Notes under the pieces: model-generated
Told to the model about the DNA's origin: nothing
The model's input: only the letters and a program-made list of their open reading frames with translations
The model's database searches: none
NCBI RefSeq assembly: GCF_055900595.2
Contig: NZ_CM148325.1
Reading direction: 5' to 3' (one strand)
DNA: 64,000 nucleotides
Shown here: piece after piece, positions 1 through 64,000 of the stretch
How positions within the stretch are numbered: position 1 is the first letter of the stretch
Layout: every line of letters starts with the position of its first letter
Position numbers and translations under genes: made by a program

Positions 1-1271
1 GGGTATAGCCCCAGACCTACCGTCGTATTAATCGCTGCCCCCAGACTTGCACAACCATTAATGGCGTTACGGCGTGCCGGAAGGTTGAACACGTCGGCAA
101 AAATCTGCATAAACAGATCGCTGTTCGAACCGCCGCCAGTAATGATCACATGCTTTGCAAAGTGATTCATTTCATTACACATATTGTCGTAATTGTTCTT
201 CAGCGTCAGCGCCACGCTTTCCAGTATTGAACGATATATCCATGCGTAATCCATGCTGGAATCAAAGCCGATCATAATCCCGCGTTTGTACGGTTCCCAC
301 GGATTGGTCAGCCAGTCCAGCACCGTCATCAGACCATTACAGCCAGGCGGCACACAAGACGCTTTTTTGTTGAGCAAATCTTCCGGTGAAAGATCCTGTG
401 CTTTGGCATCCTGAATTAACGACTCGCCTAACATGTCGCGCAGCCAGCTCACTGTCCACATGCCTTTGCGGATACCGTAACCTTCATACAGCAAGGTTTG
501 CGGAATAGAAGACATAATCGGCCAGTACGCTACCGGATCTTTCGGCAGTACTTTGCCGTTCATCATCAACGCGATGTAAGTGCCAAGAGAAATTACCGCA
601 GTTTCATCATCCAGTAACCCGGCTCCCAGTGCTTCTACCGGTTTATCACTGGTGGTACAAACAACCGGCAGCCCAGCCGGGAAATGTGTCGCCAGCGCGG
701 CTTGTGGTGTGATATGCCCAAGAACAGTGCCCGGCATTTGCACATCAAAAAGCATCTGTCGGGGAATATTAAACTTCTCCATTACCGCGGTATCTTCGCT
801 CCATGCCCAGGTCTTATAATCCACCGGCCACTGACCAAAATAGTTGGCGATATTGTCTTTAAACTCGCCGGTTAAACGGTGTGTCAGATAACCTGAAAAA
901 GAGGTGACATATGCCACATCAGGATTGGTGTGCTCGTAGGGACGTGTTACGCGTGCATCCTGCCAGCTAATCAACGGCGCAGCTGGCGTGCCATCGGCTT
1001 TCAATAACGCACGGCAGCAACGGATAGATCCCAGACCAATGCCGACAATATCTTCTTTATTCCCGGCAAACTGGCTCATCAAATCGTGACCGGCAAAACA
1101 TAATGATGCCCATAAATCGTCGTCAGGATGTTCTGCGGTATCGGCATCTGGCGTGCGCATCGGCTGCAATAAGCCTTTGCCTTCGCATACCACATTACCT
1201 TCCAGATCGTACATCACCACTTTTGTGCTCTGACTTCCGCCATCAATCCCTATGATGTATTTTTTCGACAT
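1..1271 (-). CDS. ygcE: FGGY-family carbohydrate kinase, partial (N-terminal part; 3' end lies beyond window start)
   Basis: Minus-strand translation from ATG at 1271 reads MSKKYIIGIDGGSQSTKVVMYD..., the FGGY kinase N-terminal motif; the frame stays open to position 1. Not in the ORF track because no stop lies in the window. Confidence 0.85.
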   Translation of the reverse strand, partial: MSKKYIIGIDGGSQSTKVVMYDLEGNVVCEGKGLLQPMRTPDADTAEHPDDDLWASLCFAGHDLMSQFAGNKEDIVGIGLGSIRCCRALLKADGTPAAPLISWQDARVTRPYEHTNPDVAYVTSFSGYLTHRLTGEFKDNIANYFGQWPVDYKTWAWSEDTAVMEKFNIPRQMLFDVQMPGTVLGHITPQAALATHFPAGLPVVCTTSDKPVEALGAGLLDDETAVISLGTYIALMMNGKVLPKDPVAYWPIMSSIPQTLLYEGYGIRKGMWTVSWLRDMLGESLIQDAKAQDLSPEDLLNKKASCVPPGCNGLMTVLDWLTNPWEPYKRGIMIGFDSSMDYAWIYRSILESVALTLKNNYDNMCNEMNHFAKHVIITGGGSNSDLFMQIFADVFNLPARRNAINGCASLGAAINTTVGLGLY

Positions 1272-1297
1272 GATTTTTCTCCTGTAATTTTCTGGAC

Positions 1298-2575
1298 TTA
1301 CTTGCTGCTAGCCATTGCGGGGGCGCTATCAGCAGTACGAATTTTTTGGAACAGCAAAAAGGTAAAGACGATCACCATGCCAAGCGCCGCCATGCCCATC
1401 AGCCACATATTGCGGTAGGCTTCTGCCGCGGGCAGGGTGTCTTGCCAGTAGCCGATAATTGGGTAAACGAAGACATCCGGCAGGAATCCAATCACCGAAC
1501 AAATACCTACCGTGGTGCCCATAATGTAAGACGGTGTTCTCGCTTCGCCGGGGCAGGCCCAGTACAGCCCGCGTGAGGCGTAACAGGTGAATCCCAGAAG
1601 TAAAATCAGACCAACCCCCATCGCGACCGATTGCGGGTTAGAGTTCGTGATGAGCAGGGCAGTTAACGCCAGCAGGCCGAGTACGGAAAGGATTTGGATC
1701 ACGCGGGTAGGGGATTTCACTTTGCTGTAGGTGGTGATAATGCCACCAAGTGGGCCGCACAGTGCGCGGAAGATTTTGTTGATCACAATCCCCATGTAGC
1801 TCGCCGCCACCAGCGACATGCCGTACATTTCGGTCAGATAGTTGGTGGAGTAACTCAGAATGGCGTAGATGGTGAAGACGCCAAAAATCACCATGCTGCA
1901 GTACCATGTGGTGCTGATACGCAAAACGGCAAGGATGTCGCTAAGCTGGAATGACTGTTTTTCTTCGGTGTTGGTATTGCGCAGGTTGTTGTTATCGCTA
2001 ACAAAAAACCAGCACAGAATCCCCAACAAGATGTAAACCACACTATAGATGATAATGACCGTTTTCAGGCTGGCGCTGTCATCCGGTGCAAAGCGAGAAA
2101 AGACCCACATGGTAAACACCGCCAGCGACATTACACCGACGCCGCGCAGCCCTTCCATCCAGCCCATAATTTTCCCTTGCTCGCTATGATCGCCAAGCAA
2201 CGATGCGGCTTTAATCGACACCGACCACAGCATTAAAATCGTCGTTATCGCAAAGGCGACCTGAATACAGAGCATTACCCACAGCGGTGGATACGTTGCC
2301 ATTAACAGACCCAGCAATCCGGTAATGATCATCGCGGAAGTAATCATTTTGCGATGCGAAAATTTATCGGCAATAACGCCGCTGGGGGCATAAAGAATAA
2401 TAGCCGCAATACCAAAGGTACTCATTATTAAACCTATCTCGGTATTGCTGAATCCCATAAATTTAGCCATGGGAATTTGATAAATATAACGTAAATAAGC
2501 CAGATCAAAACTAACGCCGCCACTAAAACTAATTATCGCGAGGGTTATCCAACGGCGATATGAGTTGTGTTGCAT
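1298..2575 (-). CDS. yqcE: MFS-family transporter
   Basis: 425-aa ORF, hydrophobic multi-helix protein; position between ygcE and ygcW matches the K-12 gene order. Confidence 0.85.
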   Translation of the reverse strand: MQHNSYRRWITLAIISFSGGVSFDLAYLRYIYQIPMAKFMGFSNTEIGLIMSTFGIAAIILYAPSGVIADKFSHRKMITSAMIITGLLGLLMATYPPLWVMLCIQVAFAITTILMLWSVSIKAASLLGDHSEQGKIMGWMEGLRGVGVMSLAVFTMWVFSRFAPDDSASLKTVIIIYSVVYILLGILCWFFVSDNNNLRNTNTEEKQSFQLSDILAVLRISTTWYCSMVIFGVFTIYAILSYSTNYLTEMYGMSLVAASYMGIVINKIFRALCGPLGGIITTYSKVKSPTRVIQILSVLGLLALTALLITNSNPQSVAMGVGLILLLGFTCYASRGLYWACPGEARTPSYIMGTTVGICSVIGFLPDVFVYPIIGYWQDTLPAAEAYRNMWLMGMAALGMVIVFTFLLFQKIRTADSAPAMASSK

Positions 2576-2753
2576 ATCGTATTCCCATTTGTAATAGACA
2601 AAAAAAAGAGAAAAGTAAGCCGCCCTTTCAGGTGGATTACTTTTCTCAGGTCTCTAGTAATTGCAATAAGAAATAACATGGAAAGCAGTGGTGTTGTGTG
2701 AGAGTAGTCACGCTTCTGCTTTTTAAAATTATTTGATAATACGAATATCACAC

Positions 2754-2769
2754 TGTGATTACGATCACA
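2754..2769. promoter_or_regulatory. Putative CRP site (TGTGA-N6-TCACA) in the yqcE/ygcW divergent region
   Basis: tgtgattacgatcaca matches both CRP half-sites with 6-bp spacing; a TAAAAT -10-like hexamer lies about 22 bp downstream (2791-2796), the geometry of a class II site. Confidence 0.5.
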
Positions 2770-2822
2770 TTAGCGCTTATGCCCTTATGCTAAAAATTAT
2801 CTCCAGTTACCAGAGATAATGA

Positions 2823-2869
2823 GAAAGGTAACTTCCCTCTCGCGGGGGAAGTTACCTTTCTTTTTTTTT
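2823..2869 (+). terminator. Intrinsic-terminator-like hairpin in the ygcW leader (candidate attenuator)
   Basis: Perfect 15-bp inverted repeat gaaaggtaacttccc / gggaagttacctttc (2823-2837 and 2846-2860) followed by nine T residues, ending about 24 bp before the ygcW ATG. An upstream segment agttacc (2805-2811) could pair with ggtaact in the left arm as an alternative structure. Confidence 0.55.
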
Positions 2870-2893
2870 GCCTTACGGAAATTGGAGCTAACT

Positions 2894-3679
2894 ATGTCAA
2901 TCGAATCTCTCAATGCGTTCTCAATGGATTTTTTCTCCCTGAAAGGTAAAACCGCAATTGTTACTGGTGGGAATAGCGGTTTAGGCCAGGCATTTGCCAT
3001 GGCACTGGCAAAAGCAGGCGCAAATATCTTTATTCCTAGTTTCGTTAAAGATAATGGCGAAACAAAGGAAATGATTGAAAAACAGGGGGTTGAGGTGGGC
3101 TTCATGCAGGTGGATATCACCGCAGAAGGCGCGGCGCAGAAGATAATTGCCGCCTGTTGTGAACGTTTCGGCACCGTCGATATTCTGGTTAACAATGCCG
3201 GTATATGTAAGCTGAATAAGGTGCTGGATTTCGGTCGTGCCGACTGGGACCCGATGATTGACGTGAACCTGACCGCCGCATTCGAGTTAAGCTACGAAGC
3301 GGCAAAAATTATGATCCCGCAGAAAAGCGGTAAAATCATTAATATCTGTTCACTGTTTTCCTACTTAGGTGGTCAATGGTCTCCTGCTTATTCTGCCACT
3401 AAACATGCTCTTGCCGGATTCACCAAAGCTTATTGCGATGAACTAGGTCAATATAATATTCAGGTAAATGGTATTGCCCCTGGCTATTATGCAACAGATA
3501 TCACCCTGGCGACACGCAGTAATCCAGAAACTAATCAGCGCGTTCTTGATCATATTCCGGCAAACCGTTGGGGCGATACTCAGGATTTAATGGGCGCAGC
3601 CGTATTCCTCGCAAGTCCGGCTTCAAATTATGTTAACGGGCATTTATTAGTGGTCGATGGCGGTTATTTAGTGCGCTAA
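2894..3679 (+). CDS. ygcW: Short-chain dehydrogenase/reductase (SDR)
   Basis: TGGNSGLG Rossmann motif; start placed at the internal ATG 2894 (ggag SD 8 nt upstream, 261 aa) rather than ORF-track ATG 2819, which would translate the terminator hairpin. Confidence 0.85.
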   Translation: MSIESLNAFSMDFFSLKGKTAIVTGGNSGLGQAFAMALAKAGANIFIPSFVKDNGETKEMIEKQGVEVGFMQVDITAEGAAQKIIAACCERFGTVDILVNNAGICKLNKVLDFGRADWDPMIDVNLTAAFELSYEAAKIMIPQKSGKIINICSLFSYLGGQWSPAYSATKHALAGFTKAYCDELGQYNIQVNGIAPGYYATDITLATRSNPETNQRVLDHIPANRWGDTQDLMGAAVFLASPASNYVNGHLLVVDGGYLVR

Positions 3680-3748
3680 TCCATAACGGTGGTTTCTGTT
3701 TTCTCTTATTAATGATTATTCCATTTTTATTATCAGGAAGGAATTACT

Positions 3749-5203
3749 ATGTCTTTATCTCGCGCAGCGATTGTCGACCAGCTAAAGGAAATTGTTGGTG
3801 CAGATCGCGTAATTACCGATGAAACAGTATTAAAGAAAAACAGTATTGACCGTTTTCGCAAATTTCCGGATATTCATGGCATTTATACTTTGCCGATTCC
3901 GGCAGCGGTCGTAAAACTCGGTTCCACAGAACAAGTATCCCGTGTGCTGAATTTTATGAATGCGCACAAAATTAACGGTGTGCCGCGTACCGGTGCTTCC
4001 GCTACCGAAGGTGGACTGGAAACTGTTGTGGAAAACTCGATAGTGCTTGATGGCTCTGCAATGAATCAAATCATTAATATTGATATAGAGAATATGCAGG
4101 CGACGGCGCAATGTGGCGTTCCGCTGGAAGTGCTGGAAAACGCGTTGCGTGAAAAAGGTTACACCACGGGGCATTCTCCGCAGTCAAAACCGTTGGCGCA
4201 GATGGGGGGACTGGTGGCGACCCGTAGTATCGGGCAGTTCTCCACACTCTACGGCGCAATCGAGGATATGGTCGTTGGCCTGGAAGCAGTACTGGCTGAT
4301 GGCACCGTGACACGCATTAAAAACGTGCCACGACGCGCGGCGGGCCCGGACATTCGTCACATCATCATCGGCAACGAAGGCGCATTGTGCTATATCACTG
4401 AAGTCACTGTGAAAATCTTTAAATTCACCCCGGAAAACAACCTCTTCTACGGTTATATCCTGGAAAACATGAAAACCGGCTTCAACATCCTACGTGAAAT
4501 CATGGTGGAAGGATATCGTCCGTCGATCGCTCGTTTATATGATGCTGAAGATGGCACGCAACACTTCACCCATTTTGCCGACGGTAAATGTGTACTGATC
4601 TTTATGGCTGAAGGTAACCCTCGCATTGCGAAGGCGACGGGCGAAGGGATTGCAGAAATCGTGGCACGTTACCCGCAATGCCAGCGCGTGGACAGTAAGC
4701 TGATCGAAACCTGGTTTAACAACCTGAACTGGGGACCGGATAAAGTGGCTGCCGAACGTGTGCAGATCCTCAAAACCGGCAACATGGGCTTTACCACCGA
4801 AGTGTCCGGCTGCTGGAGTTGTATACACGAAATCTACGAAAGCGTTATTAACCGTATTCGTACCGAGTTCGCGCACGCCGACGACATCACCATGCTGGGC
4901 GGTCACTCCTCTCATAGCTATCAGAACGGCACCAACATGTACTTCGTCTACGACTACAACGTCGTTGACTGTAAGCCGGAAGAGGAAATCGACAAATACC
5001 ACAATCCGCTCAACAAAATCATCTGCGAAGAAACCATTCGCCTCGGCGGTTCGATGGTACACCATCACGGTATCGGTAAACATCGTGTTCACTGGAGCAA
5101 ACTGGAACACGGCAGCGCGTGGACATTGCTGGAAGGGCTGAAAAAACAGTTCGATCCTAACGGCATTATGAATACGGGTACTATCTATCCGATTGAAAAA
5201 TAA
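3749..5203 (+). CDS. ygcU: FAD-linked oxidase (alkyl-DHAP synthase / GlcD-like family)
   Basis: 484-aa ORF; family assignment and position in the ygc cluster are from recollection of the K-12 gene, not from a motif search. Confidence 0.8.
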   Translation: MSLSRAAIVDQLKEIVGADRVITDETVLKKNSIDRFRKFPDIHGIYTLPIPAAVVKLGSTEQVSRVLNFMNAHKINGVPRTGASATEGGLETVVENSIVLDGSAMNQIINIDIENMQATAQCGVPLEVLENALREKGYTTGHSPQSKPLAQMGGLVATRSIGQFSTLYGAIEDMVVGLEAVLADGTVTRIKNVPRRAAGPDIRHIIIGNEGALCYITEVTVKIFKFTPENNLFYGYILENMKTGFNILREIMVEGYRPSIARLYDAEDGTQHFTHFADGKCVLIFMAEGNPRIAKATGEGIAEIVARYPQCQRVDSKLIETWFNNLNWGPDKVAAERVQILKTGNMGFTTEVSGCWSCIHEIYESVINRIRTEFAHADDITMLGGHSSHSYQNGTNMYFVYDYNVVDCKPEEEIDKYHNPLNKIICEETIRLGGSMVHHHGIGKHRVHWSKLEHGSAWTLLEGLKKQFDPNGIMNTGTIYPIEK

Positions 5204-5296
5204 TGTGTCAGGCAGCGTTTCGCGATGACGGGGCGTTGTCTTTTCGGCTTCTCAACAGGGAAGCCGTTCTTATTACCGGACAATGAAGGGGTAAAG

Positions 5297-6634
5297 ATGA
5301 ACACTTCACCGGTGCGAATGGATGATTTACCGCTTAACCGTTTTCACTGTCGAATTGCTGCGCTGACTTTCGGCGCACACCTGACCGACGGTTATGTTCT
5401 CGGCGTCATTGGTTACGCCATAATTCAGCTTACACCCGCCATGCAACTGACGCCGTTTATGGCGGGAATGATCGGCGGCTCGGCGCTACTTGGCCTGTTT
5501 ATCGGCAGCCTGGTTTTGGGCTGGATCTCCGACCATATCGGGCGGCAAAAAATCTTCACCTTCAGCTTTATGCTGATTACACTCGCCTCGTTCCTGCAAT
5601 TTTTTGCCACCACGCCAGAGCATCTTATTGGACTGCGCATTTTGATCGGCATTGGGCTGGGAGGCGATTACTCAGTAGGCCACACCTTGCTGGCTGAATT
5701 TTCTCCGCGCCGCCATCGCGGTATTTTGCTGGGCGCTTTCAGCGTGGTGTGGACCGTAGGTTATGTGTTGGCAAGTCTTGCCGGACATCACTTTATTAGC
5801 GAAAGCCCCGAAGCCTGGCGATGGTTACTTGCATCGGCGGCATTTCCTGCCCTGTTGATTACGTTGTTACGTTGGGGAACGCCAGAATCGCCACGCTGGC
5901 TACTGCGCCAGGGGCGTTTTGCAGAAGCTCACGCTATCGTGCATCGCTATTTTGGTCCCCATGTTTTACTGGGCGATGAAGTGGCAACGGCGACCCATAA
6001 ACACATCAAAACCTTGTTCTCTTCGCGCTACTGGCGGCGCACGGCGTTTAACAGTGTCTTCTTTGTCTGCCTCGTGATCCCGTGGTTTGTGATTTATACC
6101 TGGCTGCCAACTATCGCCCAGACTATTGGACTGGAAGATGCGCTGACTGCCAGCCTGATGCTTAATGCGTTGTTAATTGTGGGCGCGCTGCTGGGATTAT
6201 TTCTGACGCACCTGCTGGCACATCGCAAATTTTTGCTGGGAAGTTTTTTGCTGCTGGCGGCAACGCTGGTAGTGATGGCCTGTTTGCCTTCTGGCAGTTC
6301 ATTAACGCTGCTGCTTTTTGTTCTCTTCAGCACCACCATTTCGGCAGTCAGTAATCTGGTGGGCATTTTGCCTGCGGAAAGTTTTCCTACTGACATTCGC
6401 TCGCTGGGTGTCGGTTTTGCCACTGCCATGAGTCGGTTGGGGGCGGCGGTAAGTACTGGCCTGCTGCCGTGGGTGCTGGCGCAGTGGGGAATGCAAGTCA
6501 CCTTATTGCTCCTGGCGGCAGTGTTGTTGGTTGGTTTTGTTGTGACCTGGCTATGGGCACCAGAAACCAAAGCACTCCCGCTGGTGGCGGCGGGAAATGT
6601 AGGAGGTACGAATGAACATTCTGTTAGCGTTTAA
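5297..6634 (+). CDS. ygcS: MFS-family sugar/metabolite transporter
   Basis: Hydrophobic 445-aa protein from the internal start MNTSPVRMDD; multi-helix transporter pattern. Confidence 0.8.
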   Translation: MNTSPVRMDDLPLNRFHCRIAALTFGAHLTDGYVLGVIGYAIIQLTPAMQLTPFMAGMIGGSALLGLFIGSLVLGWISDHIGRQKIFTFSFMLITLASFLQFFATTPEHLIGLRILIGIGLGGDYSVGHTLLAEFSPRRHRGILLGAFSVVWTVGYVLASLAGHHFISESPEAWRWLLASAAFPALLITLLRWGTPESPRWLLRQGRFAEAHAIVHRYFGPHVLLGDEVATATHKHIKTLFSSRYWRRTAFNSVFFVCLVIPWFVIYTWLPTIAQTIGLEDALTASLMLNALLIVGALLGLFLTHLLAHRKFLLGSFLLLAATLVVMACLPSGSSLTLLLFVLFSTTISAVSNLVGILPAESFPTDIRSLGVGFATAMSRLGAAVSTGLLPWVLAQWGMQVTLLLLAAVLLVGFVVTWLWAPETKALPLVAAGNVGGTNEHSVSV

Positions 6635-7391
6635 AGCCGAACCGGATGCCGGAATGCTGGCGGAAAAAGAGTGGCAGGCAGCGGCTCAGGGTAATAGCGG
6701 ACCGGATGTTTCGCTTCTGCGAAGTTTACTCGGTGCTGATGAACAGGCTGCCGCCGCGCTGCTGTTGGCGCAGAGAAAAAACGGTATGTCGATGTCTTTA
6801 ACCGCGTTGAGCATGGGGGATGAACGGGCGTTGCACTGGCTGCGCTATCTCATGGCTCTTGGGTTTGAGGAAGCTGTATTGCTGGAGACGGCGGCAGATA
6901 TGCGCTTTGCGCCGGAATTTGTCGCTCGCCATATTGCCGAATGGCAGCGCCAGAATCCGCTGGATCTGATCATTACTGGCTGCCAGAGCAGCGAAGGGCA
7001 GAACGGGCAAACGCCATTTTTGCTGGCGGAAATGCTGACCTGGCCCTGCTTTACCCAGGTGGAGCGTTTTACTCTCGACGCACCGTTTATCTCGCTCGAA
7101 CAGCGTACTGAACATGGATTACGCTGTTGTCGGGTTCGCTTGCCTGCGGTGATTGCCGTGCGCCAGTGTGGCGAGGTGGCCTTGCCAGTACCGGGAATGC
7201 GCCAGCGAATGGCTGCGGGGAAAGCTGAAATTATCCGCAAAACTGTTACTGCTGAATCGCCAGCGATGCAGTGCCGGCAACTGGAAAGGCCAGAGCAACG
7301 ACGCGGTGCAACGCTTCTTGATGGGCCAACGGTAGCAGAAAAAGCGCAAAAACTGTGGCGGGATTATTTGTGCCAGAGGATGCAGCCATGA
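6612..7391 (+). CDS. ygcR: Electron-transfer flavoprotein beta-subunit-like protein
   Basis: 259-aa ORF translationally overlapping the next gene; ETF-beta family assignment and cluster position from recollection of K-12. Confidence 0.85.
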   Translation: MNILLAFKAEPDAGMLAEKEWQAAAQGNSGPDVSLLRSLLGADEQAAAALLLAQRKNGMSMSLTALSMGDERALHWLRYLMALGFEEAVLLETAADMRFAPEFVARHIAEWQRQNPLDLIITGCQSSEGQNGQTPFLLAEMLTWPCFTQVERFTLDAPFISLEQRTEHGLRCCRVRLPAVIAVRQCGEVALPVPGMRQRMAAGKAEIIRKTVTAESPAMQCRQLERPEQRRGATLLDGPTVAEKAQKLWRDYLCQRMQP

Positions 7392-8248
7392 ATATCGCAA
7401 TTGTGACAATAAATCAGGACCATGCCGCAATAGCGAGCTGGCTGGCGGAGCAGGATTTCAGCGGCAGCACATTAACGCACTGGCAAATCGAGCCGCAGCC
7501 GATGGTCGCGGAACAGGTGCTGGATGCGCTGGTAGAACAGTGGCAGCGAACGCCTGCGGACGTTGTTCTCTTTCCGCCGGGAACGTTTGGCGATGAACTG
7601 GCTACCCGCCTGTCCTGGCGTTTACATGGTGCCAGTATATGCCAGGTGACTTCATTAAATATTCCAACCGGAAGCGTACGCAAATCCCACTGGGGAAATG
7701 CGCTAACGGCGACGCTGCAAACAGAAAAACGCCCGCTATGCCTTTCCCTTGCCCGCCAGGCGGGAGCAGTGAAAAATGCCACGTTGCCCTCTGGTATGCA
7801 GCAACTGAACATTGTCCCCGGCGCGCTTCCCGACTGGCTGGTTAGCACAGAGGATCTGAAAAATGTTACCCGTGACCCATTAGCTGAGGCCAGACGGGTG
7901 CTGGTGGTGGGGCAGGGCGGAGAGGCAGATAACCAGGAAATCGCTATGCTGGCAGAAAAGCTGGGAGCCGAAGTGGGCTACAGTCGGGCGCGAGTAATGA
8001 ACGGTGGCGTTGATGCCGAAAAAGTGATTGGTATTTCCGGACATCTGCTGGCACCTGAGGTGTGTATTGTTGTTGGCGCTTCCGGCGCAGCAGCGTTAAT
8101 GGCGGGCGTCCGCAATAGCAAGTTTGTGGTGGCGATTAATCATGACGCCAGCGCGGCGGTATTTTCACAGGCAGATGTTGGCGTGGTTGATGACTGGAAA
8201 GCGGTGCTGGAGGCACTGGTGACAACCATTCACGCAGATTGCCAATAA
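7388..8248 (+). CDS. ygcQ: Electron-transfer flavoprotein alpha-subunit-like protein
   Basis: 286 aa from the internal start MNIAIVTINQ; ETF-alpha family assignment from recollection; overlaps the ygcR stop. Confidence 0.85.
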   Translation: MNIAIVTINQDHAAIASWLAEQDFSGSTLTHWQIEPQPMVAEQVLDALVEQWQRTPADVVLFPPGTFGDELATRLSWRLHGASICQVTSLNIPTGSVRKSHWGNALTATLQTEKRPLCLSLARQAGAVKNATLPSGMQQLNIVPGALPDWLVSTEDLKNVTRDPLAEARRVLVVGQGGEADNQEIAMLAEKLGAEVGYSRARVMNGGVDAEKVIGISGHLLAPEVCIVVGASGAAALMAGVRNSKFVVAINHDASAAVFSQADVGVVDDWKAVLEALVTTIHADCQ

Positions 8249-8253
8249 CGTGC

Positions 8254-8360
8254 TGCCGGATGATCCTGCCTACGGTTCTGGGCTGGGGACTTGTAAGCCT
8301 GATAAGACGCGTCAAGCGTCGTATCAGGCGCTGAATGTCGGATGTGGCGTGCAGCCTACA
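8254..8360. repeat. REP/BIME-type extragenic palindromic repeats
   Basis: gcctgataagacgcgtcaagcgtcgtatcaggcg and flanking ccggatg / ctacgg motifs between convergent ygcQ and ygcP. Confidence 0.5.
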
Positions 8361-8394
8361 AATCACACAAATTCAATTCGTTACGATTATCTCG

Positions 8395-8970
8395 TCAAAG
8401 CAATTTTTTCGCTAACGTCCAGACCCCGGTATTCGTGGTAGAAAGCGCCACTACACCGGCGTTAATCGCATTACGCGCATCTTCTTCATCGCACACCAGC
8501 CCGCCAGCAACCAGCGGCTGGTGGATTTTCTCCGTTACCCAGCCCAGTACTTTAGGCATACAGCCTGGCAGAATTTCAATACAATCCGGGTTCGATTGCG
8601 CAACCTGTTTATCAATGTTGTGAAATGAAATCGAATCAACAATAAACAAGCGATGAATACAGAAAAAGCCTTCCGCTCTCGCCGCTTTTAGCATTGACGC
8701 TTTGGTACTGATAATGCCGTCCGCCTCGGTCACCAGTTTCAGAAACTGAATTACTACTTCTTTATTTGACGCGCCTTCCAGCAAATCGACATGAATAAAA
8801 GCATATTTTCCGGCGTTCTTAATCTTTTTGACGATATGACTGATGGTGCAAATATTGCCGTACAACACGGAAATAAACCGGCATTCAGAGTCGATTGCCA
8901 GTTGCAGGCTGGCATTGTCTTTAACGGCAGCAATCACCGGATTCTGGCGGAGCAGGTGTAAGAGGGGCAT
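8395..8970 (-). CDS. ygcP: GlpP-family (glycerol-3-phosphate-responsive type) transcription antiterminator
   Basis: 191-aa ORF; GlpP-family assignment from recollection of the K-12 ygcP annotation. Confidence 0.8.
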   Translation of the reverse strand: MPLLHLLRQNPVIAAVKDNASLQLAIDSECRFISVLYGNICTISHIVKKIKNAGKYAFIHVDLLEGASNKEVVIQFLKLVTEADGIISTKASMLKAARAEGFFCIHRLFIVDSISFHNIDKQVAQSNPDCIEILPGCMPKVLGWVTEKIHQPLVAGGLVCDEEDARNAINAGVVALSTTNTGVWTLAKKLL

Positions 8971-8986
8971 AAATTATCCTTATTAT

Positions 8987-9247
8987 TTATCCAAAGCGGT
9001 AGGTGATGCCGAATCCGGAAGGCGGATAGCGCCACTGTTGTAGGGTTTTTTCATCACACAGTAAACGGCAGGTGCCACACTCCAGGCAGCCGCGATAATC
9101 AACGCGTAAGTCGCCTTCCGGCGTGAGCGAAAAAAGACCAGCCGGACAAGCGTTAATCAACCGTTCTGCCGTCTGGCGCTCAACGGAGTCTGCCGGAACA
9201 ATATGTGGCGCATCAGCAGCGCGCCAGAGATTACGGGCTACAGACAT
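8987..9247 (-). CDS. ygcO: FixX-like ferredoxin-like protein
   Basis: Cys-rich small protein (CLECGTCRLLCDE); 86 aa from the internal start; overlaps the ygcN stop. Confidence 0.75.
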   Translation of the reverse strand: MSVARNLWRAADAPHIVPADSVERQTAERLINACPAGLFSLTPEGDLRVDYRGCLECGTCRLLCDEKTLQQWRYPPSGFGITYRFG

Positions 9248-10509
9248 CGAATACTCCTGACAACATCGCCCGCCAGATGCCACAGGCCATGACGACGTAA
9301 ATGACGCCAGAGCAACTGGCGCAGCGGCGGAACAGGTTTATCACCTTGATCCCATAAATCACGGGAAATATCCTGCATTAACGCAGGCCACGCCCGATAC
9401 CAGCCAGGGCGTTGCAAAAGCGCCGGAACATGCTGATAACGCTGTAGAACATCCCACAACAGGCTGCGCTCTACGTTGTAATGATAAAGCGGAAACAGAT
9501 TTTGCAGCTCGCGGTGCTGGCAGGCGCTTATCAGCGTTTGTGCCGCCGCCTGCGCGCCAGTCAGCGCCATATCCATGCCGCGCACGGAAATTCCGGTATT
9601 GACGCAACTGCGTAACGTATCGCCCACCAGCAGCCAGCCGTTACCGCCATATTGCACCGGCATACTGTGCAAGCCACCTTCTGGCACCAGATGCGCACCA
9701 TACTCCAGTGATTCCGTGTTTTTGATAAGCGGGCGCACTGCCGGATGCGTTTTAAAGCGAGCCAGCAGCTCGCTTGCCGGAACACGACTTTGCGTAAGTG
9801 AAGAGAGCGGGCAAACAATCCCTAACGAGAGCGTTTGTTGATTAGTATAAAGAAATGCGCCGCCGGGTAAGTCATCACAGATTCCGCCGCTGAACAGCAA
9901 CGCTGCGCCTTCGTTATTCTCCAGATGAAAACGTTCTTCAATAGCGGATGTTTCCAGTGAAAGAACTTCTTTGATCCCCAACGCCATCACTTCGCCAGCA
10001 GGACGAGTCACTAACCCGTGACGCTCAGCCAGGACGCTGTTGGCACCTTCTGCCAGCACCACATAACGGGCGCGGAGAATATCGTCACCACAAATAACGC
10101 CGCAAACTCTGCCGTTTTCTTCATACAGTGCATCCACCGTCGCACCAGGGATGCATTCGACACCTTCTTTTTCGGCTTCGGCAACCAGCCACGGATCGAA
10201 CCGTGCACGTAATACGCTCCAGGATTCACCGCCGGGCTGTAAGCTGGAAAACGTCGTTGCGCCATCCGGCGTTAGCAGAGAAAGACTTTCGTGAGTGATG
10301 CGTCGTTCAAGAGGCGCGGTCAGGTGAAACTGAGGGAGGAGTTCCGCGAGCGCATGGGTGTATAAACGCCCGCCGGAAAGGTTTTTACTGCCGGGAATTT
10401 CAGCGCGTTCCAGTAACAGAACGGATAAACCTGCCCGCGCGCAGCGTAAAGCACAAGCGGTGCCTGCTATACCCGCACCAATAATAATAATGTCGCAGTC
10501 GTCTTCCAT
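9238..10509 (-). CDS. ygcN: FixC-like FAD-dependent oxidoreductase (ETF-quinone oxidoreductase family)
   Basis: DIIIIGAGIAG FAD-binding motif near the N-terminus; 423 aa from the internal start MEDDCDIIIIG. Confidence 0.85.
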   Translation of the reverse strand: MEDDCDIIIIGAGIAGTACALRCARAGLSVLLLERAEIPGSKNLSGGRLYTHALAELLPQFHLTAPLERRITHESLSLLTPDGATTFSSLQPGGESWSVLRARFDPWLVAEAEKEGVECIPGATVDALYEENGRVCGVICGDDILRARYVVLAEGANSVLAERHGLVTRPAGEVMALGIKEVLSLETSAIEERFHLENNEGAALLFSGGICDDLPGGAFLYTNQQTLSLGIVCPLSSLTQSRVPASELLARFKTHPAVRPLIKNTESLEYGAHLVPEGGLHSMPVQYGGNGWLLVGDTLRSCVNTGISVRGMDMALTGAQAAAQTLISACQHRELQNLFPLYHYNVERSLLWDVLQRYQHVPALLQRPGWYRAWPALMQDISRDLWDQGDKPVPPLRQLLWRHLRRHGLWHLAGDVVRSIRCL

Positions 10510-10586
10510 GTCATGCCCCAGATATCCAGAGCGCAACACCCTAACATAGCGTTACTTAAGGGAAATTGACCGCCGACACACTCTTA

Positions 10587-10952
10587 TCATTCGCCGCGAT
10601 AGATACAACCTGCGGTGCAGGTTTCTTTTACCATCACCGCACTTAACAGCGGCACAACGGGTTTAACCTGATCCCAAATCCATTTTGCTAAAACTTCGCT
10701 GGTTGGGTTTTCCAGACCTGGAATATCATTGAGATAATGGTGATCGAGGCGCTCATAAGTTGGCTTAAACGCTGCTTTCAGTTCAGCGAAATCGATAATC
10801 CAGCCCGTATGCGGATCGACTTCCCCGGTAATTTCCAGTCGCACCATAAAGGAATGCCCGTGCAGGCGACCACATTTATGTCCTTCCGGGACGTGTGGTA
10901 AGCGGTGAGCGGCTTCGAAGGTGAAATCTTTAAATAACGTGGTGGACATCAT
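10587..10952 (-). CDS. queD: 6-carboxy-5,6,7,8-tetrahydropterin synthase (queuosine biosynthesis)
   Basis: 121 aa from [33 protein letters not shown], the QueD/PTPS motif; the ORF-track start lies 28 codons upstream. Confidence 0.9.
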
Positions 10953-11267
10953 AATTTCTCTACATGACGATAAAACCGCCGTAGAGTACCGGAAAGGCTG
11001 TTTTTTCGCATTATCTAAAACGACTTTGTTGCGCAAAATCGCTGATTTATCTTAATGATTGGCTAAATTCATTTGTTTTTCATTGGGTTGGTTAATCTGT
11101 TTTGTTGTTAAAGACTATTGCTAAAACAGGTTAGTCGATTTGGTTATTAGTTATCGCTATCCCGTCTTTAATCCACACCGTTCACCCCGTTAACCTTACC
11201 TTCTCTTCTGTTTTATGGGCGCTGACAGGGCGCAGAAACAGCTTTGCTTACTGGAACATAACGACGC

Positions 11268-13073
11268 ATGACGACACAGGTCCCACCTTCCGCGTTGCTT
11301 CCGTTGAACCCGGAGCAACTGGCACGCCTTCAGGCGGCCACGACCGATTTAACTCCCACCCAGCTTGCCTGGGTTTCTGGCTATTTCTGGGGCGTGCTCA
11401 ACCAACAGCCTGCTGCGCTTACAGCGACGCCAGCGCCCGCCCCCGCCGCAGAAATGCCGGGTATAACTATTATCTCCGCTTCGCAAACCGGCAATGCGCG
11501 CCGGGTTGCTGAAACATTACGCGATGATTTATTAGCGGCAAAACTGAACGTTAAGCTGGTGAACGCGGGCGACTATAAATTCAAACAAATCGCCAGCGAA
11601 AAACTGCTCATCGTGGTGACGTCAACGCAAGGTGAAGGGGAACCGCCGGAAGAAGCCGTCGCGCTGCATAAGTTCCTGTTCTCCAAAAAAGCGCCAAAGC
11701 TGGAAAACACTGCATTTGCCGTGTTTAGCCTCGGCGATAGCTCTTATGAATTTTTCTGCCAGTCCGGGAAAGATTTTGACAGCAAGCTGGCGGAACTGGG
11801 CGGTGAACGCCTGCTCGACCGTGTCGATGCCGACGTTGAATACCAGGCTGCTGCCATCGAGTGGCGCGCCCGCGTGGTTGATGTTCTGAAGTCCCGTACG
11901 CCTGTCGCGGCACCTTCGCAATCCGTCGCTACTGGCGCGGTAAATGAAATCCACACCAGCCCGTACAGCAAAGACGCGCCGCTGGTGGCGAGCCTCTCTG
12001 TTAACCAGAAAATTACCGGGCGTAACTCTGAAAAAGACGTTCGCCATATCGAAATTGACTTAGGTGACTCGGGCCTGCGTTACCAGCCGGGTGACGCGCT
12101 GGGCGTCTGGTATCAGAACGATCCGGCACTGGTGAAAGAACTTGTCGAACTGCTGTGGCTGAAAGGCGATGAACCTGTCACCGTCGAGGGCAAAACGTTA
12201 CCTCTGAACGAGGCCCTACAGTGGCACTTCGAACTGACCGTCAACACCGCCAACATCGTTGAGAACTACGCCACGCTTACCCGCAGTGAAACGCTGCTGC
12301 CGCTGGTGGGCGATAAAGCGAAGTTACAGCATTACGCCGCGACGACGCCGATTGTCGATATGGTGCGTTTCTCTCCGGCACAGCTTGACGCTGAAGCCCT
12401 CATTAACTTGCTGCGCCCGCTGACGCCGCGCCTGTATTCCATCGCCTCCTCGCAGGCGGAAGTCGAGAACGAAGTACACGTCACCGTTGGTGTCGTTCGT
12501 TATGACATTGAAGGCCGCGCCCGTGCCGGTGGTGCCTCCAGCTTCCTTGCGGATCGTGTGGAAGAAGAGGGCGAAGTCCGCGTCTTTATCGAACATAACG
12601 ATAACTTCCGCCTGCCCGCTAACCCGGAAACGCCGGTGATTATGATTGGTCCAGGCACCGGCATCGCGCCGTTCCGCGCCTTTATGCAGCAACGTGCTGC
12701 TGACGAAGCGCCGGGCAAAAACTGGCTGTTCTTTGGCAATCCGCACTTTACGGAAGATTTCCTCTACCAGGTGGAGTGGCAGCGCTACGTCAAAGAGGGC
12801 GTGCTGACACGTATTGATCTTGCCTGGTCGCGCGATCAAAAAGAAAAAGTTTACGTACAAGACAAACTGCGCGAACAGGGCGCAGAGCTGTGGCGCTGGA
12901 TCAATGACGGTGCCCACATTTATGTCTGCGGCGACGCTAATCGCATGGCGAAAGACGTTGAACAGGCACTTCTGGAAGTGATTGCCGAATTTGGTGGCAT
13001 GGACACCGAAGCGGCGGATGAATTTTTAAGTGAGCTGCGCGTAGAGCGCCGTTATCAGCGAGATGTCTACTAA
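11268..13073 (+). CDS. cysJ: Sulfite reductase [NADPH] flavoprotein alpha subunit
   Basis: [24 protein letters not shown]... flavodoxin plus FAD/NADPH domains; cysJIH order. Confidence 0.95.
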
Positions 13074-14785
13074 TGAACGAAAAACATCCAGGGCCTTTAG
13101 TGGTCGAAGGAAAACTGACAGACGCGGAGCGCATGAAGCTTGAGAGCAACTACCTGCGCGGGACCATTGCGGAAGATTTAAACGACGGTCTGACCGGCGG
13201 CTTTAAGGGCGACAACTTCCTGCTGATCCGTTTCCACGGTATGTATCAGCAGGATGACCGCGATATCCGCGCGGAACGTGCTGAACAGAAGCTGGAACCG
13301 CGTCATGCGATGCTGCTGCGCTGCCGTCTGCCGGGTGGGGTGATCACCACTAAACAGTGGCAGGCAATTGATAAATTCGCCGGTGAAAACACCATTTATG
13401 GCAGCATTCGCCTGACCAACCGCCAGACGTTCCAGTTCCACGGCATTCTGAAAAAGAACGTCAAACCGGTGCACCAGATGCTGCATTCGGTCGGTCTTGA
13501 TGCGCTGGCGACCGCCAACGACATGAACCGTAACGTGTTGTGCACCTCGAACCCGTACGAGTCGCAACTGCACGCAGAAGCGTATGAGTGGGCGAAGAAA
13601 ATCTCTGAACATCTGCTGCCGCGTACCCGCGCCTACGCGGAGATCTGGCTCGATCAGGAGAAAGTCGCCACCACCGATGAAGAACCGATCCTCGGTCAGA
13701 CCTACCTGCCGCGTAAATTCAAAACCACGGTAGTGATCCCACCGCAGAACGATATCGATCTGCACGCCAACGACATGAACTTTGTGGCGATCGCGGAAAA
13801 CGGCAAGCTGGTGGGCTTCAACCTGCTGGTGGGCGGTGGGCTTTCTATCGAACACGGCAACAAGAAAACCTACGCCCGCACGGCGAGCGAGTTTGGCTAT
13901 CTGCCACTGGAGCATACGCTGGCGGTGGCGGAAGCGGTCGTTACCACTCAGCGTGACTGGGGTAATCGTACTGACCGTAAAAACGCCAAAACCAAATACA
14001 CGCTGGAGCGCGTGGGTGTTGAGACGTTTAAAGCAGAAGTGGAACGTCGCGCGGGGATCAAATTTGAGCCGATCCGTCCTTATGAATTTACCGGACGCGG
14101 CGATCGTATCGGCTGGGTAAAAGGGATCGACGACAAATGGCACCTGACGCTGTTTATCGAAAATGGCCGAATTCTTGATTATCCGGGGCGTCCGCTGAAA
14201 ACCGGCCTGCTGGAGATCGCAAAGATCCACAGAGGTGATTTCCGCATTACGGCGAACCAGAATCTGATCATCGCTGGTGTACCGGAAAGCGAGAAAGCGA
14301 AGATTGAGAAGATCGCCAAAGAGAGCGGATTGATGAATGCCGTCACGCCGCAGCGCGAAAACTCAATGGCCTGCGTGTCATTCCCGACTTGCCCGTTGGC
14401 GATGGCGGAAGCGGAGCGTTTCCTGCCGTCGTTTATCGATAACATCGATAATTTAATGGCGAAACATGGTGTCAGCGATGAGCACATCGTGATGCGTGTA
14501 ACAGGCTGCCCGAACGGTTGTGGTCGCGCGATGCTGGCGGAAGTTGGCCTGGTGGGTAAAGCGCCTGGGCGCTACAACCTGCATCTTGGTGGCAACCGCA
14601 TTGGGACACGTATCCCACGGATGCATAAAGAAAACATCACCGAGCCGGAAATCCTGGCGACGCTTGATGAACTGATAGGGCGCTGGGTGAAAGAACGTGA
14701 AGCGGGTGAAGGCTTCGGCGACTTTACGGTGCGTGCGGGCATCATTCGCCCGGTGCTCGATCCGGCGCGCGATTTGTGGGATTAA
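13073..14785 (+). CDS. cysI: Sulfite reductase hemoprotein beta subunit
   Basis: 570 aa; start overlaps the cysJ stop. Confidence 0.95.
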
Positions 14786-14801
14786 CCATCAGTCCAGTCT
14801 T

Positions 14802-14838
14802 GTAGGCCTGATAAGACGCGTAAGCGTCGCATCAGGCA
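14802..14838. repeat. REP element between cysI and cysH
   Basis: gtaggcctgataagacgcgtaagcgtcgcatcaggca palindromic unit. Confidence 0.5.
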
Positions 14839-14858
14839 AGGCAAACAGTGAGGAATCT

Positions 14859-15593
14859 ATGTCCAAACTCGATCTAAATGCCCTGAACGAACTGCCGAAG
14901 GTAGATCGCATTCTGGCGCTGGCGGAAACTAACGCCGAGCTTGAAAAACTGGATGCTGAAGGCCGCGTTGCCTGGGCGCTGGATAATCTGCCCGGTGAAT
15001 ATGTACTTTCTTCCAGCTTTGGCATTCAGGCGGCGGTGAGCCTGCATCTGGTGAATCAGATTCGCCCGGATATTCCGGTGATCCTCACCGATACCGGTTA
15101 TCTGTTCCCGGAAACCTACCGCTTTATTGACGAGTTAACGGACAAACTCAAGCTCAACCTGAAAGTGTACCGCGCTACCGAAAGCGCCGCCTGGCAGGAA
15201 GCACGCTACGGCAAACTGTGGGAACAGGGCGTTGAAGGCATTGAAAAGTACAACGATATCAACAAAGTCGAACCGATGAACCGGGCGCTGAAAGAACTAA
15301 ACGCGCAAACGTGGTTTGCTGGCCTGCGCCGTGAACAATCCGGCAGCCGCGCTAATTTACCGGTGCTGGCAATTCAGCGTGGCGTATTTAAGGTGCTGCC
15401 CATTATTGACTGGGATAATCGGACGATATATCAGTATCTGCAAAAACATGGCCTGAAATATCATCCATTATGGGACGAAGGATATTTATCGGTCGGTGAT
15501 ACCCATACAACCCGTAAATGGGAACCTGGTATGGCGGAAGAAGAAACGCGTTTCTTTGGCTTAAAAAGGGAATGTGGGCTGCACGAAGGGTAA
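14859..15593 (+). CDS. cysH: Phosphoadenosine phosphosulfate (PAPS) reductase
   Basis: 244 aa from [32 protein letters not shown]; the ORF-track start at 14697 overlaps cysI and the REP. Confidence 0.95.
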
Positions 15594-15610
15594 ATATTGC
15601 CGGATAAAAT

Positions 15611-15648
15611 AAACGCCTCTGTCAGAAATGATGGGGCGTTTTTATTTT
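15611..15648 (+). terminator. Putative intrinsic terminator downstream of cysH
   Basis: aaacgcc ... ggcgttttt hairpin followed by a T-run. Confidence 0.5.
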
Positions 15649-15855
15649 GCGAGCAGCATTCCGGCATTTAAACGTGAATATAGCAAGGGAAATCAACAGT
15701 TATAGAATGGCGTCGGGTGCTTGAGGCTGTCTGGCGTTGAGCATTCGCGAGGTTCCAGATGGACAAAAGCCCCAGGCGATATTTCTATCAACCTGAGGCT
15801 CGCGTTCGAACGTAGCAATTCGGATGTTAGTCTCTTCTTTGCAGGGAGGCAAGAC

Positions 15856-16008
15856 ATGCTGACAAAATATGCCCTTGTGGCAATCATCGTACTGTGTTGT
15901 ACAGTACTGGGATTCACGCTGATGGTAGGCGACTCGTTGTGTGAGTTGAGTATCAGAGAACGTGGTATGGAGTTTAAGGCAGTTCTCGCTTACGAATCGA
16001 AGAAGTAG
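15856..16008 (+). CDS. hokX: Hok/Gef-family type I toxin (50 aa, small membrane peptide)
   Basis: [50 protein letters not shown]: Hok-like hydrophobic helix, conserved Cys and AYES tail; AGGGAGG SD 6 nt upstream; stable 3' hairpin acgcggggg...ccccgcgt after the stop. Symbol is from recollection of a sokX/hokX locus at this position in K-12. Confidence 0.7.
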
Positions 16009-16246
16009 CCACCACGCGGGGGTAAAACCCCGCGTATTGAATTGTGATGGTTTGGTCTCCTGCACCCTTTTTTTCATTTATATTGTTTTTGTGAATATTA
16101 TGCCTGTGTTTATTATTTATATATATCACCAATGAAAATCATTGAATTATTTACAATGTAAATATTTTATTGAACGATATATATCACAGATAATTCTTAA
16201 TATATGCGTAAATATCCTTTAAGTTTTACTGAAGGATAAAAACATT

Positions 16247-18904
16247 GTGACTTTCTTTGATTTCTGGGGAAAAACCCGACGTGGCGAGAAAGAGGGTGGC
16301 GACGATTATCACCTTCTTTGCTGGCATTCGCTGGATGTAGCCGCGATAGGCTATTTAATGGTCAAAAACAACTGTTTCGGGCTGGCTGACTATTTTCGTC
16401 AATTAGGTTTCGCTGACACGGATCAGGCAGCACAATTTTTCGCCTGGTTGTTGTGCTGGCACGATACTGGAAAATTTGCCCGCTCATTTCAGCAACTTTA
16501 CCTGCACCCACAACTCAAGGTTCCGGAAGGCGCAAGAAAGAATTACGAAAAGATCTCTCATTCAACGCTGGGTTACTGGTTGTGGCATCATTATTTAATT
16601 GAATGTGAAGAGTTGCTTCCTTCATCTTCACTCTCTTTGCGCAAACTTAAACGGGTAATAGATATGTGGATGCCCGTGACGACCGGGCATCATGGTCGGC
16701 CTCCTGACCGTATCGATGAACTGGACAACTTTCTGCCTGAAGACAAAGCTGCCGCACGAGATTTTCTCCTTGCAATCAAGTCACTGTTTCCGCTCATAGA
16801 GATCCCCACATTCTGGGATGATGACGAGGGCGTTGAACTTATAAAACATCTTTCCTGGTATATATCTGCAACCGTCGTACTCGCAGACTGGACGGGATCG
16901 TCAACGCGGTTTTTTCCACGCGTCGCACATGTAATGGATATTAAAGATTACTGGCAGAATGCTTTAGCTCAGGCTCAAAACGCATTAACCGTCTTTCCTC
17001 CAAAAGCAGAAACCGCACCTTTCACTGGAATTAACACGCTGTTTCCTTTTATTGAGAACCCAACACCGTTACAGCAAAAGGTGCTGGATCTGGATATCAG
17101 CCAGCCAGAACCGCAGTTGTTTATTCTGGAAGATGTGACTGGCGCAGGTAAAACAGAAGCGGCGCTTATCCTGGCGCACAGGTTGATGTCTGCGGGTAAC
17201 GCTCAGGGGCTGTTTTTTGGTTTGCCGACAATGGCAACGGCCAATGCCATGTACGATAGGCTGGTCAAAACCTGGCTTGCTTTCTATTCGCCGGAATCCC
17301 GCCCCAGCCTGGTGCTGGCACACAGCGCTCGTTCGCTAATGGATCGCTTTAACGCATCGCTGTGGTCTGGTGATTTTGTGGGGTCAGAAGAACCGGATGA
17401 ACAAGCGTTCAGTCAGGGATGTGCGGCCTGGTTTGCTGGCAGTAACAAGAAGGCGTTGCTGGCTGAAATTGGCGTCGGCACGCTGGATCAGGCGATGATG
17501 GCGGTGATGCCGTTCAAACATAATAATCTGCGGCTTCTGGGGCTGAGTAACAAAATCCTGCTAGCCGATGAGATCCACGCCTGTGACGCTTATATGTCGT
17601 GCATTCTTGAAGGGCTGATCGAGCGGCAGGCGCGTGGCGGAAACAGCGTTATTTTGCTTTCTGCTACGTTGTCTCAACAGCAGCGTGACAAACTCGTCGC
17701 CGCCTTTGCGCGTGGTGCAGAGGGCCAGCAAGAAGCTCCGTTGCTGGAAAAAGATGATTATCCCTGGCTGACGCATGTCACGAAATCCGATGTGCATTCG
17801 CACCGGGTAGCGACGCGCAAAGACGTTGAGCGCAGCGTGAGTGTGGGTTGGCTTCATAGCGAACAAGAGTGTATTGCGCGTATCGAATCGGCGGTAAGTC
17901 AGGGGAAATGCATCGCCTGGATTCGGAATTCTGTCGATGACGCCATCCAGGTTCATCGTCAGCTGCTTGCCCGCGGCGTCATTCCTGCTTCCAGCCTTTC
18001 ACTTTTTCATAGCCGCTTTGCTTTTAGCGATCGCCAGCGAATTGAAACGGAGACGCTGGCACGCTTTGGTAAAGAAGACTGTTCACAGCGTGCCGGAAAA
18101 GTCCTCATTTGTACTCAGGTCCTGGAGCAGAGCGTCGACTGCGACCTGGACGAAATGATTTCCGACCTTGCCCCTGTTGATTTACTGATCCAGCGAGCAG
18201 GGCGATTACAGCGACATATCCGCGATATTAATGGTCAGTTAAAGCGTGACGGTAAAGACGAGCGTCACCCTCCTGTATTGCTGATTCTGGCCCCCGTCTG
18301 GGACGACTCTCCGGGTGAAGAATGGTTTGCCAGTGCCATGCGTAACAGTGCATTTGTCTATCCCGATCATGGGCGAATCTGGTTGACGCAGCGTGTGCTG
18401 CGTGAACAAGGCGCGATTCAGATGCCACACTCAGCCCGGCTTCTGATTGAATCAGTCTACGGTGAGGACGTGGTAATGCCGGAAGGGTTTGCCCGCAGCG
18501 AGCAGGAGCAAGTGGGCAAATACTACTGCGATCGTTCAATGGCTAATAAGTTTGTGCTGAACTTCAGGCCCGGCTATGCCGCCAATATCAACGATTACCT
18601 TCCGGAAAAACTGTCGACACGTCTGGCTGAGGAGTCTGTTTCCTTGTGGTTGGCTACCTGTATTGACGGTGTGGTGAAGCCTTATGCCACTGGCGCTCAC
18701 GCATGGGAAATGAGCGTTGTCAGAGCGCGCCAAAGCTGGTGGAAAAAACATCGGGATGAGTTTTCTTTACTGGAAGGGGATGCGTTCAGGCAGTGGTGCG
18801 TTGAACAGCGGCAAGATCCGGAGATGGTAAATGTGATTTTAGTTACCGATGACGAAAGTTGCGGGTATTCGGCTACGGAGGGATTGATTGGCAAGGTTGG
18901 TTGA
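16247..18904 (+). CDS. cas3: Cas3 HD-nuclease/helicase, type I-E
   Basis: 885 aa, GTG start after an AAGGA SD; N-terminal HD-like motif (HLLCWHSLDVAA) then helicase-sized body; directly upstream of cse1. Confidence 0.9.
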   Translation: MTFFDFWGKTRRGEKEGGDDYHLLCWHSLDVAAIGYLMVKNNCFGLADYFRQLGFADTDQAAQFFAWLLCWHDTGKFARSFQQLYLHPQLKVPEGARKNYEKISHSTLGYWLWHHYLIECEELLPSSSLSLRKLKRVIDMWMPVTTGHHGRPPDRIDELDNFLPEDKAAARDFLLAIKSLFPLIEIPTFWDDDEGVELIKHLSWYISATVVLADWTGSSTRFFPRVAHVMDIKDYWQNALAQAQNALTVFPPKAETAPFTGINTLFPFIENPTPLQQKVLDLDISQPEPQLFILEDVTGAGKTEAALILAHRLMSAGNAQGLFFGLPTMATANAMYDRLVKTWLAFYSPESRPSLVLAHSARSLMDRFNASLWSGDFVGSEEPDEQAFSQGCAAWFAGSNKKALLAEIGVGTLDQAMMAVMPFKHNNLRLLGLSNKILLADEIHACDAYMSCILEGLIERQARGGNSVILLSATLSQQQRDKLVAAFARGAEGQQEAPLLEKDDYPWLTHVTKSDVHSHRVATRKDVERSVSVGWLHSEQECIARIESAVSQGKCIAWIRNSVDDAIQVHRQLLARGVIPASSLSLFHSRFAFSDRQRIETETLARFGKEDCSQRAGKVLICTQVLEQSVDCDLDEMISDLAPVDLLIQRAGRLQRHIRDINGQLKRDGKDERHPPVLLILAPVWDDSPGEEWFASAMRNSAFVYPDHGRIWLTQRVLREQGAIQMPHSARLLIESVYGEDVVMPEGFARSEQEQVGKYYCDRSMANKFVLNFRPGYAANINDYLPEKLSTRLAEESVSLWLATCIDGVVKPYATGAHAWEMSVVRARQSWWKKHRDEFSLLEGDAFRQWCVEQRQDPEMVNVILVTDDESCGYSATEGLIGKVG

Positions 18905-19001
18905 GATGCCTGCGACAGGATTCTCTGAATAGTTGATACACAAAAAAGGATGGAAGGATGGATAACCGACCTGGGATGGTCTTTTTTACGAGAGGATGCG
19001 T

Positions 19002-53512: not shown

Positions 53513-54436
53513 ATGAGTGTTTTATATCCGTTAATTCAGGCGCTGGTGTTATTTGCCGTTGCGCCGCTGCTCTCTGGTATTACCCGCGTGGCGCGCGCCC
53601 GCTTGCATAACCGTCGCGGGCCGGACGTGTTGCAGGAGTATCGCGACATTATCAAACTGCTGGGTCGTCAGAGCGTTGGCCCCGATGCCTCCGGCTGGGT
53701 GTTCCGCCTGACGCCGTATGTGATGGTGGGCGTCATGCTGACTATCGCTACCGCGCTGCCGGTGGTGACCGTCGGTTCTCCGCTGCCGCAACTGGGGGAT
53801 TTGATCACTTTACTGTATCTCTTCGCCATTGCGCGTTTCTTCTTTGCCATTTCTGGTCTGGATACCGGTAGTCCGTTTACTGCTATTGGCGCGAGCCGTG
53901 AAGCGATGCTGGGCGTGCTGGTCGAACCGATGTTGTTGCTTGGTCTGTGGGTCGCCGCGCAGGTGGCTGGTTCCACCAACATCAGCAACATCACCGACAC
54001 CGTTTATCACTGGCCGCTGAGCCAGAGCATTCCGCTGGTGCTGGCGCTCTGTGCCTGCGCATTCGCCACCTTTATCGAAATGGGCAAACTGCCGTTCGAC
54101 CTGGCGGAAGCCGAGCAGGAGCTGCAGGAAGGTCCGCTCTCTGAGTACAGCGGCAGCGGCTTTGGCGTCATGAAATGGGGTATCAGCCTGAAACAGCTGG
54201 TGGTGTTACAGATGTTCGTCGGGGTGTTTATTCCGTGGGGACAAATGGAAACCTTCACTGCCGGTGGGCTGCTGCTGGCGCTGGTGATTGCCATCGTCAA
54301 ACTTGTGGTCGGCGTACTGGTTATCGCGCTGTTCGAAAACAGCATGGCCCGTCTGCGTCTTGATATTACTCCACGCATTACCTGGGCTGGTTTTGGCTTT
54401 GCATTTTTAGCGTTCGTCTCCTTGCTGGCGGCGTGA
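53513..54436 (+). CDS. hycD: Formate hydrogenlyase membrane subunit (NuoH-like)
   Basis: 307 aa membrane protein. Confidence 0.95.
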   Translation: MSVLYPLIQALVLFAVAPLLSGITRVARARLHNRRGPDVLQEYRDIIKLLGRQSVGPDASGWVFRLTPYVMVGVMLTIATALPVVTVGSPLPQLGDLITLLYLFAIARFFFAISGLDTGSPFTAIGASREAMLGVLVEPMLLLGLWVAAQVAGSTNISNITDTVYHWPLSQSIPLVLALCACAFATFIEMGKLPFDLAEAEQELQEGPLSEYSGSGFGVMKWGISLKQLVVLQMFVGVFIPWGQMETFTAGGLLLALVIAIVKLVVGVLVIALFENSMARLRLDITPRITWAGFGFAFLAFVSLLAA

Positions 54437-54453
54437 TTAAAGAGAGTTTGAGC

Positions 54454-56163
54454 ATGTCTGAAGAAAAATTAGGTCAACATTATCTCGCCGCGCTGAATGA
54501 GGCATTTCCGGGCGTCGTGCTGGACCACGCCTGGCAGACCAAAGATCAGCTGACTGTCACCGTGAAGGTGAACTATCTGCCGGAAGTGGTGGAGTTCCTC
54601 TACTACAAGCAGGGGGGCTGGCTGTCGGTGCTGTTTGGTAACGATGAACGCAAACTGAATGGTCATTACGCCGTTTATTACGTGCTGTCGATGGAGAAGG
54701 GCACCAAGTGTTGGATTACGGTTCGCGTCGAAGTTGACGCCAACAAACCAGAATATCCGTCCGTGACGCCGCGCGTTCCGGCGGCGGTGTGGGGCGAGCG
54801 TGAAGTGCGCGATATGTACGGTTTGATTCCGGTAGGGCTTCCGGATGAACGCCGTCTGGTGCTGCCGGATGACTGGCCGGATGAACTCTACCCGCTGCGT
54901 AAAGACAGCATGGATTATCGTCAACGTCCGGCACCAACTACTGATGCTGAAACCTACGAGTTCATCAACGAACTGGGCGACAAGAAAAACAACGTCGTGC
55001 CGATTGGTCCACTGCACGTCACTTCTGACGAACCGGGCCACTTCCGTCTGTTCGTTGATGGCGAAAACATTATCGACGCCGACTACCGCCTGTTCTATGT
55101 CCATCGCGGCATGGAAAAACTGGCGGAAACCCGCATGGGTTACAACGAAGTGACCTTCCTCTCCGACCGTGTGTGCGGGATCTGCGGCTTCGCCCACAGC
55201 ACCGCTTACACCACGTCGGTGGAAAACGCGATGGGTATTCAGGTGCCAGAACGTGCGCAGATGATTCGCGCCATTTTGCTGGAAGTGGAACGCCTGCACT
55301 CGCATCTGCTCAACCTTGGCCTTGCCTGCCACTTCACTGGCTTTGACTCTGGTTTTATGCAGTTCTTCCGCGTGCGTGAAACCTCCATGAAAATGGCGGA
55401 GATCCTTACCGGTGCGCGTAAAACCTACGGCCTGAACCTGATCGGCGGGATTCGTCGCGATCTGCTGAAAGATGACATGATCCAGACCCGTCAACTGGCG
55501 CAGCAGATGCGTCGTGAAGTGCAGGAGCTGGTGGATGTGCTGCTGAGCACACCGAACATGGAACAGCGCACTGTCGGCATTGGTCGTCTGGACCCGGAAA
55601 TTGCCCGCGACTTCAGTAACGTCGGCCCGATGGTCCGCGCCAGTGGTCACGCCCGCGATACCCGCGCCGATCACCCGTTTGTTGGCTATGGCTTACTGCC
55701 AATGGAAGTTCACAGTGAGCAGGGCTGCGATGTGATTTCCCGTCTGAAAGTGCGTATCAACGAAGTCTATACCGCGCTGAACATGATTGACTACGGTCTG
55801 GATAACCTGCCGGGCGGCCCGCTGATGGTGGAAGGCTTTACCTACATTCCGCACCGTTTTGCGCTGGGCTTTGCCGAAGCGCCGCGCGGTGATGATATTC
55901 ACTGGAGCATGACCGGCGACAACCAGAAGCTGTACCGCTGGCGCTGCCGTGCCGCGACCTACGCGAACTGGCCGACCCTGCGCTACATGCTGCGCGGCAA
56001 CACCGTTTCTGATGCGCCGCTGATTATTGGTAGCCTGGACCCTTGCTACTCCTGTACCGACCGCATGACCGTGGTCGATGTGCGTAAGAAGAAGAGCAAA
56101 GTGGTGCCGTACAAAGAACTTGAGCGCTACAGCATTGAGCGTAAAAACTCGCCGCTGAAATAA
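54454..56163 (+). CDS. hycE: Hydrogenase 3 large subunit ([NiFe] catalytic subunit)
   Basis: 569 aa from MSEEKLGQHYLAALNEAFPG; N-terminal RVCGICG and C-terminal DPCYSCTDR Ni-Fe ligand motifs. Confidence 0.95.
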   Translation: MSEEKLGQHYLAALNEAFPGVVLDHAWQTKDQLTVTVKVNYLPEVVEFLYYKQGGWLSVLFGNDERKLNGHYAVYYVLSMEKGTKCWITVRVEVDANKPEYPSVTPRVPAAVWGEREVRDMYGLIPVGLPDERRLVLPDDWPDELYPLRKDSMDYRQRPAPTTDAETYEFINELGDKKNNVVPIGPLHVTSDEPGHFRLFVDGENIIDADYRLFYVHRGMEKLAETRMGYNEVTFLSDRVCGICGFAHSTAYTTSVENAMGIQVPERAQMIRAILLEVERLHSHLLNLGLACHFTGFDSGFMQFFRVRETSMKMAEILTGARKTYGLNLIGGIRRDLLKDDMIQTRQLAQQMRREVQELVDVLLSTPNMEQRTVGIGRLDPEIARDFSNVGPMVRASGHARDTRADHPFVGYGLLPMEVHSEQGCDVISRLKVRINEVYTALNMIDYGLDNLPGGPLMVEGFTYIPHRFALGFAEAPRGDDIHWSMTGDNQKLYRWRCRAATYANWPTLRYMLRGNTVSDAPLIIGSLDPCYSCTDRMTVVDVRKKKSKVVPYKELERYSIERKNSPLK

Positions 56164-56172
56164 GGAATCGCC

Positions 56173-56715
56173 ATGTTTACCTTTATCAAAAAAGTCATCA
56201 AAACCGGCACGGCGACCTCGTCTTACCCGCTGGAGCCGATTGCGGTTGATAAAAACTTCCGTGGTAAGCCAGAGCAGAACCCGCAGCAGTGCATCGGCTG
56301 TGCAGCCTGCGTCAATGCCTGCCCGTCAAACGCCTTAACGGTTGAAACTGATCTCGCCACCGGTGAGCTGGCATGGCAGTTCAATCTCGGTCGCTGCATC
56401 TTCTGTGGACGCTGCGAAGAAGTCTGCCCGACGGCGGCGATCAAACTGTCGCAAGAGTACGAACTGGCGGTGTGGAAGAAAGAAGATTTCCTGCAACAGT
56501 CTCGCTTCGCGCTGTGCAACTGCCGCGTCTGCAATCGTCCTTTCGCCGTCCAGAAAGAGATCGACTACGCCATTGCGCTGCTTAAGCACAATGGTGACAG
56601 CCGTGCGGAAAACCACCGCGAAAGCTTTGAGACTTGCCCGGAATGTAAGCGCCAGAAATGCCTGGTGCCGTCCGACCGTATTGAACTGACTCGCCATATG
56701 AAAGAGGCCATCTGA
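56173..56715 (+). CDS. hycF: Formate hydrogenlyase Fe-S subunit
   Basis: 180 aa, ferredoxin Cys motifs. Confidence 0.95.
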
Positions 56716-57482
56716 TGAGCAATTTATTAGGCCCCCGTGACGCCAACGGCATTCCGGTCCCGATGACGGTGGATGAATCCATCGCCAGTATGAAGGCGTC
56801 GTTACTGAAAAAAATCAAACGTTCTGCCTACGTTTACCGCGTGGACTGCGGCGGCTGCAACGGCTGCGAAATTGAAATTTTCGCAACCTTATCGCCGCTG
56901 TTCGATGCAGAACGCTTCGGCATTAAAGTCGTTCCTTCTCCGCGTCATGCGGATATTTTACTGTTTACCGGCGCGGTCACCCGTGCAATGCGATCCCCTG
57001 CGCTGCGTGCGTGGCAGTCCGCGCCGGACCCGAAAATCTGTATCTCCTACGGTGCCTGCGGTAACAGCGGCGGGATCTTCCACGATCTCTACTGCGTGTG
57101 GGGGGGTACGGATAAAATCGTCCCGGTGGATGTCTACATTCCGGGGTGCCCGCCAACGCCAGCCGCCACGCTGTACGGCTTTGCAATGGCGCTCGGCCTG
57201 CTGGAGCAGAAAATTCACGCCCGTGGGCCGGGTGAACTGGATGAACAACCGGCAGAGATCCTGCATGGCGATATGGTGCAGCCGCTGCGTGTAAAAGTAG
57301 ATCGCGAAGCACGCCGCCTGGCGGGTTATCGTTACGGTCGCCAGATTGCCGATGATTTCCTGACGCAGTTAGGGCAGGGTGAAGAGCAGGTTGCACGCTG
57401 GCTGGAAGCGGAAAACGATCCGCGTCTGAACGAGATTGTCAGCCATCTGAATCATGTTGTTGAAGAGGCGCGTATTCGATGA
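56715..57482 (+). CDS. hycG: Hydrogenase 3 small subunit (NuoB-like)
   Basis: 255 aa, [10 protein letters not shown] and GCPP motifs. Confidence 0.95.
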
Positions 57483-57889
57483 GTGAAAAGGTGGTGTTCA
57501 GTCAACTGAGCCGTAAATTTATTGATGAGAACGATGCTACGCCCGCCGAGGCGCAGCAGGTGGTCTATTACAGCCTGGCGATTGGTCACCACCTTGGGGT
57601 TATCGATTGCCTGGAAGCCGCGCTCACCTGCCCGTGGGATGAATATCTGGCATGGATTGCCACTCTGGAGGCGGGCAGTGAAGCCCGCCGTAAAATGGAA
57701 GGCGTGCCGAAATATGGTGAGATCGTTATCGACATTAACCATGTGCCGATGCTGGCCAACGCATTCGATAAAGCCCGGGCAACGCAAACTTCGCAGCAGA
57801 AAGAATGGAGTACCATGCTGTTAAGTATGCTGCATGATATTTATCAGGAAAATGCCATCTATTTGATGGTGAGGAGACTGCGTGACTGA
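57479..57889 (+). CDS. hycH: Formate hydrogenlyase maturation protein HycH
   Basis: 136-aa ORF overlapping hycG; called by position in the hyc operon. Confidence 0.9.
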
Positions 57890-58352
57890 CGTTTTACTCT
57901 GTGTTGGCAATAGCATGATGGGCGATGATGGCGCAGGTCCGCTGCTGGCGGAAAAGTGCGCCGCCGCGCCGAAAGGTAACTGGGTGGTGATTGACGGCGG
58001 TAGCGCACCGGAAAACGACATTGTCGCCATCCGTGAACTGCGCCCTACGCGACTGCTGATTGTCGACGCCACTGATATGGGGCTAAACCCCGGCGAGATC
58101 CGCATCATCGACCCGGATGACATCGCCGAGATGTTTATGATGACTACCCATAACATGCCGCTGAACTACCTTATCGACCAGTTAAAAGAAGACATTGGCG
58201 AAGTGATTTTCCTCGGCATCCAGCCGGATATCGTCGGTTTTTACTACCCGATGACCCAGCCGATTAAAGACGCCGTAGAAACCGTTTATCAACGACTTGA
58301 AGGCTGGGAAGGGAATGGTGGATTTGCGCAGTTAGCGGTGGAAGAAGAGTAG
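57882..58352 (+). CDS. hycI: Hydrogenase 3 maturation endopeptidase HycI
   Basis: 156 aa, [22 protein letters not shown], the hydrogenase maturation protease N-terminal motif. Confidence 0.9.
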   Translation: MTDVLLCVGNSMMGDDGAGPLLAEKCAAAPKGNWVVIDGGSAPENDIVAIRELRPTRLLIVDATDMGLNPGEIRIIDPDDIAEMFMMTTHNMPLNYLIDQLKEDIGEVIFLGIQPDIVGFYYPMTQPIKDAVETVYQRLEGWEGNGGFAQLAVEEE

Positions 58353-58376
58353 TTTTTCAGTAAGGAATTCAGGGAA

Positions 58377-59150
58377 TTGAAAATCAGAACAGGGATGTGC
58401 GCTTTTTTATTTTGCTTAGTGCTTCCTGCGCAGGCTACCAGCTTTACCGAATATCTGCCAATGAGTGACAGCGAATACGCGCAAAAGCGGGCGCTGAAAC
58501 CTCTCCTGACTATGCCTTATTATACCGAGCAAACCTGGCATTTTAGAAAAGTGGGCGTTGCTGGCGTGACGCTTGAGAAGATGCCAAATGAAGAGGATTA
58601 CTGGCAATTAACTGCTAAAGACCGCGCCGGTAAATCCTGGAAGGTGCCTGTGGGTATGCTGGCAAATATGGCGGGCAAAGGGCAACTCTATCGCGCCGAT
58701 CTGGATCGTAACGGCATTCAGGATCTGGTTATCTGGTTACCAAGTGCTGGTAATGGTCTGGCTCCTTATGCACATTTAATCCTTATGACGTTCACGCGCG
58801 ATGGTCGTCCCTGTGTCTTTGAACCCTGGGGATTCTACACCGCAAGCAAAACTGGCGTAGATGATTTGCTGGATTTGCAAGGCAATGGCCACACACAATT
58901 GCTGGATATGCAGTTTAATTCTGGTTACTGGATAACCAGTCTGTATCAGGTAAAAGACGCCAAATGGCAACGTGTTCACGGCTGGTTTGGCAAGTTAAGC
59001 TATCCCGCGCTCACGCGTTTCACTTATACCCCCAACCGTAAACTCGTCCTCAAACCCATTGCCGGGCGCGACCCGCAAACGGAAGATCTGGCGTTGACCC
59101 AGCGTTGCTTGATAACAGAGGATATGCTTGATGGGGTGAATCAGCTCTGA
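58377..59150 (+). CDS. Hypothetical exported protein with FG-GAP-like Asp/Gly motifs
   Basis: 257-aa ORF with a signal peptide (CAFLFCLVLPAQA) and DLDRNGIQD / LLDLQGNGHTQLLD motifs. I recall no gene between hycI and ascB in K-12; a REP/BIME cluster follows it. Confidence 0.6.
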   Translation: MKIRTGMCAFLFCLVLPAQATSFTEYLPMSDSEYAQKRALKPLLTMPYYTEQTWHFRKVGVAGVTLEKMPNEEDYWQLTAKDRAGKSWKVPVGMLANMAGKGQLYRADLDRNGIQDLVIWLPSAGNGLAPYAHLILMTFTRDGRPCVFEPWGFYTASKTGVDDLLDLQGNGHTQLLDMQFNSGYWITSLYQVKDAKWQRVHGWFGKLSYPALTRFTYTPNRKLVLKPIAGRDPQTEDLALTQRCLITEDMLDGVNQL

Positions 59151-59166
59151 TGCCAAACGCCAGATT

Positions 59167-59246
59167 GCCCGATGCGCTGCGCTTATCGGGCCTACATGTC
59201 GCACGAACTATGTAGGCCGGATAAGGCGTTCACGCCGCATCCGGCA
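59167..59246. repeat. REP/BIME cluster (two inverted REP units)
   Basis: gcccgatgcgctgcgcttatcgggcctaca and tgtaggccggataaggcgttcacgccgcatccggca. Confidence 0.5.
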
Positions 59247-59253
59247 CGTTTGC

Positions 59254-61835
<2,582 letters not shown>

Positions 61836-62094
61836 CGGATTTTATCCTGTTATCAGTAGGGTAGAGGTAGTTGTTATCAGTCGACGTGACGGGAAATTGC
61901 CGATGCTGAAACGGAATTAAGAAACCGGTTTCACAAAATCATGAATAGTTGATACTGATTAAGCAAGAGAGTTAATTGCTCATTTTTTATATTTGTGAAA
62001 CCGGTCACCTGAATATTTTTCCCGCTGCTTGCACAAGGACAATCAGCCAACGGTGCAGTACACTGCGTTGATTGCGTGTAAAGGGATGAAAATG

Positions 62095-63105
62095 ATGACG
62101 ACAATGCTGGAAGTGGCGAAGCGCGCCGGGGTTTCAAAAGCGACCGTTTCCCGCGTGCTTTCAGGTAATGGCTACGTCAGCCAGGAAACTAAAGATCGCG
62201 TGTTTCAGGCGGTGGAAGAGAGCGGCTACCGCCCAAATTTGCTGGCGCGCAATCTGTCAGCGAAGAGTACCCAGACGCTGGGGCTGGTAGTGACCAACAC
62301 GCTTTACCACGGCATTTATTTTAGTGAATTACTGTTTCATACCGCGAGAATGGCGGAAGAGAAAGGGCGTCAGCTGCTATTGGCAGATGGCAAACATAGC
62401 GCCGAAGAAGAACGCCAGGCGATTCAGTATCTACTGGATCTGCGCTGCGACGCCATTATGATTTACCCGCGCTTTTTAAGCGTGGATGAGATTGATGACA
62501 TCATTGATGCACACAATCAGCCGATAATGGTGCTCAATCGCCGCCTGCGCAAAAACAGTAGCCATAGCGTCTGGTGCGATCATAAACAGACCAGCTTTAA
62601 CGCCGTGGCAGAGTTGATAAACGCCGGACATCAGGAGATTGCTTTCCTTACCGGTTCGATGGATTCCCCCACCAGCATTGAACGCCTTGCCGGATATAAA
62701 GACGCGCTGGCGCAGCATGGTATTGCACTCAATGAAAAACTTATCGCTAACGGTAAATGGACGCCTGCCAGCGGGGCCGAAGGGGTAGAAACGTTGCTCG
62801 AACGTGGTGCTAAATTTAGCGCGTTAGTTGCCAGTAACGACGATATGGCGATAGGTGCGATGAAAGCGTTGCATGACCGTGGTGTAGCGGTGCCGGGGCA
62901 AGTATCGGTTATTGGATTTGATGATATCGCAATTGCCCCCTACACCGTTCCGGCGCTCTCCAGCGTAAAAATTCCGGTGACTGAGATGATTCAGGAAATA
63001 ATTGGGCGGCTGATATTTATGCTCGATGGTGGTGCTTACACACCGCCGAAAACCTTCAGCGGAAAACTGATCCGCCGCGACTCCCTCATTGATCTTTCGC
63101 GATAA
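62095..63105 (+). CDS. ascG: LacI-family repressor of the asc operon
   Basis: 336 aa from MTTMLEVAKRAGVSKATVSRVLSGNGYVS (HTH); the ORF-track start is 22 codons upstream. Confidence 0.9.
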   Translation: MTTMLEVAKRAGVSKATVSRVLSGNGYVSQETKDRVFQAVEESGYRPNLLARNLSAKSTQTLGLVVTNTLYHGIYFSELLFHTARMAEEKGRQLLLADGKHSAEEERQAIQYLLDLRCDAIMIYPRFLSVDEIDDIIDAHNQPIMVLNRRLRKNSSHSVWCDHKQTSFNAVAELINAGHQEIAFLTGSMDSPTSIERLAGYKDALAQHGIALNEKLIANGKWTPASGAEGVETLLERGAKFSALVASNDDMAIGAMKALHDRGVAVPGQVSVIGFDDIAIAPYTVPALSSVKIPVTEMIQEIIGRLIFMLDGGAYTPPKTFSGKLIRRDSLIDLSR

Positions 63106-63253
63106 GCATTGTCATCACATGTCATCGTCACTAGTGTCGATGACATCGTTTTTTCTGCATTGCAGAATTTAATTTCTTTAAATAACAATCAATTAAAAGT
63201 TGGCATGATTTGTGAATGTATCGGCGCATTAACTGTCATTGCTGGAGAATTTG

Positions 63254-63781
63254 ATGAACCGTTTCATCATTGCTGACGCGAGTAAATGTATTGGTTGTCG
63301 TACCTGTGAAGTGGCGTGCGTGGTTTCTCATCAGGAGAATCAGGACTGTGCATCGCTGACCCCGGAAACTTTTTTACCGCGAATCCATGTCATTAAAGGT
63401 GTGAACATTTCCACGGCGACAGTTTGCCGTCAGTGTGAAGATGCACCGTGCGCTAACGTCTGCCCGAATGGTGCTATCAGCCGTGATAAAGGGTTTGTTC
63501 ATGTCATGCAGGAACGTTGCATTGGTTGCAAAACCTGCGTTGTGGCTTGCCCGTATGGTGCGATGGAAGTGGTAGTGCGTCCGGTGATTCGCAACAGCGG
63601 CGCAGGGCTTAACGTACGCGCTGACAAAGCCGAAGCTAATAAATGCGACCTCTGTAACCATCGTGAAGACGGCCCGGCCTGTATGGCTGCTTGCCCGACC
63701 CATGCGCTGATTTGTGTCGATCGTAATAAACTTGAACAACTGAGCGCAGAAAAACGCCGCCGCACGGCGCTAATGTTCTAA
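63254..63781 (+). CDS. hydN: Ferredoxin-like electron-transport protein HydN
   Basis: 175 aa from [22 protein letters not shown]; four Cys clusters. Confidence 0.9.
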
Positions 63782-63933
63782 AAATCTTACAGAACTGTTC
63801 TGGCATCAAAGGAATTCCCGGAAATATTCGTAGAATACGGAGCGGGCGGTATCGCCAACCTGTGACTACCGGATGCGACGCGGTCGTGTCCGGCTGGGCG
63901 GGTTACGCAATTCATGATGGCGGGAATAACTCA

Positions 63934-64000
63934 ATGGCAAAAAACACATCTTGCGGTGTCCAACTGCGTATTCGTGGCAAAGTGCAGGGCGTCGGTTTTC
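63934..64000 (+). CDS. hypF: Carbamoyltransferase HypF, N-terminal fragment (continues beyond window)
   Basis: [22 protein letters not shown], start of the acylphosphatase-like domain; position after hydN. Confidence 0.8.

Follow-up and report, generated by a model that had tools for sequence, protein, structure and literature searches.

The window analysed here, 64,000 nucleotides of E. coli DNA, bears the ygc cluster of about 10 genes in the order ygcE-yqcE (minus strand), ygcW-ygcU-ygcS-ygcR-ygcQ (plus strand), and ygcP-ygcO-ygcN (minus strand). A spacer of 318 bp separates the start codon of yqcE (2575) from that of ygcW (2894), the two genes being divergent. In the literature, the ygc genes were found in regulon lists only; neither a substrate nor a regulator was found there. 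The question raised by this locus is how transcription out of the spacer is controlled in both directions, and whether YgcP, the product of the sole regulator-like gene in the cluster, takes part in it. The initial annotation had considered the ygcW side, and had described a CRP site followed by a leader with alternative terminator and antiterminator structures as a candidate target of the GlpP-like YgcP. This interpretation is supported in its essentials. Three points change: the small hairpin at the beginning of the leader has to be left out, the element has a twin, and the CRP site was already known. In our reading, the ygc leaders are conserved switch RNAs, activated by CRP and off by default, which are most likely opened by YgcP. 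We assign this reading a probability of roughly 70%. The coordinates of the features are collected in Table 1, and both leaders lie inside the spacer.

Table 1. Regulatory features of the yqcE-ygcW spacer and the candidate regulator gene, in window coordinates. Promoter elements, start sites, and antiterminator function are predictions.
Feature	Position	Strand	Description
CRP site 1	2754..2769		TGTGATTACGATCACA; centre 2761.5, at -41.5 from the predicted ygcW start; class II geometry
CRP site 2	2697..2712		TGTGAGAGTAGTCACG; 9/10 match; centre 2704.5, at -41.5 from the predicted yqcE start (minus strand)
ygcW extended -10	2788..2796	+	TGcTAAAAA; predicted start ~2803
yqcE extended -10	2670..2678	-	TGtTATTTC; predicted start ~2663
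ygcW leader RNA	2803..2872	+	complete match to covariance model R1, 84.8 bits, E = 2.7e-14
ygcW antiterminator hairpin	2805..2833	+	arms AGTTACC 2805-2811 and GGTAACT 2827-2833; loop AGAGATAATGAGAAA 2812-2826
ygcW leader intrinsic terminator	2821..2869	+	stem 2821-2839:2844-2862; loop TCGC; U-rich tail 2857-2869
yqcE leader RNA	2598..2664	-	paralogue of the ygcW leader; R1 80.0 bits, E = 2.4e-13; pairwise alignment
yqcE antiterminator hairpin	2635..2662	-	AATTACT 2662-2656; loop AGAGACCTGAGAAA 2655-2642; AGTAAT(C) 2641-2635
yqcE leader intrinsic terminator	2600..2647	-	GAGAAAAGTAA...TTACTTTTCTC, then T8
ygcP	8395..8970	-	GlpP family (G3P_antiterm), proposed trans-acting antiterminator; PF04309 E = 6e-62, model positions 1-173 of 173

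On the ygcW side, a run of nine T residues (2861-2869) follows the hairpin 2821-2862, and 24 nt separate this run from the ATG. The hairpin, the T run, and the distance to the start codon had been described correctly, but the stem is longer than the 15 bp given for it. A terminator scan assigned 19 pairs to this element, 8 of them G-C, along with a loop of 4 nt and a T-rich tail, and found 6 terminator-like sites in 700 nt, compared with 0.7 expected from shuffled sequences. The fold of 2790-2900 reached -42.4 kcal/mol (z = -5.75), a value equalled by none of 200 shuffles.

Published 3' ends were available from the Term-seq study of Adams et al. 2021 on MG1655 grown in LB to an OD of 0.4 (PMC7815308, supplementary file 3). 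The 3' end on the ygcW side, 2900311(-), lies 38 nt upstream of ygcW and has an average of 40,640 reads, a Rho score of 0.50, and an intrinsic terminator score of 15.8 (PMC7815308). The 3' end on the yqcE side, 2900556(+), lies 36 nt upstream of yqcE with an average of 1,557 reads, a Rho score of 0.61, and an intrinsic terminator score of 11.4 (PMC7815308). No regulatory element is noted for either of them in the Term-seq table (PMC7815308). Mapped through the K-12 sequence, the two ends correspond to window positions 2856 and 2611, respectively. Both fall in the 3' arm of the hairpin, just before the U-rich tails UUUCU9 (ygcW) and CUCU8 (yqcE). Rather than within the long U run, they fall 4-5 nt ahead of it, on the final G-C-rich stretch of the stem; we assume that this offset results from termination followed by 3' trimming to the stable stem. 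Both leaders terminate Rho-independently in vivo in LB. The ygcW terminator, which had been proposed from its sequence, is real: its helix covaries (see below), and an abundant, bicyclomycin-insensitive 3' end of MG1655 maps inside the leader hairpin (PMC7815308). The refuting check by Term-seq that the initial annotation had set came out in favour of termination.

The leader upstream of yqcE is a twin of the ygcW leader. They align for about 100 nt, starting in the -10 region and ending with the T run, and have the loop sequence in common. Between their antiterminators, a G-C pair is replaced by A-U and a C-G pair by U-A, both compensatory. No third copy of the motif, for example before ygcNOP, was found in an R1 scan of the 64-kb window, and E. 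coli genomes contain a median of 2 places with the motif, all without annotation. The twin leader, the second CRP site, and the prior knowledge of CRP site 1 had been overlooked in the initial annotation. A search of the whole window against Rfam 15 gave no relevant family at the gathering score, and a permissive scan of 2300-3200 with E up to 10 gave none of relevance; the best matches below threshold were unrelated sRNA or miRNA models covering the hairpin only. The attenuator is new in that it is absent from Rfam and from the RefSeq annotation, and no paper describing it was found.

The switch proposed for the ygcW leader depends on the pairing of AGTTACC with GGTAACT, which forms part of the left arm of the terminator. 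This alternative pairing is present, and it carries compensatory changes within the family. Covariation was counted on a MAFFT alignment of 69 distinct leaders that had not been fitted to any structure. The terminator helix was paired in 92.3% of the cells and showed compensatory changes at 8 of 17 pairs. For the antiterminator helix (columns 3-9:29-35), the paired fraction was likewise 92.3%, and 3 of its 7 pairs had changed on both sides: 25 sequences carry A-U in place of G-C, 20 carry C-G in place of U-A, and 1 carries G-C in place of A-U. Inclusion of the copies from Vibrio, Clostridia, and Sporomusa gave 93.5% paired cells and compensatory changes at 4 of 7 pairs. When the register of the helix was slid, 14-54% of the cells were paired over both alignments, and 14-52% in that of the 69 leaders; none of 500 shuffles reached the observed values. 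The outermost antiterminator pair was broken in 20-27 sequences, and G-U-type changes occurred at pair 6-32 in 7-15 sequences.

Folding energies were calculated for both leaders. With only the 5' half of the terminator included in the nascent RNA, the minimum free energy structure was the antiterminator hairpin, at -6.7 kcal/mol for ygcW and at a very weak -1.4 kcal/mol for yqcE. The complete leaders folded into the terminator, with -34.2 kcal/mol (ygcW) and -22.3 kcal/mol (yqcE). Because the full fold is far more stable than the antiterminator, termination should be the default outcome, and a stabilizing factor would be needed for read-through. When the antiterminator was imposed and its loop kept from pairing, nothing remained of the terminator but a short upper hairpin, at least 14 nt away from the U run.

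The initial annotation had included a further small hairpin, formed by TTATCTC (2797-2803) and GAGATAA (2813-2819). The complementarity is there, but it is not conserved, with 49% of the cells paired in ygcW-type and 26% in yqcE-type leaders compared with 92-93% for the terminator and antiterminator helices. From the predicted start sites, the RNA would begin 1-2 nt before the antiterminator arm, so that the 5' arm of the small hairpin would be mostly outside the transcript; the hairpin probably straddles the start. An H-type pseudoknot built on this hairpin was dropped for both reasons. A leader peptide was also rejected, as the sole ATG (2819) is in frame with ygcW and has neither a stop codon nor a Shine-Dalgarno sequence, and it is absent from yqcE-type leaders.

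Upstream of the ygcW leader, the CRP site TGTGATTACGATCACA has two perfect half-sites, as had been stated. The -10-like element had been read as TAAAAT; the actual hexamer is TAAAAA (2791-2796), and TG at 2788-2789 makes it an extended -10. In orthologues of both leader types, an extended -10 of the form TGnTA is kept at a distance of 13-14 nt upstream of the antiterminator arm. At nearly all orthologous loci, in about 40 species, a CRP site matching 9-10 of 10 consensus positions is centred 42.5-43.5 nt upstream of the same arm. Initiation 7 nt past the -10 would put the two CRP sites of the window at -41.5, which is a class II position. In MG1655 coordinates, the starts predicted in this way fall near 2900364 (minus strand) and 2900504 (plus strand). 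On the basis of these predicted start sites, both promoters would be class II CRP-dependent promoters, with a geometry kept in about 40 species. The supplementary files of the Cappable-seq and Rend-seq papers yielded no mapped start sites. Other promoter hexamers were put forward by Shimada et al. on the basis of SELEX data, TTGACA-16-TGTGAT in the case of ygcW.

CRP site 1 had been both predicted and detected before. In 2007 it was among the high-ranking PhyloScan predictions (PMC1794230), it corresponds to a CRP ChIP peak in ETEC (PMC4287617), and in vitro footprinting gave an estimated Kd of ~1.7 nM in a Footprint-seq preprint from 2026 (PMC12871828). yqcE-ygcE is listed as CRP-activated in published regulon data. 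For site 2, the published CRP-binding studies searched contained no record of CRP binding.

The distribution of the leaders was determined on 46 YgcP-anchored loci from one-genome-per-species contigs, using an nhmmer profile built from the two E. coli leaders and later covariance model R1. The profile search found both leaders in about 40 species of Enterobacterales, ranging from Escherichia, Citrobacter, Klebsiella, and Enterobacter through Serratia, Rahnella, Budvicia, and others. In each of these loci, one copy precedes the YgcW-like SDR gene and one the YqcE-like MFS gene, without exception. A single copy adjoins the YgcP-like gene of the Firmicute Thalassobacillus. Three extra YgcP-like loci, obtained by exact protein look-up from Vibrio hannami, Anaeromicrobium sediminis (Clostridia), and Sporomusa (Negativicutes), contain two copies each; the operons behind these leaders encode an SDR, an FAD-linked oxidase, ETF beta/alpha, an FGGY kinase, and a transporter, and a PF04309 gene adjoins. 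The leaders are placed in sense orientation, 24-30 nt from the start codons of the downstream operons. In 889 kb of YgcP-anchored DNA, all matches on the sense strand were these leaders. Strong matches were missing only from four truncated contigs and from the most distant Firmicute loci, Lachnoclostridium (L046) and Faecalibacterium (L047), where only weak matches occurred, just downstream of glpP-like genes.

Within E. coli, conservation is higher in the leader than in the coding DNA on its flanks. Of 5063 genomes, 4185 match the 80 nt of the leader with an identity of 99% or more, and the surrounding 701 nt reach that level in only 11 genomes. Compared with K-12, the 200-nt segment containing the ygcW leader is 99.5% identical, and neighbouring coding segments are 90-97% identical. 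The between-strain identity of YgcW itself seemed low in a quick blastx search; at the DNA level, identity to K-12 is 90-99% per 200-nt segment.

The assignment of YgcP as GlpP-like was borne out, as PF04309 is matched over its full length. Its link to the leaders is supported in that the motif accompanies YgcP-like genes across two phyla. Co-occurrence alone cannot separate YgcP from the co-inherited catabolic genes. YgcP is 28% identical to GlpP of the B. subtilis type, and its closest relatives in the PDB, 3KTS and 1VKF, are named glycerol uptake operon antiterminator. In B. subtilis, GlpP together with glycerol-3-phosphate binds the antiterminator of the glpD leader, and the leaders of glpD, glpFK, and glpTQ all contain 5'-UTR terminators (PMC7430163, PMC9604022, PMC10573289). 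Leaders for comparison were taken from a B. subtilis-type glpP-glpFK-glpD contig of a metagenome. The glpD and glpFK leaders of this contig have a promoter whose -10 is either extended or normal, a pair of GAGA elements (UGAGA-CGAG-GAGAGACC and GGAGA-ACUCG-GAGACC), a short upstream arm, and a terminator, the upstream arm pairing with the 5' arm of the terminator as GGUC:GACC and UUGUG:CACAG. R1 matched the glpD leader weakly (14.6 bits, E about 0.1). The antiterminator-only model R2 gave no match in L051, L046, and L047 and missed both the glpD and the glpFK leader. Because of the weak R1 match and the blank result with R2, RNA homology between the ygc and the B. subtilis glp leaders cannot be claimed. 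Judged by eye, the layout and the GAGA repeats suggest a resemblance of the ygc leaders to GlpP targets.

These observations can be combined into the following mechanism. Two divergent class II promoters in the yqcE-ygcW spacer would be activated by CRP-cAMP, each giving a leader of about 65 nt. The first ~30 nt would fold as a weak antiterminator at the very 5' end, with a 6-7-bp stem AGUUACY:RGUAACU and a purine-rich loop AGAGA-N3-4-GAGAAA; in the ygcW leader, AGAGA lies at 2812-2816 and GAGA at 2821-2824. Its 3' arm and part of the loop would double as the base of the stronger intrinsic terminator. Without YgcP, the 3' arm of the terminator would displace the antiterminator, transcription would stop 25-30 nt before the start codon, and short leaders would accumulate. 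We infer that YgcP, when bound to its ligand, acts on the nascent hairpin and/or the GAGA repeats and thereby blocks the base of the terminator, which would permit read-through into ygcW-U-S-R-Q and yqcE-ygcE. As the inducer, a phosphorylated product of YgcE, the FGGY kinase, is probable, a speculation by analogy with GlpK, glycerol-3-phosphate, and GlpP.

Several other explanations have to be weighed against antitermination by YgcP. The conserved arms could be read as DNA, because AGTTACC-N15-GGTAACT forms an inverted repeat that covers roughly +3 to +31 in each of the two predicted promoters and might be the operator of a dimeric transcription factor just downstream of the start. However, the half-sites differ within one genome (AGTTACC and AATTACT) and each copy is still self-complementary, the G-U-type changes at pair 6-32 are the signature of RNA pairing, and the cluster has no gene for a DNA-binding regulator. 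Since the paralogues of one genome differ by compensatory changes and wobble pairs are tolerated, the repeat is better explained by pairing in RNA than by an operator, which we consider highly improbable. A riboswitch would place the decision in the RNA itself: a metabolite would be bound directly by the small hairpin at the 5' end, whose purine loop is conserved, and YgcP would be uninvolved. Very small aptamers exist, the loop sequence is highly conserved, and the element is located at the extreme 5' end and coupled directly to the terminator. Yet the putative aptamer would comprise about 30 nt with a single 7-bp helix, Rfam offers no match even at E up to 10, the motif always adjoins the gene of a protein family known to antiterminate, and the precedent in B. 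subtilis is protein-dependent. A riboswitch is therefore regarded as very unlikely.

The terminated leaders might also be the functional products, i.e. stable 5'-UTR-derived sRNAs that act in trans, released by a terminator that is essentially constitutive. The abundance of the ygcW leader RNA in LB, comparable to that of known riboswitch leaders in the same table, is in line with this. We judge it quite unlikely, as the element always stands in sense before the same catabolic operons at the short distance from the start codons given above, it is difficult to see why an alternative helix should covary if there is no switch, and no RIL-seq or Hfq record was found in the supplementary files searched. 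An sRNA function could co-exist with antitermination by YgcP. Another trans-acting factor, either an RNA-binding protein or an sRNA, could recognize the GAGA-rich loop, with YgcP having, for example, an enzymatic role in keeping with a TIM-barrel-like fold. The contact between YgcP and the RNA is something we infer, and R2 provides no link to known GlpP targets, both of which leave room for such a factor. It is nonetheless unlikely, considering that the leader occurs next to a PF04309 gene in Enterobacterales, Vibrio, Bacilli, Clostridia, and Negativicutes, that this neighbourhood persists despite rearranged gene orders and swapped transporters, and that the cluster contains no further regulator-like gene. 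Antitermination by YgcP is the reading that we prefer.

Beyond E. coli, we see about an even chance that the YgcP subfamily and the leader constitute a widespread, previously undescribed protein-RNA switch of Gammaproteobacteria and several classes of Firmicutes, with the 5'-terminal hairpin and its two GAGA repeats as the recognition element. If this holds, it would be the first GlpP-type antitermination outside the Firmicutes and the first definition at sequence level of a recognition target of the GlpP family, and it would provide a reporter handle for the substrate of the ygc module (SDR, FAD-oxidase, ETF, FGGY kinase). The ygc circuit is the first candidate for GlpP-type antitermination in Proteobacteria. 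Protein-dependent antitermination of catabolic operons is little documented in E. coli K-12; bgl is the textbook case and, to our knowledge, the only well-known catabolic system of this kind in E. coli. The ygc locus adds a concrete circuit, made up of two predicted class II CRP promoters, a pair of attenuator leaders, and a single candidate RNA-binding regulator; covariation and Term-seq 3' ends that were published but not interpreted speak for it. It supplies a well-conserved RNA target for proteins of a family with poorly defined RNA recognition, and fusions of the leaders to reporters might serve as an inducer screen for an orphan pathway conserved across phyla.

Among known systems, the proposed circuit can be compared most directly with GlpP and the glp leaders of B. 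subtilis. In both cases the regulator belongs to PF04309, and several operons of one catabolic regulon carry intrinsic terminators in their 5'-UTRs. The 5' arm of the terminator has a short complementary segment upstream of it, and two GAGA elements lie just 5' of this arm or overlap it. An FGGY kinase, GlpK there and YgcE here, could produce the phosphorylated inducer, and catabolite control is superimposed by CcpA and CRP, respectively. In contrast to GlpP, YgcP represents a subfamily of its own, which is associated with SDR, FAD-oxidase, ETF, and FGGY genes and not with glp genes. The ygc antiterminator would be located at the very 5' end of the transcript, as judged from the predicted start, the host is a proteobacterium, and the inducer is probably not glycerol-3-phosphate; the ygc circuit is proposed here from sequence and public data.

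In the RAT systems of BglG, SacY, and LicT, a weak hairpin overlapping the 5' arm of the terminator is stabilized by the protein, and termination is the default (PMC7430163). In the ygc leaders too, a weak hairpin overlaps the 5' arm of a terminator, and termination would be the default. However, the ygc cluster encodes no CAT-PRD protein, the fold and family of the regulator are unrelated, and the hairpin sequence differs. HutP of the B. subtilis hut operon is a ligand-activated oligomer that binds NAG triplets in the leader and blocks the terminator (PMC2425495; PMC7430163). Although HutP belongs to another protein family, and the repeats differ in sequence, number, and spacing, the paired GAGA elements of the ygc leaders suggest a comparable recognition of repeats.

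The yqcE leader is a paralogue of the ygcW leader and lies outside the region described in the initial annotation. A second CRP-like site was located at the predicted yqcE promoter, and it was kept in the orthologous loci. In the CRP literature examined, only the site at 2754-2769 appears, with no mention of this second one. The features are collected in the table below.

Features located in the window
Feature	Position	Strand	Remarks
yqcE leader, paralogue of the ygcW leader	2598-2664	-	antiterminator, terminator and T8 run
Second CRP-like site (TGTGAGAGTAGTCACG)	2697-2712		predicted yqcE promoter, position -41.5
286-aa ORF extending ygcW	2819-3679	+	starts at an ATG (2819) within the antiterminator loop, in frame with ygcW
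sok antitoxin RNA (RF01794)	15715-15871	+	Rfam, 103 bits

Published Term-seq 3' ends map to window position 2856 on the plus strand (MG1655 2900311) and to 2611 on the minus strand (MG1655 2900556). Both ends fall 4-5 nt short of the long U runs, within the lower, A-U rich part of their respective stems, an offset that was assumed to reflect trimming.

In the ygcW leader, the start codon of the extended ORF has no counterpart in yqcE-type leaders and is not accompanied by a Shine-Dalgarno sequence; the extension is probably meaningless. In the minimum free energy structure of the long leader, CUCCAGUU near the 5' end (2797-2808) pairs with AAUUGGAG (2880-2891), which spans the ygcW Shine-Dalgarno sequence. 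Inspection by eye indicated that this complementarity is only partly retained in Citrobacter.

Over 1200-10600, identity between the strain's ygc cluster and that of MG1655 (L053) was only ~95%, falling to 88-92% in some 200-nt windows, e.g. at 7200-7800 (ygcR/ygcQ) and 3000-3400 (ygcW), and the 200-nt stretch holding the ygcW leader was 99.5% identical. The cluster appears to represent a divergent allele or lineage. Elsewhere, the sok RNA was the sole Rfam match above the gathering score in the whole window, which implies a hok/sok-type locus at that position.

The clusters of Vibrio (L048), Anaeromicrobium (L049) and Sporomusa (L050) retain the SDR, FAD-oxidase, ETF and FGGY kinase and carry BCCT-family transporters, where those of Enterobacterales have MFS transporters; this swap may be a clue to the ygc substrate. 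In Limnobaculum eriocheiris (L032), the yqcE-type leader (13879-13950) retains the terminator and GAGAAAAGTAAC, with an A-rich stretch in place of the antiterminator 5' arm and AGAGA. No copy of the ygcW-type leader was found in this locus, which may be degenerate or rearranged.

In the metagenomic contig carrying B. subtilis-type glp genes (L051), the glpD (4365-4385) and glpFK (1862-1880) leaders have the motif GUUAAUA in common. It precedes the first GAGA by 9-10 nt, close to the predicted 5' end, and recalls the GUUAC in the antiterminator arm of the ygc leaders. The motif may belong to a shared recognition element, or the resemblance may be coincidental.

Follow-up and report, generated by a model that had tools for sequence, protein, structure and literature searches.

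The ygc locus of Escherichia coli: a conserved regulon preceded by a putative terminator/antiterminator RNA

The ygc genes of E. coli form a real and intact regulon that is conserved across bacterial phyla, and both of its divergent operons are preceded by a conserved RNA element that occurs together with the gene for the GlpP-family protein YgcP. We propose, with a probability of roughly 60%, that this is a catabolic regulon controlled by CRP and by YgcP-dependent antitermination, in which YgcW, YgcE and YgcU would act on a 1-substituted glycerol-like compound. The presence of quaternary-amine transporters in the regulon outside the enterics provides a testable lead on the ygc substrate.

Gene content and distribution of the ygc locus

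Eight uninterrupted ORFs occupy positions 2894-10509 of the window (the whole 64-kb stretch of DNA that was analysed), with the same coordinates as in the preliminary description of this DNA and in agreement with the RefSeq annotation of an E. coli chromosome that is 99.6% identical (locus L001). The plus strand carries ygcW (2894-3679), encoding an SDR oxidoreductase that resembles KduD and gluconate 5-dehydrogenase; ygcU (3749-5203), encoding an FAD-linked, alkyl-DHAP synthase-like enzyme; ygcS (5225-6634), encoding an MFS transporter whose start in the K-12 annotation lies 72 nt further downstream, at 5297; and ygcR (6612-7391) and ygcQ (7388-8248), encoding divergent ETF beta (PF01012, 3.8e-15) and alpha (PF00766, 2.3e-17) subunits. 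The minus strand carries ygcN (9238-10509), for a FixC-like FAD oxidoreductase and putative ETF:quinone oxidoreductase (NF007450, 7e-113; FixC, 3e-108; both below cut-off), ygcO (8987-9247), for a FixX-like ferredoxin (NF011993, 1.8e-23, below cut-off), and ygcP (8395-8970), for a GlpP-family protein that we propose to be an RNA-binding antiterminator (PF04309, 6e-62). Diverging upstream of ygcW is the yqcE-ygcE operon, led by the MFS transporter gene yqcE (1298-2575, minus strand); the FGGY-family kinase gene ygcE (1-1271, minus strand, start codon at 1271) has its 3' end off the window start and was taken from the RefSeq annotation of L001. There are three transcription units in all, and the two that converge are those described before. 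The families previously assigned to the eight genes were borne out by the ORFs, the RefSeq match and the Pfam, NCBIfam and PDB matches, and the logic of a transporter, a kinase and a flavoenzyme working together was likewise supported. All ygc genes are intact in K-12 too.

Since every NCBIfam hit of the ygc proteins falls below its curated cut-off, none of them is, judged by these models, an equivalog of a characterised enzyme. YgcW scored 350.9 bits against NF005390 (cut-off 369) and 277 against a second model (cut-off 338.85), which leaves it below the threshold for KduD (2-dehydro-3-deoxy-D-gluconate 5-dehydrogenase). The nearest families of YgcE, xylulokinase and AI-2 kinase, are both below cut-off, and in the NCBIfam models YgcS comes close to MFS transporters of the aromatic-acid, organic-cation and NiaP types, a likeness also supported by PMC8601175. 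As the preliminary description had supposed, no defined ygc substrate was found in the searchable literature, and neither was a report of a phenotype or an inducer.

Of 5426 complete E. coli genomes, 5425 carry the region, 5086 of them with a single stretch spanning at least 80% of it. In Klebsiella, Citrobacter and Enterobacter, too, it is flanked by queD/cysJ and queE, and its GC content is ordinary (0.43-0.57). Presence, synteny and composition all speak against a genomic island, and the earlier label of "island" has to be replaced, on the genome-context comparison, by that of a syntenic core locus on which purifying selection acts. Compared with K-12, YgcU shows 5 amino-acid changes per 64 nucleotide changes, indicating purifying selection, which is strong on the core genes generally. 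Across phyla the conserved core is ygcW-ygcU-ygcE-ygcP: ygcW is 65-86% identical and nearly always adjacent to ygcU, ygcE and ygcU are found together in 69 of 84 loci, and identity within the YgcP subfamily does not fall below 54%. Three Bacillaceae carry a minimal module consisting of ygcP and, separately, the leader element followed by ygcW, ygcE, ygcU and a BCCT transporter gene.

The preliminary description had presented the locus as a flavoprotein/ETF cluster. The genes are indeed all present (YgcR, YgcQ, the FixC-like YgcN and the FixX-like YgcO), but they are not the heart of the system: ETF is absent from loci L033, 35, 38, 39, 42, 44-48, 71, 72, 75 and 49, ETF and FixCX are both missing from the Erwinia/Pantoea/Serratia and Halobacillus versions, FixCX was seen in Enterobacterales only among the fetched loci, and within E. 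coli no part of the locus evolves faster than ETF/FixCX, the ETF genes having 93-95% amino-acid identity to K-12. ETF and FixCX are accessory, not obligatory. Because YgcRQ and YgcNO score far under the NCBIfam equivalog cut-offs, they are paralogues and not Fix proteins. E. coli has comparable ETF beta/alpha, FixC and FixX sets in fixABCX/caiTABCDE (carnitine metabolism) and in ydiQRST, the fix set serving the metabolism of a quaternary amine imported through a BCCT transporter. Unlike fix/cai, the ygc locus has no CoA-transferase or acyl-CoA dehydrogenase genes, and its proposed control is by an antiterminator, that of fix/cai being by CaiF.

A CRP site and two leader elements between yqcE and ygcW

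The yqcE/ygcW intergenic region, 318 bp long, contains a perfect CRP site and two leader elements of ~65 nt. The CRP site (TGTGAttacgaTCACA, 2754-2769) is a perfect consensus palindrome located between both divergent leaders, and its sequence in K-12 is identical. It had been predicted earlier as a top-ranked CRP site of the yqcE/ygcW pair (PMC1794230), and yqcE-ygcE has been listed as Crp-activated (PMC8085971). From a fit to the spacing only, we infer a class II geometry at ygcW and a class I geometry at yqcE.

Each leader element comprises a terminator hairpin with a U-tract, and the 5' arm of the hairpin can alternatively pair with an upstream AGUUACY box. Copy 1, the leader of the ygcW operon (2803-2869, plus strand), scored 73 bits (E 1.1e-11) with R1, a covariance model of the ygc leader element. 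It carries on the plus strand an AGUUACC box (2805-2811), the alternative partner GGUAACU (2827-2833), a 19-bp terminator stem located by a terminator scan (2821-2862) and a U9 tract (2863-2871); its stem ends 32 nt before the ygcW ATG and it folds at -42.4 kcal/mol (z = -5.9). Copy 2, the yqcE-ygcE leader (2601-2664, minus strand), was found with R1 (50.8 bits, E 4.8e-7) and folded; on the minus strand it has an AAUUACU box (2662-2656), a terminator stem (2647-2608) and a U8 tract (2607-2600), and some 25 nt separate its end from the yqcE ATG. Nearly all enterobacterial loci have an R1 hit placed and oriented like copy 2, and the window contains exactly two R1 copies. In this divergent region, neither hairpin has a gene upstream on its own strand to terminate. 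The element has no Rfam family and no RefSeq annotation.

Its sequence is conserved from E. coli to Halobacillus, Clostridia and Sporomusa. Compensatory changes occur in 9 of the 18 pairs of the terminator helix and in 3 of the 7 pairs of the antiterminator helix, which is 99.3% paired; among 107 distinct instances the five central pairs of the latter are always pairable, one pair alternating between G-C and A-U (71:36) and another between U-A and C-G (81:20). The copy 1 leader is 100% identical to that of K-12, its neighbouring genes being 4-7% different, and it is present, unannotated, at 99% identity or more in 4185 genomes. All 54 fetched loci with a ygcP homologue, from Enterobacterales to Bacillota, have the element, and it is absent from 23 loci that show no ygcP within the fetched stretch. 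With just 7 bp, the antiterminator helix competes with a terminator of -24 to -31 kcal/mol, so that its formation would need a protein. The earlier claim that the locus has its own antiterminator gains strong support from this candidate RNA target before both divergent operons, from the co-occurrence and from the covariation, and the element is most likely a previously unannotated RNA terminator/antiterminator that responds to YgcP.

In YgcP, PF04309 (G3P_antiterm) covers 173 of the 173 model positions, and the PDB matches are 3kts (1.2e-28) and 1vkf (8.4e-15). The canonical GlpP layout places a promoter, the GlpP site and then a terminator within the 5' UTR (PMC9604022). The ygc system has in common with B. 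subtilis GlpP, which acts on the glpD, glpFK and glpTQ leader terminators by glycerol-3-phosphate-dependent antitermination, a PF04309 regulator, an RNA site that co-occurs with it, and the order of promoter, short conserved 5' box and intrinsic 5'-leader terminator (2821-2871, plus strand; 2647-2600, minus strand); in both cases the operons serve catabolism and transport, with an FGGY kinase among their products. By visual inspection, the AAGUU(A/C)AUA with which canonical leaders start resembles the ygc AGUUACY box, and R1 matches canonical glpD and glpF leaders at the correct place. The score is low, however, at 16.3 and 9.2 bits, compared with 50-89 bits on ygc-type leaders, which sets the two leader classes apart in sequence; none of the four canonical leaders inspected showed evident complementarity between box and arm, and YgcP is only distantly related to Listeria GlpP (3kts) in the pairwise search. 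The regulated genes also differ, with an SDR, an AGPS-like flavoenzyme, a kinase and betaine-type or MFS transporters in place of glpF/K/D, and the ygc system, unlike that of B. subtilis, is found in Gammaproteobacteria as well as Bacillota. The TIM-barrel GlpP family has no defined RNA-binding surface and no recognised RNA-binding domain.

Proposed control, chemistry and substrate class

We propose a two-level control in which cAMP-CRP would activate the two divergent promoters of the intergenic region, and each leader would by default fold into a strong intrinsic terminator, so that transcription would halt before the first gene. YgcP would bind a phosphorylated pathway intermediate made by YgcE and, on the leader RNA, would favour the alternative helix between the AGUUACY box and the RGUAACU of the terminator 5' arm, allowing RNA polymerase to read through. 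The enzymatic core would consist of YgcW, YgcE and YgcU together with a transporter. The chemistry that we consider most economical has four steps: uptake of a 1-substituted glycerol-like compound, oxidation of its secondary alcohol to a ketone, phosphorylation of the free primary alcohol to give a 1-substituted DHAP, and removal of the C1 substituent by YgcU, which would leave DHAP or its oxidised equivalent. Whatever electrons are released would, in E. coli, pass through the ETF YgcRQ and YgcNO to quinone. The C1 substituent would probably be a quaternary-ammonium or betaine group.

YgcU combines PF01565 (FAD_binding_4, 7e-36) and PF02913 (FAD-oxidase_C, 8.4e-19), and its best PDB match is alkyl-DHAP synthase (AGPS; 4bby, 8e-41). 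Residues R262, S388, Y398 and H438-440 align with R419, T568, Y578 and H615-617 of AGPS and are invariant in 15 sequences from several phyla; the aligned HHH loop, Arg and Tyr are what we take to be AGPS catalytic residues. YgcU has the same two-domain FAD fold and HHH loop as AGPS (4bby, 2uuu). It differs in lacking about 190 N-terminal residues, in belonging to a catabolic, inducible operon, frequently beside ETF genes, and in giving no sign of a long-chain lipid substrate. With 484 aa and an alignment that begins at AGPS residue ~193-215, it is not a full-length ether-lipid AGPS (about 580-660 aa, with an N-terminal domain). The product expected from the enzymes predicted to act before it, a 1-substituted DHAP, belongs to the substrate class of AGPS, and YgcU may, like AGPS, act on C1 of a DHAP-like intermediate by cleavage or substitution rather than carry out a simple dehydrogenation. 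As a counterpoint, AGPS chemistry is redox-neutral, and the dedicated ETF genes so often found beside ygcU suggest a net electron transfer and argue for net oxidation.

Outside the enterics the leader element also precedes genes for BCCT transporters, OpuC-type ABC betaine transporters and MttB-family methyltransferases, whose identities we confirmed; these genes are linked to the module in Bacillota, SAR324 and Desulfobacterota and, where ygcP is present, are placed behind the same element. Because they follow the same leader in other phyla, the evidence favours a glycerol-like compound bearing a quaternary-ammonium or betaine group over the plain polyol or sugar acid of the preliminary description, which becomes the less likely substrate. 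The anaerobe loci resemble the non-pyrrolysine MttB systems for quaternary amines (glycine betaine, proline betaine, carnitine, gamma-butyrobetaine) in having MttB homologues near ygcW, ygcU and ygcE, with corrinoid- and pterin-binding proteins and BCCT/Opu transporters co-located and partly co-regulated. In the E. coli cluster, in contrast, the transporters are two MFS proteins, and BCCT, Opu, MttB and corrinoid/pterin-binding genes are all missing; the quaternary-amine link is drawn from non-enteric loci, and the enteric substrate could differ.

Alternative readings of the locus

An ordinary polyol or sugar acid pathway, in which MFS uptake and phosphorylation by YgcE are combined with oxidation by YgcW and an ETF-linked dehydrogenase YgcU, much as erythritol or glycerol is broken down, would agree with the nearest relatives of YgcW and YgcE, with the weak likeness of YqcE to galactonate/phosphoglycerate transporters, with the sugar-porter models that YgcS also matches, with the adjacent ETF and FixCX genes of E. 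coli and with CRP control, typical for carbon-source operons. We regard it as unlikely, given the linkage to BCCT, OpuC-type and MttB genes, the AGPS-like HHH signature of YgcU in place of the EHG motif of GlcD/LDH-type dehydrogenases, and a three-enzyme minimal module which, lacking an aldolase or isomerase, cannot feed a C4-C6 polyol into central metabolism. More doubtful still is that YgcU and YgcRQ form a lactate/glycolate-type 2-hydroxyacid dehydrogenase-ETF complex that delivers electrons through YgcNO to quinone, the kinase and the SDR serving an unrelated side reaction. The model here would be Acetobacterium woodii LctBCD, an FAD-dependent lactate dehydrogenase with EtfAB that likewise has a GlcD-superfamily flavoenzyme beside etfB-etfA; YgcU does match LctD of this complex (7qh2_C, 1.7e-22) and glycolate oxidase, and the ETF genes lie directly 3' of ygcU in most loci. 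The match to AGPS is much better, however, with its aligned catalytic positions invariant, many lineages with ygcW, ygcU, ygcE and ygcP have no ETF, and the tie of ygcW and ygcE to ygcU is far closer than that of ETF. In anaerobe loci with ETF, moreover, a second GlcD-type oxidase with an EHG motif adjoins it as the more natural ETF partner and the closer analogue of LctD.

Compared with the proposed CRP- and YgcP-controlled regulon, it is very improbable that E. coli merely retains the locus as a cryptic or decaying leftover, the hairpins being simple terminators or REP-like palindromes, with a YgcP that is an enzyme-like TIM barrel without a regulatory role. This reading could draw on the silence of the literature about phenotype and inducer, on the truncated YgcU variants of some genomes, on the fast-evolving ETF genes and on the absence of a recognised RNA-binding domain from GlpP-family proteins. 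Against it stand genes that are all intact in the window and in K-12, the purifying selection on the core genes and the largely unbroken region in most E. coli genomes. The hairpins, neither of which has a same-strand gene to terminate, are moreover conserved across phyla, covary in two mutually exclusive helices and are seen only together with ygcP.

Genes of the ygc region and their divergence within E. coli

The interval 2894-10509 is bounded exactly by the start codons of ygcW and ygcN, and all of its ORFs are open when the window is translated. As annotated by RefSeq in a 99.6%-identical strain, the plus strand carries ygcW (SDR, 2894-3679), ygcU (FAD oxidoreductase, 3749-5203; Pfam PF01565 and PF02913), ygcS (MFS transporter, 5225-6634) and the ETF beta and alpha genes ygcR and ygcQ (6612-8248; PF01012 in YgcR, PF00766 in YgcQ). 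The minus strand carries ygcP (8395-8970; PF04309, 6e-62), ygcO (8987-9247) and ygcN (9238-10509), beyond which lie queD and then cysJIH. The remaining two of the ten genes considered here are yqcE (MFS transporter, 1298-2575, minus strand) and ygcE (FGGY kinase), which is cut by the window start. NCBIfam profiles were run on all ten proteins and Pfam on YgcP, YgcU, YgcR and YgcQ. In a PDB sequence search, YgcP matched the GlpP structures 3kts and 1vkf, and the best match of YgcU was the alkyl-DHAP synthase (AGPS) 4bby (8e-41), followed by glycolate oxidase and LctD. These independent checks agree with the gene list of the preliminary description. None of the ten proteins reached the curated cut-off of any NCBIfam equivalog, and therefore none belongs to a characterised enzyme family.

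These genes are an uncharacterised part of the K-12 genome, carried by essentially every E. coli. The literature searched for all ten names contains list mentions only and names no defined substrate, inducer or phenotype, bearing out the earlier remark that the substrate had not been established. The genes appear there in a CRP-site prediction, in Crp-activation tables and in an H2O2 overexpression screen; YgcS overexpression helped NMN production, deletion of ygcU left D-serine signalling unaffected, and ygcE has served as a neutral site for integration or as a CRISPR-flanking marker. One mention of ygcO is a typo for ycgO. We know of no substrate, inducer or phenotype published elsewhere for these ten genes.

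The segment 2500-11000 has a match, always chromosomal, in 5425 of 5426 complete E. coli genomes, and in 5086 of the 5426 a single stretch covers at least 80% of the region. In Klebsiella, Citrobacter, Enterobacter and their relatives, too, the locus is flanked by queD/cysJ and queE, and its GC content is ordinary. The term "island" used initially was therefore abandoned, and a genomic island was rejected. Coding DNA differs from that of K-12 by 3-8% across window positions 1-15000, housekeeping genes included. The flanking cysI and cysJ genes (93.7% and 95.7% DNA identity to K-12) are as diverged as the ygc genes, so the divergence is regional and not ygc-specific, and locus-specific hypervariability was likewise rejected. 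Identity of at least 99% over 2500-11000 was found in only 8 of the 5425 genomes, while 4323 fall in the 90-95% band; the 1-15000 stretch, near the CRISPR/cas neighbourhood, seems to be present as deeply diverged alleles. In the near-identical annotated strain, a hok/gef-family toxin gene (~15856-16008) and an IS4-like IS421 transposase (from ~16201) lie 3' of cysH, a position at which K-12 presumably carries the type I-E cas genes.

At the protein level, identity to K-12 is 99.0% for YgcU (5 amino acid changes per 64 nucleotide changes), 98.9% for YgcW and 97.9% for YgcP, and 96.7% for YgcN, 95.5% for YgcQ, 94.3% for YgcO and 93.1% for YgcR (18 amino acid changes per 56 nucleotide changes). 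Within E. coli, the ygcR, ygcQ, ygcO and ygcN proteins thus change several times faster than those of ygcW, ygcU and ygcP. These identities indicate strong purifying selection on the core enzymes and a looser constraint on the electron-transfer module.

A conserved leader RNA in the yqcE/ygcW intergenic region

The yqcE/ygcW intergenic region (318 bp) has three features, a CRP palindrome and one hairpin per strand. The CRP site TGTGAttacgaTCACA (2754-2769) reads as a perfect palindrome and had been predicted earlier (PMC1794230); yqcE-ygcE is listed among the Crp-activated operons (PMC8085971). The plus-strand hairpin of the ygcW leader (2821-2871) has 19 perfect base pairs followed by nine U and stands 32 nt before the ygcW ATG; this leader folds with -42.4 kcal/mol (z = -5.9). 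The minus-strand hairpin of the yqcE leader (2647-2600) is followed by eight U and stands ~25 nt before the yqcE ATG. The 5' arms of the two hairpins are alike (GAGAAAAGUAAU in the yqcE leader versus GAGAAAGGUAAC in the ygcW leader). Since no same-strand gene lies upstream of either hairpin, the terminators belong to leaders, not to operon ends. The longest ygcW ORF begins at ATG 2819, inside the leader terminator, and its 'FFFF' codons are the U-tract; this start is an artefact, and automated ORF callers could over-extend ygcW by 25 codons (2819-2893).

A covariance model of the leader element, R1, found exactly two copies in the 64-kb window, at 2803-2869 (plus strand, 73 bits) and 2601-2664 (minus strand, 50.8 bits). 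In K-12 the two leaders lie at about 2,900,300-2,900,570. The element has the same sequence here as in K-12, despite a difference of 4-7% in the neighbouring genes, and 4185 E. coli genomes carry it with 99% identity or more; RefSeq does not annotate it. An Rfam scan of 2400-3100 in E-value mode returned sub-threshold chance matches only (e.g., SurA sRNA, 23.8 bits against a gathering score of 100), so the element is not a curated family. A full-text literature search with the motif string gave unrelated primers only and no paper printing the motif.

YgcU is unusually well conserved: the E. coli protein is 65-75% identical to its homologues in Bacillota, Desulfobacterota, SAR324 and Actinomycetota, with a mean column identity of 82%, and species-representative genomes were scanned for ygcU homologues, 80 loci being taken from at least 559 matches. 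The consensus found 5' of the ygcW homologues, AGUUACY-AGAG-(3-5 nt)-GAGAAARGUAACUUCC...GGAAG..GCUUUUCUC-U7-9, recurs in Enterobacterales, Halobacillus, Thalassobacillus, Geosporobacter, Dethiosulfatibacter, Syntrophomonadaceae and Sporomusa. The terminator helix has compensatory changes at 9 of 18 pairs. An alternative helix, formed by the 5' AGUUACY box and the RGUAACU segment of the terminator 5' arm, is 99.3% paired and has compensatory changes at 3 of 7 pairs; no column shuffle reached this pairing, and shifted registers fall to 17-56%. Its five central pairs are always pairable over 107 distinct instances, one pair being G-C in 71 and A-U in 36, and another U-A in 81 and C-G in 20. By comparative analysis, these two mutually exclusive helices, both with covariation, are the classic terminator/antiterminator arrangement.

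A ygcP homologue and the element occur together in 54 loci, and no locus has ygcP without the element. Both are absent from 23 loci (e.g., Desulfobacula, in which a GntR-family gene adjoins the SDR gene), and six have the element without ygcP in the fetched stretch, these being truncated contigs or genomes with ygcP elsewhere. Two high-GC actinomycete loci without ygcP in the fetched stretch (L083 and L084, from Saccharopolyspora) gave weak R1 matches of 34-38 bits, ~0.9 kb (in L083) and ~2.2 kb (in L084) 5' of the ygcU homologues; they could be fortuitous or represent a diverged version of the element.

The ygcS start is ambiguous in E. coli, lying at 5225 (469 aa) in the near-identical strain and 72 nt later (445 aa) in K-12. 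Provided that the later start is correct, a GC-rich hairpin at 5245-5266 falls in the ygcU-ygcS gap, the position at which Clostridia have a second copy of the element, before ygcU. In the convergent gap between ygcQ and ygcP, where a terminator scan flagged no canonical hairpin plus T-run, a REP-like imperfect palindrome (GCCTGATAAGACGCG...CGTCGTATCAGGC) fills 8290-8335.

Proposed regulation and comparison with GlpP

In B. subtilis, GlpP with glycerol-3-phosphate activates glpD, glpFK and glpTQ, each with a promoter, then a GlpP site and a 5' UTR terminator (PMC9604022). Canonical glpP-glpF-glpK-glpD loci from Priestia and Lysinibacillus were used for comparison. Their leaders start with AAGUU(A/C)AUA, which resembles the ygc AGUUACY box, and continue into a terminator, but they score only 16 and 9 bits with R1. 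The two systems therefore share an architecture and differ in sequence class; because R1 recognises the canonical leaders so weakly, we claim no homology between the two kinds of RNA site. The YgcP-like proteins also form a subfamily of their own, with at least 54% identity from E. coli to Clostridia, Vibrio and Photobacterium, whereas YgcP matches the Listeria GlpP structure with only E 1.2e-28.

The ygc system would be GlpP-type antitermination acting over an uncharacterised pathway built on an AGPS-like flavoenzyme. CRP would activate both divergent promoters, those of ygcW and yqcE; going by spacing, its site would be centred at ~-41.5 (ygcW) and ~-92.5 (yqcE) if the transcripts start at the element 5' ends. 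The terminator (-24 to -31 kcal/mol) outweighs the 7-bp alternative helix, so that the default state should be off and a protein should be needed for switching on. Membership of the GlpP family and perfect co-occurrence with the element point to YgcP as this protein, and attenuation at the ygc leaders probably depends on it. The YgcP ligand, by analogy with glycerol-3-phosphate, would be a phosphorylated intermediate made by YgcE. Since the ygcNOP unit has no element upstream, ygcP is not under its own control. This gives a set of 'function unknown' genes two defined leader RNAs and a candidate protein partner. No GlpP-type antitermination has been described before in E. coli, to our knowledge, and this would be the first protein-dependent transcription attenuator of that type there.

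Regulon content and the proposed chemistry

The core conserved across phyla is ygcW, ygcU, ygcE and ygcP. ETF genes lie 3' of ygcU in most lineages and are absent from one Erwinia/Pantoea/Serratia group, Halobacillus, Thalassobacillus and SAR324, while FixC and FixX homologues were found, among the fetched loci, in Enterobacterales only. Three Bacillaceae (Halobacillus halophilus is a species with this module) have a minimal system of ygcP and an element-ygcW-ygcE-ygcU-BCCT unit, with unrelated genes on both sides, and Clostridia have a further copy of the element before ygcU. The element also lies 5' of BCCT (betaine-type) transporter genes in six loci (L003, L059, L065, L068, L069, L073), of an OpuC-type ABC system in L079 and of an MttB-family methyltransferase operon in L081, which places quaternary-amine transport and demethylation in the same regulon outside enterics. 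Twelve loci have a BCCT gene near ygcU and 6 an MttB homologue there, the latter count rising to 8 when the whole fetched stretch is considered. Precomputed Pfam matches and NCBIfam back these identities. By NCBIfam, the BCCT is of the betaine type, a binding protein is OsmF-like, and the members of the MttB superfamily fall short of the trimethylamine cut-off. The E. coli locus differs in having two MFS transporters in place of betaine-type carriers; YgcS resembles aromatic-acid, organic-cation and NiaP-type carriers by NCBIfam, a likeness also drawn from PMC8601175. The ygc genes have long been annotated; what appears to be new is the two-helix leader element, the strictness with which it accompanies YgcP-type proteins in several phyla, the redefined core and the link to quaternary-amine transport and demethylation.

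The nearest relatives of YgcW oxidise a penultimate secondary alcohol adjoining a primary alcohol, and those of YgcE are ketose kinases. YgcU keeps the residues aligned with AGPS R419, T568, Y578 and the HHH loop, which are invariant across the family and whose catalytic roles in AGPS we take to be those of the structural papers; the second oxidase of anaerobe loci has a GlcD-type EHG motif versus this HHH. Given these clues and the three-enzyme minimal module, the simplest scheme would convert X-CH2-CHOH-CH2OH to X-CH2-CO-CH2-O-phosphate and then to DHAP (or an oxidised equivalent) plus X, where X would bear a quaternary ammonium or betaine group. Any reducing equivalents in E. coli would pass from YgcRQ through YgcNO to quinone. 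The chemical search space is thereby narrowed to glycerol-like compounds with a quaternary-ammonium or betaine group. If the proposal is confirmed, the alkyl-DHAP synthase fold would have a catabolic role, and a regulon known from several hundred bacterial species or more would be linked with the turnover of betaine compounds, of which marine and host-associated habitats contain plenty. All of these conclusions are comparative and computational. The chances are about even that YgcW, YgcE and YgcU convert a single small substrate to a product at the triose level. Gene content somewhat favours a quaternary-amine-bearing substrate in the non-enteric systems; for E. coli the same proposal, carried over from other phyla, is tentative, and a deacylated betaine lipid as the specific substrate seems unlikely. 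The literature searched held no bacterial betaine-lipid catabolic pathway for comparison.

With a probability of about 15%, YgcW, YgcE and YgcU would form an undescribed route that cleaves a non-hydrolysable glycerol-betaine head-group bond, under a new class of GlpP-family riboregulator. Candidate substrates would be deacylated betaine lipids, for example glyceryl-trimethylhomoserine and glyceryl ethers related to it, or else a 2,3-dihydroxypropyl quaternary amine. The kinase and SDR would turn the glyceryl moiety into 1-substituted DHAP, and the AGPS-like flavoenzyme would run ether or C-N cleavage catabolically, yielding DHAP and free betaine, which anaerobes would then demethylate with MttB enzymes; the riboregulator would sense the phosphorylated intermediate and switch the whole regulon.

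The plain polyol or sugar-acid pathway of the preliminary description is in keeping with the SDR, kinase and MFS annotations and with control by CRP, but leaves the co-regulated betaine transporters and MttB genes unexplained, as it does the AGPS signature and the sufficiency of three enzymes. A 2-hydroxyacid dehydrogenase-ETF complex like LctBCD would agree with the adjacent position of the ETF genes; the dispensability of ETF contradicts it, as does the separate GlcD-type oxidase that adjoins the ETF genes in anaerobes. Nor does the locus look cryptic or decaying, a reading contradicted by intact genes, purifying selection and a deeply conserved leader. In K-12, where the ygc genes are annotated "putative", all of them are intact, as they are in this strain.

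The second FAD oxidase with the EHG motif follows the ETF genes in seven anaerobe loci (L003, L059, L065, L066, L068, L069, L073), and several anaerobe loci also have a second ETF beta/alpha pair, which suggests an additional ETF-coupled oxidation step that E. coli is without. Finally, a PanB-like 3-methyl-2-oxobutanoate hydroxymethyltransferase homologue above the NCBIfam cut-off follows the MttB gene in L081 and L076/L078; it lies behind the leader element, with the MttB gene on one side and OpuC-type transporter genes on the other, and is an unexpected companion for a corrinoid methyltransferase.

Follow-up and report, generated by a model that had tools for sequence, protein, structure and literature searches.

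An intact hokX/sokX (hokG) toxin-antitoxin locus between cysH and cas3 and its relation to the neighboring CRISPR-Cas genes

Does the small open reading frame found between cysH and cas3 belong to a complete hok/sok toxin-antitoxin module, is this module maintained in Escherichia genomes, and does it have any part in the persistence of the CRISPR-Cas genes beside it? These questions arise from a stretch of 64,000 nucleotides (hereafter the window; NCBI RefSeq assembly GCF_055900595.2, contig NZ_CM148325.1), for which an initial annotation had proposed an intact toxin gene of the Hok family, an antisense Sok RNA and a role of both in stabilizing the CRISPR-Cas locus.

The toxin gene itself was described correctly. 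The 50-aa product of the reading frame covers the whole Pfam HOK_GEF model (PF01848, E=6.3e-10, model positions 1-42 of 42) and matches PHROG 251, "MokW-like host killing" (E=8e-12), and the strong Shine-Dalgarno sequence attributed to it, AGGGAGG, stands at 15843-15849, 6 nt 5' of the ATG, where it is invariant across orthologues and overlaps the Sok -35 element on the opposite strand. The frame is intact, its complete peptide being an exact match to UniProt HOKG_ECO57, and lies, as reported, between cysH (14859-15593) and cas3 (long ORF at 16247-18904). The single transmembrane helix, the conserved cysteine and the AYES tail were found as well: a single hydrophobic segment occupies residues 6-24 (mean Kyte-Doolittle 2.76) and is followed by a polar C-terminal half, Cys14 is shared by every Hok paralogue, Cys29 by all of them except HokB, and the tail is the same as in R1 Hok and HokC. 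The peptide has the full family pattern of an N-terminal helix with Cys14 and a polar tail with Cys29 and an editable Tyr46, in keeping with the Cys29/Cys46 (or editable Tyr) pattern of Hok proteins (PMC5630033). The hok/sok observation is confirmed as real, and is no chance pattern.

Scores below the curated cut-offs were obtained with two NCBIfam models, the HokA equivalog NF007290 (53 bits vs. a cut-off of 89) and the Hok subfamily NF007279 (39.5 bits vs. 73). The window peptide is not HokA, and neither model captures the clade of HokE and HokX. Searches of PADLOC and of PDB sequences with the peptide returned no match. Some other candidates were discarded. The ATG at 15869, which is the terminal AUG of the Rfam alignment, is out of frame and opens an ORF of only 17 aa. 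An antisense ORF of 125 aa (15700-16077, minus strand) has lost its start and acquired stops and frameshifts in orthologues; a second antisense ORF of 74 aa was also considered, and the antisense ORFs are broken in orthologues. Control by LexA, as for hokE, was rejected: a CTGT-N5-ACAG palindrome is present in the hok coding sequence (~15893-15905), and its spacing, as read by eye, is wrong for a LexA box.

By sequence and position the locus is hokX/sokX (hokG) of E. coli B, K-12 and O157:H7. It was already known, since the peptide equals HOKG_ECO57 and the locus has been named and mapped in the literature, and the novelty implied at first must be given up: the locus has been described beside CRISPR-I in three papers (PMC3903273, PMC12736100, PMC7232551). 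In one of them hokX of E. coli B and of AIEC is placed at cysH-iap, with the copy of E. coli B reported as inactivated by an IS (PMC7232551). In another, 90% of UPEC carry hok and sokX beside cysH, the remainder having only sokX, like K-12 (PMC12736100). Maps of CRISPR-I arrangements also include hok sok, absent only from strains with the E2 (K-12) cas variant (PMC3903273). The exact peptide occurs on at least 1000 contigs of a public collection, where it is called "Hok/Gef family protein" or "Putative protein HokG, HOKG_ECO57". In all genomes that we retrieved, the RefSeq annotation has a Hok peptide flanked by cysH on one side and by cas3 or iap on the other. Over 15.5 kb (9000-24500) the three complete E. 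coli genomes nearest to the window share 98.2-98.3% identity with it and the fourth 98.0%, with the next tier at ~95.6%; its probable source is an Escherichia lineage that has been sampled sparsely.

Table 1. Features of the hok/sok locus in the window
Feature	Position	Strand	Basis or remark
cysH intrinsic terminator (left module boundary)	15617-15646	+	Hairpin and T-run (scan), 3' of the cysH stop at 15593
Whole hok/sok module	~15703-16075		Larger, at the 3' end, than the interval first reported (15649-16040)
Putative hok promoter, -10 (TAGAAT)	15703-15708	+	Read from sequence, 6 nt 5' of the inferred mRNA start; -35 weak
Full-length hok mRNA (inferred ends), ~361 nt	15715-16075	+	Rfam position 1 and paralogue 5' ends
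tac element, GGGUGCUUGAGGCU (mRNA 5' end)	15715-15728	+	Predicted to pair with fbi or locally with 15765-15773
sokT target hairpin (GAGGC...GUCUC)	15796-15835	+	Third helix of the Rfam alignment
Sok RNA gene (SokX orthologue), ~58 nt	15816 to 15759	-	Maps onto annotated K-12 sokX b4701
Sok promoter	15852 to 15824	-	-35 TTGCCT (15852 to 15847), 17-nt spacer, -10 TAACAT (15829 to 15824), 7 nt to +1
12-codon upstream ORF	15824-15862	+	Ends AUGCUGA across the hok start; frame analysis
hok (hokX/hokG) coding sequence	15856 (ATG) to 16008 (TAG)	+	50 aa and stop
TadA motif UACG at codon Tyr46	15991-15994	+	Edited A at 15992, Tyr to Cys; read from sequence
GC-rich post-stop hairpin	16014-16035	+	8 bp, dG -18.4, z=-3.5 vs. 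shuffles
fbi element, GGUCUCCUGCACCC	16054-16067	+	Complementary to the 14-nt mRNA 5' end; then U7 at 16068-16074

The toxin gene is one part of a larger module (Table 1). The covariance-model search suggested along with the initial annotation recovered the leader of the hok mRNA: in a scan that covered the entire 64-kb window, Rfam RF01794 was the sole match, at 15715-15871 on the plus strand, extending over the full 157-nt model (103.3 bits vs. a gathering score of 59, E=2.4e-22). The same model also matches the hok-sense strand of R1-type plasmid hok, K-12 hokB, hokE and the K-12 sokX region. Because the matches at these reference loci are all hok-sense, with K-12 sokX annotated on the opposite strand, RF01794 must describe the hok mRNA leader and not the antisense RNA. 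The family is labeled "sok antitoxin", and the strand of its matches should not be taken as that of a Sok gene.

At the 5' end, a -10-like hexamer is equally spaced from the GGG that begins the transcript in hokA, hokB, hokC, hokE and R1-type hok. At the other end, the predicted mRNA terminus is the U7 run right after fbi, and the similarity among orthologues stops exactly at 16074/16075. A consensus scan for promoters and terminators reported neither a hok nor a Sok promoter above threshold and found no local terminator hairpin before the U7 run, a point against a reading modeled on plasmid R1; the hok and Sok promoters and the mRNA 3' end therefore rest on homology.

The GC-rich hairpin reported after the stop codon is indeed there, and a counterpart exists in all six comparison loci (hokA, hokB, hokC, hokE and R1-type hok included), but it cannot be the terminal hairpin that it was taken for, because the transcript model continues to ~16075. 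By the same model, an interval ending at 16040 omits both fbi and the U-run. In the R1 system, the 3' trimming of hok mRNA halts at the post-stop GC hairpin, and the hairpin of hokX would have a similar function as 3'-processing stop and stabilizer. As a separate observation, an IS4-like IS421 (IS186-family) is inserted at 16030 in five of 40 genomes of an evenly spaced sample, with fbi and the cas genes removed, and the IS186 copies of K-12 lie 18-19 bp past the stop codons of hokC and hokE. From these two observations, the post-stop hairpin looks like a recurrent target of the IS186 family.

The two ends of the mRNA are predicted to pair with each other. In the minimum free energy fold of 15715-16075, nucleotides 1-6 and 9-14 pair with the 3' end, and the tac-fbi duplex has a dG of -21.8 kcal/mol, compared with -13.8 +/- 2.5 for shuffled 5' ends, of which one in 500 was as good. 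A site equivalent to fbi is present 42-62 nt past the stop codon in six chromosomal loci (hokX, hokA, hokB, hokC and both hokE copies), and in R1-type plasmid hok the fbi core was found at the equivalent place, inside a longer predicted duplex. Across paralogues, tac and fbi differ in a compensating manner (GGGUGC/GCACCC, GGGUGCC/GGCACC, GGCGC/GCGCC). The predicted 5'-3' helix is the tac-fbi lock of the hok family. In the Rfam consensus, the tac bases have a local partner, AAAAGCCCC (15765-15773).

The sokT hairpin is predicted to carry both the conserved GAGG (15796-15799), at the position of the mok Shine-Dalgarno sequence, and the binding site for the 5' tail of Sok. Among ten hokX orthologues, seven of the nine variable leader sites fall within 15800-15823, and the changes at paired positions are one-sided and compatible with pairing. 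Both the recognition tail at the 5' end of Sok and the sokT hairpin are formed by these 24 nt; the flank at 15824-15855 is invariant. Such a concentration of variable sites could reflect a diversified specificity of Sok-hok pairing or a relaxed constraint on the loop.

An antisense Sok RNA had been predicted on the minus strand at about 15720-15850, and a gene homologous to sokX is recognizable inside this interval. In the predicted fold of its RNA (dG -23.7, z=-3.3), a single-stranded 5' tail precedes a hairpin that is followed by UUUUGU, a layout that is the same as in annotated sokB, sokC and sokE. The search for a minus-strand promoter, which the initial annotation had also recommended, came out divided: the consensus scan gave none, but a TTGCCT-17-TAACAT promoter could be read by eye, base-identical to K-12 over the region 15824-15858 and with the same architecture as that found 5' of annotated sokB. 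With 8 of 12 positions agreeing with the consensus, it falls under the scan threshold and counts against the R1-like reading. SokX RNA of K-12 has been detected in published transcriptomes (bioRxiv 10.1101/2024.06.20.599902).

The leader departs from the R1 plan in its upstream reading frame. There is no canonical mok frame, a UCG being found where mokB, mokC and R1 mok have the start codon AUG, and near the conserved GAGG no ATG, GTG or TTG opens an in-frame upstream ORF, only non-canonical candidates being available. The difficulty of calling mok has been acknowledged (bioRxiv 10.1101/2025.08.07.668861). The absence of a canonical mok counts against the R1-like reading, whose translational-coupling step would be hypothetical at hokX. 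What the leader does have is a 12-codon ORF that is kept in 10 of 10 orthologues, even through a change of its stop from TGA to TAA. This ORF is possibly a substitute for mok, or possibly a by-product of the Sok -10; it may be incidental, since it has no Shine-Dalgarno sequence and its ATG simply complements the CAT that ends the Sok -10 (TAACAT). One interpretation would make the clade of hokE and hokX a mok-less variant of hok/sok, in which Sok would act only through duplex-triggered decay and sokT occlusion, Hok would be translated from its own Shine-Dalgarno sequence or by termination-reinitiation after the upstream ORF, and the editing of Tyr46 to Cys by TadA would act as a further gate on lethality. 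We put this forward tentatively, as a rather doubtful proposal.

Editing at this codon deserves attention on its own. Hok proteins combine a hard-coded Cys at either residue 29 or residue 46 with an editable Tyr at the other of the two (PMC5630033), and the toxicity of HokB rests on a C29-C46 disulfide (PMC12214031). Within the 34 nt around the UACG motif of the window, two bases differ from K-12 hokE, one of them within the 21 nt flanking the motif. For hokE, editing is reported at ~40% (PMC12214031), and in ten UPEC isolates hokG was transcribed and 10-37% edited; the primers of the latter study match the window exactly. Transcription and editing are thus documented experimentally for orthologues. 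A local hairpin around UACG like that of tRNA-Arg2 was also sought and rejected, no stable fold being predicted here or in hokE, which is another point against the R1-like reading.

Taken together, the peptide and leader family, the Sok anatomy, the tac-fbi complementarity, the conservation and the purifying selection described below are the basis on which we consider it very probable that hokX/sokX works according to the paradigm of plasmid R1. From the family we infer the transcript ends, the processing, the decay by RNase III and the toxicity, and likewise a biological role in abortive infection or persistence or as a selfish element. Under this reading, a weak promoter would produce a stable mRNA of ~361 nt, in which tac, while paired with fbi, would allow neither translation nor binding of Sok. 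Slow trimming from the 3' end down to the GC hairpin would remove fbi, and the 5' end would then refold locally, exposing the sokT hairpin and the hok ribosome-binding site. The short-lived Sok RNA, made from its own promoter, would pair with sokT by its 5' tail and lead to decay of the mRNA. Once the supply of Sok stops, the 50-aa Hok would be made and inserted into the inner membrane via residues 6-24, with depolarization or killing as the outcome. TadA editing of UAC to UGC at codon 46 probably adds a second periplasmic cysteine, which may pair with Cys29 and raise toxicity.

A different possibility is that hokX is an inert relic, transcribed at most and unable to kill, like the hok copies of K-12. 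Some data point in this direction. Post-segregational killing is cited as lacking for the tested hokA, hokB and hokC loci (bioRxiv 10.1101/2025.08.07.668861), and this weighs against the R1-like reading too; no canonical mok exists at hokX; and coverage of the region is low in both RNA-seq and ribosome data from EHEC EDL933 (PMC5331693). Moreover, the locus is lost or truncated in ~24% of genomes, owing to the K-12-type arrangement, IS421 insertions that remove fbi, or deletions. The pattern of substitution, however, is hardly that of a relic. Among ten orthologues, the hok coding sequence shows nine synonymous changes and one non-synonymous change (C15F), for 35 synonymous and 115 non-synonymous sites, and O157:H7 has exactly the same Hok peptide in spite of only 95-98% identity in the flanking DNA. 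The Shine-Dalgarno sequence, the Sok promoter, the UACG motif, the GC hairpin and fbi are all conserved among orthologues, and the few changes seen in fbi and sokT keep the pairing. This conservation is not due to another gene, since the antisense ORFs are broken in orthologues. Furthermore, HokE, which is 78% identical and belongs to the same 60% cluster, was toxic when expressed as the representative of its cluster, and 42 of 45 Hok homologues tested were toxic (bioRxiv 10.1101/2025.08.07.668861); the window peptide is presumably toxic as well, as judged from its family. Because of the excess of synonymous changes, the conserved elements and the unchanged peptide, we regard hok as a gene maintained by selection and its interpretation as a relic as very unlikely.

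How the locus is distributed has a direct bearing on its supposed service to the CRISPR-Cas genes. At least 80% of the 361-nt hok mRNA region was matched in 4146 of 5426 complete E. coli genomes (~76%), all such counts being made without phylogenetic independence. The adjacent IG and the window-type cas3 start were kept in 2239 of these 4146. A K-12-type junction, in which the leader is fused to cas-E2 and no hok reading frame is left, was present in 1174 of the 5426. Other arrangements include cysH-hok-iap, in which all cas genes are gone and hok is kept; cysH-hok-IS421-CRISPR remnant, in which the IS is inserted at 16030, within the GC hairpin; and a single genome that has lost hok/sok and cas3 together and kept casA-E.

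RNA toxin-antitoxin pairs that safeguard CRISPR-Cas do exist, namely the CreTA pairs of haloarchaeal type I-B systems, whose CreA antitoxin, a CRISPR-repeat-like RNA, depends on Cascade. The hokX/sokX module might be an addiction cassette guarding the adjacent type I-E CRISPR-Cas genes against deletion, or a CreTA-like safeguard with a Cascade-dependent antitoxin. The hok gene does adjoin cas3 on the same strand, with the cas3 ORF 171 nt downstream, and in strains devoid of cas genes the deletion junction is found exactly at the hok mRNA 3' end (16074/75), from which it can be seen that cas deletions spare the hok module. A module that guards nothing beyond itself, or recombination junctions that are shared, would explain such a junction just as well, however. 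The claim that the module stabilizes the CRISPR-Cas locus finds no support in the counts: 1907 of the 4146 hok-positive genomes (46%; again not phylogenetically independent) have no adjacent window-type cas3 start, the cysH-hok-iap and cysH-hok-IS421-CRISPR remnant arrangements being examples. Whole-cas deletions keep hok, and the genome without hok/sok and cas3 still has casA-E. The cas-E2 variant of K-12 is kept without the hok coding sequence in 1174 genomes, in agreement with PMC3903273, and the K-12 junction to cas3 is found in 1174 of the 1280 genomes without an 80% hok match (~92%). No CRISPR-repeat-like sequence above chance was detected in 15600-16250, the best local score against the window's own repeat being 9, a value equaled by 64 of 300 shuffles. 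Genes of the hok family are not enriched near defense systems either (12% vs. 9.4% expected; bioRxiv 10.1101/2025.08.07.668861). Although CreTA and hokX/sokX are alike as toxin-antitoxin modules beside cas genes, Sok is an ordinary cis-antisense RNA, with no repeat-like element and with a distribution uncoupled from cas. We consider a guarding function of either kind extremely unlikely.

Some features of the region around cas3 were recorded along the way. The cas-E2 replacement of K-12 begins right after the hok ATG (15856-15859), and in the 1174 genomes of this type the hok promoter, leader and sokX are found ~95 nt 5' of cas3, with the hok 3' end absent; in these genomes the 5' UTR of cas3 could include the hok leader, with SokX antisense to this leader. 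At the start region of cas3 (16204-16250), the window has TTTT at 16224-16227 and O157:H7 has TTT. Because of the extra T, the ATG at 16204, which corresponds to the RefSeq start of an 899-aa Cas3, is out of frame and runs into a stop at 16237. The long cas3 ORF of 885 aa starts at a GTG at 16247; the closest strain shares the four T, and its cas3 is annotated in RefSeq as "frameshifted". The spacer between hok and cas3 (16076-16246) is very AT-rich, with a GC content of 20-26% in 100-nt windows, and varies among strains from the hok mRNA 3' end onward. A possible cas3 promoter within this spacer is a sigma-70-like match at 16089-16116 (TTGTGA-16-TATTAT). The CRISPR array, of type I-E (24859-25506), lies between cas2 and iap and has 11 repeats at a 61-nt spacing, the repeat loop being CGCTAG in the first eight and CGCCAG in the last three.

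Regarding the association with CRISPR-Cas, the result is chiefly negative. The copy in the window nevertheless provides a clean and complete reference for a locus that K-12 lacks, and the lack of a canonical mok start in the hokE/hokX clade is a useful point. In addition, since clinical isolates show TadA editing at the Tyr46 codon, hokX offers a natural system for testing whether toxin activity is gated by editing.

Among known systems, the closest is the hokX/sokX of E. coli B and K-12 (hokG in O157:H7), which occupies the same site, next to cysH on one side and to cas3 or iap on the other. Over the leader and Sok region, K-12 sokX (b4701) aligns nearly base for base with the window; K-12 keeps the promoter, the leader, sokX and the hok ATG, with the rest replaced by the cas-E2 variant, whereas the window copy is complete. 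A single leader substitution, G15739, is private to the window, and its Sok-tail allele is common to O157, 2013C-4282 and MS1657.

The closest paralogue is hokE/sokE, with 78% identity in the peptide and 81% nucleotide identity across the locus. Like hokX, hokE has UACG at codon 46, no canonical mok ATG and an ATG inside the complement of the Sok -10; unlike hokX, it is located at ybdK-entD. A 4-nt indel before the hok ATG leaves the upstream ATG in frame in hokE and out of frame in hokX, where it opens the 12-codon ORF. The Sok 5' tails of the two loci differ, and hence their specificities differ. In E. coli NRG857c, hokE is duplicated in tandem, with two Rfam leader matches and two identical coding sequences ~500 bp apart, and RefSeq has spurious antisense "hypothetical protein" pseudogenes over both copies.

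The mechanistic paradigm is hok/sok (parB) of plasmid R1, with which hokX shares the peptide family, the leader fold, the antisense Sok, the post-stop GC hairpin and the tac-fbi complementarity. The two peptides are only 34% identical, and R1 hok is plasmid-borne, whereas hokX is chromosomal. Finally, R1 hok has a separate mok frame with its own Shine-Dalgarno sequence and AUG, as well as a terminal hairpin after fbi, and hokX has neither.

Follow-up and report, generated by a model that had tools for sequence, protein, structure and literature searches.

PliI inhibits the i-type lysozyme, X-Tfi XAC2610 is a T4SS immunity protein, and CarG provides carbapenem self-protection. The structural representatives of these proteins, namely PliI-Ah of Aeromonas hydrophila (PDB 3od9/4pj2; PF16743), the Xanthomonas citri member of the PliI/X-Tfi/Tsi1 group of inhibitors of peptidoglycan hydrolases (PDB 4qtq) and the Pectobacterium protein of carbapenem intrinsic resistance (PDB 4o7j), are, with weak scores, the nearest fold neighbours of the exported protein discussed here. 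A further point of comparison is offered by the FG-GAP/VCBS proteins, including the integrin alpha propellers and the Psathyrella velutina lectin, in which a Dx[DN]x[DN]GxxD loop with conserved aspartates and glycine is placed between strands. The gene in question is situated between hycI and ascB, an interval that measures 158 bp from stop to stop in Escherichia coli K-12 and is devoid of any ORF in that strain.

The window, a stretch of 64,000 nucleotides from contig NZ_CM148325.1 (assembly GCF_055900595.2), harbors a real chromosomal gene in this interval, where hycI is followed by the 257-codon gene, an inverted REP pair and the stop codon of ascB (Table 1). In RefSeq, the start of the gene is set at the ATG at 58395, which gives a product of 251 aa. 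The ORF does not exist by chance, as is evident from its dN/dS and from its homologues, which reach E=1e-160, comprise 231 clusters (50% identity) at E<=1e-3 and occur in Escherichia, Salmonella, Klebsiella, Acidobacteriota and other taxa. The earlier note had described an ORF that is extra relative to K-12 and had put the K-12 gap at about 150 bp, and both statements were found to be correct. The product is named "hypothetical" or "periplasmic or exported protein" in the databases, and literature searches on the hycI/ascB/hydN context and on the Salmonella counterpart (presumably STM2844 in LT2, a locus tag that we guessed) retrieved no paper on the gene.

Table 1. Features of the hycI–ascB interval, in positions of the window
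Feature	Position	Strand	Evidence and remarks
Spacer from hycI stop to ORF start, 24 nt	58353..58376	+	Sequence read; AAGGA Shine-Dalgarno-like sequence at 58363-58367
Second segment absent from K-12, 16 nt	58366..58381	.	Three-way alignment; the loss takes the TTG start
Exported-protein gene	58377..59150	+	257 codons and stop, TTG start; dN/dS and homologues
Predicted Sec signal peptide, residues 1-20, cleavage AQA|TS	58377..58436	+	Hydrophobicity scan, homologue layout, low-confidence N-terminal helix in the model
Segment absent from K-12, 727 nt	58398..59124	.	Pairwise and three-way alignments
FG-GAP-type loop 1, DLDRNGIQD, D108-D116, predicted Ca2+ site	58698..58724	+	Conservation; strands 103-107 and 116-122 in the model
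FG-GAP-type loop 2, DLQGNGHTQLLD, D166-L-Q-G-N-G-H-T-Q-L-L-D177	58872..58907	+	Conserved D166 and G171
REP unit 1, GCCCGATGCGCTGCGCTTATCGGGCCTAC	59167..59195	+	Identical position in K-12
REP unit 2, inverted, reverse complement GCCGGATGCGGCGTGAACGCCTTATCCGGCCTAC	59212..59245	-	Inverted-repeat, core-count and Rfam evidence
ascB, convergent neighbour	59254..60690	-	Stop codon 59254-59256

Alignment with K-12 confirmed the short gap and disclosed remnants of the gene within it. The flanks and the REP pair are the same in K-12 as in the window, while in place of the 774-nt ORF only 55 nt persist, consisting of the leader, the first codons and the last 26 nt with the stop. Since both ends of the ORF and the REP pair are retained, the 158-bp spacer is the scar of a gene loss, which was brought about by deletions of 727 nt and 16 nt. 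The larger loss took place inside the ORF and is bounded by short direct repeats of the GGGATGT type, namely GGGATGTGC at the gene start and, near the gene end, the same GGGATGTGC in strain 12089 or GAGGATATGC in the window.

The earlier note had assumed the opposite direction, that is, an insertion between hycI and ascB with the REP cluster as the junction of the insertion or deletion, and this part of it is not borne out. A foreign small gene inserted into a K-12-like short spacer through recombination at the REP/BIME cluster would agree with the interval length in K-12, with a variable spot that also takes higBA, parDE and symE cassettes, and with an ORF GC3 of 0.52, which is somewhat under the 0.56-0.68 of the neighbours. 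However, such an insertion is highly improbable, because K-12 possesses both ORF ends, both deletion endpoints are situated upstream of the REP pair (within the ORF or shortly before it), and the latter is placed identically with and without the gene. Moreover, the gene is located after hycI in four further species from three genera, and its saturated dS between E. coli and Salmonella (1.3-1.7) is comparable to that of hycI (1.2-1.9). Genuine plasmid or phage copies were not encountered; a mobile-element origin was rejected, as the plasmid matches proved to be mislabelled chromosomes (4.8 Mb and 0.73 Mb) and the phage matches unannotated records of 2-4 kb. The gene is ancestral at the hycI-adjacent position and the reference strain, with its familiar spacer, represents the derived state. 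This ancestry is secure for Escherichia and Salmonella and less so at deeper levels, owing to the patchy occurrence of the gene within the Enterobacteriaceae.

The two inverted REP units that the earlier note had placed between the ORF stop and the ascB stop are indeed present, and their arms are 94% complementary. They agree with the REP/BIME consensus, are paired in inverted orientation and belong to a multicopy family, as the core CTTATCNGGCCTAC occurs four times in the window versus 0.03 expected and a REP-containing query matches 37 places in the median E. coli genome. The pair folds with -48.3 kcal/mol (z=-3.55), and an Rfam scan of the interval for RNA elements returned only sub-threshold, REP-derived naRNA4 matches (REP unit 2, E=3.9e-5).

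Among 5,426 complete E. coli genomes, 1,461 (~27%) contain at least 80% of the ORF interior, and about 840 give a partial match only, with none in the remainder; the partial matches listed all cover only query positions 1-159 (window 58400-58558). The gene is intact in roughly one quarter of E. coli genomes, and it is widespread in Salmonella. It lies after hycI in E. coli, Escherichia sp. MOD1-EC7003, E. albertii, Salmonella enterica and Klebsiella spallanzanii, where it is found amid symE and parDE genes with an antisense symE interposed. Adjacency to ascB is confined to Escherichia and Klebsiella. A scan of species representatives located the gene within the Enterobacteriaceae only in Escherichia and K. 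spallanzanii, a taxonomic picture that is incomplete, given that a 12-sequence alignment was used with a single narrow pattern and 12 loci were returned. Several alternative states of the locus were recognized, including a 900-bp higBA toxin-antitoxin cassette immediately past the ORF stop, higBA in the absence of the ORF, a truncation at codon 61 that reads into higB in S88, a frameshifted copy in E. albertii, a split gene in Salmonella and an asc-less state, and two deep haplotypes are distinguished. Lineages other than K-12 have lost the gene independently, with at least five independent inactivations in total, and this repeated loss and pseudogenisation shows that the gene is dispensable in many lineages. 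As it stands, the locus exhibits an ordinary accessory-gene polymorphism, in which the 3' end of hyc constitutes a small hotspot for the repeated loss of an old gene and the gain of toxin-antitoxin cassettes.

The intact copies are under purifying selection, which is weaker than that on the hyc genes. The dN/dS of the ORF amounts to 0.10-0.32 in all comparisons but one (0.58 in a near-identical pair), versus 0.00-0.10 for hycG, hycH and hycI, and its sliding-window pN/pS stays at 0.08-0.53 throughout, so that positive selection on variable loops is unsupported at this resolution. These values also bear on whether the gene is a relic without present function, namely a copy, truncated and in decay, of what was once a longer protein, kept in some lineages by incomplete loss alone. 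The several-fold higher dN/dS relative to the hyc genes and the repeated inactivations would fit a relic, as would the lack, in the enteric proteins, of a C-terminal domain of about 90 aa that is found in most relatives. Nevertheless, we regard it as quite unlikely, because the constraint persists across the Escherichia–Salmonella–Klebsiella comparisons at saturated dS, the core motifs, signal peptide and start codon are conserved, and codons 181-210 display a pN/pS of only 0.08 within E. coli.

The product appears to be exported through a Sec signal peptide that would be cut after residue 20, so that the mature protein is expected to begin with TSFTEY. The signal peptide claimed in the earlier note holds as a prediction, with a positively charged N-terminus (MKIRTG), residues 6-16 as the hydrophobic core (mean Kyte-Doolittle 2.7) and the AQA|TS site, and the same layout recurs in Salmonella, Klebsiella and distant relatives. 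A lipoprotein was rejected, since no lipobox is present and the cysteines of the signal peptide vary among alleles. The mature protein, of about 27 kDa, is predicted to be all-beta, in accordance with a confident AF2 model (pLDDT 92.1, pTM 0.87) that consists of an all-beta domain. The two FG-GAP-like motifs reported from the sequence (DxDxNGxxD and DLQGNG) were located at residues 108-116 and 166-177, and in the predicted model the first of them forms a Dx[DN]x[DN]GxxD loop with a beta strand on either side. Among 72 phmmer relatives, no variation is seen at D108, D116 and P210 and hardly any at D110, G113 and D166; loop 2 is degenerate in the window protein (DLQGNGHTQ), whereas the relatives carry DLDGDGRAEL. 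Four of these relatives match FG-GAP_3 (PF13517) at E<=1e-3 and 29 at E<=0.1, with one and seven, respectively, for FG-GAP (PF01839), and relatives in AFDB/UniProt are named 'FG-GAP repeat' or 'VCBS repeat-containing protein', so that FG-GAP membership is reached transitively through homologues. The window protein itself gave no match to Pfam with the threshold relaxed to E<=10, nor to any model of NCBIfam, PADLOC or PHROGs at E<=1. A PDB profile search yielded only non-significant calcium-loop alignments with integrin alpha-V (E ~0.4), and nothing significant emerged from Foldseek against the PDB. The protein is a member of an unnamed exported family that has no Pfam or NCBIfam model, and, judging from the motifs and the model, its two FG-GAP-type loops probably bind Ca2+ within a partial beta-propeller-like module.

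With regard to transcription, the ORF follows hycI on the same strand with a similarly short gap in the window (24 nt) and in Salmonella (26 nt), and no promoter-like or terminator-like site was detected in the 24-nt spacer when consensus sites were sought. Since no such signal separates the two genes, the ORF is probably co-transcribed with the hyc operon and probably expressed in fermentative conditions; it would then be the last cistron of the formate-induced operon, with the REP pair as the putative 3' hairpin of the hyc–gene transcript. The same arrangement might suggest a hydrogenase accessory gene, that is, a tenth hyc gene for a periplasmic factor that is co-expressed with formate hydrogenlyase (FHL), acts for example in envelope or ion homeostasis in fermentative H2 production, and was missed as it is absent from K-12. 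Linkage to hycI is kept across the Escherichia species, Salmonella and K. spallanzanii, the Salmonella gene is placed between hycA-I and hydN-hypF, and Thiolinea disciformis carries a distant homologue on the strand of its hypF-hypD-hypE genes, 95 nt downstream of them. However, apart from these hyp genes, the linkage is not kept in distant relatives, as about 12 further distant loci are flanked by unrelated genes (menF, fruA/ugd, SOD/AhpC, purA, a caspase-TPR gene, MagC/radical SAM and a two-component system). A conserved neighbourhood in distant relatives was accordingly rejected, with heterogeneous neighbours and no toxin or hydrolase partner. In addition, the protein is exported, unlike Hyd-3 and its maturation, which belong to the cytoplasm; the gene is missing from most E. 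coli genomes; and symE intervenes in Klebsiella. The gene is also not essential for FHL, given that K-12 has an active FHL without it. An accessory role in hydrogenase function thus carries a low probability.

In the preferred explanation, the gene is an ancestral exported-protein gene that was lost from K-12 by deletion and whose product may act in the cell envelope, a reading that we consider likely as a whole, its functional step being weak. In this step, the product would be a binding protein of the periplasm and would protect the envelope as it binds or inhibits a peptidoglycan-attacking enzyme or molecule. The proposal arises from the action of the nearest fold neighbours, PliI, X-Tfi XAC2610 and CarG, and it is speculative and less likely than not. 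Periplasmic location, a property of the PliI inhibitors, is predicted from the signal peptide, and no effector or peptidoglycan hydrolase gene adjoins the ORF in any locus examined, where the neighbours were hycI, ascB, higBA and hydN as well as those of the distant loci. The FG-GAP-type loops could alternatively belong to a Ca2+-dependent, lectin-like periplasmic protein, which would bind a carbohydrate, be it peptidoglycan or another one of the envelope or the host, instead of inhibiting an enzyme. This is unlikely in our judgement, as the scores are as weak as those of the inhibitor neighbours, a conserved carbohydrate-active gene neighbourhood is lacking (ascB adjacency being restricted as stated above), and just two motif copies are present in what is probably not a closed propeller. 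There is also a slim chance that the gene is a functional tenth hyc cistron encoding a periplasmic Ca2+-binding protein, either hydrogenase-linked or representing a new envelope-protective inhibitor family induced in the fermentative gut niche, which would have been overlooked because the reference strain K-12 deleted it; the Thiolinea adjacency would then reflect a real family link to [NiFe]-hydrogenase systems. Whether as a periplasmic inhibitor or as a hydrogenase-linked factor, the protein would, if the respective reading is true, extend enterobacterial envelope or hydrogen physiology in a modest but genuine way.

Compared with the described inhibitors, the window protein shares 14% identity with PliI-Ah and is twice its size; the likeness was not recovered by Foldseek, and the PliI HMM (PF16743) does not match the window protein and matches one of the 72 relatives at E=0.027. 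The identity to X-Tfi XAC2610 is 9%, and, in contrast with that immunity protein, no cognate effector gene is found beside the ORF and no equivalent inhibitory loop was identified. The scores for CarG are weak, and the ORF is not accompanied by a car gene cluster. An SGxxY sequence is known as the inhibitory motif of MliC/PliC (PMC8334348), and a motif of this type is absent from the window protein sequence. Relative to the FG-GAP propellers, the window protein has only two motifs in about 235 residues, so that a closed seven-bladed propeller is improbable, and it falls under every Pfam threshold with its degenerate second loop. Nonetheless, the feature that characterizes the FG-GAP/VCBS proteins, namely the Dx[DN]x[DN]GxxD loop between strands together with its conserved aspartates and glycine, is likewise displayed here.

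The studied interval occupies the 3' end of the formate hydrogenlyase (FHL) operon, where hycE, hycF, hycG, hycH and hycI are encoded on the + strand and are followed by a 257-codon open reading frame (ORF), two REP units and the end of ascB.

Features of the hycI-ascB interval (window positions)
Feature	Position	Strand	Remark
hycI	end at 58352	+	operon gene directly before the ORF
ORF	58377 (TTG) to 59150	+	257 codons
REP unit 1	59167-59195	+	inverted pair with unit 2
REP unit 2	59212-59245	-	inverted pair with unit 1
ascB	ends at 59254		convergent, opposite to the ORF; ascF and ascG beyond

The 257-codon form is preferred over a shorter call, because every allele read has a start codon at its first position (TTG in four alleles, ATG in YD786 and Escherichia sp. 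MOD1-EC7003, GTG in Klebsiella), an AAGGA precedes this codon by 9 nt, the longer form gives the signal peptide its positively charged segment, and the N-terminus aligns with those of the Klebsiella and Salmonella proteins. The exact 251-aa protein is present on 346 contigs under the names "hypothetical protein" or "Periplasmic or exported protein", and no paper on the gene was found; the gene is already catalogued, yet uncharacterised.

An earlier note had regarded this gene as an insertion at a REP junction. The features that it described, namely the K-12 gap, the signal peptide, the two motifs and the REP pair after the ORF, were all found, and in MC1000, a K-12 isolate, the stops of hycI and ascB are separated by 158 bp containing no ORF. 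The main correction to that first reading is that K-12 represents the derived state; the difference itself is an ordinary polymorphism of an accessory or ancestral gene. Alignment of the window, K-12 and strain 12089, together with gap-tolerant pairwise alignment, revealed that the K-12 sequence 3' of the hycI stop, TTTTTCATTAAGG-AATCAGGACAGGGATG-TTCTTGATGGGGTGAACCAGCTCTGA, retains the ORF leader with its Shine-Dalgarno sequence, nine first-codon bases up to an internal ATG, and the last 26 nt with the stop codon, after which TGCCAAA...REP-REP comes next as in the window. Compared with the window, 16 nt (58366-58381) are gone, taking the TTG start away, as is a second, larger segment of 727 nt (58398-59124) bounded by short direct repeats: GGGATGTGC at the ORF start is repeated near the ORF end as GGGATGTGC in strain 12089 and as GAGGATATGC in the window. 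Judged from the alignment, repeats so placed are the mark of deletion by microhomology or slippage. Both endpoints fall upstream of the REP pair, which is kept in K-12, and therefore the REPs are not the junction; insertion of the ORF at a REP junction is regarded as extremely improbable.

The REP arms are 94% complementary as an inverted pair and fold into a strong hairpin (-48.3 kcal/mol, z=-3.55), and the REP core occurs in 4 copies in the window versus 0.03 expected. In E. coli genomes, a REP-containing query finds a median of 37 matching places, against one for the ORF interior. An Rfam search over 59136-59259 returned sub-threshold matches to naRNA4, a REP-derived nucleoid-associated RNA (best 39.6 bits versus a gathering score of 59.5).

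The ancestry of the gene is evident from its orthologues. The Salmonella enterica protein (269 aa, 69% identity) starts 26 nt after hycI and precedes hydN-hypF on the same strand, the Klebsiella spallanzanii protein (250 aa, 64% identity by phmmer) follows hycI among symE and parDE genes, upstream of ascB, ascF and ascG, and the order hycH-hycI-ORF recurs in E. albertii NBRC 107761 and Escherichia sp. MOD1-EC7003. Synonymous divergence between E. coli and Salmonella is equally saturated for the ORF (1.3-1.7) and hycI (1.2-1.9), and the composition is not foreign-looking, with GC (49.6%) and GC3 (0.52) slightly lower than in the neighbours; among plasmids and phages, tblastn returned no genuine copy. 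These sequence comparisons fit a gene inherited vertically at this position from the time when Escherichia and Salmonella separated, if not earlier. The asc operon is absent at this site in E. coli 1410D004 (L011), where the order is the Salmonella-like hycI-ORF-higBA-DUF4259-hydN, and in E. albertii NBRC 107761 (L019), where ascB is reduced to 38 nt and the ORF is frameshifted after about codon 81.

In a census of 5,426 complete E. coli genomes with the ORF interior as query, 1,461 (27%) carried at least 80% of it, approximately 840 matched less than 80%, and about 3,130 lacked it; among the matches listed, all those below 80% covered only query positions 1-159 (window 58400-58558). The K-12-type two-piece scar was found in about 40% of an evenly spaced sample of the ranking. 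Further states comprise a 900-bp higB-higA cassette directly 3' of the ORF stop codon with ACTGA on each flank, an S88-type truncation at codon 61 by deletion into the higB 3' end that leaves higA alone, higBA with the ORF absent, ORF-higBA-DUF4259-hydN with the asc operon missing, an ORF disrupted by a frameshift in the type strain of E. albertii, and, in many Salmonella assemblies, an orthologue broken into pieces of 99 and 166 aa. From these broken or lost states it follows that the ORF was inactivated independently at least five times. In these Salmonella assemblies (example L031 2692-3501) the split orthologue looks like a pseudogene, and the 166-aa piece has index entries in 105 blocks of the sequence collection. 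Toxin-antitoxin modules gather downstream of hycI (comparison loci L002 2451-3350, L008 1978-2608 and L005 5422-7814), namely the higBA cassette in E. coli, the higA remnant in S88, and symE and parDE genes in Klebsiella spallanzanii.

Where intact, the gene is under purifying selection. Pairwise Nei-Gojobori dN/dS is 0.10-0.32 within E. coli and versus Salmonella and Klebsiella alike, the sole outlier (0.58) being a near-identical pair with few substitutions, and pN/pS stays at or below 0.53 in every 30-codon window; with hycG, hycH and hycI at 0.00-0.10, the estimated constraint is several-fold weaker than on the neighbours. That the ORF is a relic without function, as its frequent loss might imply, is set against this constraint and appears highly doubtful. 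Diversity among the E. coli alleles is unusually high (85-96% nucleotide identity to the window ORF); codons 61-150 (58557-58826) hold two deep haplotypes, pS reaches 0.53 in codons 121-150, and mosaic alleles there suggest recombination. The window allele is rare, 99% identity being reached by only 8 of the 5,426 genomes, and its nearest relative is that of Escherichia sp. MOD1-EC7003 (96.6%).

No promoter-like or terminator-like site was found between hycI and the ORF, and hence read-through transcription from hyc is likely. A hydrogenase-linked accessory factor could be envisaged, since in Thiolinea disciformis DSM 14473 (L025 936-6795) hypF-hypD-hypE, identified as NCBIfam equivalogs, are followed after 95 nt and on the same strand by the gene of a distant homologue (326 aa, 38% identity); nevertheless, the neighbours at about 12 other distant loci are unrelated and FHL is active in K-12 without the gene, which renders this role very unlikely. 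At the Thiolinea locus a family member stands next to [NiFe]-hydrogenase maturation genes for the second time, independently of the first case.

The protein begins with the charged MKIRTG, followed by MCAFLFCLVLP and AQA|TS, and its hydrophobic core reaches a peak mean Kyte-Doolittle value of 2.7, so that Sec export is predicted with good support. Both motifs, DLDRNGIQD (108-116) and DLQGNGHTQLLD (166-177), are present; across a 72-sequence alignment of the family, D108, D116 and P210 never vary and D110, G113 and D166 hardly do. AlphaFold2 on this alignment gave a confident all-beta model (pLDDT 92.1, pTM 0.87, about 15 strands), in which the first motif forms the loop joining strands 103-107 and 116-122. 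Two cysteines specific to the enteric proteins, C146 and C244, may anchor the short C-terminal tail on the core. Exhaustive phmmer retrieved 231 clusters at 50% identity with E<=1e-3 (132 with E<=1e-10), distributed, where taxonomy is known, over Acidobacteriota (Bryobacterales, Solibacter), an Obscuribacterales MAG, Thiolinea, Pseudomonas nitroreducens and Leminorella; most relatives have 330-360 aa with an additional C-terminal domain of about 90 aa, which the enteric proteins lack. A Bryobacterales MAG (L020 2004-4024) carries tandem paralogues of 333 and 336 aa.

The fold neighbours are PliI-Ah (score 7.0; 96 of 122), UmbA4 (6.9; 116), the PVL lectin (6.5; 109), X-Tfi XAC2610 (6.4; 140 of 209) and CarG (5.2; 99). 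PliI, X-Tfi and Tsi1 are described as forming one propeller-like group, whose members inhibit peptidoglycan hydrolases in the periplasm. By analogy with PliI, X-Tfi and CarG, the ORF protein might be a periplasmic binder or inhibitor protecting the envelope, a speculative and rather unlikely role against which count the weak fold scores, the absence of a partner gene and of an inhibitory motif, and the frequent loss of the ORF; membership of the PliI or X-Tfi family is not established. The PliI model (PF16743) matched a single relative (E=0.027). A lectin-like glycan binder is unlikely.

The ORF protein itself has no match in Pfam, NCBIfam, PADLOC or PHROGs. Among relatives scanned singly, FG-GAP_3 (PF13517) had 4 matches at E<=1e-3, rising to 29 at E<=0.1, and FG-GAP (PF01839) 1 and 7, respectively; AFDB neighbours bear the names "Periplasmic or exported protein" (E. 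coli 55989 B7LED0, Salmonella), "FG-GAP repeat" and "VCBS repeat-containing protein". We infer with good support an FG-GAP-type beta module, in which Ca2+ binding is probable. The protein belongs by transitive homology to the FG-GAP-like repeat superfamily and probably works like it, although it fails the Pfam model itself and, unlike these proteins, does not appear to be a full propeller.
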